From: a virus
Lineage: Duplodnaviria; Caudoviricetes
DNA: 61,544 nt
Reading direction: 5' to 3' (one strand)
Virus record (IMG/VR): IMGVR_UViG_3300044998_000395
Location: 1-61,544 of that record
Shown: piece by piece, positions 1 to 61,544 of the stretch
Layout of the letters: every line of letters starts with the position of its first letter
Numbering within the stretch: position 1 is the first letter of the stretch
Notes under the pieces: model-generated
Told to the model about the DNA's origin: nothing
What the model saw: only the letters and a program-made list of their open reading frames with translations
Databases searched by the model: none
Translations under genes and position numbers: made by a program

Positions 1-127
1 TCGGCGAACTGGTGGTCGTCCCACACGAGGCCGCGGAAGTCGTCGCGGATCTTGTCGACCCGCACGGCCTCGAGGTCCTTGCCGTCCCACCACGGCATCG
101 CGAAAGCCGTGACCACGACACCGCCCT
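1..127. repeat. Terminal direct repeat, identical to 61418-61544 (circular assembly overlap)
   Basis: The first 127 nt (tcggcgaact...accgccct) match the last 127 nt, and the ligase ORF reads through the junction. Confidence 0.95.
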
Positions 128-416
128 CGCGCAGCGCGGTTGGCACATCGCTGGCCGGCTTGCCGGGAACCCAGACCTCGCAGTCCATCGAGCTGCGGGG
201 CGGCGCTTCCTTCTTGAAGCGCTGCACGACCTCGGAAGCCAGCAGTGACGGAAACCGGGACGTCATCTCGAGGTCGGGCCGCACCTCGCGGCCGTACGCC
301 ACGAGGCCGGCGTCGCCCTTGAAGAACGTGACGCGGTGGCCGTCGAGCTTCGCGTGGGCGAAGTCGCGCCAGCGGCCGTCCCACTTCTTCGGCTTGAGTC
401 GTTCGTGAGTGAACAT
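1..416 (-). CDS. ATP-dependent DNA ligase, N-terminal part (continues across the junction into 61417-60973)
   Basis: ATG at 416 overlaps the upstream TGA (TGATG). It reads MFTHERLKPKKWDGRWRDFAHAKLDGHRV, containing ligase motif I KxDG. Confidence 0.85.
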   Translation of the reverse strand, partial: MFTHERLKPKKWDGRWRDFAHAKLDGHRVTFFKGDAGLVAYGREVRPDLEMTSRFPSLLASEVVQRFKKEAPPRSSMDCEVWVPGKPASDVPTALREGGVVVTAFAMPWWDGKDLEAVRVDKIRDDFRGLVWDDHQFA

Positions 417-706
417 CAGAGGATCCGCTCGAAGACGTGCCACACGAGAGCGTGGCCTTCCATCACGATCGACGCGAGGTGCTTCAGCGACTCGGGCCGC
501 TCGATCTCCCAGCCCGTGCCGACCGTCACGAAGCGACGAGTGACGGCCGTTGCGTCGGGGTCAACGACAGCCCAGAGACAGACCTGCCCGCGTTGTTCGC
601 CTACGTGCACGATCTCGGCGCCGGCCGGCATCTGCACGTCGCAGGCATGCGACGGCAACTCGTACTTGAAGACCTTCTTCATAATCGGGCGCTCGCCGAT
701 CTTCAC
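416..706 (-). CDS. Conserved phage hypothetical protein (start may be ATG 682)
   Basis: 96-aa ORF KVFKYELP...LWAVVDP...LVWHVFE, a recurring small phage family. Translationally coupled to the ligase. Confidence 0.65.
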   Translation of the reverse strand: MKIGERPIMKKVFKYELPSHACDVQMPAGAEIVHVGEQRGQVCLWAVVDPDATAVTRRFVTVGTGWEIERPESLKHLASIVMEGHALVWHVFERIL

Positions 707-711
707 CGGCG

Positions 712-923
712 GGCCCTAGCGGTCTAGGCCAAGTTAGCCAACGCCCGGTGTGTCAGTCGGGCGCTGTCCCGCGAGACCTTCCGGTCCCGAATGCCCCAAG
801 AGAACCTTTCGGTCCAAGTTGGTGGGGCAATGAGCTCGCGTATCCGGCGTCCCGGGATCGGCCGAGCCAGGAAACGGGGGAGGCCGGCTTTCGCCGGCCA
901 GCGTCCCGTAGCGAGAGAGCTCA
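712..923 (-). ncRNA. Candidate structured non-coding RNA or cis-element
   Basis: Series of stems, three capped by GNRA loops on the minus strand (GGCCGGC-GAAA-GCCGGCC, ACC-GAAA-GGU, GGGACC-GGAA-GGUCUC). Confidence 0.5.
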
Positions 924-1289
924 GGCGCGCATGGCCTCTGCACAAGCCGATGCGAGGTCGAGGCACAGCTCGCGGAGCGCGTAGACGAGGATCTCGGTGC
1001 GCTTGCTCTCGTCGCGCAGGTCGTACTTGGCCTGCACTTGCTTCAGCACGCGGTTGATCCGCTCCTCGGACTCCTTGACGTCGGTCTCGAGCGACGCGAC
1101 CGGGTCGCGGCCGTCCTTCTTGCAGCGCATCCCCATCGGGATCCCGTGAAAGGCGCCCATCGTCCCGGCGAGGTCAAGGAGCTCCGACCGCAGGCGTTGC
1201 TCGGGCGATGCAACGTTGTCGAGGGCGCCGAGAAGTGCCAGCCCGAGCAGCGCAGCGCTCGGGTTCGTGCGTGAACGACCAGTGAACAT
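921..1289 (-). CDS. Hypothetical protein
   Basis: ATG 1289 (MFTGRSR) follows GGAG. The longer 1421 start overlaps the promoter and is unlikely. Confidence 0.6.
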   Translation of the reverse strand: MFTGRSRTNPSAALLGLALLGALDNVASPEQRLRSELLDLAGTMGAFHGIPMGMRCKKDGRDPVASLETDVKESEERINRVLKQVQAKYDLRDESKRTEILVYALRELCLDLASACAEAMRA

Positions 1290-1389
1290 CGGTGATTCTC
1301 CAAGAGGGTGAAAGGACCGGAACGACAGCCTTGGTCGGCCCGGCCCAGGAGGTCGCCCCGGTGGTCCAAACCGGGGACTTGACGGTATA

Positions 1390-1417
1390 ACTATACACCA
1401 GGATCCGGGTATGTCAA
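1390..1417 (-). promoter_or_regulatory. Sigma70-like promoter
   Basis: TTGACA-N16-TATAGT on the minus strand. Confidence 0.7.
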
Positions 1418-1431
1418 ACAATCTGTGAAGA

Positions 1432-1665
1432 TTATTTCCTGATGTCGACCGTGTCGATGTTCACGGTGTGCTGCGTGTGCTTCCACGCTCGAAGGCGGTA
1501 AGTGCCTTCACGATTGAGCGGGCTCTGGGTCAGCTGCACGACTCGGTAGCCTTCAGCGAACACCTGCTTGAGAGCAGCGTTCAGGTCCGCGGGAGCAACT
1601 GATTCGATGACCACCTCGTCACTCATCCGCTTCATCATGATCCTCTTATGCATTTTCTTCGCCAT
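1432..1665 (-). CDS. Hypothetical protein
   Basis: 77-aa ORF with AAAGG RBS. Confidence 0.65.
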   Translation of the reverse strand: MAKKMHKRIMMKRMSDEVVIESVAPADLNAALKQVFAEGYRVVQLTQSPLNREGTYRLRAWKHTQHTVNIDTVDIRK

Positions 1666-1677
1666 CGTACTGTCCTT

Positions 1678-2106
1678 TCACTTAGGCCACCAGTAGTCCG
1701 CGTCCGGGTCGTCGACCCAGTCAAAGCGCAGGTACCAATCGAGCGTGTCGTCGTCGCCTTCGTATGCCTTGCGCATCAAGTTGGACCGGTGCGAGCTGTG
1801 AAGCCGCTCGTCGCCGAGCCAAGGAGGCTGTGGGCACGGTGGGAAGTTCATCGCCTGCACTTGCGCTTTCACCGAGTCCCTGAAGCCGCGCTCGATCCAC
1901 TCATCGCAGACCGCGAACGTGTACTCAGCCAGCCAGAGCTCGTGTCCCGCCCACATCCGCGTCGCCGGGTGGTTGCGCCAGCCCTTCGTCTCGCCGCGCA
2001 GTGCCTTGAGGATCTGTAGGCACTCTACGCGCTGCTTGCCGAGCCGGCGGTCGTCGAGCGCGGCGGCCGACTGCGCGAAGTTGGCGTATGGCAGGAAGGT
2101 CTGCAT
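1678..2106 (-). CDS. Pyrimidine-dimer DNA glycosylase / endonuclease V-like protein (MSMEG_6728 type)
   Basis: MQTFLPY..F..SA..LD.RRLGKQRVE, W.NHPA..MW.G, PPWLG...H.SHRSNL. Confidence 0.85.
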   Translation of the reverse strand: MQTFLPYANFAQSAAALDDRRLGKQRVECLQILKALRGETKGWRNHPATRMWAGHELWLAEYTFAVCDEWIERGFRDSVKAQVQAMNFPPCPQPPWLGDERLHSSHRSNLMRKAYEGDDDTLDWYLRFDWVDDPDADYWWPK

Positions 2107-2501
2107 TAGTCACAACTCGATGATGAAGTCCAAGTGGTCACGATCTCGTCGCCGTCTGCCCGAGATGACACGTGGTCAGGCCCGCCGTATCCGGCCGGGT
2201 GGTAACCCGCTGCCGTCTGGGCCGCCGCCAACGTGTCACGAGACGGCACCGTCGGCGTCCGGAGTCGGTACTGGTTATTGTCGCCTGGGCGGCCGCAACC
2301 GCGGTAAGTCACCTCGGCAATATAAAACGTCTCGGTTGCGTCTTCGCAAGGCCGCCGTTGCGAGCAAGCGTTACAGAGCGCACAATGGCGGTGAGGGCCG
2401 TAGTAATACCCATTGGCCCCGTCGTACTGCATCCGGGTGCTTGTGTGGTTGCAACTCACGCCAGCACCTCCGCTACGGACGAGTTGCCTACACGGCGCCA
2501 C
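2106..2501 (-). CDS. Hypothetical protein (likely GTG start at 2459)
   Basis: ORF coupled (TAATG) to the downstream gene. Cys-rich N-terminal part. Confidence 0.5.
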   Translation of the reverse strand: MAPCRQLVRSGGAGVSCNHTSTRMQYDGANGYYYGPHRHCALCNACSQRRPCEDATETFYIAEVTYRGCGRPGDNNQYRLRTPTVPSRDTLAAAQTAAGYHPAGYGGPDHVSSRADGDEIVTTWTSSSSCD

Positions 2502-2611
2502 TTGTAGACGATCGTGGTCTCACCCGACAGCCACGTCACGAGGTACGATCCATCGTTGAAACGATCAAGTACGTAGCCGCGCTGCTTGCCTAGCACAAAG
2601 GTGTCGATCAC
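2456..2611 (-). CDS. Small hypothetical protein
   Basis: GTGA overlap with the upstream stop. 3' part of ORF 2456-3076 (IDTFVLGKQRGYVLDRF...). Confidence 0.45.
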   Translation of the reverse strand: MIDTFVLGKQRGYVLDRFNDGSYLVTWLSGETTIVYKWRRVGNSSVAEVLA

Positions 2612-3285
2612 GCCAGCGCCTCCCTCTGGGCGACGCCCATGGTGTTCTTGAGCGCGACGCGCTCGCCTTGCCGCTTGCCTTCTGCATACGCGTCCGGGTC
2701 GAACGAACCGCGCGACGCGGATGACCGCCCGGGGCGCAGCTTGAGGTTGTCGTCCATCCACTTCTGGATAGCGAGGTCCTTGCGGAGGATGATTGCGTTG
2801 GCCTGCTGAGCCGCTTGCTTGGCCTGCCGCGCCTGCTTGCTGAGGCCGGCAATGAACCCCTCGGCGAACGACCTGTGGTGGAAGTTCCACCCTTGGCCGA
2901 ACTGCATCCGTGCGCAGACGCGGATCGACGCGAGCAGCGCCGGGTATAGCGCGGCCGCGACCGCCGTGTCGGCAGGGAAGCCGATGAACTGGATTGTGAC
3001 CTTGCGCCCGCTGTGATTGAGCACGGCCTTGACGTCGCACACGTTGGTGACGACGTTGATGAGGCTCTGCTCCCACCTTGCCCAGCCTGCGCGGCTAGCG
3101 GAGTCGGCTCGGTTGATCGTCGCCTGCTGTTGCGCCGGCTCGACTTCGCCGTCCTCGATCCCGTACTTCGTCATGAGCTCGCGGGCGAGCTTCATGGCGT
3201 TCTCGATCTCGCCGGGCGAGGCCGCGTTGTCGCGGGCCAGCGCCACCATCTTCCTGACGCGGTCGACGATGGAGTCGCGGTTCAC
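2608..3285 (-). CDS. DUF2786-like domain protein
   Basis: N-terminus DRVRKMVALA....SPGEIENAMKLARELMTKYGI and C-terminal AYAEGKRQG pattern. Confidence 0.75.
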   Translation of the reverse strand: MNRDSIVDRVRKMVALARDNAASPGEIENAMKLARELMTKYGIEDGEVEPAQQQATINRADSASRAGWARWEQSLINVVTNVCDVKAVLNHSGRKVTIQFIGFPADTAVAAALYPALLASIRVCARMQFGQGWNFHHRSFAEGFIAGLSKQARQAKQAAQQANAIILRKDLAIQKWMDDNLKLRPGRSSASRGSFDPDAYAEGKRQGERVALKNTMGVAQREALA

Positions 3286-3638
3286 TGGTCGCCGCCAAGC
3301 TGGGCGAGCAGCTTCTGGAGTTCCTCGGGCGACAACTTGGAGAGGTCCTTCGCGAGCTTGTCGAGCTGGGAGACTTGGTGGCGGGCGTCGTGCTGGGCGA
3401 GTTCCTGCTTGAGCCCCTGCAGCCGTTTCCGCGCGCCTTCGAGCTTGGCTGGTGCCTCCTCGTGCTTGAGCTGGATGGCCGCGATCTCGTCCTCGAGCAC
3501 GCGGATCTTCTGCCGCCTTGCTTCGATCATTGCAGCGGTGTGCTTCGGGTCAGCTTCGCTGCGCAGTTGGTTGACGCGTTGTTCTTGGATGCCGATCTGC
3601 TCTTTGAGCTGATCGCGCTTGCTGGGTTCCTTGGGCAT
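3282..3638 (-). CDS. Coiled-coil hypothetical protein
   Basis: GGAG RBS, heptad-rich, coupled to the next gene. Confidence 0.7.
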   Translation of the reverse strand: MPKEPSKRDQLKEQIGIQEQRVNQLRSEADPKHTAAMIEARRQKIRVLEDEIAAIQLKHEEAPAKLEGARKRLQGLKQELAQHDARHQVSQLDKLAKDLSKLSPEELQKLLAQLGGDQ

Positions 3639-3656
3639 GTACTGTACTCCAGTGAG

Positions 3657-3693
3657 GAAAGGCGGGCGCCCGCTTTCGCGAGCGCCGGTCGCC
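3657..3693 (-). terminator. Rho-independent terminator
   Basis: GGCGCTCGC-GAAA-GCGGGCGCC hairpin followed by a short T tract, just after the 3696 stop. Confidence 0.55.
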
Positions 3694-3695
3694 TG

Positions 3696-4163
3696 TTAGG
3701 CCTTCTTCGACGCGGCGTCGAGCAGCGTCTTGAGGAAGTTGACGTCGACCCCGGCGCCCGCGAGGACCGCGCCGACGTCCACGTTCTTCGCCGCCAGCTT
3801 CTGCTGGAGGTCGCCGAGCCGCTGCGTCATCTTGATGAGGCGCTTAGCGCCGGCCTTGTCCTTGCTGCCGCCCGTCGCCTTGGCCTCCTCCATCGCGCGC
3901 TCGAGCTTGACGACGTTCTTGCGGGCGATGTCAAGGCGCCACGCGAAGTACTGCCACTCCTCCTTGAAGTCCTTCTTCTTGAAGGGGAAGTGCTTCTTGC
4001 CGTCGAAGTCGGCGGGCGCGGTCTCGAAGGGGTACACGGCGGGGTCCTTGCTGCCGACGGCGGGGTGCTCGATGCGTTTCGCCGGCTTCTTCTCGGCCTT
4101 GGCGTCGGGCTTCGCGGCGGGCTTGGCGGACTGGGACGGGGCGGCCTTCGTAGCAGTACTCAT
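3696..4163 (-). CDS. Hypothetical Lys/Ala-rich protein
   Basis: Likely start MSTATKAAP downstream of the promoter at 4238-4265, with its own terminator. Confidence 0.7.
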   Translation of the reverse strand: MSTATKAAPSQSAKPAAKPDAKAEKKPAKRIEHPAVGSKDPAVYPFETAPADFDGKKHFPFKKKDFKEEWQYFAWRLDIARKNVVKLERAMEEAKATGGSKDKAGAKRLIKMTQRLGDLQQKLAAKNVDVGAVLAGAGVDVNFLKTLLDAASKKA

Positions 4164-4237
4164 GACGTCATACTCCATACAGGAACCTGTGAAACCTACC
4201 GGAATCCTACGTCGGATTCCGACAACGTTGCGGGTAG

Positions 4238-4265
4238 ATTGTACCCCGCATTGGGGACTTGTCAA
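4238..4265 (-). promoter_or_regulatory. Sigma70-like promoter
   Basis: TTGACA-N16-TACAAT. Confidence 0.7.
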
Positions 4266-4756
4266 ACAATCGGGAGAGGATTCTTGCACGCGGCCTTGAT
4301 GGCGGTGAGGTCCTTCTTGAGCGACCGCATGTCGTAGGTCGGGTCAGTACCGACGGCCTTGACCTCGTCGAGGTCGTACTTCGCGAACACGGCCTGGTAG
4401 CGCTCGTAGGTCTTCATCCAATCGGACTGCCCGGTCCACTCGCCCGTGGTGCAGTCGAAGAGGCTCGCGAGCACGTCGATGTCATCCGTGAAACCGTACT
4501 TGAGAGTGAGGCGGGCGATGACCAGCATGCGGCCGCCGACACAGTCGAGAAGGTCCTTTGAGGTGAAGTTGTAGTTATCCTTCAGGGCGAAGAAGTCGCG
4601 ACCGGCATTCGGGCCAACCTTGATCTCAGCATCGCACCAGACTTCCCAGTGGCGCGTCGGGCGGGTGTTCTCCCAGTGGCCGTCGCTGATCTGACCAGCG
4701 AGTTCGTACTTGAAGAGAGCGGCCTGGGTGTTCGTGTTGAGGACCAGAGTTGCCAT
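4262..4756 (-). CDS. Hypothetical protein
   Basis: 164-aa ORF with AAAGGA RBS. Confidence 0.75.
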   Translation of the reverse strand: MATLVLNTNTQAALFKYELAGQISDGHWENTRPTRHWEVWCDAEIKVGPNAGRDFFALKDNYNFTSKDLLDCVGGRMLVIARLTLKYGFTDDIDVLASLFDCTTGEWTGQSDWMKTYERYQAVFAKYDLDEVKAVGTDPTYDMRSLKKDLTAIKAACKNPLPIV

Positions 4757-4783
4757 TGCTGTGTTCCTTTCAGTTGCGACAGT

Positions 4784-4814
4784 AGAATATCGAATACAAA
4801 CGCAAGTAGGTCAA
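4784..4814 (-). promoter_or_regulatory. Putative promoter, 19-bp-spacer class
   Basis: TTGACC-N19-TATTCT containing GTATTCGATATT. Same architecture at 23766 and 24108. Confidence 0.55.
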
Positions 4815-4882
4815 TCAATCGACAAACAATCGAATGAAGATTCTGCATTTCGTATCATCTGTAACATCTACAGTTTCCTCTG

Positions 4883-5021
4883 GCCGATAACAACCGGTGT
4901 TTCTACATCCCTAGGGCAGTTTTCGTCTAGAAGCCTCCTGGATGCGTCGGTCTATCGGACGGGTCGATATACCAGACCGGTCGTCGGGATGTTCCAGACA
5001 TGCCCGTCGGGCAGCAGTTTG
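4883..5021. repeat. Non-coding element A, copy 1
   Basis: Ungapped degenerate match to 23876-24014. Confidence 0.85.
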
Positions 5022-5126
5022 GACGGTCTGGTGCCTGAGTTTCCGTTGGTTTGTCAACCTGCATGGGAAACTAAGCGCGTGTGAATCAATCAAAGCGAGG
5101 CACCCGGTTTCCCAGGTGCCATCGCG

Positions 5127-5387
5127 TCAGACGCCAGCGAACCACAAGTCGAGGAACTGGAAGAGGCCATCGACGGTGACGACGCCGTCGCGGTTCGTGT
5201 CAGAGCGCGCGTACTTGCGGTCAAGCTGCAAGTTGTAGAGGCTCATCGAGCCGGCACCCGCGGGCCCGCCAGTCGCGGACGTGACGCCGACATAGACCTC
5301 GGTGGCCGCCGTACAGAGGACGAGAGACAAGAGAGCACACAACTTCTTCAAGCGAGACTCCTTCAGGCGGAGAACGTGCCGCCGCAC
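5127..5387 (-). CDS. Small secreted protein with C-terminal dockerin-like motif (likely TTG start near 5351)
   Basis: KKLCALLSLVLCTAA is signal-peptide-like. C-terminus SDTNRDGVVTVDGLFQFLDLWFAGV. Confidence 0.65.
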   Translation of the reverse strand: MRRHVLRLKESRLKKLCALLSLVLCTAATEVYVGVTSATGGPAGAGSMSLYNLQLDRKYARSDTNRDGVVTVDGLFQFLDLWFAGV

Positions 5388-5405
5388 GACGTGAGTGGAT
5401 GCCGC

Positions 5406-7400
5406 TCACGCTCGGACGATGTCGAGCTTACCGTACCCGTGCTCAGCCACGGTGTGCTTGTCGTCACAAGCGCTCGCCCAGTCCTTGTCAGACCAGCCGG
5501 CGCCCGCGCGGATGGGTACGCGGAACTTGCGCTTCGTGTCCTCGAGCGACAAGACGAGCCGGGACACGACCTCGGGCGACTTCATGAGTGAAGCCTCGCC
5601 CTTGAACTTCGTTTCGTCGTGCACCGACGCAGCGAGCTTGATTCCCTGGGACTTGACCCAGTCGTTGTAGCGCGGGCTCACCGCGACCGTGCGCTCCTTC
5701 ATGATGTCGGCGGCCGTGCCCTGCACGACGCGGTTGAACGCCACGTGCGCCGCCTTGTCAGGCAGGTGACAGCGACGGCCGTACGCAGTGAACACGTACC
5801 CGCGGTGAAGTGCGTTCGCGGCCGCGCTCTTCGTCGTAGGACGCAGGCCGGGCAGCACCTCGTGGTACTTCTCGAACACCTGCTCGGCTCTGATGCGACA
5901 AGCGGCGTTGAACTGCTGCGGCGTCATACCGTCGCCGAGGCCCTTCATCAGGTCCATGTTGCCGGCCAGCATCGTGGTGACCTTTGCCTTGCCTGCGCCG
6001 TAGCCTACGGCAAAGTTCACGTTCTTAGCCGGCTTACGCGGGATGCCGCACATGTCGGCGACCCACTGGTGGAAGTCAGTGTCGGGATCGCGCTCGTAGG
6101 ACTTGATGGCCTCGAGCGCTCTCGTGTAGTGAACGATGAGGCGGAACTCGATCTGCGAGTAGTCGCATGAGAGGAAGGCCTCGCCCGGACCCGGCAGGAT
6201 GAAGCTCTTTGCTTCCTTGTTCAGCTGCTGTGCGTTCGGGCGCTTGCAGCTCATGCGCCCGGAGCGCACGGCCTGGTTGTAGTCGGGGTGCATGATACCA
6301 CCGACGTTGTGCTCCTGGTACGGCCGCACGAAGAAGGTCAGCAGCGTGTTACGCTTGCGGTAGTGCTGAAGGAGCATAACGACGTTCGTGCGTAGCTCGC
6401 TCGACTTGACGTCCGGGTGCATCAAGTAGTGGGCGAGCGCGTCCTTGTCGAACGACGGGTTGCCGTCCTCGTTGTACTCAAGAACCGGCAAGCCCCAGTG
6501 CGTGCACAGCAGCATAAAGCAGTCCGGGCTACTGGCAGGGTTGACCGCGAACCCGAGAAGCGCGTGCAGCGTCTCCTCGATCTTAGTCAGCTCGAGCAGG
6601 ATCTTCATCTCCGCTTCCTCGAGCTGGTGCTGGTCGACCCGCATGCCCTCGACCTCCATGTCGAACAGCACGGGTGTGAGCAGCTGCTCCGTCTCCCAGA
6701 CCTCGAGACAGTCCTCGGGCATCATGCGCTCGATGTAGTGGTCGAGCTTGCGTGCCGTGAGGGCGTCCTGCCCGGCGTACCGCGCCATGATGTCGATCGG
6801 GACGAGGCCGTAGTCGTTGGCCTTCTTGTTCCTCGGCAGCTTGATCGTGTCGAGGTGCCCGCGCACGCCGTCTTCAAGGTCGGTGATGACCTCGTCCAGC
6901 CACGCCTCCGACAGCGGCTTGAGGCCGTACCCGCCCTTGAACGTGCGGTCACTGTCAAGGAGCTTCGCGCTCGTCGTAAGGCAGCGGAGCCGCCCGCGGA
7001 ACGTGGCACCTTCGCAGTGAGCGAAGTGCGCGTCGAACTTGACGTTTGCGTTCGACCACATGTCGCACGACTCGACGACGTCCTTCATCCATCGCTGGAC
7101 TTGCGGTACGTCGAGGTTGCCCCGCATAGCTGTCCCGTCAGCGAAGCGGTGGCGCATCGGGACGTAGTACGCGTACGGGTGATCGTCTGCCGTGACAGCG
7201 ACGCCGGCGATCTTGTCGCCCTTATACGGGTTGAGCGCCTTCTCGTCTGCCTTGCCCGCGGTGGTCTCGAAGTCCATGAAGAGCTTCTTGGCCCGCGTCA
7301 ACTGCGGGAGCTCAGCCGTGGACTCCACGATGCGTACCATCGTGTCAGTGCCATCCGGGCGCGTAAGAGTGATCATCGTTACCTCATCTGGATGAGACAC
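5406..7400 (-). CDS. polA: DNA polymerase family A with 3'-5' exonuclease domain
   Basis: Exo I DFETT, motif A DYSQIEFR, motif B RKPAKNVNFAVGYG, motif C VHDE. Confidence 0.95.
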   Translation of the reverse strand: MSHPDEVTMITLTRPDGTDTMVRIVESTAELPQLTRAKKLFMDFETTAGKADEKALNPYKGDKIAGVAVTADDHPYAYYVPMRHRFADGTAMRGNLDVPQVQRWMKDVVESCDMWSNANVKFDAHFAHCEGATFRGRLRCLTTSAKLLDSDRTFKGGYGLKPLSEAWLDEVITDLEDGVRGHLDTIKLPRNKKANDYGLVPIDIMARYAGQDALTARKLDHYIERMMPEDCLEVWETEQLLTPVLFDMEVEGMRVDQHQLEEAEMKILLELTKIEETLHALLGFAVNPASSPDCFMLLCTHWGLPVLEYNEDGNPSFDKDALAHYLMHPDVKSSELRTNVVMLLQHYRKRNTLLTFFVRPYQEHNVGGIMHPDYNQAVRSGRMSCKRPNAQQLNKEAKSFILPGPGEAFLSCDYSQIEFRLIVHYTRALEAIKSYERDPDTDFHQWVADMCGIPRKPAKNVNFAVGYGAGKAKVTTMLAGNMDLMKGLGDGMTPQQFNAACRIRAEQVFEKYHEVLPGLRPTTKSAAANALHRGYVFTAYGRRCHLPDKAAHVAFNRVVQGTAADIMKERTVAVSPRYNDWVKSQGIKLAASVHDETKFKGEASLMKSPEVVSRLVLSLEDTKRKFRVPIRAGAGWSDKDWASACDDKHTVAEHGYGKLDIVRA

Positions 7401-7630
7401 ATGCTCTGGACGTGCTCGAGAAGGAAAGTCATCTCGCAGTCAGCCCTGTCAGCCGTGTCAGTGAAACCGTGAATCGTGATGAACGCCTTGTCATCGTGGG
7501 TACGCTCCTTGCGGTACTCGCGCCACTCGTCGAGCGCTTGACGCAGCACCTGCTCGGTACCGCACACGGAGCACGGGCCCCAAGGACGCTCGATCGTCAG
7601 CCTCCAGTATTCCTTCATCGGTTGCTCCAT
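7379..7630 (-). CDS. Hypothetical protein
   Basis: 83-aa ORF filling the gap in the operon. Confidence 0.55.
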   Translation of the reverse strand: MEQPMKEYWRLTIERPWGPCSVCGTEQVLRQALDEWREYRKERTHDDKAFITIHGFTDTADRADCEMTFLLEHVQSMCLIQMR

Positions 7631-8112
7631 GCGATGTTGCCTGCGTCGTCGATGATGAGCGCCGCTTTGTTGAGCTCGTTGATGTACTTGATGGACATCG
7701 TGGCAGACTCGCCCCAGCGCGACCAGTAGTCGTCGTCGCCGTTCATGAACACAAATCGCTCGATGCCAGCCTGCAGCATGAACACGGTGCAGCGATCGCA
7801 GGCAACGCCGCTAGTAACGTACGCTGTGTAGCCGCGCACGGGCTCGTGGCAGTTGAGCACTGCGTTGACCTCACCATGCATGACCCGGCTGTACTTCTCC
7901 GGGCGGTCAACTGCGTCCTCCTCGACCGGGCAGCCGCGCACGAAGCCGTTGTACCCGAGGCCGGCGATCGTACGATCCGGCCTCACGATCACGGTGGCGT
8001 GCTTCGTGCTAGGATCCTTCGACCACGAGCGCACGTGCTTAGCGAGGTCGAGGAACCGCACGTCCCACTTATCGGCTGGCCGTCGTTCGGCGGTTGGCAC
8101 GAGAGAGAACAT
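7615..8112 (-). CDS. dCMP deaminase
   Basis: WD.RFL.LA......SKDPSTK, GYNG, HGEVNA, CDRC zinc motif. Confidence 0.9.
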   Translation of the reverse strand: MFSLVPTAERRPADKWDVRFLDLAKHVRSWSKDPSTKHATVIVRPDRTIAGLGYNGFVRGCPVEEDAVDRPEKYSRVMHGEVNAVLNCHEPVRGYTAYVTSGVACDRCTVFMLQAGIERFVFMNGDDDYWSRWGESATMSIKYINELNKAALIIDDAGNIAWSNR

Positions 8113-8689
8113 CGTCGAGCTCCTGCTGTCGCGCGAGGTACTTATCCACGACTTCCTCCGCGCGTTCGGAGGGCCAGCCGTCCTCGGCGTACATCACGAG
8201 GTCGATGTCGAACTCACGAGACTGGATGATGTCGACATACTTACGGTTGACGCCGAGGATCCCGTCGATCTTGTACATCTCCTCACGGTCCTTGTTCGCG
8301 AACTGGGTCTTGAGAAACTCGTCGGTCCTCGCGACGCAGACGACGGTGAACCCGCCGACTTGCCAGATCGCGGACTGGAGCAGCTTGAGCTCGATGTCGT
8401 TCATCCGCTCCTGCTCAAGGAACTGACGGCCGTAGGCCTGCCTGCTCATGTGAAAGCGGTCCTGCACGACGGCCCTGCGCACGTGCGGGAGGTAGTCCCA
8501 GTAGCGATCGAACGCGACGGGCAGCCGCGTGAAGTGCGAGTAGATGTGCGGGTAGCGCCGGCGGGCGAGCGCCTTCTGGCACTCGAGTGCGAGCGTGGTC
8601 TTACCCACCAAGTCCGGGCCCTCTATTATAAGGATGTTACACACTCCTTTATAAGCGCGATGAGTTCGTTCTTCCAACGCGTTTCCCAA
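8069..8689 (-). CDS. dNMP/thymidylate kinase-like P-loop kinase (true start probably near 8644)
   Basis: IIEGPDLVGKTT P-loop and VQDRF motif. Confidence 0.85.
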   Translation of the reverse strand: MGNALEERTHRAYKGVCNILIIEGPDLVGKTTLALECQKALARRRYPHIYSHFTRLPVAFDRYWDYLPHVRRAVVQDRFHMSRQAYGRQFLEQERMNDIELKLLQSAIWQVGGFTVVCVARTDEFLKTQFANKDREEMYKIDGILGVNRKYVDIIQSREFDIDLVMYAEDGWPSERAEEVVDKYLARQQELDDVLSRANRRTTASR

Positions 8690-8982
8690 ATGGCATCTCG
8701 CGTGCGCTTACTTCGCTTCTTGCCAGTTTGAGCGCGTGACATCTTCTGCTTCGTTTCTTCAGATACTTTTCGTCCAGTCATTGCTGTCCGTTGTCGTTCA
8801 CGTCGTTCTTTAGATTGAATGGCTGCGACTACGGCCGCACGGTGCTCGCTCGCTAGAGGCTTCTTACAGCCGCTCTTCATCAGACCGACGTGCTCTTTCC
8901 AACGAAGAGACGCCTCTTTGCTAGTTATACCTACGTAAGACTTACTGCTCGATTCACAGTGAATGACGTACACGAAGCCCAT
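8626..8982 (-). CDS. GIY-YIG homing endonuclease with NUMOD3-like repeats, probably degenerate
   Basis: FVY-x10-YVG...RW.EH and GRKVSEETKQKMSRAQTGKKRS. Visibly lower GC than the flanks. Confidence 0.7.
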   Translation of the reverse strand: MGFVYVIHCESSSKSYVGITSKEASLRWKEHVGLMKSGCKKPLASEHRAAVVAAIQSKERRERQRTAMTGRKVSEETKQKMSRAQTGKKRSKRTRDAIWETRWKNELIALIKECVTSL

Positions 8983-8985
8983 AAG

Positions 8986-9011
8986 CCGCGGCCTGAGCTC
9001 TCGCCCAGGCC
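8986..9011 (-). terminator. Stable hairpin, possible terminator
   Basis: GCGGCCTGGGC-GAGA-GCTCAGGCCGC just after the 9020 stop. Confidence 0.45.
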
Positions 9012-9019
9012 GCAGGCGG

Positions 9020-9625
9020 TTACTTGGAGTTGCGCGCCTTCAACCCGGACAGAACGTCCAAGGCGCGGGCGCGAACGACTTCGTCTTCGTCGTTGATGAG
9101 CCGTTCAACGAGAAGGAAGATCGCGTCACCGTAGACGAGATTGGCCTCGGCCATCACCGAGATCGCGGTAGCGCGGACTGCCGGCCGCTCGTCGTTGATG
9201 CAGTCCTTGATGAGCTGCTCGAGCCGACCGCGAACCTCGTTCGACAGCTTGGCCTCGAGCAGTCGGTCAGACGCGACAGCCAGCGCCCACCGCGCGACCT
9301 TCTCGGTTGACGCGATGGTGGCGCCCTCGAGGACGAAGGCCTGCTCCGGCGTGATGTCGCCGTAGTACTCCTTGCCCTCGAGGTGCCGGATGAAGGCCTT
9401 CTCGTCGTCCTTCAAGTCGGCGATGACACTGGTCCCGTCGCACTTGTTCTGACAGCCGACCGGGTCCGTGCAGCTCGTGTTACAGCAGTTGTAACACGCA
9501 CGGATGCCGACCTTGCCAGAACACGCCCGGGTGTAGCACTCGGCCCCGGTCTCACCAAGGGCCACGCACGCCACAGCGCCGAGCACGATCCCAACCGCGA
9601 ACAGCAACGATGCGTACTTGCGCAT
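9020..9625 (-). CDS. Secreted or membrane protein with Cys-rich domain and HEAT-like repeats
   Basis: Hydrophobic N-terminus, CYTRAC...CYNCCNTSC....CQNKC, and DERPAVRATA / DEDEVVRARALDVL repeats. Confidence 0.65.
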   Translation of the reverse strand: MRKYASLLFAVGIVLGAVACVALGETGAECYTRACSGKVGIRACYNCCNTSCTDPVGCQNKCDGTSVIADLKDDEKAFIRHLEGKEYYGDITPEQAFVLEGATIASTEKVARWALAVASDRLLEAKLSNEVRGRLEQLIKDCINDERPAVRATAISVMAEANLVYGDAIFLLVERLINDEDEVVRARALDVLSGLKARNSK

Positions 9626-9653
9626 ACGCCGCTCCTTCCTGCGGCCGAAGCCG

Positions 9654-10607
9654 CTACAAGAGGTTGCGCAGAAGATCGGTGGACGGATCCACCGCGAGAG
9701 TTGGCTGCCACTTCTTGCAGCACACGGTCAGCAGCTCCTGCGCGAGGCCACCGACCCTCCCAACGTCTTGCGCGCTCACGTCAGCCGTAGTCCGTGACCG
9801 CATCTCGAGTTGTATCGCCGCGGCGAGGTTGCCCTCGCTCGACGGGTTGAACGCGTATGAGCCCATGCCGTTCGTGTCACGTGCCTCGATGACCTTGTCC
9901 TTGTTGCGGTCGTACACGTGCATCGACCCAGCGACGTGCGTGTAGGTGCCGGGCTCGACGCCGAGCCGCAACGCAACGATGCGCTGGAACGTCGTGAAGG
10001 CGAACACGTCGTACGGCGTACCGAGCCACAAGTCGTTGCTGCGCATCGTCACCACGGAGTGCAGCTTGTCGTTGCGAAGCAGGAACTGGATCGCGACGGT
10101 ACACGGGATGTCGTTGATCTCGCCGGTCTGCCCGTGGACGAGATCGCCATGGTCCCACATGCCGACGAGGCACTGGCGCGTGTTGGGCGACTTCTTGATC
10201 ATTGCCACCGCGGCGTCGAGCTGCGACGGGAACTCGAGCCCGGTCGTCGCCTTCGCTAGAAGGAAGGCAGGCGAGTCCACCCACCGCTTGCCGTAGGCGC
10301 CGTGCGCGCGGTTCGTGCCGGGCTGGGCGAAGCGACGGTATTGCGGAGCGTAGGCCTCGACGACTCGCACGTCGTCGCTGCCGCTCAGGTACCACAGCGT
10401 CTCGGCCGCCGCGTACACGAGCGAGGCCTTGCGCACTGACGCGAGGCAGTGGTCGATGTTGCTCAGGCGGAAGCCGAAGCCGGTGAGCTCCGTACAACCG
10501 CCGTCACGCGACTCGAGCCGGCTGCCGTGCTTGAAGATGTCGTGAGCGATGCCAACCCACGCCTCGTTCATGGTGTCATACGTGATCATGAGACCTCGCA
10601 TCAGCAC
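9654..10607 (-). CDS. Thymidylate synthase-family enzyme of dCMP-modifying type (dCMP hydroxymethylase-like)
   Basis: ETLWYLSG, catalytic DIPCT, and RSNDLWLGTPYD with Asp at the specificity position (as in T4 gp42) rather than Asn. Also GSMHVY. Confidence 0.85.
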   Translation of the reverse strand: MLMRGLMITYDTMNEAWVGIAHDIFKHGSRLESRDGGCTELTGFGFRLSNIDHCLASVRKASLVYAAAETLWYLSGSDDVRVVEAYAPQYRRFAQPGTNRAHGAYGKRWVDSPAFLLAKATTGLEFPSQLDAAVAMIKKSPNTRQCLVGMWDHGDLVHGQTGEINDIPCTVAIQFLLRNDKLHSVVTMRSNDLWLGTPYDVFAFTTFQRIVALRLGVEPGTYTHVAGSMHVYDRNKDKVIEARDTNGMGSYAFNPSSEGNLAAAIQLEMRSRTTADVSAQDVGRVGGLAQELLTVCCKKWQPTLAVDPSTDLLRNLL

Positions 10608-10824
10608 AGGAAGCGAGTTCGTACACGCGCTCGTCTCCTGGGAAGAATGACTCGGTGCGAACGTAGTAAGATCCCTTGTACGAAAGGATCTTCCAGTCGT
10701 GGTTGCTCGTCATAGGGCCGTGAAGCTTGTCGTACAGTGCCTCTGGCGGCAGGGCCTTGAACCCGTCCTGCCTACGACCTGGCGGCATCTCACGCTTACG
10801 ACAGAGGATGATCTTCTCGATCAT
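10576..10824 (-). CDS. Hypothetical protein
   Basis: ATGA-coupled 82-aa ORF. Confidence 0.55.
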   Translation of the reverse strand: MIEKIILCRKREMPPGRRQDGFKALPPEALYDKLHGPMTSNHDWKILSYKGSYYVRTESFFPGDERVYELASCADARSHDHV

Positions 10825-12002
10825 GCTGGCTTCTCCGGACAGTAGTCGGTCATGAGGAAAGACTTCTCGACCTTGCCGTGCGAGTCGTCACCGTGCCACT
10901 GGCCAGTGGACTTGTAGTACGACGACTCCCAGTCCTCGCCACCCCACGAGTCCTCGAGGTACAGCTTTGCCTGCTCCGCGAGCCACGTGCCGACGGCCGG
11001 CACAATGCCCTTGCCGATCTGACCGATGGGCATCTCACCAAGAGGAGTGACGCCTTCTGGCCAGCCCATGAGCAACGACAGCTCTCGCAGCGTGAGCGTA
11101 CGGTCAAGTGTAGGGTGAACGAACCGGCCGGCCGAGCTGCTGATCACCGGCATGAACCCGTCACCGCGCACACGCATCAGCGAGTGCATTGAGAAGGGCA
11201 TGTCGGACGACCGCTCCCGCCACGTGCGGGCGTACTTTGCTGACACCCGCTCGAGCACGTCGTACTTCTCGCGAGCGAATCGGTTGAGGTCCCATCCTTG
11301 CGGCAGGTGCGGCATGACCCGCCACTCGTCGTCCGTCTTGTCGTTCGCGTGGTCCGGCCCGTAGATCGACTTCTTGCCGAACCGCGAGAACTGCACGTCG
11401 GTCTTGAGCAGGTCGTCACGGAAGAGAACGTCCCCGCAGGTCGCGTGCCGCTCGAGCAACGGCGGTGGCTTGATGTTGAACGGCTTATCCGCCTTGTAGG
11501 CCATGAAGAAATAGCGCTTGCGGTGCTGCGGGTTGCCGAACGACGCCGCGTTGAGCATGAGGTGCGCGATGCGGTAGCCGTTCGGCACGAAGATCTTGTC
11601 ACGCAGGTAGTCGAGCAGCTCGCGACCGACGGTCATCGCCTGCTGAACCGATTCCCAGCACACGAGCTGGTAGCCGTGCTTCACGCCGTAGTGGCATAGA
11701 TCGTGGATGTCACGGGTAGGCGCAGACCACGCCCCGTGAACGGCCTCGTCGTGTCCAGCGGTCGTGCAGCTGAAGCCCGTGCACCGCGGGTTACCGAACA
11801 GCATCACGGCGCCGGGCGATGGCGACGGCCAGTCCTCCCAGGTGTTACCCACGATGAAGTCGATGCCCGCCGCCTTGACGGTCTTTTCGCCGAGGCCGTG
11901 GATCTCGAGCTGTCTTGGTACGTCCATCACCTCGCGCACACCGAAGGAGAACCCGCCGGCGAACACGTGGCAGCCGTCAGCGACGAATCTTGGCATCTTC
12001 AA
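10821..12002 (-). CDS. Divergent DNA cytosine-C5 methyltransferase-like protein
   Basis: Motif I-like VFAGGF, IV GNPRCTGFS, VI WESV, VIII PQHRKRYF, IX RTLTLRELSLLMGWP, X QIGKGI. Confidence 0.8.
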   Translation of the reverse strand: MKMPRFVADGCHVFAGGFSFGVREVMDVPRQLEIHGLGEKTVKAAGIDFIVGNTWEDWPSPSPGAVMLFGNPRCTGFSCTTAGHDEAVHGAWSAPTRDIHDLCHYGVKHGYQLVCWESVQQAMTVGRELLDYLRDKIFVPNGYRIAHLMLNAASFGNPQHRKRYFFMAYKADKPFNIKPPPLLERHATCGDVLFRDDLLKTDVQFSRFGKKSIYGPDHANDKTDDEWRVMPHLPQGWDLNRFAREKYDVLERVSAKYARTWRERSSDMPFSMHSLMRVRGDGFMPVISSSAGRFVHPTLDRTLTLRELSLLMGWPEGVTPLGEMPIGQIGKGIVPAVGTWLAEQAKLYLEDSWGGEDWESSYYKSTGQWHGDDSHGKVEKSFLMTDYCPEKPA

Positions 12003-12471
12003 GTACCTTCTTCAAGTTCGGCGGCTGATACGACGCGCCCTTGTTCCGGAGGCGAGGGTCGTCAACGCCGGGCGTGCGGACCGCCTTGGTCATGTTGCTG
12101 CGGTGGATCTCTTCGCCTACCTCGTCGAGCGGGATGCCGAACGCGACCGCCGCACCGTGCACGACGTAGTCAAGGTCGCCGAGGCCGTCGGCCAACTTCA
12201 CCTCATCGCCCTCGGCGAGGGCATGCATGACTTCGGCCGCCTCCTCGAGGATCAAGTGAGCCCGCATCAGCCGGCTGTTGAACGGTAAGTCTTTACCGCC
12301 CGCGTTGATCGTGCCCTTGGCCAGCTTCACGGACAGGCTGTGCAGGATCTTGCCCGCGAGCTCGAGTTCGTACGACGCAGCGTCGCACTTACAATCATCG
12401 ACCGCGAGGTCGCGATCGAAGCCATGCTTGTCATGGAACTCACGAACCAGCTGGGTCATCGTCTTCTGCAT
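11977..12471 (-). CDS. MazG-like all-alpha NTP pyrophosphohydrolase (dUTPase/dCTPase candidate)
   Basis: LILEEAAE...ADGLGDLDYVVHG...EIHRSNMTK. Confidence 0.85.
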   Translation of the reverse strand: MQKTMTQLVREFHDKHGFDRDLAVDDCKCDAASYELELAGKILHSLSVKLAKGTINAGGKDLPFNSRLMRAHLILEEAAEVMHALAEGDEVKLADGLGDLDYVVHGAAVAFGIPLDEVGEEIHRSNMTKAVRTPGVDDPRLRNKGASYQPPNLKKVLEDAKIRR

Positions 12472-13420
12472 ACTCAGGATCTCCTTTGATGTTCGACTGC
12501 ACGTCTTTCATGATCACGGCGATCTCGCCGTCAGCGAACCGGTTGCACCGCATGCGGAAGATGTGGTTCCACTGGGCGAGCGACGCGGAGAAGATCATCT
12601 GCGTCTCGAGGCCCATTGGGAGCATCAGCCGCGCAGCGCCGCGGGCCTGCTTGCGAGCGAAGTCCAGTGTCTCCTTCTTCTCATCGACGAGCCAGGTCTC
12701 GAGCTTCTTGACGATCAAGTCGTAGGCGGATTGGCAGCCGCCCTTCACGCCGTCGATGTACTCCTCGAACTCGAAGTCGTGCTCGTCGAAGTACTCGCGA
12801 AGCAGCGGGTGATCGAGGATCGGCGATGACGACTCATCAACGTACCGCGTGCTTCGCTGGCTGATGGCTGACCAGTCGCCGTGCCTGACCTGCTCATGCG
12901 ACCAACCGCGGGAGCCGCTGATCCACGCGCTGACCCAGACCTCGTTGACGTTCGCAGGCTTGACGAGCCGGCATGTCGTGTCGGACGTCAGCACAAGCGG
13001 CACGACCTGCGGCGCGAGGTTGTAAGCCTCCTGGGCGATGAGCGTGTACAGCGGGCAGGCCGTGTCCCACTCGAGCACGTGCCGGAGGTTGAGCACCATG
13101 CGAACCTTGCCGCGCGGCCTGTGCAGCCACAGCGCCGGCTTGTTCCAGCACAGCTCTGACCACTGCGGCTTCCACGTGTTGAACTCGAGCACGAACGTGC
13201 AGTGCTCGTACACGCTGAGGTGTCCGACTTCCTTGACGTGCTTGTGCCAATCGGCCGAAGACCGGCCCGTGCCAAGCGAATCGTAACACACGCGGCCTGC
13301 GACCTCGGCCAGTAGCTCGAGCGGAGTACCGACGAGCTGGCCCGGCTTGGGCTGGCCCATGGCCTTCGGAACGTTGAAGAAGTCAGGCATCGCTGTGTTG
13401 TATACTGTCTCAGAACTCAT
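12440..13420 (-). CDS. thyX: FAD-dependent thymidylate synthase
   Basis: AGRVCY, GHLSVYEH, SRGWSHEQVRH...SQRSTRY, ARLMLP. Confidence 0.9.
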   Translation of the reverse strand: MSSETVYNTAMPDFFNVPKAMGQPKPGQLVGTPLELLAEVAGRVCYDSLGTGRSSADWHKHVKEVGHLSVYEHCTFVLEFNTWKPQWSELCWNKPALWLHRPRGKVRMVLNLRHVLEWDTACPLYTLIAQEAYNLAPQVVPLVLTSDTTCRLVKPANVNEVWVSAWISGSRGWSHEQVRHGDWSAISQRSTRYVDESSSPILDHPLLREYFDEHDFEFEEYIDGVKGGCQSAYDLIVKKLETWLVDEKKETLDFARKQARGAARLMLPMGLETQMIFSASLAQWNHIFRMRCNRFADGEIAVIMKDVQSNIKGDPEYAEDDDPAGS

Positions 13421-16337
13421 GCTTGGGTTCCTTCAGGAAGTCGGGACGGGTAACACGCTTCATGTCGTCGCTCTCCTTGAGCTTACGCAGGAGCGTGATA
13501 AACTCGGGGTTCTTACGATACGACCGGCCGTCACGGATCAGCGCGTGCTTACGAACGAGGAAGGACAGGAGGTCAGTCGCCTCCTGCTTGTCCCACCCGG
13601 TCCAGTCGCACATGTCACGGAGCTCGATCTCGTCGGTGTGCAGGACTTGATCAACGAAGTCGCCCGGGAACGGGGTCGTCAGCACGCGCTTGCCGATCTG
13701 CTCACCGTCGTTCAGCTGCCGGGTCTTGGCATACGCTTGTGAGAAGTCGAGGTAGCCGACGGTGCGTGAAGAGTATACCCGGTCCAGAGTCTTTGCGATG
13801 TAGCGCACGTGACACTCGCGAACCAGCACGTCCTGCGGCGTGGTGCCGAAGGAAGCCGTCCTGCAGGCGAGGGCTGCCGCTAGCCGGGCGATCTTGAACC
13901 GCGTGCTGCCGCGGTCGAGTACCGGGATGGCGTCCACGTATCGACTGCACAGCTCGTTCGTTACCTCGAGGACGGCTGCTTGCGCATCCGGGTCGAACCG
14001 GACTTGCTCCTCCGTGCGAGTCCACGCCCAGAGCACGCAGCGCTTGCAGAGCTCGGCCGTGTACGTATGCTCGACGACCGGGCGGGACGCCGTGAGCATG
14101 TTGAGCCGTGAGGAATCAACCTCTTGAGCCGATACGACAAGGACCGCATCGAATCGACGCAGGTCTTCCGGTCCACCAATGAGCTCCCGGACCGCCTCGA
14201 TGCCATAGGAGTACGCAGCCACTGGTTGATCGCTACGAGGATTTGACAGTGCAAGCAGACGGGTACGGGCGTGCGTGCGGCGCTTCTCGATCTTGTCGAT
14301 CTCGGCGATGCCTGAAGACCGCATGTCCGTGAGCTTGCTGATCGTCTCGACTGGCGCACCCTTGAGCTCCTCGAGGACGACGAGGCGACGGTCGTGCCGC
14401 GGGATAACGCCCCACGTGACCATCCACCTCGCGCCCAGCTGCTGCAACCCGCCGAGCAAGCCGGCGGCCGACGCGTTCTTAACCTCGACCTTCTCACCAA
14501 GGCCGTAGTGCTCCATCATACGTCGCGTCGTTTCCGACTTGCCCTGCGCCGAGTCGCCTACGATGAGTACCTCGCTCCAGCCCTTCTCGACTCGACCATC
14601 GAACGTGATCAGCAGCGGGCTGTGATACACGAGGTCGACGAAGAGGTGTAGGTCAGGTCGATCGAAGATGCGCGTGACGTTGGCAGCGAAGTCGCTGTAC
14701 ACAGACGCGAGCTTCGCGTCGATACCGTCCACCGTCCACTCCGACGGGCGGAAGACCTCGAGCTCCTCGAGCTCGTCGTCGGTCGGCTTGTAGGTGTTGA
14801 GTGCGTCCTCGGCCGGCTCAGCCTCGCTGATCAGGAGGATGGCTTGCTGGTTACGAGGGTGCGGGAACAGTCGCCCTGTGAACTTGTAGGCGACGTTCAT
14901 CTCAAGACCGTGACTGACGGTCAGCGCCGGGATCATCACGCTGTCTGACGAGCGGCTGCCGATCTCGAGCTGCGGACTGATCCGAACGTCCTCGACGTTG
15001 TAGTGCGTCTTGACGTGGAACTGCGCGCTCTTGCACGGCGGGATCTTGAGGCCTTCCCGGATCGAGTCGCGCTTGGTCTTCTTGCCCGTGTTGACGAGGT
15101 CAAGGATCGCGGGCGACTCGGCGCTGATGGTCAGCTGCACGAGGTCGTCGCTTGCGTCGTGAACGAAGACTGGGCAGTTCACGCAGAACGGCTGGTTCCG
15201 GTCGCACTCGACCGCGACGTCCTTCGGGATGATGTACGGCGTCGTGTCCATCGCCGTGATGATGGCCTTCGTACACACGCGTCGCCGCGTGTACTCGGCC
15301 TTCGTCGACTCGGCGAGATGGACGTCAGTCAACTCGGCCGGCTCGTCCTGCGAAGCGCCTTGCTTAGGCACCCACACCTTAGCCCGCTCGAGCAACGCGA
15401 CGAAGTCAGGCCCAGTCTTGTTCTCTTGACCGAAGTAATCGTTGACGTCGCCGTGCGGGTACTTGTCCGAAGACAAGTCCTTGCACAGCTCGGCCGTCGC
15501 GTCGTACACGGCGTCAGCGTAGTTCTTGAGCCGCGCGGCTACCTTACCGGTGCCAACGATACCGCCTTCGTCGATGTCGTAGCAGACCCAGACCTTCTTA
15601 CCGCGGAACCGCGGGCTGAACTCGGCTTCCCAGTTGTCCTCGCCGCCGCACTGCGTCATAGCGCCCCAGCCGAGCTGGTTCAAGCGCTGCATGACGGCCG
15701 CTGCCTTCATCTCGCCGCCGAGCAAGACGATCTTATCGAACTTGAGCTGGTCGATCGGGTAGAGTCGGTTGCGCCCGCACCCGCGCGTGTTGCGCATCTT
15801 CTCCTTGCCCGGTGCGCCCGGCTTGTACCGCCGGACATTCACGACGTGACCGTGCTCGTTGTAGACCGGGATCGTGATCCGGTTGTTCTCGTCAACGCCG
15901 AGCCGCAGCTTGCGGATCGTCTCGTCGCTGATGCCGCGGTCGTACAGCTCACGCTTGAGCGGACCGGCGTCCCAGATCTTCTCATGGTACTTCTCGACCA
16001 CGGTCGGGTCGATCGTGCCGCCAGACTCGACACCGTACTCCTTACGGATGTACTCGATGATCGTCTTGCGGTTGGTCTTCGTCGCGATGGCAATGAAGCT
16101 GATGAAGTCGCCTGACTCGCCGCAGCCGGCGGCCATGCACTTCCAGACTTTCTTCTTGACGTTGATGCCGCAAGAAGGCGTCTTGTCAGCGTGTGCTGGG
16201 CAGCAGCACTTGACCTCCTCGTCGCCAGCGAACTCGTACTTCCAGCCCATGCGGTCGAGCTCGGCCAGTACGTTGATCGCCTGGAGTTCTGCGTAGATGT
16301 CGTTACTGCGTTCTGTCATGGTTCCGTCAATGAACAA
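13410..16337 (-). CDS. Primase-helicase fusion (CHC2 Zn finger + TOPRIM + MCM-like AAA+ helicase)
   Basis: CPAH.DKTPSC...WKC..AGC, TOPRIM CYDIDEGG, Walker A GDSAQGKS, SAAGLLG, Walker B VVLEE, ALSNP, Arg finger LRRFD. Confidence 0.85.
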   Translation of the reverse strand: MFIDGTMTERSNDIYAELQAINVLAELDRMGWKYEFAGDEEVKCCCPAHADKTPSCGINVKKKVWKCMAAGCGESGDFISFIAIATKTNRKTIIEYIRKEYGVESGGTIDPTVVEKYHEKIWDAGPLKRELYDRGISDETIRKLRLGVDENNRITIPVYNEHGHVVNVRRYKPGAPGKEKMRNTRGCGRNRLYPIDQLKFDKIVLLGGEMKAAAVMQRLNQLGWGAMTQCGGEDNWEAEFSPRFRGKKVWVCYDIDEGGIVGTGKVAARLKNYADAVYDATAELCKDLSSDKYPHGDVNDYFGQENKTGPDFVALLERAKVWVPKQGASQDEPAELTDVHLAESTKAEYTRRRVCTKAIITAMDTTPYIIPKDVAVECDRNQPFCVNCPVFVHDASDDLVQLTISAESPAILDLVNTGKKTKRDSIREGLKIPPCKSAQFHVKTHYNVEDVRISPQLEIGSRSSDSVMIPALTVSHGLEMNVAYKFTGRLFPHPRNQQAILLISEAEPAEDALNTYKPTDDELEELEVFRPSEWTVDGIDAKLASVYSDFAANVTRIFDRPDLHLFVDLVYHSPLLITFDGRVEKGWSEVLIVGDSAQGKSETTRRMMEHYGLGEKVEVKNASAAGLLGGLQQLGARWMVTWGVIPRHDRRLVVLEELKGAPVETISKLTDMRSSGIAEIDKIEKRRTHARTRLLALSNPRSDQPVAAYSYGIEAVRELIGGPEDLRRFDAVLVVSAQEVDSSRLNMLTASRPVVEHTYTAELCKRCVLWAWTRTEEQVRFDPDAQAAVLEVTNELCSRYVDAIPVLDRGSTRFKIARLAAALACRTASFGTTPQDVLVRECHVRYIAKTLDRVYSSRTVGYLDFSQAYAKTRQLNDGEQIGKRVLTTPFPGDFVDQVLHTDEIELRDMCDWTGWDKQEATDLLSFLVRKHALIRDGRSYRKNPEFITLLRKLKESDDMKRVTRPDFLKEPKHEF

Positions 16338-16432
16338 GGCCCCGGTCCGAAGACCGAGGCCCTGTGCACAACCGTGCCATCACCGCTGACCCGTATTTCG
16401 CCAGCACGGTGTACCCGAGCGGTTCAGCTCGG

Positions 16433-17290
16433 TCACATGTCTTCGCGCTTCTCCGCCGCGGGACCGCCGGCGTCGACCGGCGCGTCGTCGTCGTAGTTGG
16501 CGCGCAGGAGGTTGTTCTGGTAGGCCTCCTCGAAGTCCTTGTTGAGCTTCGCGAGGTTGTCGTAGAGCTCCTTGTCGGTGACCCAGGGAGCGACGCCTTC
16601 GACCGTCGGGTTGCGGATGTCCCACCCGAACCACGAGCCCTTCTCGTTCTTGCGCGGCTCGGGGTTGACGACGGCCTCGAAGACACAGCCGAACATGTCA
16701 GCCTGCCGCATCTTGATCATCGACGCGAGCTGGCGGCCGCTCTTGTGCTCGGCACGAGCGAACGACATCACCGCGGGCATGAGGCCGATCTCGTGGTTGA
16801 ACAGCGCGACGATGAACGTGATGTGCTCGACGTGCCGCACCTTCTCGATGGTCCGGTCGTTGAACTTGTAGCCCTGCTCGATCCACGTGTCACGGTTCGT
16901 CGCCTTGCGGGCGAGCTCGCTCTTCTGGTCGAGCGTGCGGGCGAGGATCGCCGGCACCTGGCCCTTGAGCTCGATCGGCGCCCAGGTGACGTACTCGGGA
17001 TACTGGATGATCGGGATGATGTGGAACGGCGTGCCAGCCTTCGCCACCACGACGTCGGCCGGCCGGAGGATCGTGGTCCCCTTGCCGAACGCGTCCTGCA
17101 GCGCGTCGTCAGACTGCTTCTGCACGACCTTGAACAGCGGCGGAGTAACGAACTGCGCGAGGCGTTCGGTGCCCAGCGCTTCCTTGCCGCGCTTGATGAA
17201 GTCCGGTGCCGGCGCCGCGAGAGCTCCCGCGGGCTGCACCTTCGTGATGCCCTTGTCTGCCATGATTGAACCTTTCGTATGGACGAACAT
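16433..17290 (-). CDS. Putative single-stranded DNA-binding protein (start may be 17263)
   Basis: Position in the replication cluster, KNEKGSWFGWDI OB-like strand and acidic C-terminal tail. Confidence 0.55.
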   Translation of the reverse strand: MFVHTKGSIMADKGITKVQPAGALAAPAPDFIKRGKEALGTERLAQFVTPPLFKVVQKQSDDALQDAFGKGTTILRPADVVVAKAGTPFHIIPIIQYPEYVTWAPIELKGQVPAILARTLDQKSELARKATNRDTWIEQGYKFNDRTIEKVRHVEHITFIVALFNHEIGLMPAVMSFARAEHKSGRQLASMIKMRQADMFGCVFEAVVNPEPRKNEKGSWFGWDIRNPTVEGVAPWVTDKELYDNLAKLNKDFEEAYQNNLLRANYDDDAPVDAGGPAAEKREDM

Positions 17291-17307
17291 TCAGTACTGT
17301 GACCGAC

Positions 17308-17892
17308 TTACTGCTTGGCCTCCTTCCTGACCTCGTTGAGGTCGACGTCAGTGCGCTTACGAACCGAGGTGGAGTACTTCGGCTTCGTGTTGTCGGGGTC
17401 GATGCCGTCGGGCAGGGGCTTGCCCTGCTGCGTCAGCTCCGTGCAGTACTCGACCATCCGCGGCCAGTGAGCCGTGAGCAGGCCGAGCTGGATCGTTTCT
17501 TCGGGCACGCCCAGTGACTTCATGAGCATGCCATAGCGGGTCGGCTCTTTCGTGAAGGAGGGACACGTCGCTTGGATCTTGAGGTCGGGCGTGCAGATCG
17601 CGACGTTGCCCTTGACGGACCGGTCCTTCGCCGCCGCGCCGCTTGACACGTACACGGCGCACAGGATGTTGTCGAAGAGCTCGCGCATCGCGCCAGCTTC
17701 CTTCTTCAGGTCCTCGAAGATGTCGAACATCTGCTTGACGAAGTAGATCACGTCGGCCCGGTCTTCCTGGGTGATGCCGGCCTTCGCGTCCTTCATCTTG
17801 TCGCTGATCGCCTTGAGCTTCTTGTACATCTCGGCGTGGAAGGCTTCGGCCTCCTCGTGAGCAACGACCGCGGTCTTCAGTGCTGTATGCAT
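17308..17892 (-). CDS. Hypothetical replication-module protein
   Basis: GGAG RBS, 194 aa, ends in a GKPLPDGI motif common upstream of phage SSB genes. Confidence 0.7.
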   Translation of the reverse strand: MHTALKTAVVAHEEAEAFHAEMYKKLKAISDKMKDAKAGITQEDRADVIYFVKQMFDIFEDLKKEAGAMRELFDNILCAVYVSSGAAAKDRSVKGNVAICTPDLKIQATCPSFTKEPTRYGMLMKSLGVPEETIQLGLLTAHWPRMVEYCTELTQQGKPLPDGIDPDNTKPKYSTSVRKRTDVDLNEVRKEAKQ

Positions 17893-18266
17893 ACTGTCTC
17901 CAAGTTGACGCGGCGTTCCTCGTACCCACCGGTGCTCGCGTTGAACACCACAAGATGGAGAGGGGACTGTCCGCAGTACATGACGAGCGCTGACAAGGCG
18001 AGCGACGTCGTGAGCAACGGCGGCGTGATGCAGAAGCGATCCACCTCGGGATCGAACCGCACCTCGCGGAGTCGCCGCACGACGTCCTGCATGAACAGGT
18101 CACAACGCAGGACGGACGACCGGCGCTGCCCAGACGGGAAGAGCACGTTGAGCTCGCCGTAGCTTTGCAAGCCGTCGGTCGAGACCTTGGGTTGTTCGAT
18201 GATGAAGACCCTATTCATGTGAGCAGCTGTCGTCGTTACAGACGCCTCCGTATTGCGGACGGTCAC
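17877..18266 (-). CDS. Hypothetical protein (likely start MNRVFIIEQ at 18218)
   Basis: alpha/beta pattern, in operon. Confidence 0.6.
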   Translation of the reverse strand: MTVRNTEASVTTTAAHMNRVFIIEQPKVSTDGLQSYGELNVLFPSGQRRSSVLRCDLFMQDVVRRLREVRFDPEVDRFCITPPLLTTSLALSALVMYCGQSPLHLVVFNASTGGYEERRVNLETVCIQH

Positions 18267-18411
18267 GACGACCGCAGTTGCGACAACCGCGGCGCGGCCA
18301 ATCCGTCGAGTCCTTGTTCGTTGGGTCGGGCTGGACCTTCGAGTCGTCGTACGGCGGCATTGCCTCGATCATGGCCCGTCCGTCCTCGCCCAGCTTCCAG
18401 TTGGTACCCAT
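18211..18411 (-). CDS. Small hypothetical protein with CxxC motifs
   Basis: AGGA RBS plus ACAGT motif before ATG. Confidence 0.5.
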   Translation of the reverse strand: MGTNWKLGEDGRAMIEAMPPYDDSKVQPDPTNKDSTDWPRRGCRNCGRRDRPQYGGVCNDDSCSHE

Positions 18412-18650
18412 ACTGTATCCTGTCTTCTGGCTGTGTCAAACGGAAACCGTTATTGCTTGCACAATGAGCCGGCCGGGCCGGCATGCACGTGCCGCATGCA
18501 CACGTTGTCAAGTACTTGACCCGTTCCTTGAGCTTGGACCGCACGCTCTCGAAGGATCTCTCGAGCGTGGGTGACAAGATCTTGCACGCCTTTTAGTACG
18601 TGACCTTCCGGTCTACGACGAGACGGGCGTACTGCGTAACGAGGATCAGC

Positions 18651-19697
18651 TCAGGTTCTTTCCACCGCATTGCCGCCCTCCATCGTCTTGATGATGTCAT
18701 CCAGCTCCGCGAGCAGATCTTGGTTGAGCGCGTACTGCGCCTTCTTACGAAAGTCACGCAGCCGGTCGAGAGGCGACTTGGCAGACGGGATGAACCACTT
18801 CCGCACGTGCCGCAAGATGGACTTCGCGGCCTCGGTCACGAGCTGCCACTTGAGCCCGGCCGCTTGTGCCTTCTCGACTTCCTCTTGATTCGTCACAGGG
18901 ACTACGTCGGGTGGCACGGTGCGCTCGATCGCGGCGATGATCCGTGACTGGGCGCCAACATGCGACGTGACGTACTCGACATCGGGCGCTCTCGAGCTGA
19001 CGAGCTCCGCCGCGCGATCATCGTCTCGGTCAGCCCAGATGCGCGAGGTCGCATACTTGACGTTGAACCCGTCAACCATTCCGCGGTCGCGGTCAAGCGG
19101 CAGTTCCTCCGGACGGAACGCGTACCCATGCTTCATGTCCTTCAGCGTCGTGACGTATAGACCGCCAACGTAGATGCGACCCGCCTGGTCGTCGCTAAGC
19201 ACCCCGTGTAGCGACGGGTCGATCATGTTGGGCTTGATCTCGTCCCACGTCTGCTGGCCGACGCCATACACGAGGAACTCGACGCCCCACTCGGAGTTCT
19301 CCTCTTGGTGGACGTTGATCTTCAGGACTTCGCAGTCGAAGTTCTCGTCATGCTCGATGACAGGAACCCAGAACTCGTTGTCCATGATCACACGAACTGG
19401 GTAGCCCATCCGAGCCAGCACGAGCAGCGCGAGCTTGTAGCCCTCACCGAACTTGCCGCGCAGGCCCTTATCGTTGTCCTTGTCAGTCTCGCCGAGCAGT
19501 AGCGTCTTACGATCGAGACGACCGTCGCTCGTCTTGATGCGAAGCTGCTGGTTGTCAGGGTCATACTTGACCTCAGCCGTGCAGCCAGGCGACCGGTCCC
19601 GTTGGTCGTATGCGTTCTGCACGAGCTCGCGGACGGCTTCCCAGAAGCCCCAGTGAGCGGCGTACTTCGGCGACAGAGTGAGTGTGTATTGTTTCAT
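18651..19697 (-). CDS. GHKL/HATPase-domain protein
   Basis: AVRELVQNAYD (N box) and GKFGEGYKLALLVL (G box). Confidence 0.8.
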   Translation of the reverse strand: MKQYTLTLSPKYAAHWGFWEAVRELVQNAYDQRDRSPGCTAEVKYDPDNQQLRIKTSDGRLDRKTLLLGETDKDNDKGLRGKFGEGYKLALLVLARMGYPVRVIMDNEFWVPVIEHDENFDCEVLKINVHQEENSEWGVEFLVYGVGQQTWDEIKPNMIDPSLHGVLSDDQAGRIYVGGLYVTTLKDMKHGYAFRPEELPLDRDRGMVDGFNVKYATSRIWADRDDDRAAELVSSRAPDVEYVTSHVGAQSRIIAAIERTVPPDVVPVTNQEEVEKAQAAGLKWQLVTEAAKSILRHVRKWFIPSAKSPLDRLRDFRKKAQYALNQDLLAELDDIIKTMEGGNAVERT

Positions 19698-19736
19698 AAG
19701 CGGCTGCCGAGCCGTTAAGCTGGGCAGTCCTGTAAG

Positions 19737-20483
19737 TCAGATGGGCTTACGACCGCGGAACCAGCGGTTGAGGTAGTCGAAGAACCGCTGCACCGGACCG
19801 CGCATGCCGAGCCACGTGTCGAGGAAGGAGAAGATATCGTCCACGTCCACGTCGCCGTCACCATCCTCGTCGAGCGTGTGGTACTCGATCCACTCGATGT
19901 GCGGCCACAGCGCGATTCCGTACGACGCGTCACCGAACTCGGATCGCCCGCTGCGTGACACGCTCACGGCCACCGCGGCCAACTCGCCGTTCACGACCCA
20001 GCCACCTCCTGAGTCGTTCTCGGCGAACTGCGCCTCGTGCGGACCGCCGTCGGCATCGAACGTCGATGCGACCCACGTGCCGACCAGTTCAACGCGGTTC
20101 GTGCCGACCAGCGGCAGCCGCGGGAATCCCCACGGGCCGCCAACGACGCCCGTCCGCCCGAACCCGAGCATCAGCGACTCGGCGCTCGGCTCGTTCACGC
20201 CGGACTTGCGCGGCGGGTACCAGCGAGGCAGCTTGCGGTCGACGCGCAGCAGGGCGAGGTCGGCCCACGGGTGTTGCACGCGCTCAAGGACCTTGTACTC
20301 CTCGTGGTTGATCCGCACCACGGTACCAGTCCACGTATGGGCAGCAGTGATGCACCAGCGCGCAGCGATCGGGATGGCGGTCGATCCGTTGTAGTCGCCG
20401 ACCGCGTGTTGTTCGTACTCGTCGATCGGTCTCTCGGCTAAGATCATGTCAGTCCTCCATGGCAGATGGGTCAAAGGAGACAA
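19737..20483 (-). CDS. Trypsin-like serine protease with C-terminal dockerin-like motif (start probably 20447)
   Basis: Catalytic triad motifs ITAAH, DLALLRV, NDSGGG. C-terminal DEDGDGDVDVDDIFSFLDTW. Confidence 0.8.
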   Translation of the reverse strand: MSPLTHLPWRTDMILAERPIDEYEQHAVGDYNGSTAIPIAARWCITAAHTWTGTVVRINHEEYKVLERVQHPWADLALLRVDRKLPRWYPPRKSGVNEPSAESLMLGFGRTGVVGGPWGFPRLPLVGTNRVELVGTWVASTFDADGGPHEAQFAENDSGGGWVVNGELAAVAVSVSRSGRSEFGDASYGIALWPHIEWIEYHTLDEDGDGDVDVDDIFSFLDTWLGMRGPVQRFFDYLNRWFRGRKPI

Positions 20484-22452
20484 GGCGCTTGAGGATCTCT
20501 CGCACGTCGCCCGCCTCCATGGCGACTTGCTTCTTCGACTGGAGCTTGCTCAGGATCTCGACGTCGATCGTACCCGGTACGATGAAGTCACGGTATTGGA
20601 TCGACTGCCGGCAACGGCCGCGCCCGTGGTTACGGTCCTCGGACTGCCAGCGTTGGACGCCCGACCAGTTGCATGCGTAGTACCATGCCTCACTGGCATT
20701 GGTCGTGTAGGCGTCGGGGTTGCTCGCGTCATAGCCCGGCAGGTTGAGACCCACGCCACCCGCAGCCGGGTTGCCGAGGAACACTTTGTACTTGGGATCG
20801 AGGTTGAAGCAACGCTCGGCCTCGGCGCGGTCAGCCTCGCTCATCCCGCCGTAGTAAAGCACGTGCGGGATGCCCTCAGCCGTGAGACGCTCGGAGATCT
20901 TCTTGATGACCGGGACCCAGCAGCACCACACGATCGTCTTATCGTCGGGGCCACGGGCCTTGAGCCCCTCGACGATGGCATCGAGCTTCGGCACCTCGTC
21001 GAACCACTTGATGCGGTCGGCGCCCGACTTGATCGGGTTACCGTCATCATCGTACTCGGCGTCCACGACGACGTACCCGGCCGTGATCTGGGACAGCCGC
21101 AGCAACTTCGTAAGGGTGTTGTTGATGGTGATGGCCGAGGGCGAGTCGTCGAGCGCGTCTTGGATCTCGGCCGCGAGCTCGGAGGACACCTTGCGGTAGA
21201 CCTCCTTCTGCTTCGGGCTCATCCCGCACTCTTCGAGCAGGTACGTCTTCTCCGGCAGCGAGGGCATCGCTTCCTTCTTAGTGATGGAGAAGGACACGCG
21301 TGCGAGCCGCTCGTGCAGCATCGGCAGGTTCTGGAAGCCGACGAGCACCTTCGCGCCTTGATAGTTGTCCTCGCCATTCTCGGAGTACTTGTTGTAGAAG
21401 GACCGGAACTCCTTCCACTCGACGAAGCCGGACATGCCCTCTCCCAGCCACTCGAGCGGGAAGTAGAGGTCAAGTAGCGAGTTCGTGACGGGCGTGCCCG
21501 TGAGAGCGAGGCGACGCTCACACTTCTCACGCAGCTTCACCATCGCGTTGGCACGCTTGGCCCACGGCGACTTGAACATGTGCGCCTCGTCGGCGATGCC
21601 CAAGTCCCAGTTGAACATCTGGAGCGCGTCCCACGACTTCTGCAAGGTCTCGTAGGACGTGATGACCACGTTGAACATGCTGCCCGGTTCGTCCTCGGCG
21701 ATCTCGATGAGCTGCTTCACGCGGTGAAGCTTGCCACCGCGCAGCACGACGACGCGACCGGGGACCGTGCAGAACTTCTGGATCTCTCGAGCCCAGTTGG
21801 CCTTCACGTTCTTCGGGCACACGACGATGCAGTAGTACGGCTTGCCGGTCCGTGTGTACTTCTCGCGGGCAAGGTGACACATCACCGCGATGGCGGTGGG
21901 CGTCTTACCCGTGCCCTGCTCCATGAAGAGCGCGTACCCTTCGGACTCGATGGCGTTCCACGCCGCGCACCGCTGGTACGCAGCAAGCGGGAACTCCGGG
22001 TGCTCGACCCAGCCAGCCGGCGGGTCGGGAAGCTGCCCGGTCTCCTTGAACACGGCGGTGCGCTGCGCACACATCGTCTGCTCCATGAACCGGAGCAGCA
22101 AGTAGTTGTACGTCGTGCGGGCGGTCTCGTCAGTGAACGTGATGCGGTCCTGCGGCCAGACGGCATTCGTCACCATCACATTGAAGTCCGTGGCCGCGAC
22201 CTTCCACCGGCCGTAGCCCAGCTCTTCACGCTCTTGCGTACGTGCGAACCAGTCAAGCGTAGCCGCACGGGACGCCGGGCCTCGTTGGCCCGCCGCCGTC
22301 GCCACTGCTTGCATGATGAACTCGTTCGCCGTCTGGCCCATCCCGATCTCAAGCCGGTCGTTCGGCATGAGGGGCACCGGGCTCAAGAGCTGAGCCGTCG
22401 CGTCGTTGAGCGGCTCGAGAACGTGCTTGGCGATTTCCGTTGCCGTGGTCAT
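20449..22452 (-). CDS. SNF2-family DEAH helicase
   Basis: MEQGTGKT, DEAH, LTGTP, GGVGLNL, QSEDRNH. Confidence 0.92.
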   Translation of the reverse strand: MTTATEIAKHVLEPLNDATAQLLSPVPLMPNDRLEIGMGQTANEFIMQAVATAAGQRGPASRAATLDWFARTQEREELGYGRWKVAATDFNVMVTNAVWPQDRITFTDETARTTYNYLLLRFMEQTMCAQRTAVFKETGQLPDPPAGWVEHPEFPLAAYQRCAAWNAIESEGYALFMEQGTGKTPTAIAVMCHLAREKYTRTGKPYYCIVVCPKNVKANWAREIQKFCTVPGRVVVLRGGKLHRVKQLIEIAEDEPGSMFNVVITSYETLQKSWDALQMFNWDLGIADEAHMFKSPWAKRANAMVKLREKCERRLALTGTPVTNSLLDLYFPLEWLGEGMSGFVEWKEFRSFYNKYSENGEDNYQGAKVLVGFQNLPMLHERLARVSFSITKKEAMPSLPEKTYLLEECGMSPKQKEVYRKVSSELAAEIQDALDDSPSAITINNTLTKLLRLSQITAGYVVVDAEYDDDGNPIKSGADRIKWFDEVPKLDAIVEGLKARGPDDKTIVWCCWVPVIKKISERLTAEGIPHVLYYGGMSEADRAEAERCFNLDPKYKVFLGNPAAGGVGLNLPGYDASNPDAYTTNASEAWYYACNWSGVQRWQSEDRNHGRGRCRQSIQYRDFIVPGTIDVEILSKLQSKKQVAMEAGDVREILKRLVSFDPSAMED

Positions 22453-22473
22453 GTACTGTGTCCTGTGGAGATC

Positions 22474-22501
22474 ATTATACCCCAGATTCCCAGGATGTCA
22501 A
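22474..22501 (-). promoter_or_regulatory. Sigma70-like promoter with consensus hexamers, driving the replication operon
   Basis: TTGACA-N16-TATAAT. Confidence 0.8.
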
Positions 22502-23196
22502 CCAATCTGCGGGAAAAGATTGCCGATCTTGTTGCGCACCTGCTCAATGAGCGACTCCGCGTCTGTGTGTCCCCACGGAAGGCCCCACTTATCCGCGCAC
22601 ACGGGGCCATAGCCCGCCGTGACGGACTCCTTCGTCTCAAGGTGACGCTGGCAGAAGCAGCACTGGCCCGTGACTCGGCCGTTCAACGTAGCCGCGCCTA
22701 CCGGGTCTATCTCCATCACGACGAGCGTTGCGAGCGCAGTGTCGTTGAGCGTCTCGCCGCTGATGACTGTCACTGACCCGTCGGGCCGGATGCGAGCAAC
22801 GAAGCGGTCCTGCACGATCACGAGGCACGCGTCGCGGCCCTTGTTGAGCTTGACCTTCACCGGCACGCCGAACGCGCCGAGCTCGATGCACGGCCGTTCA
22901 AGCTTCACGGTCGTGAGCAGCGTGTAAAGACGAGGTAACCGGAAGTCAGCCGGCGTCTCGACGCTGCGCTCGCTCGCCTCCTTCACGATGAAGTGAACCC
23001 AGCACCACTGCTTCTCGCTTAAGCGAGGCGCCTGAGCCGCAAGGTCTTGGGCGAACGGCGACGTCACCTCGCCGTCGGTGATGAGCTTCTTGAGGATCGT
23101 GAGAGCTTGGTCGTTCGTACGACCCGCGTCGTCGAACGAAACGAGGATGCCTTTACGCATTACTGTACGTTGCATAAACCGGACGCGGGCGGTCAA
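22498..23196 (-). CDS. DUF6011-like Zn-finger protein (likely ATG start at 23160)
   Basis: GQCCFCQRHLETKESVTAGYGPVCA. Confidence 0.75.
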   Translation of the reverse strand: MTARVRFMQRTVMRKGILVSFDDAGRTNDQALTILKKLITDGEVTSPFAQDLAAQAPRLSEKQWCWVHFIVKEASERSVETPADFRLPRLYTLLTTVKLERPCIELGAFGVPVKVKLNKGRDACLVIVQDRFVARIRPDGSVTVISGETLNDTALATLVVMEIDPVGAATLNGRVTGQCCFCQRHLETKESVTAGYGPVCADKWGLPWGHTDAESLIEQVRNKIGNLFPQIG

Positions 23197-23220
23197 GCAC
23201 CGCGCCCGGCGAGAGGGTGC

Positions 23221-23418
23221 TTACTGCTTCGCGAGCCGTTCACGGCGTCGCTTGTTGTTCGCGTCCATCCGACGACGAGCACCGTCCTCGTCGCCGTCCT
23301 TGATGATGGTGCGGATGTAGTCCGCGTTCTTCCCGAGGTCTTGGGCGATGCTTGCCGCAGACTCGCCATTCCGGGCGCGTGCCCGGATCGACTCACGATC
23401 ACTTGCTGTCAGACGCAT
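23221..23418 (-). CDS. Small helix-turn-helix DNA-binding protein
   Basis: LTASDRESIRARARNGESAASIAQDLG HTH pattern. AAAGGAG RBS. Confidence 0.7.
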   Translation of the reverse strand: MRLTASDRESIRARARNGESAASIAQDLGKNADYIRTIIKDGDEDGARRRMDANNKRRRERLAKQ

Positions 23419-23579
23419 TGCGAAACTCCTTTCAGAGAGGTGGGAATCAGGAGTGACTCAGGCGGCTGGTCGGCGTCATGGCAGTCGAGGGCCGTCGTGC
23501 CCGCCTTTTCCTGAGTTACTCCTGAGGCCCACGCCTCAGCAGAGAGCGATGAACGCGAGGATGCAGAGGATGAACTGCT

Positions 23580-23759
23580 TCACATGCACCCCGCGATCTG
23601 CATCAGAGCGAAGCCGAAGCCGATGAGGCCAGCCGCGACGATGAACGGGAGGAAGTTGAACGGCTTGCGAGTCTCGATGACTTCCTGCTCCGGAGCGAAC
23701 TCCTTGAGCCAGTTGTCCATCGCGCCAGTCACTCGGTTGCGGTTGGGGTAGTTGATCAT
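23580..23759 (-). CDS. Small membrane protein (59 aa, not in ORF track)
   Basis: MINYPNRNR...FLPFIVAAGLIGFGFALMQIAGCM. The ATG lies about 7 nt below the -10 box, so possibly leaderless. Confidence 0.55.
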   Translation of the reverse strand: MINYPNRNRVTGAMDNWLKEFAPEQEVIETRKPFNFLPFIVAAGLIGFGFALMQIAGCM

Positions 23760-23765
23760 GGTACT

Positions 23766-23796
23766 AGAATATCGGATACAACTGGCCGCGAGTCAA
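23766..23796 (-). promoter_or_regulatory. Putative promoter, 19-bp-spacer class
   Basis: TTGACT-N19-TATTCT containing GTATCCGATATT. Confidence 0.55.
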
Positions 23797-23875
23797 TCAA
23801 TCGACCAACTTTCTCTCTGCTTCAGAGCGACGTAATGCCGTTTATGCAGGCTATGTCACGAGGGTATTTCCTGTA

Positions 23876-24014
23876 GCCGATAACAACCGGTGTTTCTACG
23901 CTTCTAGACGCTATTTCGTCTAGATGGCTTCTAAACGGGCCCGCCTGACGGACGGGTCGATATACCAGACTAGTTGTCGGGATGCACCAGGCCTACCCGT
24001 CGGGCAGCAGTTTG
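23876..24014. repeat. Non-coding element A, copy 2
   Basis: Ungapped degenerate match to 4883-5021. Confidence 0.85.
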
Positions 24015-24107
24015 AAGCCTGTTTCCCCTGTCGTAGCCCGCATCGACGACAGTCGTGATACGGGAAACATAGATGATACGCTTTTGTGATTTCATCAACC
24101 AAAGCAG

Positions 24108-24138
24108 TTGTCTTGCGGTCTCGCGTATTCGATATTTA
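24108..24138 (+). promoter_or_regulatory. Putative divergent promoter, 19-bp-spacer class
   Basis: TTGTCT-N19-TATTTA containing GTATTCGATATT. Confidence 0.5.
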
Positions 24139-24210
24139 GTTGTCAACGAAAGGATGCAACGGCGTCGATAAAGCGGCCCTCATCGCTCAACGTGAAGTGA
24201 AAGGAACGAA

Positions 24211-24471
24211 ATGAACCTCACGTCTGCATCGCTCGCTCTCTTCCTCGCTCTCGTTGACGACGCACCCAACTGGAGCGGCTGTCCGCCCATCGCGACGAAA
24301 GGCCGAGGCGGCAACGTCGAGTTGAAGCCGGGTGAAACCGGCAACCTCACTGACTTGCAGGCCAAGGGCCTCATCAAGCTCGACTGGGATCCTGAGTCGA
24401 GGCTCAACTGGGTCACGTTCACTGAGGCCGGCGAGAAGCTCGCGGCCGAACACGGAAAGGGGATCCGATGA
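24211..24471 (+). CDS. Hypothetical protein, possible winged-helix
   Basis: AAAGGA RBS. LTDLQAKGLI...WVTFTEAGEKLA resembles a wHTH wing. Confidence 0.65.
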   Translation: MNLTSASLALFLALVDDAPNWSGCPPIATKGRGGNVELKPGETGNLTDLQAKGLIKLDWDPESRLNWVTFTEAGEKLAAEHGKGIR

Positions 24472-24614
24472 TCATCAAGTGCAACAACCGCTTTCTCGTC
24501 GTCCTTGCTGACTTTGCGTACGAGTGGACCTCCTCACGTGAGGAAGCCACTGTCCTCGACGCGTCGTCAGCCGCGCGTTGGTCCGCACTCATTCCCGGCA
24601 CGGAGGTTTTATGA
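24468..24614 (+). CDS. Small hypothetical protein
   Basis: ATGA overlaps at both ends. MIIKCNNRFLVVLADFAYEW... Confidence 0.45.
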   Translation: MIIKCNNRFLVVLADFAYEWTSSREEATVLDASSAARWSALIPGTEVL

Positions 24615-24814
24615 CTGGCACTATCCTTGCGCCCGACCTCATGGGCAAGCGCTTCATCGTTCACGAGGTGATCGGCGAAGTCGTGTCTCTGCCCAGCAAT
24701 GTCCGCGACACGATGTACTGCGTCATCATCAACGACCCATCTTGCGGCGAGCACGAAGAGATGTACGATCTGCCCGGCCGCGACCTCATCTTTGATCATC
24801 ACGAGCCCACGTGA
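24611..24814 (+). CDS. Small hypothetical protein
   Basis: GGAGG RBS before ATG 24611. Confidence 0.55.
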   Translation: MTGTILAPDLMGKRFIVHEVIGEVVSLPSNVRDTMYCVIINDPSCGEHEEMYDLPGRDLIFDHHEPT

Positions 24815-26108
24815 CGTGTGAACCACGGAATCCGGTCTCGTCGTAGCGCCACGCCTCAACTGACTTCATCGGCTCGCCGATGAGGCCGCCCTTGTGGTGC
24901 CACGCGTCCACGTTGCAGAGAGCGGGGTTACGCCGCACGAGCAGCCCGTTCGTCGGCGTGACGCCTTCATACTGCTTCTCCCAGCGCTGGTGCAGGTGAC
25001 CGACTTGCACCTCGCGGTAGGTGCTTCGTGCCCAGAGGTCCTTGAACTCCGTCGCGAGGATTGTGTTCAGCTGGTTGGGCTTGCAGTCTTGCCCGTGGTC
25101 GAACACGACCATCGAGCCGCCGTGCATTATCGCCTTCCTGGGGTTCATGGCGAGGTCCATCGTGAACCGCTTCTCGTTGCGGTACCGCTCGGCCAAGGCC
25201 ACACACATCGCGAAGCTCGACGTTACGTCGTGGTTGCCCGGCACGTAGAGCGCGTCTACCTTCGCGCCGACCTCGAGCGCCCGCTGCACCATGTACACTT
25301 GACAGCGCAGCCCTTCGAGGAACACCTTGCTGTACCGCGTGTCGGTGTCAAGGAAGTGCGTGCCGTGCGTCGTGGTGTGACGCACAGAGTCGAAGTGCAT
25401 GAAGTCGTTGCCCACGGGCATGACGATGCGCTGCACGTTGTACATCGAGAGCTCGCGCACCATGTCGTCGACTGAGTTCATGACTCGACGCACGGCGATC
25501 TCGAGGTCGAAGCTCGCACCGACTTCCTTGTCCCATGCGTACATTCCGAGGTGCGCGTCCCAGAGGCCCCACACCACCATGAACGGCTCGCCGCTGGGCT
25601 GCATGCGCTTGCCCATCGGCGGCACGGGAGCGGCGTGCTTCTGGGCGAAGGCGACGAGAGCAGCCGCCACGGGCTCCTGCACCTTGCGCTTCCACACCAC
25701 GCGCGTTTGGTAGAGCGTGACCTTCTTGTGGCCCTTCCCGTCGGCGAGCTTATAGAAGCCCTGCCATTCGTTCGCACGGAAGTACTCGCTCACCCACTCG
25801 TCGCGGTCGACGCCGAACAGCTCTGCCATCTCGTCGAGCGTCTTGGGCTTGTCGAGCGTCAAGATGCGCGTGCTGCCATCGACCTCGCGCTGGTCGATCG
25901 GAACGTTGAGCGGGTCAGTCGGCGCGCCTGCGCCGTTGACGAGCCTAAGCTTGGGCAGCTTGCCAGACCCGCCGTGCGCCTTTGCGTAGCGGTGCGCGGT
26001 CGCGACGTCGATGCCCAGCTGCTTCGCGATGTCACGGAACGAGTGTCCGCTCCTGCGCAGCCGCAGGATCTGCTCAATCTTCTTAGCGTCGAGCGATTTC
26101 GTCGGCAT
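24786..26108 (-). CDS. HTH-containing calcineurin-like metallophosphoesterase
   Basis: N-terminal HTH (SFRDIAKQLGIDVATAHRY), plus DAHLG, GNDFMH, PGNHD, DHG, GHLH motifs. Confidence 0.85.
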   Translation of the reverse strand: MPTKSLDAKKIEQILRLRRSGHSFRDIAKQLGIDVATAHRYAKAHGGSGKLPKLRLVNGAGAPTDPLNVPIDQREVDGSTRILTLDKPKTLDEMAELFGVDRDEWVSEYFRANEWQGFYKLADGKGHKKVTLYQTRVVWKRKVQEPVAAALVAFAQKHAAPVPPMGKRMQPSGEPFMVVWGLWDAHLGMYAWDKEVGASFDLEIAVRRVMNSVDDMVRELSMYNVQRIVMPVGNDFMHFDSVRHTTTHGTHFLDTDTRYSKVFLEGLRCQVYMVQRALEVGAKVDALYVPGNHDVTSSFAMCVALAERYRNEKRFTMDLAMNPRKAIMHGGSMVVFDHGQDCKPNQLNTILATEFKDLWARSTYREVQVGHLHQRWEKQYEGVTPTNGLLVRRNPALCNVDAWHHKGGLIGEPMKSVEAWRYDETGFRGSHVTWARDDQR

Positions 26109-26361
26109 GTGAGCTCCAGTTTGTATACAGGAAACTAGTTATGTCGACCGCAACCGCCAATCCAACCACTAGGCAGACAGCCAATACAACAGCTCTAGAA
26201 CAACAAACTCAACTTAGCCTACGTAGTGAGATAGATTGATAGAGTTTTCATGGTACTGGTCGTTGTCGATTTTCCGGTAGTGCTTTTCCGGTGAAGCGTG
26301 CAGTTTGGTGTCAGGGACTGGCTGAGCAAAACTAGTTTCCTGTATACAAACTGAAGCTCAC
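26109..26361. repeat. Non-coding element B, copy 1: AT-richer segment bounded by 32-bp inverted repeats
   Basis: 26109-26140 is the reverse complement of 26330-26361 with one mismatch. Confidence 0.85.
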
Positions 26362-26375
26362 GGGCTTGATCAGAA

Positions 26376-29186
26376 TCACCAAGTAAACACAGCGTATGCA
26401 TCGGAGCTCGAGCTCGGCGCATCAATCACGAGAACGCTCTCGCTCGCGTTCGTTCCAGCCTGCGTATGGCGGAACGTGAGCGTGTCGCCCGCGGTCACGC
26501 CGGCGAGTGTACCACTCGAGGCGCCGGCCGAGATCACGGTCGCGTATGCGCCACCATTGATGCTCGCCTCAACGACGCCCGTCGCTAGCACGGGCGAGAT
26601 GCTCAGCCCGTACGAGCCCGTCGTTGGCGCGGTGTAGCCAGAAGTCGCGACGTTGATGGCCCGCACCCCGGCGAAGAACGTCCCGCTCAGCGCGCTAGTG
26701 GTAGTGAAGTCCCACACCGTGTTCTGCAACGCCTCGAACACCGTGCCCTCGTAGGTGTGTCGCGTCTTCACGCTTACGCGAAGCGTGCTCGGGATCGCGC
26801 CGTTCGTTGCTCGCAGGATCTTTGCCCGCGTGACAGCCTGCGGGATCGTGCCCAGCCAGTCAGTCGTGAAGAGAAGCGTGTTCGTGCCCGCAGGATCATT
26901 ACGGAACTCCATCGCGTACTGAGTCGTGTTAGCCGTCGGGAAGTCAGCCGCGACGCTTGACGCGTCGTTGAGCACGCCCACGACTTCGTCGAAGGTGCGG
27001 TAGTCGCGCCTACGCCAAGTCAGGGACAAGCCCGAGTCGATGCTCGACGACCCAGTCGGGTAGCGCGTTCCGTTGATGCTGAGCTCGACGGGCGGGTACG
27101 GCTTGCGCGCTCGGTCCGCCATCGTAAGCGAGATCTGGGTTGCGCCCGACTCGGACAGCGTGTTGGTTCGCGACTGCGTCTGGAGCCGCACGTGCACGTT
27201 ATGGCCGCGCGGGATCGCGACGTCAGCGATGGTTCCGCGCACCAGCCAGACACGCGCGCCGGCCGCGTGATTCGCGGGCGCTGTGTCGCACAGGCCGCGC
27301 CACACCGTGTTGAGCGTAAGAGTCGACCCGCCGTCAACGAATGCGTCGCAGGCGACGAACTCGTTGTCGATCAGGAAGAGGTTCGTCAAGTTGCTGCCGA
27401 CGTCGGCCGCGCCCGGGCTCTGCGTGAGCTTTGCCTTGAGCCGCGCCACGGTGTCCGGGTTGGGCAGGACGACGACGCCGCTGTGCGGGTTCGTAGCGCC
27501 CGCGCTCATCGACGACTGGAGTTCGCCGGCGAGGATGAACTCAGACCCAGTGCCTGCGTTCGTGAACACGCCGCTCGGGGTCGACGCCGAGCTGCGCTGC
27601 AGGAGGTTGTACCGTGCAGCCCTATCGCCCTGCTTGCGGCCCGAGGCCCACACGCGGTCGATCACGCCGGGCTGGTCCGGGTCTCGACGACAGAACGCGA
27701 GCGGCGCCTCGAAGACGCAGTTGTCGCCCGACGGGATCGCGACGAGCGTGTCGCTGGGCCGCGTCCACGACGTCGCGGGCGGATCGGCGAAGGCGCCGGA
27801 GTCGTACGTGAACACGTCTTGCACGAGGTTGAGCGTGATCTCGCCGTTCGCATGCGTGCCGTAGTCCGCGTTCGTCACGCGCATCGGCAGCTGCGTGATC
27901 CCAAGCGTCGAGTTTGTCCACGCGATCACCATGCCCGGGACGACGTTATAGAACTCGCGGTTGACGACGAGCGTCGCCTTCGCGAGCGGGAAGCTCAGCC
28001 CACGCAGCGTCCGCGCCGCGATGTCGTTCGCCGTCTTCGCCACCTTCACGCCCGGGAACCGCTGCGTCACGCTAACGTTCAAGCCGCCCTGCGTGAACTG
28101 GTTGGCCGTATCCTGGGCGAACGCCGACGTGTCGAAGTAGTCACGCGCCCGGTCGCTGTACTCGACTCGCACTTGGTTCGTCGTGTCGTCCCACGAGCCT
28201 CGCGAGAAGTCCTTCACCTCGATCACGTTCGAGTCGTCGGCCTGCGGCACGCTGCCGATGAGGTAGTCCGCCCGCGCGAGGATGACCTTCCACTTGCCCG
28301 AGTTCGGGTCGAGGTACACGACGCCGTCGATCTGTTGCTGGATGAGATCGAGCAGTTCCTTCGCCTCCATCGGCGAGTCGAGCACGAAGCTGAAGCCGTT
28401 ACCTTCCGTGCGCAGCGTGTTAGCCGCGTTCGTGAAGTTAGCAACGTCGATGTCGCCGGCCGGGAAGCCGAGGCCCCAGTCAGTGTTCGTCATGATCTCG
28501 TAGATCACGTTCATCGGGTTAGCGTCGGCGTTCGAGTTGACGCCGGGCGTGCCGAGCCCAAGGCCGTTCGGGATGCGGCGCACCTCGAAGGCCCACGGCG
28601 CGATGCTCGTGGAGTTACCGAAGTAGAACTGACGGGTGACGACGTAGGTCGTGCCGCGGTAACCCGGGCACGGCGACTGGAAGTCGTCGAGGTACGGGTC
28701 CGCGCCCTGCAGCTCGTCGCCCATGTACACCGCGACGTCGCCGCTGATGCCACCGCTGCCGAGTTCGTCGCCGCCGAAGAGGTTCGGCTGGCTGATGTTG
28801 ATCACGCTGTCAGTAGACGTGACGGTCGTGAACACTTCCTTGTCGGCTACCCAGATGCGACGCAGCGAGTCAATCTTGCCGCGGCACAGCGCCATCTGCA
28901 CGCCGAGGTAGTAGCGGTACCCGGTCGTCACCTTGCTCGAGGAGAAGAGGCCGGTCTTGACCTTCTTAGTGATGCCTTCCTGTTGGAAGTCCCCGTACCA
29001 CACGACGTTAGGCGCCTCGAGCTTCACGGTGCCCCACACGATCGGGACGACGCGGCCCTCGGTGGCGGTCGGGAACCGGAAGTCGCCGAGGCTCGCGGGC
29101 TTGGCGTTCTCCACCTTCGGCTTTGGGCGGAGGAACTCACTGAGCACGAAGACGACGGCGTACAGCGCTAGCGTGAGGAAGAACAT
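26376..29186 (-). CDS. Tail tip / central tail fibre (host-specificity) protein
   Basis: FPTATEGRVVPIVWGT, PGYRG, DANP..VIYEIMTN.DWGLG. Last gene of the tail cluster. Confidence 0.85.
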   Translation of the reverse strand: MFFLTLALYAVVFVLSEFLRPKPKVENAKPASLGDFRFPTATEGRVVPIVWGTVKLEAPNVVWYGDFQQEGITKKVKTGLFSSSKVTTGYRYYLGVQMALCRGKIDSLRRIWVADKEVFTTVTSTDSVINISQPNLFGGDELGSGGISGDVAVYMGDELQGADPYLDDFQSPCPGYRGTTYVVTRQFYFGNSTSIAPWAFEVRRIPNGLGLGTPGVNSNADANPMNVIYEIMTNTDWGLGFPAGDIDVANFTNAANTLRTEGNGFSFVLDSPMEAKELLDLIQQQIDGVVYLDPNSGKWKVILARADYLIGSVPQADDSNVIEVKDFSRGSWDDTTNQVRVEYSDRARDYFDTSAFAQDTANQFTQGGLNVSVTQRFPGVKVAKTANDIAARTLRGLSFPLAKATLVVNREFYNVVPGMVIAWTNSTLGITQLPMRVTNADYGTHANGEITLNLVQDVFTYDSGAFADPPATSWTRPSDTLVAIPSGDNCVFEAPLAFCRRDPDQPGVIDRVWASGRKQGDRAARYNLLQRSSASTPSGVFTNAGTGSEFILAGELQSSMSAGATNPHSGVVVLPNPDTVARLKAKLTQSPGAADVGSNLTNLFLIDNEFVACDAFVDGGSTLTLNTVWRGLCDTAPANHAAGARVWLVRGTIADVAIPRGHNVHVRLQTQSRTNTLSESGATQISLTMADRARKPYPPVELSINGTRYPTGSSSIDSGLSLTWRRRDYRTFDEVVGVLNDASSVAADFPTANTTQYAMEFRNDPAGTNTLLFTTDWLGTIPQAVTRAKILRATNGAIPSTLRVSVKTRHTYEGTVFEALQNTVWDFTTTSALSGTFFAGVRAINVATSGYTAPTTGSYGLSISPVLATGVVEASINGGAYATVISAGASSGTLAGVTAGDTLTFRHTQAGTNASESVLVIDAPSSSSDAYAVFTW

Positions 29187-29993
29187 TCAGTCAATCCCCT
29201 TGCGGAAGATGTCCTGCAGCGGCACGAACGCGAAGCCGCCGAAGTTGTCTTTGTTCGAGAACTTGCTGTTGCACGTCGCCAGTGAGTGGTCGCACCCAGC
29301 AAACACGTCCACGGTCTGGTTGAGCACCGTGTCGGAGAACGGGTACCACAGCGTCAGCACGTCTCCGGTCTGCGAACGGATGAACCGGTACTCGCTAGTG
29401 CCGAAGGCGACGAACCCGCCGTTCGCCCAGTTACTGCCCTTCGCCGCGCCGAGGCCGGGCACGGTGATCGTCACGCCGCTCACCGCGCTCGCGGTGCCTG
29501 TGTACTTGAATAGGGACGAGGCGACCTTGCACCTTGCGTCGAAGAGCGCGTGATTGCACAGGCCCTGGAACGTGAAGCGCGGGATCTGCCGCGACTGCGC
29601 CGCTTGGAGCGGGAGCACGGCGATCGACGAAGCGCTGCCGTCAGTCGTGAAGGCGACGGACTGCACCATCCCTTTGAAGATCACGACGGTCTCGCCATCG
29701 TCGCGATGGAGTCGCTTCACGGTCAACGAAGCCCGCCGGCTGGGCAGGTTCTCGATGAACTGCTTCGGGAACGGGTGGTCGCTAGGCAGCGTCACCTCGA
29801 TCATCTCGGCCGGGGTCTCCTTGCCGAGCTGCACGCTCGTGCGCGTGATGGCGGCAGACTGGTACGTATTAGGCAGCACGACTTGGTCGCCTTCAGCGTC
29901 AGTAAGGTACCACGTCTCGGCGCCGAGCGAGATCTCGAAGAGCTCGATTGGCTGTCCGCCCTGCTGGCTGATTTCCCTCGCGTCGTACGTCAC
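29187..29993 (-). CDS. Tail hub / DUF2163-BR0599-like tail protein
   Basis: CNHALFD.RC and AGCDHSLATC..KF.N..NFGGF.F.P. Confidence 0.85.
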   Translation of the reverse strand: MTYDAREISQQGGQPIELFEISLGAETWYLTDAEGDQVVLPNTYQSAAITRTSVQLGKETPAEMIEVTLPSDHPFPKQFIENLPSRRASLTVKRLHRDDGETVVIFKGMVQSVAFTTDGSASSIAVLPLQAAQSRQIPRFTFQGLCNHALFDARCKVASSLFKYTGTASAVSGVTITVPGLGAAKGSNWANGGFVAFGTSEYRFIRSQTGDVLTLWYPFSDTVLNQTVDVFAGCDHSLATCNSKFSNKDNFGGFAFVPLQDIFRKGID

Positions 29994-31681
29994 TCGAAGA
30001 CTCCCTTCACTGGGAAGCTGACCTCGGCCTCGGTCGAGTTGAAGTGCGTGAACTCGATCTCGTCGCTGTCGACTCGGACGAGCTCGATGATCTCGATCCG
30101 GTCGATGGTGTTGAGCGGGATGTCAGCAGACCACGTCGTGTTGAGCGTCAGCTGCTCCTGGGTAGGCGACAGTTCAGACGCCGAGACCACTGTGCGAACG
30201 ATCTGCGTACCGTTCGTGAGGTTGACGCGAATGAGATTACGCGGCGCGCGCGACTGCACATACTTCGCGTATCCCGTGTTCTCGATCGTGAGCGTGCTCG
30301 CTCCGTTTGATGGCGCAATCGCGGCCGTGAGGTCCTTCGACCTGTTAGGCATGTAGAACGAGACCTGCCGACCTTTGAGCGCGTGCAGGAGCTGCCGCAC
30401 TTCCCACGTGCGCTGGAACGTGCGCGAGAAGAACGTCTTACCGCTGCTCTTCTTGCTATGGTCCCAGGAAGTGCGCTGCACCGGCACGCCTGTGTCGTTG
30501 TCGATCGTTGTGAGCCGCCGCTCGAGCGTCTCGTCGAGAGTCGAGTCTACGAAGTTGTTGTCGTCAAGCAGGACCTTAGAGTTCAGCGTTGCGAAGGCTG
30601 CCGTGCTCGCGAGGTCGACGTCGTTGTCAATCGTCGTGAATCGTATCCCGATCTCCGCGCCGTCAGCGACGTAGCGGCGGATCTGCATGCGTCCTTCAGC
30701 GATGGCGGTTCGCAGCGGGTACACCTTTGTACCGCGGGCGTAGGCATTCGTAAGCGGCGAGGCGAACGTAAGCGAGGTTGCGCCAACGGCCGTGATCTCG
30801 ATGGCGTCGTACGTCGTGTCGTCCTGAAGGACGATCGCGAGACCGCCGACACGGTAGTCCGCGAAGCTCGTGGTGCCAACATTGATCGAAGTCTGCCCGG
30901 CTGTCGCGGCTGAAGTCAACTCGGTCGGCTCGTGCCACATCGGCAGGCCGAACACGCGGCCCTGCCAGTCGAACATCAGGTTGTCGATTCGCTGCCTTTG
31001 CGACCCGTCACGGACGATGAACGTGTGGTCGAACTGCTGCCTGGGCGCGCGACGAAGCGCAACTCGCTGCTCGCTGCCGTCAACGGCCTCCATGACCTGC
31101 GTCAAGAACTGCAAGCGCTCGATGACTGGTGCCTGAGGACGGAACGGGAACACGACGATGCGAGACCCTGTGACTGGCACCTCAGTCGTGTATACGTCGA
31201 AGACGAAGTCGAGCGTGTCGTCGATCTGGGCGGGACCGTTCGGGCTCACCGTCATCGTGAACGAGAACCCGCCCTGCGGCGGCAGCGTTGCTGGGATCGT
31301 CGGCAGCCCGGTGAACGTCACGCCGCTGCCGAGGTTATTGACGAGGTTCGTCCACGAACGGTTGCCCACAAGGTACGAGCTATACACGTCAAAGTCGACG
31401 ACGACGGGCGACAAGATGTTGCCCAGCGCGACCGACCGCGGTACGACGTGCACGCGGTCAAACCAGTCAGTTCGTACGCCGAAGTCAAGGTAGCCCGGGT
31501 AGTCGATCGTCGTGTACGGCACGTTGCCACCGAGTGCGTAGACGCCCGCCTCCGGGTACACGTTCGGTAGAGCGCCGCGCGTAAGCCCGAGCGGATGCGG
31601 ATGGTCAACGGCCTCCGGGACTTGGCCGTCGATGACCGCGAACTCGTGCCCGCTGAGGATTGTGCCTGGGAAGTCAGCCAT
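29990..31681 (-). CDS. Minor tail (distal tail-like) protein
   Basis: FLTQVMEAVDGSEQRVALRRAPRQ motif and position. Confidence 0.75.
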   Translation of the reverse strand: MADFPGTILSGHEFAVIDGQVPEAVDHPHPLGLTRGALPNVYPEAGVYALGGNVPYTTIDYPGYLDFGVRTDWFDRVHVVPRSVALGNILSPVVVDFDVYSSYLVGNRSWTNLVNNLGSGVTFTGLPTIPATLPPQGGFSFTMTVSPNGPAQIDDTLDFVFDVYTTEVPVTGSRIVVFPFRPQAPVIERLQFLTQVMEAVDGSEQRVALRRAPRQQFDHTFIVRDGSQRQRIDNLMFDWQGRVFGLPMWHEPTELTSAATAGQTSINVGTTSFADYRVGGLAIVLQDDTTYDAIEITAVGATSLTFASPLTNAYARGTKVYPLRTAIAEGRMQIRRYVADGAEIGIRFTTIDNDVDLASTAAFATLNSKVLLDDNNFVDSTLDETLERRLTTIDNDTGVPVQRTSWDHSKKSSGKTFFSRTFQRTWEVRQLLHALKGRQVSFYMPNRSKDLTAAIAPSNGASTLTIENTGYAKYVQSRAPRNLIRVNLTNGTQIVRTVVSASELSPTQEQLTLNTTWSADIPLNTIDRIEIIELVRVDSDEIEFTHFNSTEAEVSFPVKGVFE

Positions 31682-32667
31682 TAGACGATCTTCTTATACG
31701 CGACACCAGCGTTCTCAGAGCGGTCGCCAGACCCACCGACCTGCTTACGGATCATCGGGAATACCTTCCACGTGTCAGACCCGACGGTGAACTCCTGGCC
31801 GGGCGTGAAGTTCGCCATCTGCATAATGCGCACGTCCGGTGCGTAGCCCAGCAGCATCACTTGGTTGGGAGTAGGCGTCGTGTTAGCCCAGTGGATCGGG
31901 ATCTTGAACATCGGGACATACCCTGCGTTCGGCGACGCCCGTGGGAACGCGAACGCCGTCTCAGTGTTGTCGAACCCGGTAGCCCCTCCTCGCAGGTTGA
32001 TGACGTTGTTACCGGCCGTGTCTGGGTTGAGAAAGCTGCTGGACTGCGAGAACACGGCCCAGGTCATGCCGCCCGACTGGTTAGGCATCCCTGAGACGCG
32101 CATCGTCGACTTCTCGTCGCCTTGCGCCGTCGTGGACTGCCCGCTGCGTGAATCCCAGAGGAAGTTGTTAGTCGCGGCTCCACCAAACCCGTTGGCCCAC
32201 TGCGTGTGAACGACGTACTCCCCGCCGGTCCACGTTCCGATCTTCTCGATCGTGCCACAACCGAAGTGTCGGAACAAGCCAGGGCTGTACTCGAGCACCG
32301 CGTGGATGTACGGCGAGTCGGTTGACTGCGAGAAGAGAGTGAGTGCGGTGTACGGCCCGTCACCGATGCTCGTGAGACGTCGCTCGAGGGTAACAGCCCC
32401 GGTCGTAACTTGGCCGCGACCGGAGTCGCCTGGGTGCTGGCCGACGTTATTGCCGCTAGTGTAGCCCGTGGACTGGTACAGTCCGATGACGCCGCCAGAC
32501 GCGGCAGCCGACCAGCGGAACCCCATGAACACGGTCCCGCGCGAGATGACAGCCCGGCGGTTCACTGTGTCGAGTTCGTTCTGCGTCCAGCCGTTAGCGA
32601 CGGCGAAGTTTACGAACTGCGTTACGACGTCCTGCTGACTCGTCGCGACGCCTGTCTGGTAAGCCAT
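31681..32667 (-). CDS. Virion structural (minor tail) protein
   Basis: MAYQTG...FAVANGWT. Beta-rich, downstream of the tape measure gene. Confidence 0.7.
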   Translation of the reverse strand: MAYQTGVATSQQDVVTQFVNFAVANGWTQNELDTVNRRAVISRGTVFMGFRWSAAASGGVIGLYQSTGYTSGNNVGQHPGDSGRGQVTTGAVTLERRLTSIGDGPYTALTLFSQSTDSPYIHAVLEYSPGLFRHFGCGTIEKIGTWTGGEYVVHTQWANGFGGAATNNFLWDSRSGQSTTAQGDEKSTMRVSGMPNQSGGMTWAVFSQSSSFLNPDTAGNNVINLRGGATGFDNTETAFAFPRASPNAGYVPMFKIPIHWANTTPTPNQVMLLGYAPDVRIMQMANFTPGQEFTVGSDTWKVFPMIRKQVGGSGDRSENAGVAYKKIV

Positions 32668-32668
32668 C

Positions 32669-33955
32669 TTAGCCCTCCTTCACTGCAAACTTCGCCCAGT
32701 TGTCCGTGCGCGCGCCGCACTGGAAGACGCGGTAGCGCTGCGTGCCGACTGTGATTGTGTCGTTCGGCACGACGCCGCCCTGTGCGTCGAACCAGAAGAG
32801 CCCATCGACCTCGCCCAGGATGCCGAAGCCACTTCCGGAGTTGACCAGCGAGCACGGACGAAGGATGTACAAGTCCCCGCCGGAGTTCGTCGTCCGGATT
32901 AGACGCGACGTCTGTGTACCCGGGTTACCGGCTCCAGGAACGAAGTCACTCGCGTCAACGACGCCCGTGGAGATGTTAGGCCAGTTGTCGCCGGCGTCGT
33001 ACGGCGGGCTTCCATCGACCCCGGTAGGAAACACAAAAGTGCCACCCGACTCGGCTGACCGAGCAGTACCAGACCACGCCGAGTTGCTGACGCGACCCCA
33101 GACTCCGCCGGGAAGACGAACGTATGCCGGGCCGATGGAGCTCGTCGAGAAGCGCACCGGGTCGCTGATGCCGGAGTGGTGAATGCTCGAGCTCGACGCC
33201 AGCATGTCCCATTCGTTCGTCGTGCCGCATACAAACAGCGGGTACGGGTACTCGCCCGCGGTGCCAAACCGGTTCAAGAACCCGAGGTGCATACTCGGGT
33301 AGTTAGACCCGATCTTGAACATCGCGACGATTCGGTACGGCGTGACGCTGACCCAGAAGTCAATCGTGCTCGTCGTAAGCGGGACGTAGCAGCCTTGATC
33401 GTTCGCCGTCGTGAAGCGACCCGGGCTGATGCCTGGCTGGTTGTCCCACGTGTTGCCGGACTGGAAGCCAGTCGCGCCCATGAGCTCGAAGTTACGAGCA
33501 CCAGACGGCACGTCGCTGAAGGTCCTCCACCCGACGATGATCGCGTCACTACCGGAGCCCGCACCCTCGACGATGACCTCGCGTTCACCGGAACCGCCGA
33601 CATTCGTCGAGCGCCGCGACGTCCAGCCGTTCGTGCCCATCGTCAAGTTGATGGTACAGCCTGAGCCAGCGCCCGTATCAGTCACGGCGTTGCCCGTCAT
33701 AGTAGGGTTCACCGTGTAGAGGCCAGCATTGATGATACGGACGGCCGTCACGGCGCCGCCACCATCGACGGTGACGACTTGCAGCTGAGCAGTAATCGTC
33801 GCGGTACCACCTGCGACTGTGAGCACATCGCCGACCGAGTATCCCGTGCCAGCAGCGTTGATCGCAACGCTCTGCACTGACGTGCCGGTGACGATGTTGT
33901 GCAGCATGTCGGCCATCGCCTGATGGCCAGTCACGGTGCCTAGGATCCACGCCAT
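32669..33955 (-). CDS. Virion structural (minor tail) protein
   Basis: AGTGYSVGD repeat-like motif, EYPYPLFVCG, LGEVDGLFW and position. Confidence 0.7.
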   Translation of the reverse strand: MAWILGTVTGHQAMADMLHNIVTGTSVQSVAINAAGTGYSVGDVLTVAGGTATITAQLQVVTVDGGGAVTAVRIINAGLYTVNPTMTGNAVTDTGAGSGCTINLTMGTNGWTSRRSTNVGGSGEREVIVEGAGSGSDAIIVGWRTFSDVPSGARNFELMGATGFQSGNTWDNQPGISPGRFTTANDQGCYVPLTTSTIDFWVSVTPYRIVAMFKIGSNYPSMHLGFLNRFGTAGEYPYPLFVCGTTNEWDMLASSSSIHHSGISDPVRFSTSSIGPAYVRLPGGVWGRVSNSAWSGTARSAESGGTFVFPTGVDGSPPYDAGDNWPNISTGVVDASDFVPGAGNPGTQTSRLIRTTNSGGDLYILRPCSLVNSGSGFGILGEVDGLFWFDAQGGVVPNDTITVGTQRYRVFQCGARTDNWAKFAVKEG

Positions 33956-33957
33956 GC

Positions 33958-36549
33958 TTAGCTCCTCTCCGTAGCCCTACGGTTACGGCGGATGATGTTG
34001 AGGACGACGCGCTCGCCGTCAGCTGAGTTGAGCGCGCCGAGGACTTCCTTCGGGTCGAGCACGTTGATCACGCTGACGTTTCCACCTATCGTCGCGCCGT
34101 TCGGCACGATGGTCCCGGGCCCGTCTGGCACGAAGAGCTCAGGGCCCTTCTCACCGACGACGCTGGGTCGACCGACGGGCGGGCGGCCGCCTTCAGCGAA
34201 CCCAAGCAGTCCTCTGAACAGCCCGAAGAGACCGCCGCCTCCGCCGCCGATGCCCGGCCCGCCGGAGAAGATCGCGTCGAAGATGCCGTCAGTCAGCTTG
34301 TCGAGTGCCTTGTTCCCGATGCTATCGAAGAACGATAGCAGCGCCTCCTCCGCCGTCTTCGCCCCGGTCGCGAACTCCTTGAAGGCGTCCTTCGCGGAGC
34401 TGCCGATGTCATCGAAGAACTCAGCCAGCTCGCGCTTCTGCTGCAGCTCGTCGAGCCGCTGGATGAACTGCACCATGATCGGGTCGTTGTCCTCGAGACG
34501 ACGACCGAAGGCTTGCTCGGCCTGCTCCTGCAGAGTAGCGATCGCGATAGCTCGCTCGCGGGCCTCGTTGCTTAGGCCGACGAGCTGGATCTCGCGCTCG
34601 ATGTCATCGAGGATCCGCAGCCGAGTGCTGACGACTGGGTCCTCGCGTGCATCGTCAAACGGGTCGTTTACGTCGCCGCCGGGGCCCTGCGGAACTCCGG
34701 CCGCACCACGCTGACGCCGCGCTTCACGGGCTGCGTCACGCTGGGCACGAGCCGCGCGACGTGAATCAACATTTACACCAACCCGACGAGCAAACTCGAA
34801 GTCACCCTCGAGCACGGCGTCCACGCCTTCCTTGAACTGGAAGGCGAAGTCCTTGCCAAGGTTGAGTCCTTGACCAACGACGTCCTCGTCGAAGTTCTTC
34901 TTGAACCGCCCGCCCACGTCGCGGAAGGCAGCCTCGATCTGGCGGTTGAACAGCGTTGCCGAGTTGGCGGCGATAGTCTTGGCCTGCTCGACGTTACCGG
35001 CCAGCAGCTGGTCGAGCGCATCAAGTGAAAACTGTACCTGGTCGTAGATTGCGTTAAGAACCTTGCCAGCGACCTGACCGATGGTACGGAAGAACGCGAT
35101 GATGCCGTTCGCGTAGTCCTTCCACAGCTGGAAGATCCCGCCAAAGACCTCGTTAGTGCTCGTGCCCAGGTCGTTGAACGTCTGCTCGATGAACTCGTAC
35201 GCATCGCCGAAGAACCCGATCACGAACTGGAGCCCGTCACGCACGCCGTTGACGAGTGACTCGATCAGGTCGCCGATGACGTCGATCGTTTCCCCGAACC
35301 CGATGGCCAGTTCCTCGAAGACAGCAAGCGTGTAGTCGACCGCGTCGTTCACGCCCTCAGCTTCGACAGTCACGCCAGCCAGCGCTCGCACGACGTCCGT
35401 GGTCAGGTCAACGAGGTCACGCAGCGCTCCGCCGAAGCCGTCCTCTCCAGCGACAATGAACAGCTCTTGGACCGAAGCCTTGAGTTCCTTGAACGACCCG
35501 CTCAGCGAGTTAGTGACAGTGTCACCGAAGGCCTTGGCCGTGCCGTTCGAGTTACGCAGCTGCGTGTCGAAGTCCTTGGCAGCCTTCGTATTCTCAACGA
35601 GGGCTAGGGCACCGGCCGCGACCTCACGACCGAAGATGATGCCAGCGGACCGAGCGTCGAGGTTGGCTGACGCGAGTCGCTCGAGTGCAGCCTGCAGTCC
35701 GACGCTGCGAACGTCGATCTCGTTGAAGTTGATGCCGAGCTTCTGGAGCTCCTTGCTCGCCTCGGCCGTCGGCCTGATGAGTGTCGAGATGACGCCACGC
35801 AGGGCAGTACCGCCGCGTGCGCCGTTCTGTGCATTGTTCGCGAGGACGGACAGGAACGACGCCGTGCTCTCGATGTCGAGCCCGACGGCGTTGGCCGTCG
35901 AGCCAACGAACGAGAAGGCGAGAGCGAGGTCGCGCACGTCCGTCGTAGACGCGTTCGCCGCGGCGGTGAGGACGTCAGCCACACGGGCCGACTGCTCAGC
36001 GCCGATCTGGAACTGTGCAAGCGATCGTACGACGATCTCGGAGGCTTCGGCCAGCTCAAGCTGACCTGCGGTCGCGAGCGCGAGCACCGACGGCAGCGAA
36101 GCCGCCTGCTGCTCGACCGTGAGACCGGCCTTCGCGAGTTCAACGAGGCCGCTGGCTGCCTGCGACGCAGAGAACTGCGTCGAGGTGCCGATGTCCCTTG
36201 CGATCGTCTCGAGTTCCTTCAGCTGGTCGCCAGTGGCACCGCTGACGGCAGCGAGGTTGGCGAGCTGCTGCTCGAACTCAGCGAACGTCGTGACCGCTTC
36301 CTTCACGAGGGCGACGCCGCTGAAGGCCGCGAACACGGCACCCAACGGCCCGACCAGCGCGGTCGCGGCGACGCGAAGACCACCCAGGCCGGTTCCCAGC
36401 CTGAGTGATGCACCTTGGAACCGGCCGAACTCGTTGCGACCCTGTGAGGCGGCTTGCCGCACACTGGCGATCGAGCGCTCAGCGGCTGCCGCGCCGCGGA
36501 CTGCCCCTGAAGGGTCGATGTCCACTTGTAGGCGAGCCACGTCGGCCAT
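33958..36549 (-). CDS. Tail tape measure protein (TP901-type core)
   Basis: TQFSASQAASGLVELAKAG, VADVLTAAANAS, GTALRG and C-terminal FAEGG...VVGEKGPELFVP. Confidence 0.95.
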   Translation of the reverse strand: MADVARLQVDIDPSGAVRGAAAAERSIASVRQAASQGRNEFGRFQGASLRLGTGLGGLRVAATALVGPLGAVFAAFSGVALVKEAVTTFAEFEQQLANLAAVSGATGDQLKELETIARDIGTSTQFSASQAASGLVELAKAGLTVEQQAASLPSVLALATAGQLELAEASEIVVRSLAQFQIGAEQSARVADVLTAAANASTTDVRDLALAFSFVGSTANAVGLDIESTASFLSVLANNAQNGARGGTALRGVISTLIRPTAEASKELQKLGINFNEIDVRSVGLQAALERLASANLDARSAGIIFGREVAAGALALVENTKAAKDFDTQLRNSNGTAKAFGDTVTNSLSGSFKELKASVQELFIVAGEDGFGGALRDLVDLTTDVVRALAGVTVEAEGVNDAVDYTLAVFEELAIGFGETIDVIGDLIESLVNGVRDGLQFVIGFFGDAYEFIEQTFNDLGTSTNEVFGGIFQLWKDYANGIIAFFRTIGQVAGKVLNAIYDQVQFSLDALDQLLAGNVEQAKTIAANSATLFNRQIEAAFRDVGGRFKKNFDEDVVGQGLNLGKDFAFQFKEGVDAVLEGDFEFARRVGVNVDSRRAARAQRDAAREARRQRGAAGVPQGPGGDVNDPFDDAREDPVVSTRLRILDDIEREIQLVGLSNEARERAIAIATLQEQAEQAFGRRLEDNDPIMVQFIQRLDELQQKRELAEFFDDIGSSAKDAFKEFATGAKTAEEALLSFFDSIGNKALDKLTDGIFDAIFSGGPGIGGGGGGLFGLFRGLLGFAEGGRPPVGRPSVVGEKGPELFVPDGPGTIVPNGATIGGNVSVINVLDPKEVLGALNSADGERVVLNIIRRNRRATERS

Positions 36550-36862
36550 GAGCCGGTTCCTCCTTCTTCGGTTCTTCCTCAGACTTGTGACTGAGGAAAG
36601 CCGAGTCCATGGCGCGGATGAGCGTGAACCACTCGAGCCGCTCCTCTACGTCTGTCATGCAGTAGAGATCGAGGATAGCCACGATCTCGGTCGCCGGGAT
36701 GGCGCCCGCCGACCAGCCGACCGGTCGCGCGTTGCTCAGCAAGGTGAACGCGTCCCAGACCGGCATCAGCTCGTCATCGAGCCGCGGTAGGTCACGCAGC
36801 GGCGTCCGCTGGCCCCTCTTCTCGAGGAGCTCAAAGTACTCAACGTGCTTGCCCCACGTCAA
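36479..36862 (-). CDS. Tail assembly chaperone, gpT-like (-1 frameshift extension)
   Basis: Open in the -1 frame from the slippery site. VWDAFTLLSNAR...IRAMDSAFL. Confidence 0.7.
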   Translation of the reverse strand: MTWGKHVEYFELLEKRGQRTPLRDLPRLDDELMPVWDAFTLLSNARPVGWSAGAIPATEIVAILDLYCMTDVEERLEWFTLIRAMDSAFLSHKSEEEPKKEEPAHGRRGSPTSGHRPFRGSPRRGSR

Positions 36863-37284
36863 GTACCATCGGAGCCGCTTTGTGAGTTTCCCTGCGCCTC
36901 GAGCATCCTCTTCGTGCGGAAGAGGTCAACTCGGCGGGCCTGACCTTGCACGATGCGGAAGAAGTCAGGGTACGTCTTGAGCAGGCGCTTTGCCGTCTCG
37001 GGCGAGTACTCGAGGGTCTTACCGTCCTCCTCAAGTCCCTCCCACCCGAGCAGCACGCAGCGCGAGTACACGTCGGCGGCGGCCTCCGCCATGTCTTCCG
37101 CGCTCGCGTCGCCGAGTCCAGAGGCGCCGATCTTGGCCTTGACGGCGCGGCGCATCTCCTCGTTGTACTTGACGTTGCCCTCCCGGGCCACGAGCAGCTT
37201 GAGCCCGTCGCCCAGGTCCTCCGTCCACGTACCAGTGAGTTCCTTGCTCGCGTCGGTCGCGAGCTTCTCGATCTTGAAGCCCAT
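36859..37284 (-). CDS. Tail assembly chaperone, gpG-like
   Basis: Between tail tube and tape measure genes. VLLGWEGL...LEYSPETAKRLL. Confidence 0.8.
   Translation of the reverse strand: MGFKIEKLATDASKELTGTWTEDLGDGLKLLVAREGNVKYNEEMRRAVKAKIGASGLGDASAEDMAEAAADVYSRCVLLGWEGLEEDGKTLEYSPETAKRLLKTYPDFFRIVQGQARRVDLFRTKRMLEAQGNSQSGSDGT
36886..36892 (-). other. Programmed -1 ribosomal frameshift slippery heptamer G GGA AAC
   Basis: In-frame X XXY YYZ near the end of the gpG-like ORF. The -1 frame reads KLTKRLRWYLTWGKHVE into the next ORF, as for lambda G/GT. Confidence 0.8.
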
Positions 37285-37293
37285 GCTGTCTCC

Positions 37294-38505
37294 TTACGGA
37301 CCAGGGATGCGCACGACGCGGATCGTGTGACCGATGGTCGGGTTGCGGAAGGCTGTCCACGACAGGTCCGCGACCACGTCGGTGTTGATGCCGCCAGCCA
37401 CGCGGCGGGCGTTGGTGTACTTGATCGCCGGGATGTCGAGGATGTAGCGGTTGTTGCTCGAATCCCGGAAGCGGTTGATGAGGAAGGACGTCGTGAAGTT
37501 CAGGTACTGGTCGATGATCGCGTGCGACTCGAACAGCGCCTGCACGGTGCCGGTGAGGCCGATCGAGCCGGAACCGATCGACGCGGCGCCCAGGCGGCCG
37601 ATGCAGCCGCGGGCTCGCAGGTTGTTCGCGAGGTCCATCGTGAAGTTCTGGAAGCAGAGGTTCGCGGACCCGGTTGACGCGTCCTTGATCTGGGCGATGT
37701 TGTCGATCGAGTTCTGCACCGGGTTGCTCGGCGCGGCGACGATGCTGCCCGTCGAGCTCGACGAAGTCTTCGACTCGGCCTTGCTGCCGATGAACCCGAA
37801 GCCGGTGTTCACGATCGAGTTGAGCGCGATGGTGAGGTTCCACGTGTCGACCGACATGCCCGAGTAGAGCTCGAAGATGTTCGACAGATCGAGGAAGCCC
37901 TTCTCGATGTTGTACGACCGCAGCGTCGTGCCGTTCGTGACCTGGGACTCGAGCTGGACGGTGAGGGTCGCGCCCGAGGCCTCGTCCACGATCGACGTGA
38001 GGCCGTGCTCCAGCACGAGCCGGTTGTTATCCAGCGTGCCCGGGTTCGAGCTCTGGATCGCCGAGATGCGGAACGTGCCACGGTTAGCCGCGACGTTCGT
38101 ACCGCTGACATGGATGATGGTGACCCACGCACCAACGGTGAGGGACGCGAATGCTTCGTCCGTCGCCGATGTGACGGTCTGGCCAGCAGCTGCGAAGGTC
38201 AGGTTCGTGACCGACGTCACGATGCTGCTCGCGGTCGTCCAGTCAGCCGAGAGCAGCGCGGCCTGGATGAACTCGTCGTAGGTGCCGTAGGACAGCTCAC
38301 CGCTGACGTCGCCCGAGGCAGACAGGTTCGTGCGGATGACGTCCGACACCTGCCGGTCAGAGCGGATCTCCTGCGACGTCGTCGTCTCGGTGTCCTGGCC
38401 GAGCGTGTCACTGACAAAGCGCAGCGCCTGGAACGCCACAGAAGGGGTTAGGCCGTACGAGACTTCCTTCCCGTACGACAGGAGGACACGATTCGCGTCA
38501 GACAT
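37294..38505 (-). CDS. Major tail tube protein
   Basis: MSDANRV..SY.KE..YG.TP...SQEIRSDRQ and position. Confidence 0.85.
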   Translation of the reverse strand: MSDANRVLLSYGKEVSYGLTPSVAFQALRFVSDTLGQDTETTTSQEIRSDRQVSDVIRTNLSASGDVSGELSYGTYDEFIQAALLSADWTTASSIVTSVTNLTFAAAGQTVTSATDEAFASLTVGAWVTIIHVSGTNVAANRGTFRISAIQSSNPGTLDNNRLVLEHGLTSIVDEASGATLTVQLESQVTNGTTLRSYNIEKGFLDLSNIFELYSGMSVDTWNLTIALNSIVNTGFGFIGSKAESKTSSSSTGSIVAAPSNPVQNSIDNIAQIKDASTGSANLCFQNFTMDLANNLRARGCIGRLGAASIGSGSIGLTGTVQALFESHAIIDQYLNFTTSFLINRFRDSSNNRYILDIPAIKYTNARRVAGGINTDVVADLSWTAFRNPTIGHTIRVVRIPGP

Positions 38506-38507
38506 GA

Positions 38508-38924
38508 TCAGTCTCCCGTGTTCACGATCTCGTCGTACTGGAAGGGGCACGTCACGTTGACTTGCCACCACGCTTGTGTTACACCGACGGTCGTGATCGT
38601 CGGTTCTGAATACACAATGCCATCAGCGGTCACCATGCGGAACGCCGACTTGATGCGGTCGGCGAGCTTTATGGCGCTCGCGTCTCCCTTGCCGATCGGG
38701 CTGAACACCTGGAAGATGATCGAGCCCGTCGTCCTCGAGCGGGGCTTCCCAGGACAGATGTCGACCTGCACGGAGGCTGCTGGGCGGATGTTCATCCGCA
38801 CCCAGTCTTCGTTGTCCGGCTTCTCGAAGTCTGACTGGTTGTCGTACTGCGTCGGCACGTCCTCAAGGTCGACGACCTTTGCCTTGTAGCGAGCGCGCAT
38901 GAGCTTGTTCATGTCTTGGTTCAC
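38508..38924 (-). CDS. Tail terminator protein
   Basis: G.IIFQVFSP.GKG...LAD and WWQVNVTCPF. Confidence 0.75.
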   Translation of the reverse strand: MNQDMNKLMRARYKAKVVDLEDVPTQYDNQSDFEKPDNEDWVRMNIRPAASVQVDICPGKPRSRTTGSIIFQVFSPIGKGDASAIKLADRIKSAFRMVTADGIVYSEPTITTVGVTQAWWQVNVTCPFQYDEIVNTGD

Positions 38925-39319
38925 GTGAACTGGCTCCGCACTTCATCGAGGGTGATCGCCACCATGCCCTGCGGCGCTTGGTCGGACGAGCCGTTCTCAA
39001 GGTAGATGATGTAGGTGACGTTGTTGCTGATCGCTACTCGTTCACCGAACTTCAACGCGCCAAGCTTCCTTGCCGCGTCAGCAAAGATCGCAGACCCGTC
39101 CTTGTCAAGACGGTCAGGCGCCCCACTGACTGCGCCTACATCGAGCTGCCAACCGCCACGGGCACGGCCTGTATCTACCGGCGTCTTCAAGACGACGCCC
39201 GTGAGTACCTGAAACGCGACCTTCTTCTGCAATAGCACGACTCGTTCCGGCACGACCTTCTTCGCGAAGCGCTCAAGCGCCGCGTTGAACTGGGCCGTGG
39301 ATCGTGCAAGTCTGCTCAT
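38921..39319 (-). CDS. HK97 gp10-like neck/tail completion protein
   Basis: TPVDTGRARGGW, NNVTYIIYLENGSSDQAPQGMV. Confidence 0.85.
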   Translation of the reverse strand: MSRLARSTAQFNAALERFAKKVVPERVVLLQKKVAFQVLTGVVLKTPVDTGRARGGWQLDVGAVSGAPDRLDKDGSAIFADAARKLGALKFGERVAISNNVTYIIYLENGSSDQAPQGMVAITLDEVRSQFT

Positions 39320-39681
39320 GCGGTGAGGAAGATTCGGTACGCCGCGGTCTGCACGCCGCTGATGAGCGGGTCGACACGGACGGCGGACCAGTTGCGGCCA
39401 GATACTGTCACGCGCATCCCGCGCTTCGGCGTGAAGGTCACGTTCCCTTTGATGAAGCAGTAGGAAACGTCAGCGAGCTTTACGTCGCCGTCGAAGAAGT
39501 CTTTCTTATACCGCTGAGGAGGCGTGATGACGACGTCGACCTCGGACGGCGCCAGCTCGCAGGCCTCGCCCTCTGTAACGTCGAAGCCGGTGTCCGCCGG
39601 CACGGTGACCTTACCCGCGGTTCCGAACTCATCGATGAGCTCGATCGCGAGGTCCGGTGCAAATGCATCAGCCTCGTTCAA
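39316..39681 (-). CDS. Head closure / head-tail joining protein
   Basis: Size and position. LIDEFG N-terminus. Confidence 0.65.
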   Translation of the reverse strand: MNEADAFAPDLAIELIDEFGTAGKVTVPADTGFDVTEGEACELAPSEVDVVITPPQRYKKDFFDGDVKLADVSYCFIKGNVTFTPKRGMRVTVSGRNWSAVRVDPLISGVQTAAYRIFLTA

Positions 39682-40186
39682 CGGCGTCTCCTGAGGCGAT
39701 GAGGTCCGCGAGCAGGCGGTCGATCTTCGTGTATCGCACCGCGGTTGGCTTGCTGCCCGCGTACTCGACTTCCTTCTCGAGCACGTCCAGCTTCTTGCGC
39801 TCGCGGACGATCCCGCGCTCGACGCCGACGTCTGGCTGCAGGTCCTCAGTGCTGGCCCGTAGCGAAGCCTCAGCGTGGGCCTTGAGCAAGTTAGGCGGGA
39901 GCACGTTCGCGTCGAGACAGAACCCGTCGAAGTCCGTCACGCCTGCGCGCGGCCAAGCAAGGCCCTGGGTCTCGTGCAAGCGCTGCCCCTTCCATCGGTT
40001 GCGATACCTGTCGTCAATGAAGGCCGCGCCCTGTCGGACCGCGACCTCCTGTGCGCTGAGTGCCAACGCGTTGAAGGCCGTGAACCCTTCCGGGTCGAAC
40101 TTCTGGAGATAGGCGAGTACATCCGCGACCGACTGGTAAGAGTCGGCTCCGGGTACGCCAGCACCAGTTTCGATGGTTAGGGCCAC
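39668..40186 (-). CDS. Head-tail adaptor (DnaT-like annotated family)
   Basis: ETGAGVPGADSYQSV and WKGQR....QGLAWPR. Confidence 0.8.
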   Translation of the reverse strand: MALTIETGAGVPGADSYQSVADVLAYLQKFDPEGFTAFNALALSAQEVAVRQGAAFIDDRYRNRWKGQRLHETQGLAWPRAGVTDFDGFCLDANVLPPNLLKAHAEASLRASTEDLQPDVGVERGIVRERKKLDVLEKEVEYAGSKPTAVRYTKIDRLLADLIASGDAVERG

Positions 40187-40214
40187 GTTGGTTTCCTTTG
40201 AGGTTTAGTGACCT

Positions 40215-40252
40215 CTAGATGCGTCAGCCTGTCGGACGGGTCGATATATCAG
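40215..40252. repeat. Element A core, partial third copy
   Basis: CTAGATGCGTCAGCCTGTCGGACGGGTCGATATATCAG versus CTGGATGCGTCGGTCTATCGGACGGGTCGATATACCAG at ~4938-4975. Confidence 0.75.
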
Positions 40253-40572
40253 CCGCGGTCTTCGGACCCGTCAGACCCGCCCGTATCGTCAGAGTTGTCG
40301 GCGTTCGTGTCCTTGGTTTCCTCCGACTCGCTCGAGTCATCGGTCTCGGGAAACTTGGCCTGCGCCGCCTCTTGGGCAGCCTTCGCCTCTTCGTCTGTCT
40401 TGCCGGACTCGAGCGCCTTTGCGTAGGCGAGTCGTCCAGCGATGACCGCGGGATCCTCGGCCTCCTTGACGAGGCCGTCAGTGCGAGCGTAGCCCAGCTC
40501 CGTGTACTCATCGACCTCGCTCGGCGCGACCATGACTTCTCGGCCGCACTCGCTCTTCATCGAAATCAGCAT
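40249..40572 (-). CDS. Hypothetical acidic protein downstream of capsid gene
   Basis: AAAGGAG RBS before MLISMKSECG. The longer 40833 start overlaps the capsid gene. Confidence 0.7.
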   Translation of the reverse strand: MLISMKSECGREVMVAPSEVDEYTELGYARTDGLVKEAEDPAVIAGRLAYAKALESGKTDEEAKAAQEAAQAKFPETDDSSESEETKDTNADNSDDTGGSDGSEDRG

Positions 40573-40593
40573 CGTGTCTCCTTTCTGTAAGAG

Positions 40594-40624
40594 GAATAAA
40601 CGGAGCCCGCTTTCGCAGGCCCCG
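40594..40624 (-). terminator. Rho-independent terminator after major capsid gene
   Basis: CGGGGCCTGC-GAAA-GCGGGCTCCG followed by TTTATT. Confidence 0.75.
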
Positions 40625-40631
40625 GTCTGGG

Positions 40632-41786
40632 TTAGATATTGACGCGCACGGCCATGTTCGGGTCGAGCACCTTTGTGCCGAACAGGACGTCGAGCGCGAC
40701 GTTCACCTTGCTGTTGTCGCCGTCGTAGTAGATGCGCGAGCGGAGCGACAGGCCGGTGATCGGGTCCTGGATCGACGCGATCTCGGCGCCGCGGCCGTTG
40801 CCCATCTCGGACAGCGGGGCGGTGACGAGGCACAGCGCGTTGCGGTGGAAGGCGAGGCCCTGCTTGCCGGTGTTGCGGATGAAGGTGATCGCCTCGTTGT
40901 CAACCACAGCAGCCTTGAGCGGCGGGCTGATGGCGATGCTGCCGGCGTTGGCGGTGAAGGTGGGGTCCGCGGTGAGGACGTAGGCCTGGGCGTGACCGGA
41001 GAACTTGAGCGAGTCGCCCTTCTTGAGCGTGCCGGTGGTGATGGCCGCGGCGTCGATGTTGAGAGTGGAAGTGCCAGCCGCGTAGCCTGCGACGTTGTTC
41101 ACGGCCGGGGTCGTGATCGTGCCAGTGCCAGCGGTGTGGGTCGGCGTGTTCTGGTTCGCCCAGAGGTTGAACCCGAACTTGGTGCCGAGGTTGCCGTTGA
41201 ACTGGGTCGTGACGCCGCGGTCAGCCGCGCCCTGCTGCTGCGAGAAGGCCGACAGCTGGAGGAACGCGTTCTCGAGCGACCCGTCCATCATGTAGTGCAT
41301 CATGTTAGGGTCGTTGAGCGGCACCTTGTTGTCGAAGAGGATCTGGCGCGGCGTGGTGATGTCGACGACGCCCGGCGTGGTGCCCACGTCGTACTGCCAC
41401 GGGATGTCGATGTAGTGCGCGGCCAGCGTCTGGTCGATGACGTCGGCGAGGGCCACGGCCGCCGGGCGGATGTGGTCCTGGATGATGCGCTCGCGCGTGA
41501 AGGCCAGCTCCTTGTCGGTCAGCGCGAACTTGACCTCCTTCCAGTAGGCCAGCGTGACGGGCACCGTATCGGTGTTGACGTCCTGGGCGCTCGACGGAGC
41601 GTTCTGCGCGACGAACGAGCTGGGCCGGCGAATGTTGATCGTCTCGCCACGACCGAAGGAGCGGCGCTCCTCGTCGTAGCCCATGTACACGCGGTTCGCC
41701 AGGCCCATCACGTTCTCGAGCTGGACGAGGGCCTCCTGCGCGTAGAAGATCGGATTGTAAACGCCAAGGGTATTCGGCATGATCAA
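40632..41786 (-). CDS. Major capsid protein (P22 coat-like family)
   Basis: GETINIRRP, IRPAAVALADVID, LAFHRNA..LVT.PL, LDVLFGTKVLDP. Confidence 0.9.
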   Translation of the reverse strand: MIMPNTLGVYNPIFYAQEALVQLENVMGLANRVYMGYDEERRSFGRGETINIRRPSSFVAQNAPSSAQDVNTDTVPVTLAYWKEVKFALTDKELAFTRERIIQDHIRPAAVALADVIDQTLAAHYIDIPWQYDVGTTPGVVDITTPRQILFDNKVPLNDPNMMHYMMDGSLENAFLQLSAFSQQQGAADRGVTTQFNGNLGTKFGFNLWANQNTPTHTAGTGTITTPAVNNVAGYAAGTSTLNIDAAAITTGTLKKGDSLKFSGHAQAYVLTADPTFTANAGSIAISPPLKAAVVDNEAITFIRNTGKQGLAFHRNALCLVTAPLSEMGNGRGAEIASIQDPITGLSLRSRIYYDGDNSKVNVALDVLFGTKVLDPNMAVRVNI

Positions 41787-42637
41787 GTCTCCATGATCAC
41801 GAGCTCAGCGCCGGCCTTCTTGGCCTGCTCCTGAGCAGCGCGATACGTTCGCACGTCCTTGGCTTGTTCACGCGTGAGCGTGATCTTGCCGCCGGACGCG
41901 TTGTTCCCATTGCCATTGCTGTTGCCGCCGGCGGCAGAACCGCCGCCGGAGGATCCGCTGCCGCGGAAGGCACCCGCGAACTCCGTCTTGGACTTGAGGA
42001 TCCCCACGTACTCGTCGATCGGCATGGGCTCGGTCGAGCTGCCGGGCTTGCGGCTCAGCAGCGGACGACCGTCATCGCCGATGACGTGCGTGACGAACTT
42101 CCCGTCCTCCTCGACCAGCTTCACGCGGGACGAGACGAGCGGCTCGAGCAACTCGGGGATACCCTGGCTGGAGGCGATAGCCGCGCGGACCACCGACTTG
42201 ACCTTCGCGTCCGTCAGTTCGGTCAGGAGCTTGGTCTCGCGCTCCTTGAACTGCGTACGCTCGGTCCCCAGGTTTGCCTCGATCTGCTTCCTCTGGTCCT
42301 CGAACTTCTGGGCCAGCTGCTTCTCCTTCTCCGCGAGCCGAGTCTTGGCGTCTTCCGGCAGCTCGCCGCTGTCGTACTTCGCCTTGAACTCCAGCGCGTC
42401 ACGCGCCGCGGCCACGTCGATGCCGTCATAGGCCTTGAGCTTCGCGCTCATGGTCTTGACGTTGTCGCGCTCCTTGGTCAGAGCGCCCTGCAGCTTGCCA
42501 ACGTCAGCGAGCTGGAGCCCGTTCACCGGGTCCACCTTGAGCTGATACGTCTCCGACCCCTCAACCGGCGCGTACTCCGACTGGAGCACGGGGTTGAGCG
42601 AGCCGAACTCTTCTTTCGTCACGATTGCCTTCGCCAT
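41783..42637 (-). CDS. Capsid scaffolding protein
   Basis: Coiled-coil with SGGGS tail, immediately upstream of the capsid gene. Confidence 0.8.
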   Translation of the reverse strand: MAKAIVTKEEFGSLNPVLQSEYAPVEGSETYQLKVDPVNGLQLADVGKLQGALTKERDNVKTMSAKLKAYDGIDVAAARDALEFKAKYDSGELPEDAKTRLAEKEKQLAQKFEDQRKQIEANLGTERTQFKERETKLLTELTDAKVKSVVRAAIASSQGIPELLEPLVSSRVKLVEEDGKFVTHVIGDDGRPLLSRKPGSSTEPMPIDEYVGILKSKTEFAGAFRGSGSSGGGSAAGGNSNGNGNNASGGKITLTREQAKDVRTYRAAQEQAKKAGAELVIMET

Positions 42638-42658
42638 TGCTATCCTTTCCGGGTCGCG

Positions 42659-43696
42659 TCACGCGGCCCTGGCTTCACGCCTCAGTTCTTCCAACGAGAG
42701 CGGGCGGAGGTTCTCATCCACCAGCTCGTCAACGGTGATCTTACCTTCTCGGAACAACTTCGCTCGTCCCGGGCCGAGTGCGGCGTCCTGCACAGATGCA
42801 GGCTGCTCCTCGAGCCAGTCTTGGTACGTCTGGTCCGCGGGGACCTGCCCATTCATGCTAGCACGCGTGGCGGGCGACAGGTCCCGGGCCTTGATGCCGA
42901 GCTCCTCCCAAGACTTGAGGATCGGCGTCGTTGTTGATCGACAGTTGAAGTGCGCCGGAGGGCGGGGGCCCTCGTCCACCTTGAACACCTTGCCGTCCAA
43001 CGACTTGCAGACGTTCGACGTGCGGGAGTCGAGGGTCGACACCCACTTCACGCCCTTTACTACGTCGTCGTTCTCGTCGTACGTCTCCTCGCGGGCCTGG
43101 GCAGACACGTGAGTGACTGCCGTGCGCGTGACTGACTCGGCCTGCGACTTCGTGATGACCAGCTGCCTGCGTACTGCTCGGCTCATCGTACCAATGTCGT
43201 CGCCGCGCACTAGCCCGATGTTCACTGCGCGGGCTACGCGGTCCTTTGCTGACGCTGACACGCCGTCCGTCCATTGCTTCAGCACCCTACCCTCGAATGG
43301 GTTGCTCGAGACGATGCTTCTCAGTAGGGCCGTGGACGGCGACCGGAACTGCAGGGCCAGCTCGGCGGGCACGGCCTGTGTCAATATACTAACCTGCCTT
43401 GCTGCCTCAGTCAAGGAAATATCACGGAGGTCAGAGGAAAGGACTTGGGCCCACTTCGTTGCTTCCAGTTGGGCCTCGAGCTCGGCTTGCATCGCCTGGA
43501 GCTGTTTCACTCGAAGCTTAGAGGTCTGCCTCCCGCTCTTCATACGGTCGAGACGGCTCGCGATGTCGTTCTCGATGTCCGGGATGGCGCGCTGGATCAG
43601 AGCTCCGATCTTGCGCGCCTCGCCCTTGCGAAGCCGGGCCACTTGGATCGCGTGGCGGAGCATCAAGTTGAGGAGCTTCTCATTTACGGATGTCAC
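42659..43696 (-). CDS. Minor head / head morphogenesis protein (SPP1 gp7, Mu gpF family)
   Basis: WVSTLDSRTS.VC.SLDG...PPAHFNCRS. Confidence 0.92.
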   Translation of the reverse strand: MTSVNEKLLNLMLRHAIQVARLRKGEARKIGALIQRAIPDIENDIASRLDRMKSGRQTSKLRVKQLQAMQAELEAQLEATKWAQVLSSDLRDISLTEAARQVSILTQAVPAELALQFRSPSTALLRSIVSSNPFEGRVLKQWTDGVSASAKDRVARAVNIGLVRGDDIGTMSRAVRRQLVITKSQAESVTRTAVTHVSAQAREETYDENDDVVKGVKWVSTLDSRTSNVCKSLDGKVFKVDEGPRPPAHFNCRSTTTPILKSWEELGIKARDLSPATRASMNGQVPADQTYQDWLEEQPASVQDAALGPGRAKLFREGKITVDELVDENLRPLSLEELRREARAA

Positions 43697-44147
43697 TACG
43701 ACTCCCGTCTTGCTTGTATGCGAGCATTGTGTACACCTCGAGCTCGCACTCGAACACGCTCCAGTAGAAGTCGGGCGATGTGCACGCGCCCGAGAACACT
43801 TTCGACGCGAAGGCTGCTGCGTGCGGCTTCACAAGGTAGGCGTGCGTGCCGTTCGGCCCCTTACCGCCGTCGCGGGAGCCGCCGAGCCAGACGAGGTCCC
43901 AGCTTGGCGGCAGCTCGACGTCGGCGACCCACTCCGCGTCGTCCTCAAGAACCAGCGTCGGCTCTGTGATGCCACGAAGCGCCTCGGCGTGTGCCAGCGC
44001 GCAGCCTACGCGGGGATCACTGTGGAGGAACCCTGGGCGGAACTGCGGGCGGGGCACCCAGCTCAGGATCTTCGTCTGGCGATCCTTCCGGTGCGGCAGG
44101 GTTATCACCAGCGTTGGGAAGACCGAGTGGCACTTCAGGAATGGCAT
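43680..44147 (-). CDS. Glycosyltransferase family 25-like protein
   Basis: VITLPHRKDR, GCALAH, LVLEDDA, WDLVWLG, THAYLV. Confidence 0.75.
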   Translation of the reverse strand: MPFLKCHSVFPTLVITLPHRKDRQTKILSWVPRPQFRPGFLHSDPRVGCALAHAEALRGITEPTLVLEDDAEWVADVELPPSWDLVWLGGSRDGGKGPNGTHAYLVKPHAAAFASKVFSGACTSPDFYWSVFECELEVYTMLAYKQDGSRSDIRK

Positions 44148-45609
44148 CCATGTCCTCCTCTTCGATGCGCTCGCGCTCGGTTTCCGCGTAAACGTCGTCG
44201 CTCAGCACGCCGCGACGCTTCGTTTCGTTGATGAAGGTCTCGTGAGAGATGTCACGCGAGTCGCGCATCTTCTGGAGCTTGTCCACGTCGTCGCTCGAGC
44301 GGATGGCGATCGCGAAGTCGGAGAAGATGTCAACGCCGAAGTTCTCGTCCATCTCAACGCCGATGAAGGCGTGCGCGTGCTTGAAGCCCTCGAGCAGCCC
44401 AGATTCGACCGCACGAACCCAGACCTGCGACGCGGCGTCGTTGTTCCCCTCGTCGAAGATCTTGCCCGTCGCCGTGCTCGACGCGGAGCGCTCGATCAGG
44501 GGCTGCATACCCATGACCTCCATCTGCTCCTCGAGCTTGTTGATGTCGTCAACGCCTGCCGCGATCGCTGAGCCCTTGTGCTCGACAAACTCGAGTGAGG
44601 CGTTTGTGTTCGACACCGCCTTCACCATGTTGGGCGAGATTGTGATGCCCTTCTCGATCTCCTCGTCGGAGAAGCCCTTCGCGAAGAGCAGCCCGATGCG
44701 CGAGAAGCGCAGGTAGTTGCGGTGGTCGGCCGACGACTGCCAGTGCGCGCAGTTCAGCCAAGCGAGGTCCTCGAACGGCGGAGCCGCGGTGAAGAACCCG
44801 GTTTTCTCGAAGTAGATGGTCACTAGCGGAATGCGCTGCATGACCTCGCCCGCCTGGATGACCTCGACCTCGTCAACGCTTATGAAGTCGTTCTGCGAAG
44901 CGGTCTTCATGTACGTGCGATACTTGCCGGGCTCGAGCACGCGCACCTGGTCCGTGAGCTCCTGCCCGTAGTCGCCGTTAGCCTCCATCTTCGTTTCACG
45001 GATGCGCACCTGCGTCGGGTACTCCTCGCCGGTGACCGGGTCGACGCCGCGGCGCCACCCGATGACGGTAGGCGCGGGCACGTGAACGAAGTAAGGACGA
45101 ATGCCGCCCTCGGTCTCATCGCGCAGCGTCTGCCTGCCGCCGGTCTTCGGGTACTCGACGAGGAAGTGCGTCTTGCCGTGCACGGCCGCGTCGTTCATGA
45201 GCGCCTTCGCGAACTCAGTGAGCGACGTGCCCTGAAGGTCGATGTTGTCCTTCATCGGCTCGAGCTGCGTCGGGAGGTCGCCCTTGATCGTGACAGGCCG
45301 CGAGAACGGCTTCTGCACGATTCGCTTCACCGCGTTCTTGTACCCGTTGTAGAGGACGGCGCGGGAGAGCCGGATGAGGTAGTTCTTCCACTCCTCGCGC
45401 GGCTCGCGCGGGAGCCACTGCTCGCCGGCGGCGCGCATCGCGAGCGTGCCTCCGAGGAGGTCGTGCGGCAGCGCCCACCGCGTCGCCATGACCGCCCACT
45501 CGTTGCTGGGAGACTCGACCTTGTCCTCGCCGTACACGAGCGAGGACACGTCGAGGCGCAGGTGCATGGGCACCGGCGAGAACGGCGTGTAGCGGTCTGA
45601 CGAGCTCAT
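44017..45609 (-). CDS. Portal protein (DUF4055 type)
   Basis: GTLAMRAAGEQWLPR...YLIRLSRA, DNIDLQG.SL, PPFEDLAWLN..HWQSSAD. Confidence 0.9.
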   Translation of the reverse strand: MSSSDRYTPFSPVPMHLRLDVSSLVYGEDKVESPSNEWAVMATRWALPHDLLGGTLAMRAAGEQWLPREPREEWKNYLIRLSRAVLYNGYKNAVKRIVQKPFSRPVTIKGDLPTQLEPMKDNIDLQGTSLTEFAKALMNDAAVHGKTHFLVEYPKTGGRQTLRDETEGGIRPYFVHVPAPTVIGWRRGVDPVTGEEYPTQVRIRETKMEANGDYGQELTDQVRVLEPGKYRTYMKTASQNDFISVDEVEVIQAGEVMQRIPLVTIYFEKTGFFTAAPPFEDLAWLNCAHWQSSADHRNYLRFSRIGLLFAKGFSDEEIEKGITISPNMVKAVSNTNASLEFVEHKGSAIAAGVDDINKLEEQMEVMGMQPLIERSASSTATGKIFDEGNNDAASQVWVRAVESGLLEGFKHAHAFIGVEMDENFGVDIFSDFAIAIRSSDDVDKLQKMRDSRDISHETFINETKRRGVLSDDVYAETERERIEEEDMDAIPEVPLGLPNAGDNPAAPEGSPDEDPELGAPPAVPPRVPPQ

Positions 45610-45815
45610 ACCTTCTCCTCAAGAACCGAGAGGCGTACTTCGTGGTTGTCCAGCTTCTCGTCCATCTTCTCAGCCGCGGACGCGAGCTTGTCCGTTGCCT
45701 TCGCGAGGCTCTCGAGCCGGGTCGAGAGCTTGACGATGAAGACGACTAGCGCGATGCAGTTCATGGCAATCGTGAAGCCCGCTCCCACGATCGCTACGAC
45801 CACAGCCGGGGTCAT
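45606..45815 (-). CDS. Small membrane protein with TM segment and coiled coil
   Basis: Hydrophobic N-terminus, C-terminal HEVRLSVLE. Confidence 0.65.
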   Translation of the reverse strand: MTPAVVVAIVGAGFTIAMNCIALVVFIVKLSTRLESLAKATDKLASAAEKMDEKLDNHEVRLSVLEEKV

Positions 45816-46038
45816 TGGCCGATCTCCAGCTTGACCACGGTCTCGTTGCCGAGGTCACGCTTCATGGAGCTCACGAGTGAGCTGAGGTGCGTGATGGCCG
45901 CGTCGGCAAGGACGCCGTCTGGGACCTGCACGGTAGTCGTAGGCCGTGGGTCGTTCGGCACGAGCTCTGACACAATGCGAACCTTGTGATTGGCGGGATC
46001 AGGATCCCGGATGTCCTTCACGATGTACATGACGATCA
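45812..46038 (-). CDS. Hypothetical protein
   Basis: GGAG RBS before MIVMYIVKDIR. Confidence 0.55.
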
Positions 46039-46052
46039 TTGGTCTTCTCCCA

Positions 46053-47561
46053 TCACACCGTAGAGATTGAGTTCTGTACCAGCCAAGTATAAGTGCCAGG
46101 CAGAACAGTGATGTCGTTAGTGTTACTGATATCATTGTTCTCGAGGAAGAAGGCCGGTGCACCAGCGGCCCCATAGTAGACCAGCTCCGCTTCGACTGCG
46201 AAACGGCCATTGATCACGACGAGATCAGTCCATGGGACGCTGATGACGTTCGTGTCGTTGAACACGTCAACGATGCGCGTGCCAACGCGCAGGTAAGCGT
46301 AGCTCGCGCTCCAGGCACTCGTCTGCACGCCTACGATGACGCCGGGGTTCAGCGTGCCGGTGGCCTCAACGTAGAAGACGACCTTCTGGATGCCAGCGTT
46401 CGCGGCCTCGTGCTTCATCCCGCCACCGGCTTGGAACTGGCCGCCGAGGCTGTACGGTCCGGACACGAACGACAGCATCACCTTGCGAGTCGCCTGCACC
46501 TCGTCAACCATGTCTGGGACAAAGAGGACATCGGCGCTGTTCAGTGCGCGGAAGGTCGGTGTGCCGCTAGACACGGCTGGCGACGCGAAGACGCGTGCAG
46601 CCGACTGGCTTGCCAGCGTCGCCGTCAGCGTGCCAGTGCCCGTGACCGGCGAGCCGCTCACCGTGAAGATGCTCGGCAGGCTCAGCCCGACGCTTGTGAC
46701 TGCTGGCACTGCCGCGTTGACCCAGTTCGTGCCATTGAACATCAGCACTTGTTTCGCTGAAGGCGACGGCACGACGACGTTGGCTAGAGCGTCGAGGTTC
46801 GCGGCGGCGATGCGCGCATCTACCGCGGTCGAGAAGTTGGTGACCTGCGACGCGGTGTGTGTGTGCGAAGGTAGGTCGCCCGCCGAGATCGCGGCATTCA
46901 CCCAAGCGGAGCCGTTCCACCGGAGGTACTGCCCGGAGGCGGGCGTGCTGACCGTGACGTCAGACAGCGCGTCGATGGACGCGGCCGCAATGCGCGCGTC
47001 CGCAGCCGTCGAGAAGTCGGTGATGTTCGCCGCGACGTGGGTATGGGCAGAGGGCGGGAACGTGCTAGGCACCGAGGTCAGCTGGTCCCACGCGATGGAC
47101 AGCAGGGCTTGGTGCTGCGTGACGTTGCTGCCCGCGATCCGCACATCCGCGAACGTGCCGCTCACAATGTCAGCGGCGGCGTGCGTGTGGGCACTCGGAG
47201 CGAAGGTGCTCGGGACGTCGGTCAGCTCGGAGTACGCGACGCTACCGTTCACCCACTGTGAGCCGTTGTACCGGAGGACCTGAGCAGCAGCCGGCGTCGT
47301 GATCGTGACGTCGGTCAGGTCGTTGAGCGTCCCGACGGTGGACACCGTCTGGTTGACCCAGATGGAGCCGTTGTACACGAGCGCCTGCCCGTTGCTCGGC
47401 GTCGTGATCGTGACGTCAGTCAAGCCATCGAGAGTCGTAGCGCCGGCTGGGCCCGCTGGACCCTGCGGCCCCTGGGGACCGACCGTCGCAACCTCGACGA
47501 TCTTATCGGGTCCCGTGACCTCGATGACGTCGGTGCTCGTGATGACCTGGATGATGTCCAT
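46053..47561 (-). CDS. Fibre protein with short collagen-like stretch and internal repeats
   Basis: GPQGPQGPAGPAG, four LxxLxDVxxxxP...xNGxxWVN repeats and three HTH tripeptide (His-Thr-His) repeats. Confidence 0.8.
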   Translation of the reverse strand: MDIIQVITSTDVIEVTGPDKIVEVATVGPQGPQGPAGPAGATTLDGLTDVTITTPSNGQALVYNGSIWVNQTVSTVGTLNDLTDVTITTPAAAQVLRYNGSQWVNGSVAYSELTDVPSTFAPSAHTHAAADIVSGTFADVRIAGSNVTQHQALLSIAWDQLTSVPSTFPPSAHTHVAANITDFSTAADARIAAASIDALSDVTVSTPASGQYLRWNGSAWVNAAISAGDLPSHTHTASQVTNFSTAVDARIAAANLDALANVVVPSPSAKQVLMFNGTNWVNAAVPAVTSVGLSLPSIFTVSGSPVTGTGTLTATLASQSAARVFASPAVSSGTPTFRALNSADVLFVPDMVDEVQATRKVMLSFVSGPYSLGGQFQAGGGMKHEAANAGIQKVVFYVEATGTLNPGVIVGVQTSAWSASYAYLRVGTRIVDVFNDTNVISVPWTDLVVINGRFAVEAELVYYGAAGAPAFFLENNDISNTNDITVLPGTYTWLVQNSISTV

Positions 47562-47887
47562 CAGGTCGTGACCTCCGGGAGGACCTCGAGGACGCCACGG
47601 AGCAGCGTCTGCCTGTCGGTGGTGCTGATCTTGAACTCGACGTCGTAGACGTACTTGCCCTGAGGCAGCGCGGCGAAGCCACTGAAGTCAGCGCGCCCGG
47701 TGAGCGGCGCGGAGATCACGCCGTTGAGCGTGAGCAGCGGCGGGCCCGACGTGTCGTAGGTGGCACGCACCATGCACGTGGCCGTCCAGCCCGTGAGGTC
47801 CCTTGGCGCGCCGGCCGAGTCCTTCCATACGATCGCGAAGGACCAGAGGTCGTTCTCCACGATCTCATACTTCTTGGTGACTGCCAT
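47561..47887 (-). CDS. Fibre adaptor / BppU-like Ig-fold structural protein
   Basis: DLTGWTA...GKYVYDVE......QTLLRG.LEV.PEVT. Coupled to the fibre gene. Confidence 0.65.
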   Translation of the reverse strand: MAVTKKYEIVENDLWSFAIVWKDSAGAPRDLTGWTATCMVRATYDTSGPPLLTLNGVISAPLTGRADFSGFAALPQGKYVYDVEFKISTTDRQTLLRGVLEVLPEVTT

Positions 47888-47922
47888 AAAGCGACGAGCG
47901 GCGTGTCCGCCGCCCGGCGCGG

Positions 47923-48120
47923 TTACTTCGTGTCGTTCGCGATGCCGCTGCGCAGGAAGGCGCCGATCAGCGCGATGGCCGTCATCTGCACGGCGTCCGC
48001 GAGGGTCAGCGCATCCTGGCCCAGCACGGGCTCACCGGCCGCGAAGCCGGCCCAGGCCGCCAGCAGGGTCACACCGGCCGCGATGTACGTCTTCTTTCCA
48101 CTCAAGAAGCCACGGGTCAT
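47923..48120 (-). CDS. Putative holin
   Basis: AAGGAG RBS. MTRGFLSGKKTYIAA, two TM segments, FLRSGI C-terminus. Confidence 0.6.
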   Translation of the reverse strand: MTRGFLSGKKTYIAAGVTLLAAWAGFAAGEPVLGQDALTLADAVQMTAIALIGAFLRSGIANDTK

Positions 48121-48253
48121 AATCGTCTCCTTCAAGAAAGTCTTCCCAGTCAGGTCCAAAGATACACTCCAGCATGTCTCGTCCTCCTGGGTGAGAGGGC
48201 GCGCTGCAGTGACGTACCAAAGCGGGGCACGGCGGTTAGGCCGCGCCCTGCGT

Positions 48254-48547
48254 TCATCGTGCCAAGAGCTGGGCGGCCATGGCCAGCGCGCCCTGCACGA
48301 TGCCGAGCAGGCGGGCATCGACCTGGTCGCCCTGGTTCACAGCCTTGATGCCGGCCTTCAGGGCGACGTTGTCGCGCTCGGCGACGACGGCGTCCCAGAA
48401 GTCAGGCGCCGCCACGAGAGTCGACAGGTGCGTCGCGCGCTCGCTGGCGTACTGGGCCACCTCGTTGAGGTCGGCCGTGAGGTCACGCCCGGCCTCCTCG
48501 GCCGCGCGCTTGAGGATCAACATGAAGTTGTCGATGGGGTCCATCAT
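48254..48547 (-). CDS. Hypothetical protein
   Basis: ATGA-coupled helical 97-aa ORF. Confidence 0.65.
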   Translation of the reverse strand: MMDPIDNFMLILKRAAEEAGRDLTADLNEVAQYASERATHLSTLVAAPDFWDAVVAERDNVALKAGIKAVNQGDQVDARLLGIVQGALAMAAQLLAR

Positions 48548-48897
48548 TCATTCCTTTCCTGGAGCAGTCGCATGGCCTCATCCATGTTAGTGAGGCGCTC
48601 CAGCTTGGAGGCGTCGGCGGCGTTGGGTTCCGCCAGAATGTTCGCACGCGCGGCGTCGCGGATCGCGGGCCACGCGGAGAACGGGATCACGCGCCGGTCA
48701 CCGGCACGCATGGCCGCGTCGAACGCAGCGAAGGTATCCGGCACGGCGGTGGGGCCGGCCTGCACGTCCTGGGCAACGCCTTCCCACGCCATGATGGTCG
48801 TGGGCAGGAGGACGTTGTCCCGGGCGGTCTTGCCCACGCACGCGCCGAGCGCCAGAGTGGCGCACAGGACGACGCAGGCAACGACACTGTTCTTCAT
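48544..48897 (-). CDS. Putative lipoprotein
   Basis: Signal peptide with LGAC lipobox. GAAGGAGG RBS. Confidence 0.7.
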   Translation of the reverse strand: MKNSVVACVVLCATLALGACVGKTARDNVLLPTTIMAWEGVAQDVQAGPTAVPDTFAAFDAAMRAGDRRVIPFSAWPAIRDAARANILAEPNAADASKLERLTNMDEAMRLLQERNE

Positions 48898-48909
48898 GGG
48901 GCCTCCTTC

Positions 48910-50172
48910 TCAATAAGTGGTGTCCTTGCCGACAACCCCGGCAATGGGGAAACGCCTGTGGATGTAATAGCGGATGGCGTCGCTGATGTGAGTCAGCGGG
49001 TCGTCTGCCTTCTTCTCGATGTCTCCCGCTTGGTCGCGGGTGACGCCCTCAAGGTCGCGGATCACGTACTTGCAGGCCTTGTTCACGTGAAGCCGGCCTG
49101 CGCTCGCTCGGGCGTTGACCGCGTTCACGCAGGAGCGTACCTGCGGGTTCGATTCCGGCACGCGCCACTTGAGCTGGCCCGGGAACAGCGGGTTCAGCGT
49201 CTGCCGCACGAGGTCCCAGTCGCTGCCCTGCACCTTCGCTGACCCGCGGTTGCCGCCGGTCGCGTCACCGTAGAGCAGGATGCCCTGCTTGTGGTCCTTG
49301 AACTTCTCCGCGAAGACCTTACATACCTTGGGTGTGTTGCTGTCCTGCTTGATGTACACCTCGTCGACGACGACCGTGCCAAGCTCCGGGTGTTCCTGCA
49401 CGACGGCCGCGACGCCCGGCTCGACGTTGAAGTCGAGGCAGAGGGCGACGTCCCAGTCGGGGTTGTACTTGACCTCGACGAGGTGCTTCGAGGAGTCGAA
49501 CGCGTAGTAGGCACGCCCCGCGAAGTTTACGAACGAGGCCTTGATCTCTTGGTCGTACGTGAGAGGGTCGAGGTCGCGCTTGAGGCGCTCGATCTCGTCA
49601 GCGGGCAGGACCTCCTCGGACGTCCACGTGAAGCAACCCCAGTCAGTGTCGCCCAGCGCGTCGGTCCAGAGCTCGTAGAAGTGGTCACGGCCCTCGGGCG
49701 TGCCCGTGAAGTCAGCCGTCCCGTTGCGCTCGGCCAGCATGGGCCGCACGTGCTCGCCCCACACCTCGGGCTTCATGTCCGCGAACTCGTCGAACTGGAT
49801 GTGGTCCAGCGGCGAGCCTTCGATGCGGGCAGGCTCGTCGAGTCCTGCACACTCGACCGTGACGCCGTTGACCAGCGTCAGCTTCATCTCTCCGTCCAGC
49901 GGCTTGCCCACCGTGAACGGCTTGAACATCCGCTTGATCGGCTTCCAGAAGATGTTCTTGGCCTGCCTGTGCGTAGGCGCCGCGAACACGATCCGGCCGT
50001 CCTCATGCTCGATCTCGAAGGCCCGGCGGAACCCGCGAGCCTTGCCCGTCATGGTCTTGCCCGAGCGACGGCCGGCGGGCACGACGTTGAAGCGCTTGCG
50101 GCTCAGCAGGAAGTCCCGCTGAGGAACGACGAGCTTCATCTGCTTAGGCAAGATGACCGCGGAGCTCGTCAT
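48910..50172 (-). CDS. terL: Terminase large subunit
   Basis: AGRRSGKT Walker A, QFDE Walker B, GTPEG, LDFN, HISDAIRY. Confidence 0.95.
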   Translation of the reverse strand: MTSSAVILPKQMKLVVPQRDFLLSRKRFNVVPAGRRSGKTMTGKARGFRRAFEIEHEDGRIVFAAPTHRQAKNIFWKPIKRMFKPFTVGKPLDGEMKLTLVNGVTVECAGLDEPARIEGSPLDHIQFDEFADMKPEVWGEHVRPMLAERNGTADFTGTPEGRDHFYELWTDALGDTDWGCFTWTSEEVLPADEIERLKRDLDPLTYDQEIKASFVNFAGRAYYAFDSSKHLVEVKYNPDWDVALCLDFNVEPGVAAVVQEHPELGTVVVDEVYIKQDSNTPKVCKVFAEKFKDHKQGILLYGDATGGNRGSAKVQGSDWDLVRQTLNPLFPGQLKWRVPESNPQVRSCVNAVNARASAGRLHVNKACKYVIRDLEGVTRDQAGDIEKKADDPLTHISDAIRYYIHRRFPIAGVVGKDTTY

Positions 50173-50362
50173 CGAAGTCCTCTTCGTTCTCGGTCAGCAC
50201 CATGTAGTGTACGTTGCCCACGATCTCGTCGCACTCATAACGGAGGAGGCTCCCGTCAACGATGAGCACGGCCTTGTCGATCTCCTTCCCGATGTCGAAG
50301 GCGAAGCCGTCAAGCAACCCGCCCTTGAACTCAGCCCTTCTGCTCTCCGGTTCCGTTGGCAT
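50144..50362 (-). CDS. Small hypothetical protein
   Basis: GGAG RBS before MPTEPESRRAEFKGGLLDG. Confidence 0.55.
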   Translation of the reverse strand: MPTEPESRRAEFKGGLLDGFAFDIGKEIDKAVLIVDGSLLRYECDEIVGNVHYMVLTENEEDFDDELRGHLA

Positions 50363-50774
50363 AGGCGTTCTCCATTGCCCGGAGCGCCTCGCGGATTCGC
50401 TTCGCCGTGGCGTCCGCGTCGTCGTCCTTGTCGTGCTTGCTCTCGAGGCCAAGCAGCTTATCGAGCCGCTCCTGGGCCGCGATCTTCGTGCGGGCATCGA
50501 CGCCTTCGTCCCGCAGGACGTTCTCGTAGAACGCGATGGCCTTCTCGCGGGCGGTCTCGCGGGTCTCGCCCGCGGCCATCCGCATCAGTTCCCTCGCGTC
50601 GTTGGCAATGCCCTCGTACTTGCGGTGGTCCCACTCGAGCTTGGCCTTCTCGATGAGGAGCTTGACGGCCGCCTTGATGGTCCCCTTGTGGAACCGCCGT
50701 GCCATCATGTCCGAGACGAGCTCGACCAGTTGCTCGTAGGTTGCCTCTGGGAGTTGTTCCTTGTAGCTTCCCAC
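50331..50774 (-). CDS. Putative terminase small subunit
   Basis: Helical protein with AQERLDKLLGLE motif, upstream of terL. Confidence 0.6.
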   Translation of the reverse strand: MGSYKEQLPEATYEQLVELVSDMMARRFHKGTIKAAVKLLIEKAKLEWDHRKYEGIANDARELMRMAAGETRETAREKAIAFYENVLRDEGVDARTKIAAQERLDKLLGLESKHDKDDDADATAKRIREALRAMENAYANGTGEQKG

Positions 50775-50782
50775 ACCAGTTG

Positions 50783-50811
50783 AATATACACCGCACGGCG
50801 GGTGGAGTCAA
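50783..50811 (-). promoter_or_regulatory. Sigma70-like promoter upstream of packaging/structural operon
   Basis: TTGACT-N17-TATATT. Confidence 0.6.
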
Positions 50812-50952
50812 ACGGAAAATGCGGCGAACGCCTCGCGCACGATCTCCATCTCGACTTCTCGAGCGCGCAAGTCTCGCCGAAGCCACCTTTCTACCGAGCA
50901 GCACGATCTTGGGCGGCAGGTATGGGAACTCCTCCGTGCCCAGCATCCATGA

Positions 50953-51216
50953 TCACGGCTTCACCTTCTTGTCGCAGCTCCTGCACCTCGCCTTCCCGTC
51001 GCGAATCACCCAGCTCTTGTTCGTGATCTTCACCTTCTTGCACCCGGGGCACACGCGGTCCGCCGGGATCTTCTTCTCGCGCATCTTGCGCTTGTACTCC
51101 CGCACGTACTCCTTGCGCGCCGCGGGGTCGTCCCAGTTCGCGCGGCGCTTTGACTTCTTCTCCGCCTTCTCGAGTGCGCGTAGGGCGTCACACAAAGCTT
51201 TCACGACATCCGCCAT
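50953..51216 (-). CDS. Basic Zn-finger hypothetical protein
   Basis: GGAG RBS, CPGC...CRSC, Lys/Arg-rich. Confidence 0.65.
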   Translation of the reverse strand: MADVVKALCDALRALEKAEKKSKRRANWDDPAARKEYVREYKRKMREKKIPADRVCPGCKKVKITNKSWVIRDGKARCRSCDKKVKP

Positions 51217-51299
51217 ATTTCATCTCCGTCGCGAAACCGCCAAACCCGTGAGCTTCAGTTCTACCAACGGAAACCGCAACTTCGCTCAGAACCCCTAAC

Positions 51300-51531
51300 C
51301 CATAAACCAGCCAGACAACGTATTCATCTCAACAATAACACAAACTCCATCTTAGCCTACTTAGTGTTATTATTACGTCTATTGTATCCTGGTACCTGTG
51401 GTAGTTAATCAGAGATTTTCCGTTATGACGCGAGTTTGAGTACAGGGTACCGTTCCTTACATTGCGACTAGTCAAGGGTTACCGCTAACCAGCGCGCATT
51501 TTCAGTTTCCTGTATACAAACTGAACCTCAC
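51300..51531. repeat. Non-coding element B, copy 2
   Basis: 51504-51531 matches 26334-26361 at 27 of 28 positions. Shared CAAACTC..CTTAGCCTAC.TAGTG block. Confidence 0.75.
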
Positions 51532-51887
51532 TCGCCGATGCGAACTCGCTCGGGAACCTCTCTCGCCGGCTTTTCCCCAGTCGCCAGCCACTGCGCCAAC
51601 CACGAGAGCTGCGCAACGCCGACCGGCGTCTTCATGGTCACTTCGCCGCTCTCCCACTTGAAGCGCCACCCGGCCGGGGTCCATTTCACCCGCACGACCT
51701 TCGCGCCCTGATATTCCATTCGCAGTGCGTGCTCCTCGTTCTTGCGCGCGGACTGTGATTCGTCCTCGCAGAAGAACCAGCGCCCAGTGCGAAGCTCCCA
51801 CACGGCCTCGCCGCCCTTGCGCACGCACATCCCGCTCTTGCGCATTTCATGCTCGAGCTGCCCGGCTAGCGTGAGTCTTCTAGGCAC
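51528..51887 (-). CDS. Hypothetical protein
   Basis: ORF in minus-strand run. Confidence 0.55.
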   Translation of the reverse strand: MPRRLTLAGQLEHEMRKSGMCVRKGGEAVWELRTGRWFFCEDESQSARKNEEHALRMEYQGAKVVRVKWTPAGWRFKWESGEVTMKTPVGVAQLSWLAQWLATGEKPAREVPERVRIGE

Positions 51888-52114
51888 TTGATGTGCTCCT
51901 TCCAGTTACGGTGTACCCAGCGTATCGCGTCGAGCATGCTCGGGACTGGGGAGTCATTCACGAGCCAGCGCGCCCCGTCGTAGTAGGCGTCGCAGCGCTT
52001 CTCCTTGCACAGGCCGATCCGTACGCCGTACGCGAGAACCGTGTTGTCCGGCATGATGGTGTATTCGATCCCGTTGGCCCGGGCCTCGGCCATCAAGTCG
52101 TCTATGCGGGGCAT
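51866..52114 (-). CDS. Hypothetical protein
   Basis: Likely start MPRIDDLM. Confidence 0.5.
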   Translation of the reverse strand: MPRIDDLMAEARANGIEYTIMPDNTVLAYGVRIGLCKEKRCDAYYDGARWLVNDSPVPSMLDAIRWVHRNWKEHIKCLEDSR

Positions 52115-52187
52115 GTCATGGCCCTCGCGATCATGGCGGAGGCGTGCGCGGCACCCGGGACCTCGCGGTGCTCGTCGAAGAAGATCT

Positions 52188-52556
52188 TCACGCCAGTGCT
52201 CCTGCGATTGAGTTGCGAATCTGCACGCCGGCTGGCGTGTCCTTAGCCAAGGGCAGCTCGATGCGCCCACGAAGGTTACCCAGGCGGTCCTCCCACTGCA
52301 GGCACCACCCGCAGTAGCGCCCGACGAGGTAGGGGACACCGCGTTCCTCGAACTTACGAAGCACCTGCTTCTGGTCCTCGGACAGCGTGCCGTTCCGCGC
52401 CTTCATCTCGATCCAGCACCCGGGCACGTCCTTGCCGCACACGTAGCGGTCTGGGATCCCGGGCTGCTGCATGGCCGATGCGACGAAGGCGATGACGAAG
52501 CAGTTGCACTTCCTCAGCTCGTCGCACATCCATCTTGTGAACTCTGATTCAGTCAA
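52188..52556 (-). CDS. VRR-NUC / PD-(D/E)xK nuclease (resolvase-like)
   Basis: TESEF, GIPDRY, WIEMK...G.LS.DQ. Confidence 0.85.
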   Translation of the reverse strand: MTESEFTRWMCDELRKCNCFVIAFVASAMQQPGIPDRYVCGKDVPGCWIEMKARNGTLSEDQKQVLRKFEERGVPYLVGRYCGWCLQWEDRLGNLRGRIELPLAKDTPAGVQIRNSIAGALA

Positions 52557-52597
52557 CGTCGACTCCTAACACGCCAAGGAGGGCGTCGAGCTGCTCC

Positions 52598-52855
52598 TCA
52601 TTGAGCCGGGTCGTCTTGCTGTTGTCGAACGTCACCACGGTCACGCTGCCGCCTTCCGCCTCCACCTTGTGGTGCTTCTCGGACCACACGACCGGCGTCG
52701 AGCTCGATGTCGTACTCATACAGGTCATTCTCCCAGAGCTCCATGAGGAGCGCTTCCTTCTCGGTCCTGCCTACGCCGAGCTCCAAGCAAACTTGTCTCG
52801 GCAGTTTGTACGGTCGTAGGTTTCCCAGTAGCCATCTAGCACGCTTAGAGATCAT
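52598..52855 (-). CDS. Hypothetical protein
   Basis: ORF only. An alternative-frame ORF (~52549-52719) overlaps its 3' half. Confidence 0.35.
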   Translation of the reverse strand: MISKRARWLLGNLRPYKLPRQVCLELGVGRTEKEALLMELWENDLYEYDIELDAGRVVREAPQGGGGRRQRDRGDVRQQQDDPAQ

Positions 52856-53255
52856 CCCGCTGCTCCAACCCGCAGTGTCGCAGGAAGTCAGGTCGCCCGT
52901 CGTGCTTCTGCTGTACTGCGTGGGTATCGACCTTGGGCGCTACCCCATTGTCGATCGCGGTCATCGCCTCGTGGCACGGGTCGCATACCGCGCGCAGGTC
53001 CCAGAGCGGCTCGAAGTACTTGTAGCGGTAGCTGAGGTGGTGTACCTGCCACGCGTCGCGCTGGCCGCAGCACTCACACCGTTTAGCACTCCGTGCAATC
53101 ACGAGGTCACGCTTCTGTCGCCATTCCTCGCTCTTGAGGTAGGCGTGGTAGGTCTTGCGCGAGCCGAACTCCTGCTCGGCCTGACGCCACGCGGCCCACC
53201 TCGTCATCGTGAGGCAGAGCTCGTCAACCCTGTCCTTGATTCTGTCTGGCGTCAT
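52845..53255 (-). CDS. HNH endonuclease
   Basis: YLKSEEW...R....CECCG.....VHHLSY...DLRAVCDPCH. Confidence 0.8.
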   Translation of the reverse strand: MTPDRIKDRVDELCLTMTRWAAWRQAEQEFGSRKTYHAYLKSEEWRQKRDLVIARSAKRCECCGQRDAWQVHHLSYRYKYFEPLWDLRAVCDPCHEAMTAIDNGVAPKVDTHAVQQKHDGRPDFLRHCGLEQRDDL

Positions 53256-53366
53256 GTTCCCTCTGTTTCAGTTGTTCGTTGCGGCCCACCTTCACCGCCG
53301 CCTTGAGGACTGCCACCTTGTTCAGCAGGTGGATGATCCACATCATGCTCGACTCCTGTGCCCTTC

Positions 53367-53728
53367 TTAGTCAGCGAGTCGGAGACCCGCACCCGTCGCT
53401 TTCTCAGACACGTCCTGCAGGTCCTTAGCGAGAACGATCCCACGAGACGCAGCATCTTGGCCCCTCGACATCAGGAAGGTAACGAGCTGTGGCACGGCTT
53501 GCTTCGCGGCCTCGGCCGGCGGGACGCCGATCGGGATCTCGAAGTCGATGCACGCGAGCGGTGCCTCGCGGAACCGGAACGTGTAGGTCTGGTGCGTGGG
53601 CGTGCCGAGCTTCTGCCCGCCCTCGAAGGTCAGCTTGTCGATCGCGACGCCTTCCTTCAGGGCCTCAGACGCGATCTTGACGGCGTCACCGCCAGCGATG
53701 ATCGCCTTCAGCGCTTCCTCGTACGTCA
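53367..53728 (-). CDS. Hypothetical protein
   Basis: AAGGGAG RBS before MTYEEALKAII. Confidence 0.65.
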
Positions 53729-53934
53729 TCCGTGCTTCTCCCTTCGTATGTGCCTGCGCACCTTGGTTATGGCTGACTCGAGCCGCGAGTCGCACTTGAG
53801 CGGGTCAACGACGCGGCCGTCGGTCAACAACACAGTGCAGTCCCTGAGCACCTGGGACGCGACACCCCAATAGACGCGCGCGCCTTCCGTCCAGTAGAGG
53901 ACGGTTCCCTCCTTCACGTCACGGCTTGCTGGCA
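53726..53934 (-). CDS. Small hypothetical protein
   Basis: GGAG RBS before MPASRDVKEG. Confidence 0.5.
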
Positions 53935-54037
53935 TACACCATCTCCGTTTGGCCCTTGCACGGACAGTACGGCATGACTTGCTTACAGACAGGGCGCTGC
54001 CAGCCCTGACGAATGAACTCACCTGGGATGATGCACA

Positions 54038-54616
54038 TCACCAACTCCTATAGTGAACGTAGCCGCAGCCGTTGGTGTCACTCACCTGCACGGCCTCGGC
54101 GTTGAGCTCGGTTGCGATGCGCTCGGCGACCAGCTCCATGTCATCGAACTTCTTGCCCCAGCAGCAGGCCATGACCTCGCGCTCGCTGATGTCGGCCTTG
54201 GTCCACACCCGCACCTTGTAGGCCTCGTTCACGATGACCTCGATGATGCGCTCGGTGAACGGCTTGAACTTGATGACCTTACCCTCGAGCAGCTTGGCCA
54301 GCCAGTGGGCGAACACTGAGCCTGACACGGTAGTCATCGTGTAGACGGCGACCCACTGCCAAGCTGCCTGCGGCGCCTCCTTGATGTTGAAGAGGAACAG
54401 CGCCGCCCAGATGCCGTTACTTGCGACCGCCGCGCCGAGGTAGTACGCGAGGCTTGGGCTGTTTCTCGCCCGGCTCACGAACGTGAACGCCACGTTCTGG
54501 ACGAACGCGAGCGCGACCACGGGCAACAGCTCGGGCCGCCAGTAGCACCAAGCGAGAGCCACTCCAAGAAGAAGACCAGCCCAGAACATCGGCTTGCGGA
54601 TCATACATCGCTCCAA
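54038..54616 (-). CDS. Membrane protein
   Basis: About four hydrophobic segments followed by a soluble C-terminus. Confidence 0.65.
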   Translation of the reverse strand: MERCMIRKPMFWAGLLLGVALAWCYWRPELLPVVALAFVQNVAFTFVSRARNSPSLAYYLGAAVASNGIWAALFLFNIKEAPQAAWQWVAVYTMTTVSGSVFAHWLAKLLEGKVIKFKPFTERIIEVIVNEAYKVRVWTKADISEREVMACCWGKKFDDMELVAERIATELNAEAVQVSDTNGCGYVHYRSW

Positions 54617-54953
54617 CGATACAGGGGTTGCGGGACGACCACGGCGTGCCGTCCATCTTGATTCCCACCCAGGCCATCGCGCTGTTGCCGTCTGGGTACT
54701 TTACCTTCTGCGTCTCAGCCTTCGTGATAAGGCCAAGAGCGCCAGCCCCGCACAAAGCGAGATCGCCGACGCGGGGTGCTCGACCGGGGAAGTCATCACG
54801 GGCGCAGCATCCACAACAACCATGAACTCGGTCCCGCACCCACACGGGAGGATGACCCACACCGTGCCGGCAGACGAACTCGTTGTTGTGGGATGCATCG
54901 AAGCGCCAGTTACCGCCACTTGCGGCTCCCTTCGTCGTCTTTGACTTTGACAC
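54417..54953 (-). CDS. Hypothetical protein
   Basis: EFVCRHGVGHP...VHGCCGCC metal-binding pattern. The 3' part overlaps the next gene. Confidence 0.5.
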   Translation of the reverse strand: MSKSKTTKGAASGGNWRFDASHNNEFVCRHGVGHPPVWVRDRVHGCCGCCARDDFPGRAPRVGDLALCGAGALGLITKAETQKVKYPDGNSAMAWVGIKMDGTPWSSRNPCIVGAMYDPQADVLGWSSSWSGSRLVLLAARAVARGRARVRPERGVHVREPGEKQPKPRVLPRRGGRK

Positions 54954-55113
54954 GGGTCACTCCAGTCACGAGGGCGAGGAAGACCGGCACGGCCGCCCAT
55001 GCCAGCATGACGTCCTCGCCGTTTGCGAACCGCCACAGGCACGCAGCGGCCGCGAGCACGCAGGCAACGGCGCCCGGGTTCCACTCGCTGTTCTTGATCA
55101 CCTTGAGCAGCAT
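54910..55113 (-). CDS. Small membrane protein
   Basis: Two hydrophobic segments. Confidence 0.45.
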   Translation of the reverse strand: MLLKVIKNSEWNPGAVACVLAAAACLWRFANGEDVMLAWAAVPVFLALVTGVTRVKVKDDEGSRKWR

Positions 55114-55115
55114 GT

Positions 55116-56237
55116 TCACTCGAGCCATTCGACACCTCCCATCTTCTCGCCCGCCAGCGCCCTCTCGAGGGCCGAAAAGTCGGGCGTCGTCTTCTGGCGC
55201 AGATGCTCTACCCATTCGCGGTCGCTCCAGTGGCCCCACGGCTCACCCGCCTTGATTCGTGACGGGTGGTCGAGCGGGACGTACTTTGTCCGGAGGTCGT
55301 AGGTATGTGTGTCGCCGACGACCGGCCTGGGCGTGCAACCAGCGAGCACGTACTCGCGGAGCTTGCCCGTGTTGAAGTTCGACTCGATCGGGATCATCGG
55401 GCCGGATGAGTAGTGCCGGAGCTTGTCCTGCACCTCGTCATGCTTCAGGAGTCCACGGTGCTTGTCCGCCCACCCGGTCTCCTCCCAGCCAGACCCGTAG
55501 ATCGCGAAGTCCTCAGTACAGCTGTTGAGCACAGCCTCCCAAGTCGCGCCGCGACGACCATTGCCGTTCACGCGCTTGTCATTGATGTGGCTGTGGGCCA
55601 GCACGATGATCGCAGGCACCTGTGCGACGGCATAGGGCTCGAGGTACGACATCCCGTAGGACCACCAGTTCTCGGCCGAGGCGTCGACCTCGACGAGGCG
55701 CTGCTTACGCCCGCGCACGATGCGGGTGAACTCGCTTGAACGCTGCGAGAGCAGGCTGGCCGGGACGGCCCGGGGCCAGTAGTGCATCTCGTGGTCCTTC
55801 GGGTAGTTGCGCGGGTCGTTGATGACCACGTGCCTCGGGAGATCGAGCGCATGGCAGGCCTTGAGGCAAGGCATTACCGTGCGGGTCGCCCACATCTGGC
55901 ACCGCACGCCCCACTCGTTCGCTGGGTCGCTGATCGTAGGCGCCGCGCCTGCGACGTTGAGGCAGACGTCCGGCTTCCAAGCGGCGAGCTCGGCGATGGC
56001 AGCGTCCGCCCGCTCGTGGAATAGCGACGGGTCGTCGAGGTCGTCGAGCCCGCTCATGTTCACGTTGAACACGGGACAGCCGAAGTCGCCCTGCGCCATG
56101 CCGAAGACGCAGACCTCGTGCTGCGAGTCCTTGAGGTAGCGCAGCACGCCGAGCGCGTCTTGGTTGCCGGCGACGGGCGAGGCCTTGTGGTTGTCGGCGT
56201 ACAGGACTGTGCCCGTACGCATCAGAGCGATCCTCAT
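55116..56237 (-). CDS. GT-B glycosyltransferase resembling T4 DNA beta-glucosyltransferase
   Basis: Colinear motifs versus T4 BGT as recalled: MRIALMRTG/MKIAIINMG, INDPR/FTDIR, LLSQ/VISQ, IYG/FFG, NFNTGKLRE/NFITLRVWE, YD/FD. Confidence 0.7.
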   Translation of the reverse strand: MRIALMRTGTVLYADNHKASPVAGNQDALGVLRYLKDSQHEVCVFGMAQGDFGCPVFNVNMSGLDDLDDPSLFHERADAAIAELAAWKPDVCLNVAGAAPTISDPANEWGVRCQMWATRTVMPCLKACHALDLPRHVVINDPRNYPKDHEMHYWPRAVPASLLSQRSSEFTRIVRGRKQRLVEVDASAENWWSYGMSYLEPYAVAQVPAIIVLAHSHINDKRVNGNGRRGATWEAVLNSCTEDFAIYGSGWEETGWADKHRGLLKHDEVQDKLRHYSSGPMIPIESNFNTGKLREYVLAGCTPRPVVGDTHTYDLRTKYVPLDHPSRIKAGEPWGHWSDREWVEHLRQKTTPDFSALERALAGEKMGGVEWLE

Positions 56238-56312
56238 TGTGTCCCCTTGCAGATGCAGTCGTTGCAGATGTGCGAGCCGTCCATGAGCGGGATCAGCATC
56301 TCGGGCTCCGAT

Positions 56313-56780
56313 TTACGTAAGGCTGATAGCACGGATGCCCTCGTTTCGGTTGATGCAGACCGCCCGGGCCGTGTCGACGTCGGGCGCGTACGGTTTCCTG
56401 TCATTGACCAGCAGCCGCGGGCCATTACCGCAGCCGTAGATGACCCGGTGGACGGCCAGACCCAATCGAACCAGCTCGGACTCGACGTGCATTCTGGTGG
56501 CTTCCGGCCGCCCCGTCGTGACGATAATCTGGTGGCCGGCGTCCCACCATTCCTTGAGTCGTTCCCGGGAACCGATTAGAGGAATAAGTGGCTCGTTCCA
56601 CTCGCGATGCTCGACGAGAGTGCCGTCGAGGTCTACGAAGATCGTATGCGTCGCAAGCTTGCGAGCCCGTCCCTCGTCGGCAGGCTGGGCCAGTGCCTGA
56701 TCAGCCTTGCCCAGTGAGTCACGAGGAACGCCCAGTCCAGTTCGGTCGCCCACGTCGGTAACGGTCTCGGGTCCTGCCAC
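56313..56780 (-). CDS. HAD-superfamily phosphatase (start uncertain)
   Basis: IFVDLDGTL motif I, IIVTTGR motif II, LVND motif IV. Confidence 0.8.
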   Translation of the reverse strand: MAGPETVTDVGDRTGLGVPRDSLGKADQALAQPADEGRARKLATHTIFVDLDGTLVEHREWNEPLIPLIGSRERLKEWWDAGHQIIVTTGRPEATRMHVESELVRLGLAVHRVIYGCGNGPRLLVNDRKPYAPDVDTARAVCINRNEGIRAISLT

Positions 56781-57262
56781 TTTCGTTCCTCCCAGCGCAT
56801 GCAGTAAGACTGCAGCAGCTTGCCTCGGTCCAGCTCGGCGCACACCATGCCACGGGCGTCGCCCGGGTCGATGAACACAACCGTCCCGCACGGCTTGATG
56901 ATGACGTTCTCGAAGGTCAGGTCGCCGTGCACGGCCTGCACCGAGAGGATGCGGTGGTTCTGAATGACGCGTACGGCCTCGTGAACAACGTCGTCGTCGC
57001 AACGATCGAGCACGTACGCGCAGTAGTCGTTGACGACGTCCCGCGAGAGGACATGGCGGTTCTCGCGCCACACCCAGGTCTGCGCAGCAAACTTGACCAG
57101 CAGGACCTCGTCCGCGGTCGGGTGTCGCCCGTCAACGAAGTCGTACTCGTAGGCCTCGCGCGGACGCAGGCCGCTGGGCCGCATGTGAGCGGGCACGCAG
57201 TTGTAGAACTCCGGCACCTTGCCCGGCTTGATCACGAGCTTGCCGTCACGCATCATCTTCAT
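56633..57262 (-). CDS. APH/choline kinase-like phosphotransferase (putative sugar kinase)
   Basis: HGDLTFENV catalytic loop, FIDP metal motif, D.GKLLQS. ATGA-coupled start at 57262. Confidence 0.8.
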   Translation of the reverse strand: MKMMRDGKLVIKPGKVPEFYNCVPAHMRPSGLRPREAYEYDFVDGRHPTADEVLLVKFAAQTWVWRENRHVLSRDVVNDYCAYVLDRCDDDVVHEAVRVIQNHRILSVQAVHGDLTFENVIIKPCGTVVFIDPGDARGMVCAELDRGKLLQSYCMRWEERKWQDPRPLPTWATELDWAFLVTHWARLIRHWPSLPTRDGLASLRRIRSS

Positions 57263-57843
57263 TGCTGTCTCCAGTAAGCGGCGTACAGCTCGGGAGTACC
57301 GATGTCCCACCAGCCGTCCGCCTCGCGCTCGACTTGCTTGATCCCGGCGAGCGAAGGCCACCCGTCTGGGTCCCATGACTTGCCCGGCCCGACCACCCAA
57401 GGTGTCGTGAGCGAGAAGGGCATGAAGCTCGACCCGCCGCGATCGAGCCGTTCGCCGTCGGCTCCTACGAGGTGCGGTCTCCGCCAAGCGGGCACGCGCC
57501 GTATGACGACACACTCGACTTCGTTGACGACCTCGGCCTCGGGGTAGATGTTGTCAGCGACGACGATCATCGCGCGCACGGAGGCCTTCACGAGGTTGAT
57601 TGCGTCGCCTACTCCCTTGGCCTCGGGCTGGTAGACGTAGGAGTACTTCTGACCCGGGCGGAAGTGCTCGATGACGTCCACGAGCGGCGAGTTCGGCGGG
57701 ACGACGATCACGGTGTGCGAGACGCCATGACGCTTGAGGTAGTCTAGCCCGCTAAGGCAGACCGGTGACCCGTCCTTCGTCGGAAGGAGCGGCTTGTTGG
57801 GCAGGCGAGTCGCAAGACCGCCCGCGAGCATGATGCCGATCAT
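57259..57843 (-). CDS. NDP-sugar nucleotidyltransferase (RmlA/GalU-like N-terminal domain)
   Basis: GIMLAGGLATRLPNKPLLP, YVYQPEAKGVGDAI, ADNIY, WWDIGTPE. Confidence 0.88.
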   Translation of the reverse strand: MIGIMLAGGLATRLPNKPLLPTKDGSPVCLSGLDYLKRHGVSHTVIVVPPNSPLVDVIEHFRPGQKYSYVYQPEAKGVGDAINLVKASVRAMIVVADNIYPEAEVVNEVECVVIRRVPAWRRPHLVGADGERLDRGGSSFMPFSLTTPWVVGPGKSWDPDGWPSLAGIKQVEREADGWWDIGTPELYAAYWRQQ

Positions 57844-58256
57844 CGTCGGTACTCCAAGTCGATCATCGTTGCGCCCAGCCCGTACTCCTTGAGCAGGTCG
57901 CCGAGCTTCTTGTAGAGCACGTCGTCCATCGCCTTGTGTTGTGTGGCGGTGACGTTACGGCAGTTGAAGTGACGCGGCGGCGCGTAGAGCTCGGCCAGCG
58001 TACGACGCTTCGCCTCCGCCCGGCTGATGCCCTCGCGTTGTGCACGGTCCTCATAGAGGTCGATCTTGGGCATCGTGCGCGGCCCGTGTTCTGATAGGTG
58101 CCACGATCGTGTTTTCGGAAACGGCATCTCGAGCGGGGCTTTGCCGAAGTCGTCCTTCTTGAAGCCGTTGACGCATGTGCACGGCACGACGCTCGTGAGC
58201 AGCTGGACCTCGCCCTTGCCTTTGCAGTCAGGACACATTACTGTTTCTCCTTGCAT
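57840..58256 (-). CDS. Hypothetical protein with N-terminal CxxCxGxG motif (likely start 58238)
   Basis: CPDCKGKG...PCTC. ATGA-coupled to the nucleotidyltransferase. Confidence 0.55.
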   Translation of the reverse strand: MQGETVMCPDCKGKGEVQLLTSVVPCTCVNGFKKDDFGKAPLEMPFPKTRSWHLSEHGPRTMPKIDLYEDRAQREGISRAEAKRRTLAELYAPPRHFNCRNVTATQHKAMDDVLYKKLGDLLKEYGLGATMIDLEYRR

Positions 58257-58489
58257 TGCATGAGGACCATCACGTGGTCCTCAAGAACGTGCGCACGCAC
58301 GTGTTCCATCGTCTTAGGGTCCCCGCCGGCCGCTTCACATGCGACCGACGGGATCACGGCGCCTGTCTTCTCGAAGCGGCCACAGACCTTCATCGTCCCG
58401 TGGCAACACCGCCCGTAGACCTCGGCCGATAGCAACTTCGCGACTGCCTCCATTCTTCCTCCGTCAGCCAGCAGCGCCTGCCGGCGCAT
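58238..58489 (-). CDS. Small hypothetical protein
   Basis: GGAGG RBS before MEAVAKLL (about 58453). Confidence 0.45.
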   Translation of the reverse strand: MRRQALLADGGRMEAVAKLLSAEVYGRCCHGTMKVCGRFEKTGAVIPSVACEAAGGDPKTMEHVRAHVLEDHVMVLMQCKEKQ

Positions 58490-58605
58490 CGGCCGTCTAG
58501 CAGGCGGTAGTGAATCACGCCGTCGCGCACAGCCTCGATCTCACGGGTCACGCCGGTCGGCGTGAACTCCCACTCGGAACCGACCTCAGGCAAGTTCGCA
58601 TGCAC
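58390..58605 (-). CDS. Small hypothetical protein
   Basis: GGAGG RBS. PEVGSEW SH3-like beta pattern. Confidence 0.45.
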   Translation of the reverse strand: MHANLPEVGSEWEFTPTGVTREIEAVRDGVIHYRLLDGRCAGRRCWLTEEEWRQSRSCYRPRSTGGVATGR

Positions 58606-61000
58606 CTCCGCTGCAAGCAGGATCAGATGCCCGGCTCGACGTCTCGCTGATCACGGAGTAGTCGACCGGGCGGTAGTTCTCGATCAGGTACTGCCACCGC
58701 GCCTCGTCAGCGGGAGTCGTGACCTCCTCACGTGGCATAAACGGGATGCCCTTATCGCCCATGCGCGGGAGGAAGGCCATCGCCGACACGCGCCGCCGCT
58801 CGTCGTAGAAGCGACGAGTCACCTCGTCCCACTCGTCCTCGCTCACGACGACCGTGCAGCTGACGTTGTGCGACAGCCCAGGGATGATCTGCTCATCGCG
58901 GGCGCCGGGCATGACCCACGATTCGTAGACTGTGAAGATCCGCTCCATAAAGTCGGACGCGGGCATCTGCTTGACAGTCTCGGCGGCGTCGGGCGCCTTC
59001 ACGCAGAACGTGATGCACCAGTTGCCATCCGGCTTGGTCTCCACCATGTGCGGGTTGACTTCCTTGAACCGCTGCGCCACGAGCGAGGTAGGCGACTCAG
59101 TGATGCGGCGGAAGTAGCGCCGCGCGTGGTGCGGATGAATGCCGCTACCGACGGTACCGAGCACGAGCGACGCCGTGCCACTCGGCTTGACCGTCGTGCA
59201 CCGCGCCGATGGCCGGATCCCTACCTGGTCAGCGACGCGGGCGTTGACCTGCTTGACGATCGTCGCGCCGCGACGCAGGACGTCTGGGTCGAACGCGACC
59301 ATCGGTCGATCGCACATGCCTGTGAGGCCAACACCGATGAGAGCCTCGCGCTCAGTGATGCGCTCGGTCACCGGGCCGAGGTACGGCATCTTCGTGAACG
59401 TGGCCTGCAGCGTGCCGAGCGTCGCAGCGGCGTGACAAGCCTGCAGGAACTGCGCCTCGTCCTCGCATGCCGCGACGTTGACCTCGCACAGGTTGCAGAA
59501 CTGGAAGCCGGTGTCATGGCCATAGAAGCCGATCGCGACCGCGTCGCTGCTGTTCATCGACACGACCGTCGGACCGGTCGAGCGGGCCACTTCGTAGGCG
59601 CGGTAGTCATAGTCGAGCGAACGGTCGACCTCGTGCTGGATCATACCCGGCCGTTCGATGACGCCCTGAGACGAACCAAGGCTCAGCTCGAACAGCTTGC
59701 CGAGGTCTGTGCCAGCCGGCCAGTACCTCACACGCTCGTTGGGTAGCGTCAGCTTCGGGTACATCCCGATCTCGGCGCACGGGTTGCAGCCGCAGTCAGG
59801 GTGGGCCAGCCACACGACGCCCGGGTCGCCGTACGCCTTTGCGAGCTTGATGAGGCGCTCGACGTATTCACGTGCCGGTGGCTCGTCCTTCAAGCAGCCG
59901 GCGCTGATGTTCGCCATGCGCCGCCAGAAGTTCTTACCCGACCATTCGTAGTTGCCCGGCACCTTGGCGTGCGCCATCTCGCCATCCTCGGGCGAGAAGA
60001 TCGCGATGAGCGAGCTGCGGCGGATGCCGCCGGCCAGCACCGCCTCGGCGATCTTACACACGAGGTCGAACGCCTCGATGGGTCGCATCTTGCGGAACGC
60101 ACACTCGTCGAGCTGGACTCGGATCTGGTCGTGCAGGCGCTTGAGCGGCAGGTGGCCCGGCGCCCGCCCACCCGACGACTTGAGCTTGGCGCCCTTGGGT
60201 CGGATCTGCGAGTAGTCGAACTCGACGTAGTCGCCGGTCACGAAGTACGACCGCACGAGCTCGCCGACCGAGTTGGCCCAGCCCTCGATGTCGTCAGTGA
60301 CGGTGTGGTGCCGCACGCGGTCGGTGTCGACCTTCATCACGTCGGGCAACTGCTCGACGTGACGATACTGCACGCTAAAACCGACGCCGCACCCGGCGAG
60401 CAGGCAGTAGAAGATCTCCTGGAAGACGCGGAGGCGGTTGATGAGCGTGAACGAGCAGTTGTACATCCGCACGTTGTGCTGGAAGACGCCGGCACCACCG
60501 AACTGCATGCCGCGCATCGACCCGAGCACCTTATTGCCGCGCACGAGGTCGAAGACACCGTCGAGCTCGAGGTACGGAAAGCGCTTGCGGAACATCGTCT
60601 CGTTGCGCTCGATCGTGTCGGACCACGACTCGAACTTGGCGAGGTCCTCACGGTACATTCCGTACTTGCTGGCGGCGACGAACTCGCTGACGGCACGCGG
60701 GTCCGGGTCCAGCCGCTGTTCCCGCACGGCACGCCGCTTGTCGCGGAACGACGTGTAGTGGTCGGCCGTGCCCGGGAACCCGGAGTGCACGAGCTCCTTG
60801 ATGACGGCCGTCTCGAGGTCTCCGATCGAGACGTCGCCCGAGAACTGTGCAGCCACGCGGGCCGCCATGTCGTTCACGCCCTCGGGCACGTGGCCCAGCG
60901 AGTCGTTGAACGACTTGAGCAGCGCGTTGACGATCTTGCGCTGGTCGAACTTCTGGAGAGTACCGTCTCTCTTTATGACGCGAGTTGGTCCCAAGTGCAC
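58586..61000 (-). CDS. nrdJ: Class II (B12-dependent) ribonucleotide reductase with ATP-cone
   Basis: VIKRDG ATP cone, YNCSF, GCGVGFSVQ, AGGIRRSS, NPCAEI, CNLCEVN, TVKPSGT, C-terminal ACSGGACE. No small-subunit gene present. Confidence 0.92.
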   Translation of the reverse strand: MHLGPTRVIKRDGTLQKFDQRKIVNALLKSFNDSLGHVPEGVNDMAARVAAQFSGDVSIGDLETAVIKELVHSGFPGTADHYTSFRDKRRAVREQRLDPDPRAVSEFVAASKYGMYREDLAKFESWSDTIERNETMFRKRFPYLELDGVFDLVRGNKVLGSMRGMQFGGAGVFQHNVRMYNCSFTLINRLRVFQEIFYCLLAGCGVGFSVQYRHVEQLPDVMKVDTDRVRHHTVTDDIEGWANSVGELVRSYFVTGDYVEFDYSQIRPKGAKLKSSGGRAPGHLPLKRLHDQIRVQLDECAFRKMRPIEAFDLVCKIAEAVLAGGIRRSSLIAIFSPEDGEMAHAKVPGNYEWSGKNFWRRMANISAGCLKDEPPAREYVERLIKLAKAYGDPGVVWLAHPDCGCNPCAEIGMYPKLTLPNERVRYWPAGTDLGKLFELSLGSSQGVIERPGMIQHEVDRSLDYDYRAYEVARSTGPTVVSMNSSDAVAIGFYGHDTGFQFCNLCEVNVAACEDEAQFLQACHAAATLGTLQATFTKMPYLGPVTERITEREALIGVGLTGMCDRPMVAFDPDVLRRGATIVKQVNARVADQVGIRPSARCTTVKPSGTASLVLGTVGSGIHPHHARRYFRRITESPTSLVAQRFKEVNPHMVETKPDGNWCITFCVKAPDAAETVKQMPASDFMERIFTVYESWVMPGARDEQIIPGLSHNVSCTVVVSEDEWDEVTRRFYDERRRVSAMAFLPRMGDKGIPFMPREEVTTPADEARWQYLIENYRPVDYSVISETSSRASDPACSGGACELA

Positions 61001-61544
61001 TCCTTAGCAGGCTTATCGTCGCGCCACCGCACGAAGCGCGGGTGGCGCAGCTTTCCCTTCGCTCCAACGTACTGGTAGGCGACCTCGAAGACGCGTCCCG
61101 CGTCGTTCACGGACATCGCCTTACGTTCGTCGTCAGTCATCCCGCTGACGTTCGCCACGACGACGAGCTCGCCGTCGCGGTACACCGAACCCTCCAGCGA
61201 GCCGACGAGACCGTCGTACTTGCCCTTGCCCGGCTCGACGCCAGTCACGACGCAGTCAACCGTCTCCTCAGCCTTGACCTTGCACCAGCCGACGTAGTTC
61301 ATCGACTTGAGGACGTAACCCTCGAGTCCCTTGGCCGCGGCGAGCTCGACGAGCTTCTGTTCGGCCCATGACTCGTCCCACGGCGGGTCGCCGAGCAGCT
61401 CCTCGAGCGGGTGCAGCTCGGCGAACTGGTGGTCGTCCCACACGAGGCCGCGGAAGTCGTCGCGGATCTTGTCGACCCGCACGGCCTCGAGGTCCTTGCC
61501 GTCCCACCACGGCATCGCGAAAGCCGTGACCACGACACCGCCCT
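60973..61544 (-). CDS. ATP-dependent DNA ligase, C-terminal part
   Basis: EGYVLK (motif IV), WCKVK (V), OB domain GKGK..GLVGSL, LRHPRF.RWRDDK (VI). Confidence 0.9.
   Translation of the reverse strand, partial: GGVVVTAFAMPWWDGKDLEAVRVDKIRDDFRGLVWDDHQFAELHPLEELLGDPPWDESWAEQKLVELAAAKGLEGYVLKSMNYVGWCKVKAEETVDCVVTGVEPGKGKYDGLVGSLEGSVYRDGELVVVANVSGMTDDERKAMSVNDAGRVFEVAYQYVGAKGKLRHPRFVRWRDDKPAKECTWDQLAS
61418..61544. repeat. Terminal direct repeat, identical to 1-127
   Basis: Exact sequence identity. Confidence 0.95.

Follow-up and report, generated by a model that had tools for sequence, protein, structure and literature searches.

A predicted T4-style pathway for 5-hydroxymethylcytosine in the DNA of an uncultured 61-kb siphovirus

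The window analyzed here, i.e., the whole stretch of 61,544 nucleotides, is a complete IMG/VR virus record (IMGVR_UViG_3300044998_000395) with direct terminal repeats. Its tail genes were of the siphovirus type according to PHROGs, and the PHROGs search gave no match to a tail sheath in the window. The analysis of open reading frames, Pfam, and PHROGs recovered all six genes named in the original prediction, namely those of a dCMP deaminase, a kinase, a thymidylate synthase (TS) homologue, a C5-cytosine methyltransferase (MTase)-like protein, a MazG-like pyrophosphatase, and ThyX. All six were located on the minus strand, between the genes of a family A DNA polymerase, which presumably uses the modified dNTP, and a primase-helicase (Table 1).

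Table 1. Features of the gene cluster and the distant glycosyltransferase-like gene.
Feature	Coordinates	Strand	Evidence or remark
Small ORF	7379..7630		Within the cluster stretch
Family A DNA polymerase	5406..7400	-	PF00476, E 5e-37; phrog_17; cluster flank
dCMP deaminase, zinc-dependent	7615..8112	-	PF00383, E 5e-12; HxE and CxxC zinc motifs
P-loop kinase	8069..8689	-	GPDLVGKT P-loop; family matches weak
GIY-YIG/NUMOD3 homing-endonuclease fragment	8626..8982	-	PF01541, 3e-6; PF07460, 9e-6
HEAT-repeat ORF	9020..9625	-	PF13646, 3e-6; N-terminus hydrophobic, Cys-rich
TS-fold gene, predicted dCMP hydroxymethylase	9654..10607	-	PF00303, E 1.6e-26
Small ORF	10576..10824		Within the cluster stretch
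C5-cytosine MTase-fold gene	10821..12002	-	PF00145, E 4.9e-12
MazG/PRA-PH-type NTP pyrophosphatase	11977..12471	-	PF01503, E 3.8e-13
Divergent ThyX	12440..13420	-	PF02511, E 2.2e-21
Primase/MCM-type helicase	13410..16337		Cluster flank
GT-B fold glycosyltransferase-like gene	55116..56237	-	Predicted structure matches; 373-aa product

Two further ORFs interrupt the cluster. The homing-endonuclease fragment, which had a counterpart in none of the 80 related loci, is an insertion outside the pathway. The HEAT-repeat ORF was also found in 0 of the 80 related loci; it separates the TS and kinase genes, whereas in the relatives the kinase directly follows the TS gene.

The best PDB match of the TS homologue was the CMP hydroxymethylase MilA (3e-30), which matched 15 orders of magnitude better than any PDB thymidylate synthase (1e-15). 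For the active-site alignment, reference enzymes were fetched from named records, and 17 active-site columns were tabulated. The TS homologue was identical to T4 gp42 at 11 of the 17 columns (D143, C146, T147, M165, R166, S167, D169, G173, D177, H207, and Y209), including every column that defines the product or the substrate. At these defining columns the changes were L143D, H147T, Q165M, and N177D, while C146, S167, D169, and G173 were retained; Ser167 and Arg126 were both present. The replacement of Asn177 by Asp, from which a cytosine substrate had originally been argued, was confirmed: RSNDLWLGTPYD occurs in the translation and aligns with RSNDVVFGFRND of T4 gp42 and RSCDVFLGLPFN of E. 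coli. The catalytic Cys, described as intact, was likewise present in the DIPCT of the translation and aligned with E. coli C146. Among 120 database homologues at 36–92% identity, the TS fold retained all its catalytic and substrate-binding residues, with D143, C146, D169, G173, and D177 found in 120/120 and T147 and M165 in nearly all. The homologue P0001 (92% identical) begins at MITYD, and the TS gene may actually start at the ATG at position 10589.

Asp in place of Asn177 goes with cytosine over uracil, a rule given in PMC13326640 and PMC8670742. An acidic residue in place of Leu143 is associated with the admission of water and a hydroxymethyl instead of a methyl product, which is only a correlation (PMC13326640), and 5-hydroxy-dCMP synthesis needs D169N (PMC13326640). 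The Ser167/Arg126 pair goes with deoxyribose, whereas the CMP-preferring MilA has an Ala/Lys pair (PMC5175136). Since the TS homologue has the full gp42 signature and lacks those of Xp12, RB69, and the dUMP hydroxymethylases, its product is most likely 5-hydroxymethyl-dCMP rather than the 5-methyl or 5-hydroxy counterpart. The original prediction had left all three open; the first was favored by the gp42 signature, and the other two were disfavored by the absence of N143/P147/L165 and of D169N, respectively.

In the phylogenetic analysis that had been proposed as a check, the dUMP hydroxymethylases of SPO1, M6, and phiW-14 formed a clade of their own (SH-aLRT support, 99%) that excluded the TS homologue, and Xp12 branched outside the clade containing it. 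However, T4 gp42, RB69, and Xp12 were placed on long branches, which reached 3.7–5.6 changes per column for T4 gp42, and the trees did not group the TS homologue with gp42. Because of these long branches, the assignment as a dCMP hydroxymethylase rests on the active-site residues.

The gene context was compared in 63 non-redundant related IMG/VR loci. The kinase gene was found near the TS gene, and adjoining it, in 53 loci; a MazG gene was nearby in 44, and a PF00383 dCMP deaminase cluster in 36. In 47/63 loci, a polymerase A homologue was encoded no more than 10 kb from the TS homologue. The usual order was MazG-(MTase-like)-TS-kinase, and the core module was common among uncultured phages. 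In some related loci, a protein with a 5-hmdU DNA kinase helical domain was encoded immediately after the TS gene.

The other enzymes of the cluster were assigned with different degrees of precision. The deaminase matched PDB dCMP deaminases (7fh4, 5e-15; 2w4l, 4e-13) and would supply dUMP for dTMP synthesis. The P-loop kinase gave weak matches to the PHROG thymidylate kinase (3e-6), TIGR00041 (4e-4, below the cut-off), and YorR in the PDB (0.017), and it had no likeness to the 5-hmdU DNA kinase M6 gp54; we infer a (hydroxymethyl-)dNMP kinase. The best PDB match of the MazG-like protein was the Deinococcus MazG-like protein DR2231 (1e-8). A role as dCTP/dUTP pyrophosphatase can be proposed for it, with the dCTP specificity only putative because DR2231 is annotated just as a MazG-like nucleoside triphosphate pyrophosphohydrolase.

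The ThyX protein aligned with M. tuberculosis ThyX (7e-18) in two parts separated by an insert of ~87 residues. The canonical ThyX motif is RHRxxSxxxxSxR, part of which can be seen in the M. tuberculosis ThyX of this alignment. In the window it reads RHGDWSAISQRSTRY, i.e., RHG..S....S.R with one extra residue, so that RHG replaces RHR and the second Arg is absent. The claim of a separate ThyX was sustained by the Thy1 domain (PF02511) but weakened by the altered motif, the insert, and a TIGR02170 score of 66.8 bits, below the NCBIfam equivalog cut-off of 87.9. For these reasons, we regard it as only likely that this ThyX-like enzyme covers dTMP. ThyX was present in only 1/63 of the non-redundant related loci.

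The AF2 model of the MTase-like protein (pLDDT 91.6) had DNMT1, M.HaeIII, M.HhaI, and CmoX as its top Foldseek matches, with a probability of 1.00 for the first three. The catalytic motifs IV (Cys), VI (Glu), and VIII were conserved as NPRC, WESVQQ, and QxRxR, with an Arg inserted between the Pro and Cys of motif IV; NPRC was found in 120/120 homologues. The FxGxGG motif I for SAM binding is absent from this family and reads FAGGF, two residues fewer than in M.HhaI (FAGLGGF). The Gly-Asn of motif X (HhaI N304) of canonical SAM-dependent C5-MTases was also absent. K331 aligned with M.HhaI Asn304 and CmoX Arg350, the cofactor-selecting position, and a Lys at this position (QxxKG) was present in 112/120 homologues. 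The protein did not fit the CmoX-type carboxymethyltransferases, which have SPPC and Arg350 and are usually accompanied by a phage CmoA: it has NPRC and Lys, with a cationic side chain common to both. Searches for CmoA (TIGR00740) in 24 records and for an asparagine-synthetase-type ligase in 50 gave no match. Of the 31 related loci carrying the MTase-like gene, 27 had it immediately upstream of the TS gene; none of 50,697 deposited phage genomes contained it.

The original prediction had described the cluster as the first locus of a hypermodification system, and the hint of a second one fits the glycosyltransferase-like gene. Its protein had no Pfam match. The ESM Atlas structure matched GT4 clusters (TM 0.62–0.65), and the top Foldseek matches of the AF2 model (pLDDT 79.5) were GT-B enzymes without exception, among them a glycosyltransferase from phage HY126. 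Homologues of this protein were present in 10 of the 21 related records that carry the MTase-like gene and in 0 of the 28 that lack it. On the basis of the models, the protein is a candidate DNA (5hmC) glycosyltransferase.

Taken together, these data suggest, with a probability of roughly 70%, that the cluster encodes a T4-style pre-replicative pathway replacing dC with 5-hydroxymethyl-dC in the phage DNA. In this pathway, as predicted from sequence, the MazG-like enzyme would return dCTP (and dUTP) to the monophosphate. The Cys of the TS-fold enzyme (C146 equivalent) would attack C6 of dCMP, with the one-carbon unit coming from methylene-tetrahydrofolate, and water would add to the exocyclic methylene, because Asp replaces the water-excluding Leu143, to yield 5-hydroxymethyl-dCMP. 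The adjacent P-loop kinase would then form the diphosphate and a host NDP kinase the triphosphate, and hydroxymethyl-dCTP would be incorporated by the family A polymerase, while the dCMP deaminase and the ThyX-like enzyme may maintain the dTMP supply. Once the DNA has been replicated, 5hmC is probably glycosylated by the GT-B enzyme, whose gene lies 43 kb away. The embedded C5-MTase-fold enzyme may act on cytosine-type bases in DNA. The replacement may be partial, since a C5-acting enzyme would be odd if every C5 were already occupied.

The same genes allow other readings. The TS homologue could be a dCMP methyltransferase of the Xp12 type, with 5-methylcytosine made before replication: Asp177 is common to both enzymes, and Xp12, likewise a siphovirus, has a G+C-rich genome of ~64 kb in which a dCMP deaminase and a MazG-like stretch adjoin the TS homologue. 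We consider this unlikely, given the N143/P147/L165 of Xp12 against the D143 in the window and in all 120 homologues and the T147/M165 in nearly all, as well as the position of Xp12 in the tree. A flavin-dependent 5-hydroxy-dCMP synthase, which would feed O-glycosylated 5-hydroxycytosine, is suggested by Asp177 and the acidic residue 143, as in the RB69 and DLP3 enzymes, and by the glycosyltransferase-like gene, the model of which also matched the enzyme of phage HY126, which encodes a homologous synthase of this flavin-dependent type (PMC13326640). The diagnostic D169N of RB69 gp48 and DLP3 gp80 was, however, absent; RB69 gp48 has N169/V173, in contrast to the D169/G173 of the TS homologue and 120/120 homologues, which makes this reading very improbable.

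Little probability is also left to a dUMP hydroxymethylase with modification of thymidine, as in SPO1, M6, or phiW-14. The dCMP deaminase could supply dUMP for it, and the 5-hmdU DNA kinase helical domain protein of some related loci would agree with it. Nevertheless, SPO1 gp29, M6 gp58, and the phiW-14 enzyme have Asn at both positions where the TS homologue has D177 and T147, and they form the separate clade described above; the kinase encoded in the window does not resemble M6 gp54, and a PF18723 protein was not found in the window. Finally, the genes might serve ordinary nucleotide salvage, with an inactive or redundant TS homologue and virion DNA that is canonical save for site-specific 5mC made by the MTase-like enzyme. 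This would accord with dTMP being already covered by ThyX and with a C5-MTase-fold gene, which requires unmodified cytosine. However, the retention of the catalytic and substrate-binding residues across homologues as distant as 36% identity and the MazG-TS-kinase order conserved across the 63 loci indicate selection on an active enzyme other than thymidylate synthase, and the salvage reading appears quite unlikely.

Building phage DNA with 5-hydroxymethylcytosine is an already known strategy. The predicted enzyme roles in the window match those of the T4 pathway one for one (gp42, gp1 dNMP kinase, gp56 dCTPase/dUTPase, cd dCMP deaminase, td, and the alpha- and beta-glucosyltransferases), the gp42 active-site signature is common to both, and the window also has a GT-B glycosyltransferase-like gene. 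The window differs from T4 in its distant TS sequence, a pyrophosphatase of the MazG/PRA-PH and not the dUTPase type, dTMP from a ThyX-like and not a ThyA-type enzyme, a family A polymerase, an additional C5-MTase-fold gene in the operon, and its nature as a 61-kb siphovirus. The T-even-like logic originally proposed for such a siphovirus is thus supported, but the module has already been published for metagenomic phage contigs. In MetaGPA (eLife 2021, PMC8670742), TS (Asp177), PRA-PH, and dCMP deaminase were associated with contigs that were experimentally cytosine-modified, and residues 177 and 147 distinguished the modified contigs. The same three Pfam families occur in the window, the TS homologue of which has D177 and T147; a 5hmC carbamoyltransferase, with which the MetaGPA contigs were connected, was not found in the window. 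The main text of PMC8670742 discusses no C5-MTase partner and contains no instance of “methyltransferase”, and in its supplement file 2 the Pfam family DNA_methylase was not enriched in modified contigs. Xp12 resembles the window in having a MazG-homologous stretch beside its TS homologue.

By sequence, the best relative of the TS homologue with a solved structure is MilA, the CMP 5-hydroxymethylase of mildiomycin biosynthesis (PDB 5jnh and 5b6d). In both, the residues equivalent to 143 and 177 are Asp, and the chain continues past the TS core in a C-terminal extension. However, Ala176/Lys133 of MilA favor ribo-CMP, whereas a Ser/Arg pair, as in deoxy-specific enzymes, occupies these sites in the TS homologue, and MilA belongs to an antibiotic cluster, in contrast to the phage DNA replication context of the window. 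For the MTase-like protein, the nearest systems are the phage DNA cytosine C5-carboxymethyltransferase CmoX (PDB 8yf3, PMC12783734) and the engineered M.MpeI N374K. With CmoX it shares the C5-MTase fold, the catalytic Cys/Glu/Arg, and a cationic residue at the site of M.HhaI Asn304, although CmoX is defined by SPPC and the present family by NPRC. Its embedding in a dCMP hydroxymethylase operon is a context absent from PMC12783734, where “thymidylate synthase” occurs 0 times. Thus, new here are the TS-adjacent position of the MTase-like gene, its K331, its absence from deposited genomes, and its co-occurrence with the GT-B-like gene.

The window is a complete virus record of 61,544 bp with direct terminal repeats, a G+C content of approximately 63% and almost all genes on the minus strand. 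PHROG matches to a tape measure, a tail assembly chaperone, a major head protein, a portal and a terminase make up a siphovirus-type structural module, and no PHROG match to a tail sheath was found in the window. Gene calls and translations of the 5406-16337 cluster agreed with the gene list and the peptides quoted in the original prediction. A pyrimidine dimer glycosylase, a ribonucleotide reductase and a DNA ligase are encoded elsewhere in the window and are included in the table.

Features of the window and of three related loci (L002, Manatee Spring siphovirus MW202657; L027 and L032, relatives from the alignment-based scan)
Feature	Position	Strand	Remarks
T4 endonuclease V-type pyrimidine dimer glycosylase	1678-2106	-	PF03013, E 8e-26
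Family A DNA polymerase	first in 5406-16337 cluster	-	
83-aa ORF	between polymerase A and dCMP deaminase	-	
dCMP deaminase	7615-8112	-	solved relatives at 5e-15
P-loop kinase	8069-8689	-	
GIY-YIG/NUMOD3 fragment	8626-8982	-	short ORF, overlaps kinase start by 64 bases
HEAT-repeat ORF	9020-9625	-	201 aa; hydrophobic N-terminus, Cys-rich stretch, C-terminal HEAT repeats
TS-family protein	9654-10607	-	
82-aa ORF	between TS-family and C5-MTase-fold genes	-	
C5-MTase-fold protein	10821-12002	-	
PRA-PH/MazG protein	11977-12471	-	
ThyX-like protein	12440-13420	-	
Primase fused to MCM-type helicase	last in cluster, ends 16337	-	
GT-B-like protein	55116-56237	-	373 aa
APH-like ORF	56633-57514	-	293 aa; 400 bp from GT-B-like gene
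Ribonucleotide reductase	58586-61000	-	ATP cone, B12-type insertion domain
ATP-dependent DNA ligase	60973-61533	-	
Gene annotated "modification methylase HaeIII"	L002:17012-18121		7 kb from TS gene
PF18723 and PF20691 genes	L027:10974-13193		E 8e-39 and E 3e-8
Class I SAM-methyltransferase	L032:8168-9043		PF13489, E 4e-14

A PDB search with the TS homologue returned the cytosine hydroxymethylase MilA with an E value of 3e-30, versus 1e-15 for the best thymidylate synthase. The protein was aligned with 120 database homologues and with reference enzymes taken from named records, namely T4 gp42, RB69 gp48, RB69 td, SPO1 gp29, M6 gp58, the phiW-14 enzyme, E. coli ThyA and the sole TS homologue of Xp12. 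In E. coli ThyA numbering, it carries R21, E58, Y80, Y94, R126, Q127, D143, C146, T147, M165, R166, S167, D169, G173, D177, H207, and Y209. T4 gp42 has the same residues at positions 143, 146, 147, 165, 166, 167, 169, 173, 177, 207, and 209, whereas the Xp12 enzyme (N143, P147, L165), RB69 gp48 (E143, N169, V173) and the dUMP hydroxymethylases of SPO1, M6 and phiW-14 (N147 and N177) differ. In the alignment, D143, C146, D169, and D177 were kept in all 120 homologues.

The passages of Lee et al. (NAR 2026, PMC13326640) on these positions connect N177D with dCMP preference. For T4-like enzymes and MilA, they pair hydroxymethyl products with an acidic side chain at 143, and they give D169N as the mark of flavin-dependent 5-hydroxy-dCMP synthases. 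Those of Zhao et al. (2016, PMC5175136) associate Ser and Arg at the equivalents of 167 and 126 with deoxyribose, and Ala176 and Lys133 of MilA with ribose. By its sequence, the TS homologue is predicted to be a TS-fold enzyme of the hydroxymethylase type, specific for cytosine and with its catalytic residues intact. The gp42-type active site supports the proposal of a modified-cytosine nucleotide pathway, which had also allowed for 5-methyl- or 5-hydroxy-dCMP, and narrows it to 5-hydroxymethyl-dC. The case illustrates that hydroxymethyl, hydroxy and methyl products can be told apart by published active-site rules with no more than the sequence as input.

On trees obtained with quick IQ-TREE runs, with SH-aLRT as the only support measure, the window protein fell among uncultured sequences in a large clade. 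The dUMP hydroxymethylases lay apart from this clade and formed a group of their own with 99% support. T4, RB69, and Xp12 occupied long unresolved branches; the trees did not resolve the relation of the window protein to T4 gp42, and its assignment to the gp42 functional type is therefore based on residues, not on phylogeny.

Among the accompanying enzymes, the kinase has a P-loop but weak family matches; its identification as a 5-hydroxymethylpyrimidine DNA kinase was rejected, as it showed neither similarity to the 5-hmdU DNA kinase M6 gp54 nor a PF18723 match. The nearest structure to the MazG-like protein is DR2231, and in Xp12 a homologous stretch lies directly beside the TS homologue. 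The ThyX-like protein matches PF02511 and M. tuberculosis ThyX and scores below the NCBIfam equivalog cut-off; RHG replaces RHR, the motif contains one additional residue, and an insert of about 87 residues separates the two conserved halves. Its only close relative, in the related locus L018, shares the RHG and the insert. The operon with the putative pyrophosphatase and kinase is conserved, and the deaminase, the ThyX-like enzyme, and a GT-B-like protein are also encoded. In such a pathway, dCTP would be hydrolyzed and the resulting dCMP hydroxymethylated; the product would then be phosphorylated and built into DNA, where the 5hmC would subsequently be glycosylated.

A nucleotide search with the cluster against 50,697 phage records gave zero matches, and a scan of viral contigs with a single protein as the query found no relatives. 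An alignment-based scan of IMG/VR yielded 434 relatives, from which the 80 best loci were retained together with flanks of up to 10 kb per side; merging those with TS proteins at least 95% identical left 63 groups. According to protein clusters from all-against-all BLASTP, a kinase neighbored the TS gene in 53 of the 63 groups, polymerase A in 47, MazG in 44, dCMP deaminase in 36, the MTase-like gene in 26, and ThyX in one. The deaminase is short and divergent, and its PF00383-carrying cluster provides a better count than direct tblastn at E 1e-5, which finds it in 2 of the 80 loci. The usual order was MazG-TS-kinase. The MTase-like gene, if present, separated MazG from TS; the gap between the end of its match and the TS match that followed on the same strand was at most 160 bp in 27 of 31 loci. 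The GIY-YIG/NUMOD3 ORF, which looks like a homing endonuclease remnant, and the HEAT-repeat ORF had counterparts in none of the 80 loci; in the window, both are lineage-specific insertions between TS and kinase. Dinoroseobacter phage R5C and Pseudanabaena phage Pan1, related through head genes, were discarded as cultured models: both are devoid of the TS homologue and the MTase-like gene.

The AlphaFold2 model of the MTase-fold protein, built from 22 sequences (mean pLDDT 91.6), matched structures of DNMT1/MET1, M.HaeIII, M.HhaI, a prophage MTase and the carboxymethyltransferase CmoX. The motif IV Cys was present as NPRC in all 120 homologues and the motif VI Glu as (W/F)ESVQQ in 111 of them; motif VIII (QxRxR) and motif IX were conserved across the same set, and the motif II Glu did not vary in the 22-row alignment. 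Motif I reads FAGGF, two residues shorter than the FAGLGGF of HhaI. In motif X, QxxKG was found in 112 of 120 homologues, and profile-to-PDB alignments placed the family Lys (K331, QIGKGIVP) opposite Asn304 of M.HhaI (QFGNSV), the Asn of 3g7u (QIGNSV), and Arg350 of CmoX (RVGRMV). By its sequence, the protein has the C5-MTase fold and an altered cofactor site. This Lys-type family has at least 279 metagenomic members, each on a phage-sized contig; in 50,697 deposited phage genomes, it has no more than two matches, both weak and partial. MW202657 has a replication and nucleotide module in common with the window, and its HaeIII-annotated product reads NPPC and SKGV and is therefore considered a distant Lys-type relative. 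It was the sole deposited genome found with both such a relative and the TS(Asp177) module. A literature search for a C5-MTase partner of a dCMP hydroxymethylase found no paper.

The second locus contains the 373-aa ORF, for which Pfam and PHROG searches gave no match. The ESM Atlas model of the identical sequence matched GT4 glycosyltransferase clusters over more than 300 residues (TM 0.62-0.65). A model from seven sequences (pLDDT 79.5) had only GT-B enzymes as top PDB matches, including the phage HY126 glycosyltransferase; its global TM-scores of 0.34-0.50 were modest, as is often seen with GT-B proteins of two domains. The neighboring 293-aa ORF has a weak RIO1 Pfam match. A role as a DNA-base kinase was not adopted for it: its likeness to APH comes from language-model features only (score 0.96-0.97 to phage APH clusters), and relatives occur in 2 of the 80 loci.

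We searched for GT-B homologues in the whole records behind 49 related loci and in the window, which together cover 50 of 64 candidates (the window and 63 representatives). The homologues were present in 10 of 21 records with the MTase-like gene and in 0 of 28 without it, or in 7 of 10 and 0 of 14, respectively, when records were at least 90% complete, with none of these counts being phylogenetically independent. Conversely, and with the same dependence, PF18723 (5-hmdU DNA kinase helical domain) proteins occurred in 13 of 53 loci without the MTase-like gene versus 0 of 27 with it, and TET-associated-glycosyltransferase (TAGT)-like proteins in 11 of 53 versus 0 of 27; where the MTase-like gene is missing, these genes often fill the slot directly after TS. 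On the TS tree, loci with the MTase-like gene were scattered over several poorly resolved subclades, and the nearest neighbor of the window/L018 pair was the kinase/TAGT locus L027. Although phylogenetically non-independent, these distributions suggest that a common 5hmC-producing core is combined with post-replicative decoration modules that can replace one another. In L027 and 12 other loci, the Asp177 TS homologue is followed by a PF18723 protein and then a PF20691 TAGT-like protein, which hints at a 5-hydroxymethylcytosine DNA kinase pathway in sister phages; a literature search found no description of such a pathway. In addition, a class I SAM-methyltransferase gene precedes the TS homologue at a distance of about 1 kb in L032 and five other loci, that is, in 6 of the 53 loci without the C5-MTase-like gene.

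Several activities may be considered for the MTase-fold enzyme. Its action on 5hmC or a 5hmC derivative is unlikely on balance, and is considered partly because C5-MTases reportedly can couple aldehydes to cytosine and substitute the hydroxyl group of 5hmC in vitro. The use of host carboxy-SAM has a low probability in our estimate. In the relevant part of Yang et al. (Nat Commun 2025, PMC12783734), Arg350 of CmoX contacts the carboxymethyl group of carboxy-SAM, and a 2026 ACS Chem Biol paper states, where it treats the corresponding position, that a cationic side chain at N374 of M.MpeI best supports carboxy-SAM use. A CmoX-type role is opposed by the family motif NPRC in place of the CmoX-defining SPPC, and by searches that found CmoA in 0 of 24 records carrying the MTase-like gene (11 with a completeness of at least 90%) and an asparagine-synthetase-type ligase in 0 of 50 records; CmoX-like carboxymethylation with a phage-supplied cofactor was rejected on the latter two results. 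According to the same 2026 paper, K/R mutants at the structurally equivalent Y205 of M.CviPI keep SAM methyltransferase activity, and SAM-dependent methylation of cytosines left unreplaced is a tentative possibility. Some function other than methylation, carboxy-SAM use or action on 5hmC seems rather improbable.

We assign a probability of roughly 35% to the reading that the Lys-type enzyme, instead of being an ordinary methyltransferase, is the middle one of three enzymes in a cytosine hypermodification leading from the dCMP hydroxymethylase through the MTase-fold enzyme to the GT-B transferase. The catalytic Cys may activate 5-hydroxymethylcytosine that is already part of the DNA, and Lys331 would then act on the C5 substituent; alternatively, the enzyme may use an anionic SAM analogue, such as host carboxy-SAM. 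If true, either version of this middle step would produce a cytosine derivative not previously described. Action on 5hmC or acceptance of a non-methyl donor would provide both a new route of cytosine hypermodification and a new DNA-labelling enzyme.

The more useful result is the conserved, uncharacterised MTase-fold partner with a cationic residue at a cofactor-switching position. Its gene has a fixed place between those for MazG and the dCMP hydroxymethylase and is linked to that of a GT-B transferase; the pair merits experiment. If the middle-step reading is correct, the MTase-fold step would be an alternative to the 5-hydroxymethylpyrimidine DNA kinase and TAGT-like pair that uses the same slot in sister phages. 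The core pathway itself is of a known kind, since Yang et al. (eLife 2021, PMC8670742) already associate TS(Asp177), PRA-PH, and dCMP deaminase with contigs whose cytosine modification was established by experiment, and it adds one more, well-argued case to the phages already known to build 5-hydroxymethylcytosine into their DNA by a pre-replicative route.

What the first reader, a model, noticed from the sequence alone, without database searches (positions are those of the whole stretch)
55116..57843. Self-contained sugar-activation operon feeding a T4 BGT-like DNA glycosyltransferase (locus 2): candidate new cytosine hypermodification
Seen: four tightly linked genes downstream of RNR, namely a nucleotidyltransferase (LAGGLATRL, WWDIGT), an APH-type kinase (HGDLTFEN, IDP), a HAD phosphatase (DLDGT, TGR) and a GT-B enzyme with motifs colinear to T4 beta-glucosyltransferase. 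Established: T4 BGT uses host UDP-glucose and needs no donor-synthesis genes. Kinase, phosphatase and nucleotidyltransferase is the logic of NDP-heptose-type pathways, and phages adding arabinose to modified C carry their own donor genes. Inference: with the Asp-type TS homologue at 9654-10607, this phage installs an unusual, self-synthesised sugar on hydroxy(methyl)cytosine as anti-restriction/anti-CRISPR armour. No isomerase gene is visible, so the sugar cannot be named and may differ from known glucosyl or arabinosyl marks. This is the best candidate for an undescribed system in the window.
Basis: partly seen in the sequence, partly recalled or inferred. Interest (0 to 1): 0.88.

Follow-up and report, generated by a model that had tools for sequence, protein, structure and literature searches.

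The report
Phage DNA sugar-tagging gene cluster
An uncultured phage carries four linked genes that most likely build an activated sugar and attach it to modified cytosine in its own DNA, an uncharacterised variant of a protective strategy already known from T4 and RB69.

The parts
57259..57843 (-). Sugar-1-phosphate nucleotidyltransferase, 194 aa (makes the NDP-sugar)
   Evidence: Pfam NTP_transferase 5.1e-5 and NTP_transf_3. Family of 37 proteins. Profile vs PDB: G1P thymidylyltransferase 3hl3 at 1.3e-16, full length. hhalign vs RB69p053: 89.7%, E 1.9e-6, N-terminal 95 residues.
56633..57262 (-). APH/choline-kinase-fold small-molecule (sugar) kinase, 209 aa
56313..56753 (-). Small HAD phosphatase (conserved domain 56319-56648; start codon uncertain)
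   Evidence: DLDGT and TTGR motifs. Hydrolase_3 1e-4. phrog_1238 1.1e-7, the family of RB69p051 (1.9e-42). HMM domain limits. No canonical start near the domain.
55116..56237 (-). T4 BGT-like GT-B glycosyltransferase, 373 aa, predicted DNA (5hmC) glycosyltransferase
9654..10607 (-). Thymidylate-synthase homologue with dCMP hydroxymethylase (T4 gp42-type) signature
   Evidence: Pfam Thymidylat_synt 1.6e-26. E. coli numbering: D143, C146, D169, D177.
11977..12471 (-). MazG-like nucleotide pyrophosphohydrolase (candidate dCTPase)
   Evidence: phrog_671 'nucleotide pyrophosphohydrolase' 7.8e-23. The dCTPase role is inferred.
8069..8689 (-). dTMP-kinase-like nucleotide kinase (candidate 5hm-dCMP kinase)
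   Evidence: phrog_761 thymidylate kinase 3.2e-6; TIGR00041 4.4e-4; AAA_16. The role is inferred.
7615..8112 (-). dCMP deaminase
   Evidence: Pfam dCMP_cyt_deam_1 5.3e-12.
12440..13420 (-). ThyX-type thymidylate synthase (keeps dTMP supply separate from the TS homologue)
   Evidence: Pfam Thy1 2.2e-21.
10821..12002 (-). C5-cytosine DNA methyltransferase-like protein next to the TS homologue (role in the pathway unknown)
   Evidence: Pfam DNA_methylase 4.9e-12; phrog_116 1.7e-18. Homologues lie beside TS homologues in L001 and L002.

Best explanation
The four genes form one phage DNA-glycosylation module. The kinase phosphorylates a host sugar phosphate at its anomeric carbon. The HAD phosphatase removes the distal phosphate (or the two steps run in the reverse order). 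The nucleotidyltransferase converts the resulting sugar-1-phosphate into an NDP-sugar. The BGT-like GT-B enzyme then transfers that sugar onto the hydroxyl of 5-hydroxymethylcytosine in newly replicated phage DNA. The 5hmC comes from a T4-style route encoded elsewhere in the genome: a MazG-like dCTPase, a gp42-type dCMP hydroxymethylase and a nucleotide kinase. ThyX and dCMP deaminase supply dTMP. Shown here: the folds and families of the four proteins, their conserved linkage, the BGT-like structure, the TS signature, and the absence of an isomerase. Inferred: DNA as acceptor, 5hmC as the base, the order of kinase and phosphatase, the nucleotide used, the identity of the sugar, and the anti-restriction role.

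For: Donor module: NT profile vs RmlA-type enzyme 1.3e-16. Kinase fold APH/ChoK/glucosamine kinase, with RB69ORF052c among 6 viral hits at E<=1e-3. HAD in phrog_1238 together with RB69p051.

Linkage: by HMM, all three sugar genes lie beside a GT-family member in 7 of 10 contig groups, at least two of them in 9 of 10, in four different gene orders. 5 of 5 viral loci found with the NT profile hold the GT. A single ~650-aa ORF that the window's HAD and kinase both match exists in 21 other viral loci.

Base: 6 of 6 TS homologues from phages with this GT family have D143/C146/D169/D177. A TS was found in 3 of 5 further records, including 2 of 2 complete ones. In L001 the GT cluster lies about 3 kb from the TS homologue, and in L006/7/9 it lies next to ThyX.

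No second GT of this family in the genome.
Against: There are no experimental data on this phage's DNA. The GT has no sequence-level match to T4 BGT (hhalign 0.24% with the close-family profile; no Pfam hit at E<=1), so the link to BGT rests on a predicted structure and weak motifs. In the window the TS homologue is 45 kb from the GT cluster. One GT lineage (L002/L010) has no sugar genes within 10 kb upstream or 6 kb downstream, so the GT family can work without them. Loci found via the kinase or NT profiles are biased toward showing linkage; among loci found by the GT itself only 2 of 3 lineages with context carry the module. NT-HAD-kinase modules also occur in giant-virus contigs, where DNA glycosylation is not expected. 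A C5-methyltransferase-like gene next to the TS is hard to reconcile with complete replacement of C.
Confidence: 0.68

Rival explanations
1. It is the published arabinose system in split form. The kinase phosphorylates host arabinose-5-phosphate (from KdsD in a Gram-negative host), the HAD removes the 5-phosphate, the NT makes UDP-arabinofuranose, and the GT arabinosylates the modified cytosine.
For: The enzyme logic and gene order (NT, kinase, HAD) match RB69 p053-p052-p051 (PMC13326640 section 27). HAD is in the same PHROG. Kinase vs RB69p052: hhalign 91.5% and Foldseek TMq 0.68. Glucosamine kinase 6hwl is the top PDB fold both for this kinase and, per Table 1 of that paper, for the RB69 kinase domain. 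TerL relatives include Pseudomonas phages at about 33% identity, compatible with a Kdo-making host.
Confidence: 0.2
2. The product is ordinary glucosyl-5hmC. The three enzymes convert abundant glucose-6-phosphate to NDP-glucose, making the phage independent of host Pgm/GalU, and the GT works like T4 BGT.
For: The closest solved relatives of the NT are glucose-1-phosphate thymidylyltransferases (21 highest-ranked rows), and NCBIfam's best hit is a UTP-glucose-1-phosphate uridylyltransferase (1.1e-5). The GT is closest to a glucosyltransferase. No sugar-tailoring enzyme is encoded in the window's cluster. The absence of an isomerase fits a common hexose phosphate.
Against: NT similarity at this distance does not fix sugar specificity; the same profile also hits inositol-1-P and heptose-1-P enzymes. 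Three genes are a high cost for a metabolite that nearly all hosts make. Related lineages add tailoring genes, which suggests non-standard sugars. GT lineage L002/L010 manages without the module, as expected if the host donor is enough for glucose.
Confidence: 0.2
3. The GT and its donor module glycosylate something other than DNA: a virion protein, the host envelope or a small molecule.
For: The GT-B fold is shared with LPS, bacillithiol and mycothiol enzymes. Most GT-containing metavirome contigs in bioRxiv 10.1101/2023.12.21.572611 (about 65%, section 9) have no base-modification gene nearby. NT-HAD-kinase modules occur in giant-virus contigs.
Against: T4 BGT stands clearly above all non-DNA GTs. 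The cluster lies among replication and nucleotide genes (RNR, ligase) and not among structural genes. In relatives it abuts TS, ThyX or ligase. All 6 of 6 examined phages pair the GT with a gp42-type TS.
Confidence: 0.1

Closest known systems
T4 beta-glucosyltransferase (BGT) acting on 5hmC DNA
   Different: No detectable sequence-family membership. T4 uses host UDP-glucose and has no donor genes. Here three donor-synthesis genes are linked to the GT. Siphovirus-sized 61.5-kb genome, GC 63%, only distantly related to cultured phages (TerL 45% or less).
Afh / RB69-DLP3-HY126 arabinosyl-5-hydroxycytosine pathway (PMC13326640; He et al., Nat Chem Biol 2026, seen only as a citation in that paper)
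   Same: The phage makes its own NDP-sugar with an APH-fold kinase, a small HAD phosphatase (same PHROG) and a nucleotidyltransferase, in the same gene order, to glycosylate a TS-homologue-derived modified cytosine.
   Different: NT and kinase are separate genes. No arabinose-5-phosphate isomerase. The TS has D169 and not N169, which predicts 5hmC and not 5hoC. A single BGT-like GT replaces several GT4-like arabinosyltransferases. NT and kinase are similar only at profile or fold level.
Metavirome BGT-like GT-B DNA glycosyltransferases (Pyle et al., bioRxiv 10.1101/2023.12.21.572611)
   Same: Phage GT-B enzymes modelled on T4 BGT with a proposed catalytic Asp. They are often associated with thymidylate synthases, and 'APH phosphotransferase' is listed among neighbouring genes (sections 8 and 9, and figure legends).
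   Different: That work relied on the E. coli metabolite pool and did not describe a kinase/HAD/NT donor module. I could not test whether this GT family is among their hits, because supplements are closed.
Bacterial sugar-salvage and activation routes: MupP/AmgK/MurU and the HldE/GmhB heptose pathway (recalled, not tested here)
   Same: A HAD phosphatase, an anomeric kinase and a nucleotidyltransferase convert a sugar phosphate to an NDP-sugar without a mutase.
   Different: Those are cellular cell-wall and LPS pathways, and their kinases (the GHMP-type or PfkB-type heptose kinases) are unrelated. No specific sequence match was seen here.

Membership tests
T4 BGT-like DNA glycosyltransferase (CAZy GT63; family number recalled) | GT-B fold with T4 BGT as nearest structural relative | tested here: met
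T4 BGT-like DNA glycosyltransferase (CAZy GT63; family number recalled) | Catalytic Asp equivalent to BGT D100 | tested here: inconclusive
   D141 is one of 3 invariant columns in 33 diverse members and sits in VIND-PRNYP against BGT LFTD-IRLP. This is a manual motif match; no residue-level superposition was available.
T4 BGT-like DNA glycosyltransferase (CAZy GT63; family number recalled) | Sequence-profile membership | tested here: not met
   0 Pfam families at E<=1. hhalign of A1 vs T4 BGT 0.24%; broader A8 profile 20.8%, E 0.0011. 0 of 33 family members hit a BGT Pfam family.
T4 BGT-like DNA glycosyltransferase (CAZy GT63; family number recalled) | Transfers sugar to 5hmC in duplex DNA | not testable with these tools
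   Needs an enzyme assay or DNA mass spectrometry.
Afh-type phage UDP-arabinose module | Bifunctional NT-kinase polypeptide (AfhE) | tested here: not met
   There are two ORFs with a stop/start overlap at 57259-57262. The domains are homologous only at profile level.
Afh-type phage UDP-arabinose module | AfhF-like HAD phosphatase | tested here: met
   phrog_1238 1.1e-7, the family of RB69p051 at 1.9e-42. 27% identity in alignment A5.
Afh-type phage UDP-arabinose module | Phage-encoded arabinose-5-phosphate isomerase (SIS) | tested here: not met
   PF01380 has 0 matches in the complete 61,544-bp genome, while the control rang in 14 of 14 genomes. Also 0 in G001-G007.
Afh-type phage UDP-arabinose module | 5hodCMP synthase with D169N | tested here: not met
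   The window TS has RSND...D, that is D169 and D177.
T4 gp42-type dCMP hydroxymethylase | C146, N177D, L143D/E and D169 retained (criteria from PMC13326640, sections 24 and 28) | tested here: met
   Window NDIPCT ... RSNDLWLGTPYD against T4 SDFMCT ... RSNDVVFGFRND. Enzyme activity was not tested.
APH/choline-kinase-fold small-molecule kinases | Kinase fold with HxDxxxxN catalytic loop and a following D | tested here: met

The most novel reading that the evidence does not exclude
This GT family and its isomerase-less kinase/HAD/nucleotidyltransferase module install on 5hmC a sugar not yet known on DNA. The sugar would be activated directly from a host sugar phosphate and diversified between lineages by a transaldolase, a GatZ/class II aldolase-like protein and sugar O-methyltransferases. 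That would make it a glycodiverse 5hmC hypermodification system parallel to the 5hoC-arabinose one. The same donor module, fused into a single NT-HAD-kinase protein next to a transaldolase, would be a general viral sugar-activation cassette reaching into giant viruses.
Probability: 0.35. Interest if true: 0.8.

Novelty: new variant of a known kind. Interest (0 to 1): 0.6.

Why it matters
Glycosylated cytosines protect phage DNA from restriction enzymes and CRISPR nucleases, and they are the source of tools such as T4 BGT. The only donor-synthesis route for phage DNA sugars described in the papers I read is the arabinose/5hoC pathway of T4-like phages. This locus shows the same logic joined to a different base chemistry (5hmC) and a BGT-like transferase, in unrelated uncultured phages. 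Three complete genomes have no isomerase, and accessory sugar enzymes vary between lineages. The locus therefore offers a compact four-gene set (plus TS and kinase) that can be rebuilt in E. coli to find new DNA sugars. It also offers a new BGT-like enzyme family that may accept other donors for 5hmC labelling.

Tried and rejected
1. Direct sequence links failed. blastn of the cluster and tblastn of the GT and NT against 50,697 phage records gave no match. The kinase matched only Synechococcus phage S-CBWM1. A GT profile against PDB sequences gave only a chance katanin hit at E 0.4.

2. Foldseek against PDB did not list T4 BGT among the rows shown, which ran to rank 50. BGT rose to rank 1 only in the VIA-align second look. 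On Foldseek alone I would have called the GT a generic GT4-like enzyme.

3. A second GT ('locus 1'). The 348-aa protein at 18651-19697 is not one: hhalign vs A1 0.24%, phrog_6077 of unknown function, and atlas neighbours are ATP-binding MPN635_N proteins. The family profile finds only one GT in the genome.

4. A post-replicative 5mC-oxidation route. No Tet_JBP match was found, but the control rang in no genome, so this says little.

5. Arabinose-5-phosphate made by an FSA-type aldolase. The TAL/FSA gene of L008 has Glu and Phe at the positions of FsaA Gln59 and Tyr131. By a rule I recall and did not read here, that marks a transaldolase, so I dropped the idea. The window has no TAL gene.

6. 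Promoter and terminator scans around the cluster were uninformative: 0 promoters, 3 terminator-like sites against 3.8 expected.

7. Matching 'longest contig' lengths between the GT, NT and kinase homologue lists suggest 10 shared GT+NT contigs. This is indirect and I do not count it as evidence.

8. Not run: complex prediction, the look-up of sequencing runs and read laying, because none would settle the sugar or the acceptor. The genome-contig scan was not used. Supplements of both key papers are closed; their supplementary tables may already list this GT family or module.
Full report
**What is there.** The window is a complete phage genome: 61,544 bp with direct terminal repeats and a CheckV completeness of 100. 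GC is about 63%, and by codon-position GC essentially all genes lie on the minus strand.

Downstream of an 804-aa reductase (58586-61000; adenosylcobalamin-dependent RTPR model 5.3e-56) and two small ORFs lie four genes:
- a 194-aa nucleotidyltransferase (57259-57843)
- a 209-aa kinase (56633-57262), whose ATG overlaps the preceding stop
- a small HAD phosphatase (56313-56753)
- a 373-aa protein (55116-56237)

**The four proteins.**

*Nucleotidyltransferase.* It scores weakly in Pfam (NTP_transferase 5.1e-5). A profile of 36 sequences, the window's protein plus 35 of the 37 proteins returned (alignment A7), matches RmlA-type glucose-1-phosphate thymidylyltransferase 3hl3 at 1.3e-16 over its full length. 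Weaker matches include inositol-1-phosphate and heptose-1-phosphate nucleotidyltransferases.

*HAD.* It matches Hydrolase_3 (1e-4) and phrog_1238 (1.1e-7).

*373-aa protein.* It matches nothing in Pfam (E<=1), PHROGs or NCBIfam. Its family holds 25 close proteins and 236 representatives at E<=1e-3 among 1.84 billion. The model is confident (pLDDT 92.9, pTM 0.91). Foldseek places it among GT-B enzymes such as WaaG, MurG and BshA, at E about 1e-8. The best viral hit is named 'DNA beta-glucosyltransferase' (2e-16).

At sequence level the link to BGT is weak. hhalign gives 0.24% with the close-family profile. A broader profile gives 20.8% (E 0.0011) and places R229, K292 and E295 opposite BGT R195, R269 and E272. 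D141 is one of three invariant columns in 33 diverse members. It lies in VIND-PRNYP, colinear with BGT LFTD(100)-IRLP. That match is my reading of the two sequences and not a superposition.

**Is the linkage real?** I built HMMs of the four families and ran them over all fetched loci. GT-family members fall into ten contig groups:
- All three sugar genes lie beside the GT in seven groups: the window, L001 (with L004/5/17/68), L006-9, L018, L069, L071 and L072.
- L070 has NT and HAD.
- L067 has HAD and kinase.
- L002/L010 has the GT alone.

Gene order differs between groups: NT-KIN-HAD-GT, KIN-HAD-NT-...-GT, NT-GT-HAD and HAD-KIN-GT. That argues for functional coupling and against simple inheritance of one arrangement.

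There is an ascertainment caveat. L018 and L067 were found with the kinase profile, and L069-72 with the NT profile. Among lineages found with the GT itself, 2 of 3 with usable context carry the module. In the other direction, 5 of 5 viral loci found with the NT profile hold the GT.

The sugar-gene domains also occur fused. A ~650-aa ORF (L044 4447-6408) carries Pfam HAD and APH hits, and the window's HAD and kinase both match inside it. Its N-terminus reads like a nucleotidyltransferase, but neither Pfam nor the NT profile detects one, so I call it an NT-HAD-kinase fusion from its sequence alone. It has near full-length matches in 21 viral loci.

**Which base?** The genome holds a T4-like nucleotide toolkit:
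- a thymidylate-synthase homologue (9654-10607)
- a MazG-like pyrophosphohydrolase (11977-12471)
- a dTMP-kinase-like protein (8069-8689)
- dCMP deaminase (7615-8112)
- ThyX (12440-13420)

I aligned the TS homologue with E. coli ThyA, T4 gp42 and RB69 gp48. It has D143, C146, D169 and D177. According to PMC13326640 (sections 24 and 28 read), N177D marks dCMP specificity, L143D/E marks hydroxymethylating enzymes, and D169N marks 5-hydroxy-dCMP synthases. The window's enzyme is therefore gp42-type and predicts 5hmC, not 5hoC.

The same signature appears in 6 of 6 TS homologues from phages carrying this GT family. A TS homologue was found in 3 of 5 further records, including 2 of 2 complete ones; the two without are 31-39% complete fragments.

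**Comparison with what is known.** PMC13326640 describes how RB69 and DLP3 make NDP-arabinofuranose. It also cites He et al., Nat Chem Biol 2026, for HY126; I saw that paper only as a citation. The route uses an arabinose-5-phosphate isomerase, a bifunctional NT-kinase (AfhE) and a HAD phosphatase (AfhF), and the sugar is then placed on 5hoC.

The window's module shares this logic and gene order. Its HAD falls in the same PHROG as RB69p051. Its kinase and NT are related to RB69 p052 and p053 at profile level (91.5% and 89.7%), and the kinase also at fold level (RB69ORF052c, TMq 0.68).

The differences are clear:
- NT and kinase are separate genes.
- No SIS isomerase exists in the window or in two other complete genomes with the module (also none in G001).
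- The TS predicts 5hmC.
- The GT is BGT-like.

A metavirome survey (bioRxiv 10.1101/2023.12.21.572611; abstract, section 9 and matched passages read) already reports BGT-like GT-B enzymes near thymidylate synthases and mentions 'APH phosphotransferase' neighbours. It does not describe a donor-synthesis module. My two further literature searches found no paper describing this combination.

**The sugar.** I cannot name it. The missing isomerase suggests that a host sugar phosphate is used directly. The NT's nearest solved relatives act on glucose-1-phosphate, so self-made NDP-glucose is a real possibility. Arabinose from host arabinose-5-phosphate is another.

Related lineages add other enzymes:
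- a transaldolase-type TAL gene inside the operon (L008; Pfam TAL_FSA 6.5e-36; residue check)
- sugar O-methyltransferase-like genes (L069, L070)
- a 280-aa protein with a GatZ/class II aldolase-like predicted fold (L069-72; TM 0.83 to a GatZ_KbaZ cluster, a lead only)

These point to ketose-phosphate or otherwise non-standard chemistry in those lineages. None of these genes is in the window.

**Verdict.** I put 0.68 on DNA (5hmC) glycosylation with a phage-made NDP-sugar. It is a new variant of a known kind: an uncharacterised BGT-like GT family with a split, isomerase-less donor module. Interest is moderate to high because the sugar may be new and the system is small enough to rebuild.

Noticed in passing
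window 56633-56753 (- strand): The HAD domain begins directly after the kinase stop codon, but no ATG, GTG or TTG lies there. The only in-frame start is GTG 56753, which overlaps the kinase by 121 nt. Relatives L006-9 have an ATG at the domain start, and L001 has ATG-ATG just before it. A non-canonical start, or a frameshift fusion to the kinase (fused forms exist elsewhere), is possible.
   Followed up: partly
window 10821-12002 (- strand); L001 5201-6421; L002 3-512: A C5-cytosine DNA methyltransferase-like gene sits next to the TS homologue in three lineages. It has motif I-like FAGGFSFG, a retained Cys in GNPRCTGFS, and QHRKRYFF. Its role is unclear if cytosine is fully replaced by 5hmC.
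   Followed up: partly
L044 3780-6408 and 20 further viral loci (L035, L038, L041, L045-47, L049-53, L055-62, L066): A ~650-aa ORF with Pfam HAD and APH hits and an NT-like N-terminus (read from its sequence; not detected by Pfam or the NT profile) is widespread in viral contigs, including giant-virus MAG contigs. In 21 of the 51 kinase-found loci a transaldolase-family gene lies next to HAD and kinase, upstream, downstream or on the opposite strand. This looks like a general viral sugar-activation cassette of unknown product.
   Followed up: partly
L008 1505-2146: A transaldolase-family gene is inserted between NT and kinase in one lineage of this system. The Schiff-base Lys is conserved, and Glu and Phe stand at the FsaA Gln59 and Tyr131 positions, which I recall as the transaldolase type.
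   Followed up: yes
L069 3996-4544 and 5728-6570; L070 8116-8631 and 8899-9741; L071 6607-7446; L072 about 1220-2000: Other lineages of the system carry a Methyltransf_24/CmcI/TylF-like sugar O-methyltransferase and a 280-aa protein without a Pfam hit, whose atlas model resembles GatZ/KbaZ and class II aldolases. L069 also has a cytidylyltransferase-like 380-aa protein upstream.
   Followed up: partly
L001 2419-2994: A low-GC3 GIY-YIG homing-endonuclease-like ORF is inserted between the HAD and the GT in one relative.
   Followed up: no
L001 6397-7338: This protein combines a P-loop/thymidylate-kinase-like N-terminus with a uracil-DNA-glycosylase-superfamily C-terminus. It lies between the methyltransferase-like gene and the TS homologue.
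   Followed up: no
window 1678-2106 (- strand): Pyrimidine-dimer DNA glycosylase (DenV-like; Pfam Pyr_excise 8.1e-26).
   Followed up: no
window 9020-9625 (- strand): A HEAT-repeat protein is encoded between the TS homologue and the nucleotide kinase. Its function is unknown.
   Followed up: no
L039, L040, L064: These T4-like contigs have a gp42 homologue (58% identical to T4 gp42) directly upstream of an RB69p051-like HAD and a kinase. They may represent a hydroxymethylase-type enzyme paired with an Afh-like donor module. Signature residues were not checked.
   Followed up: no
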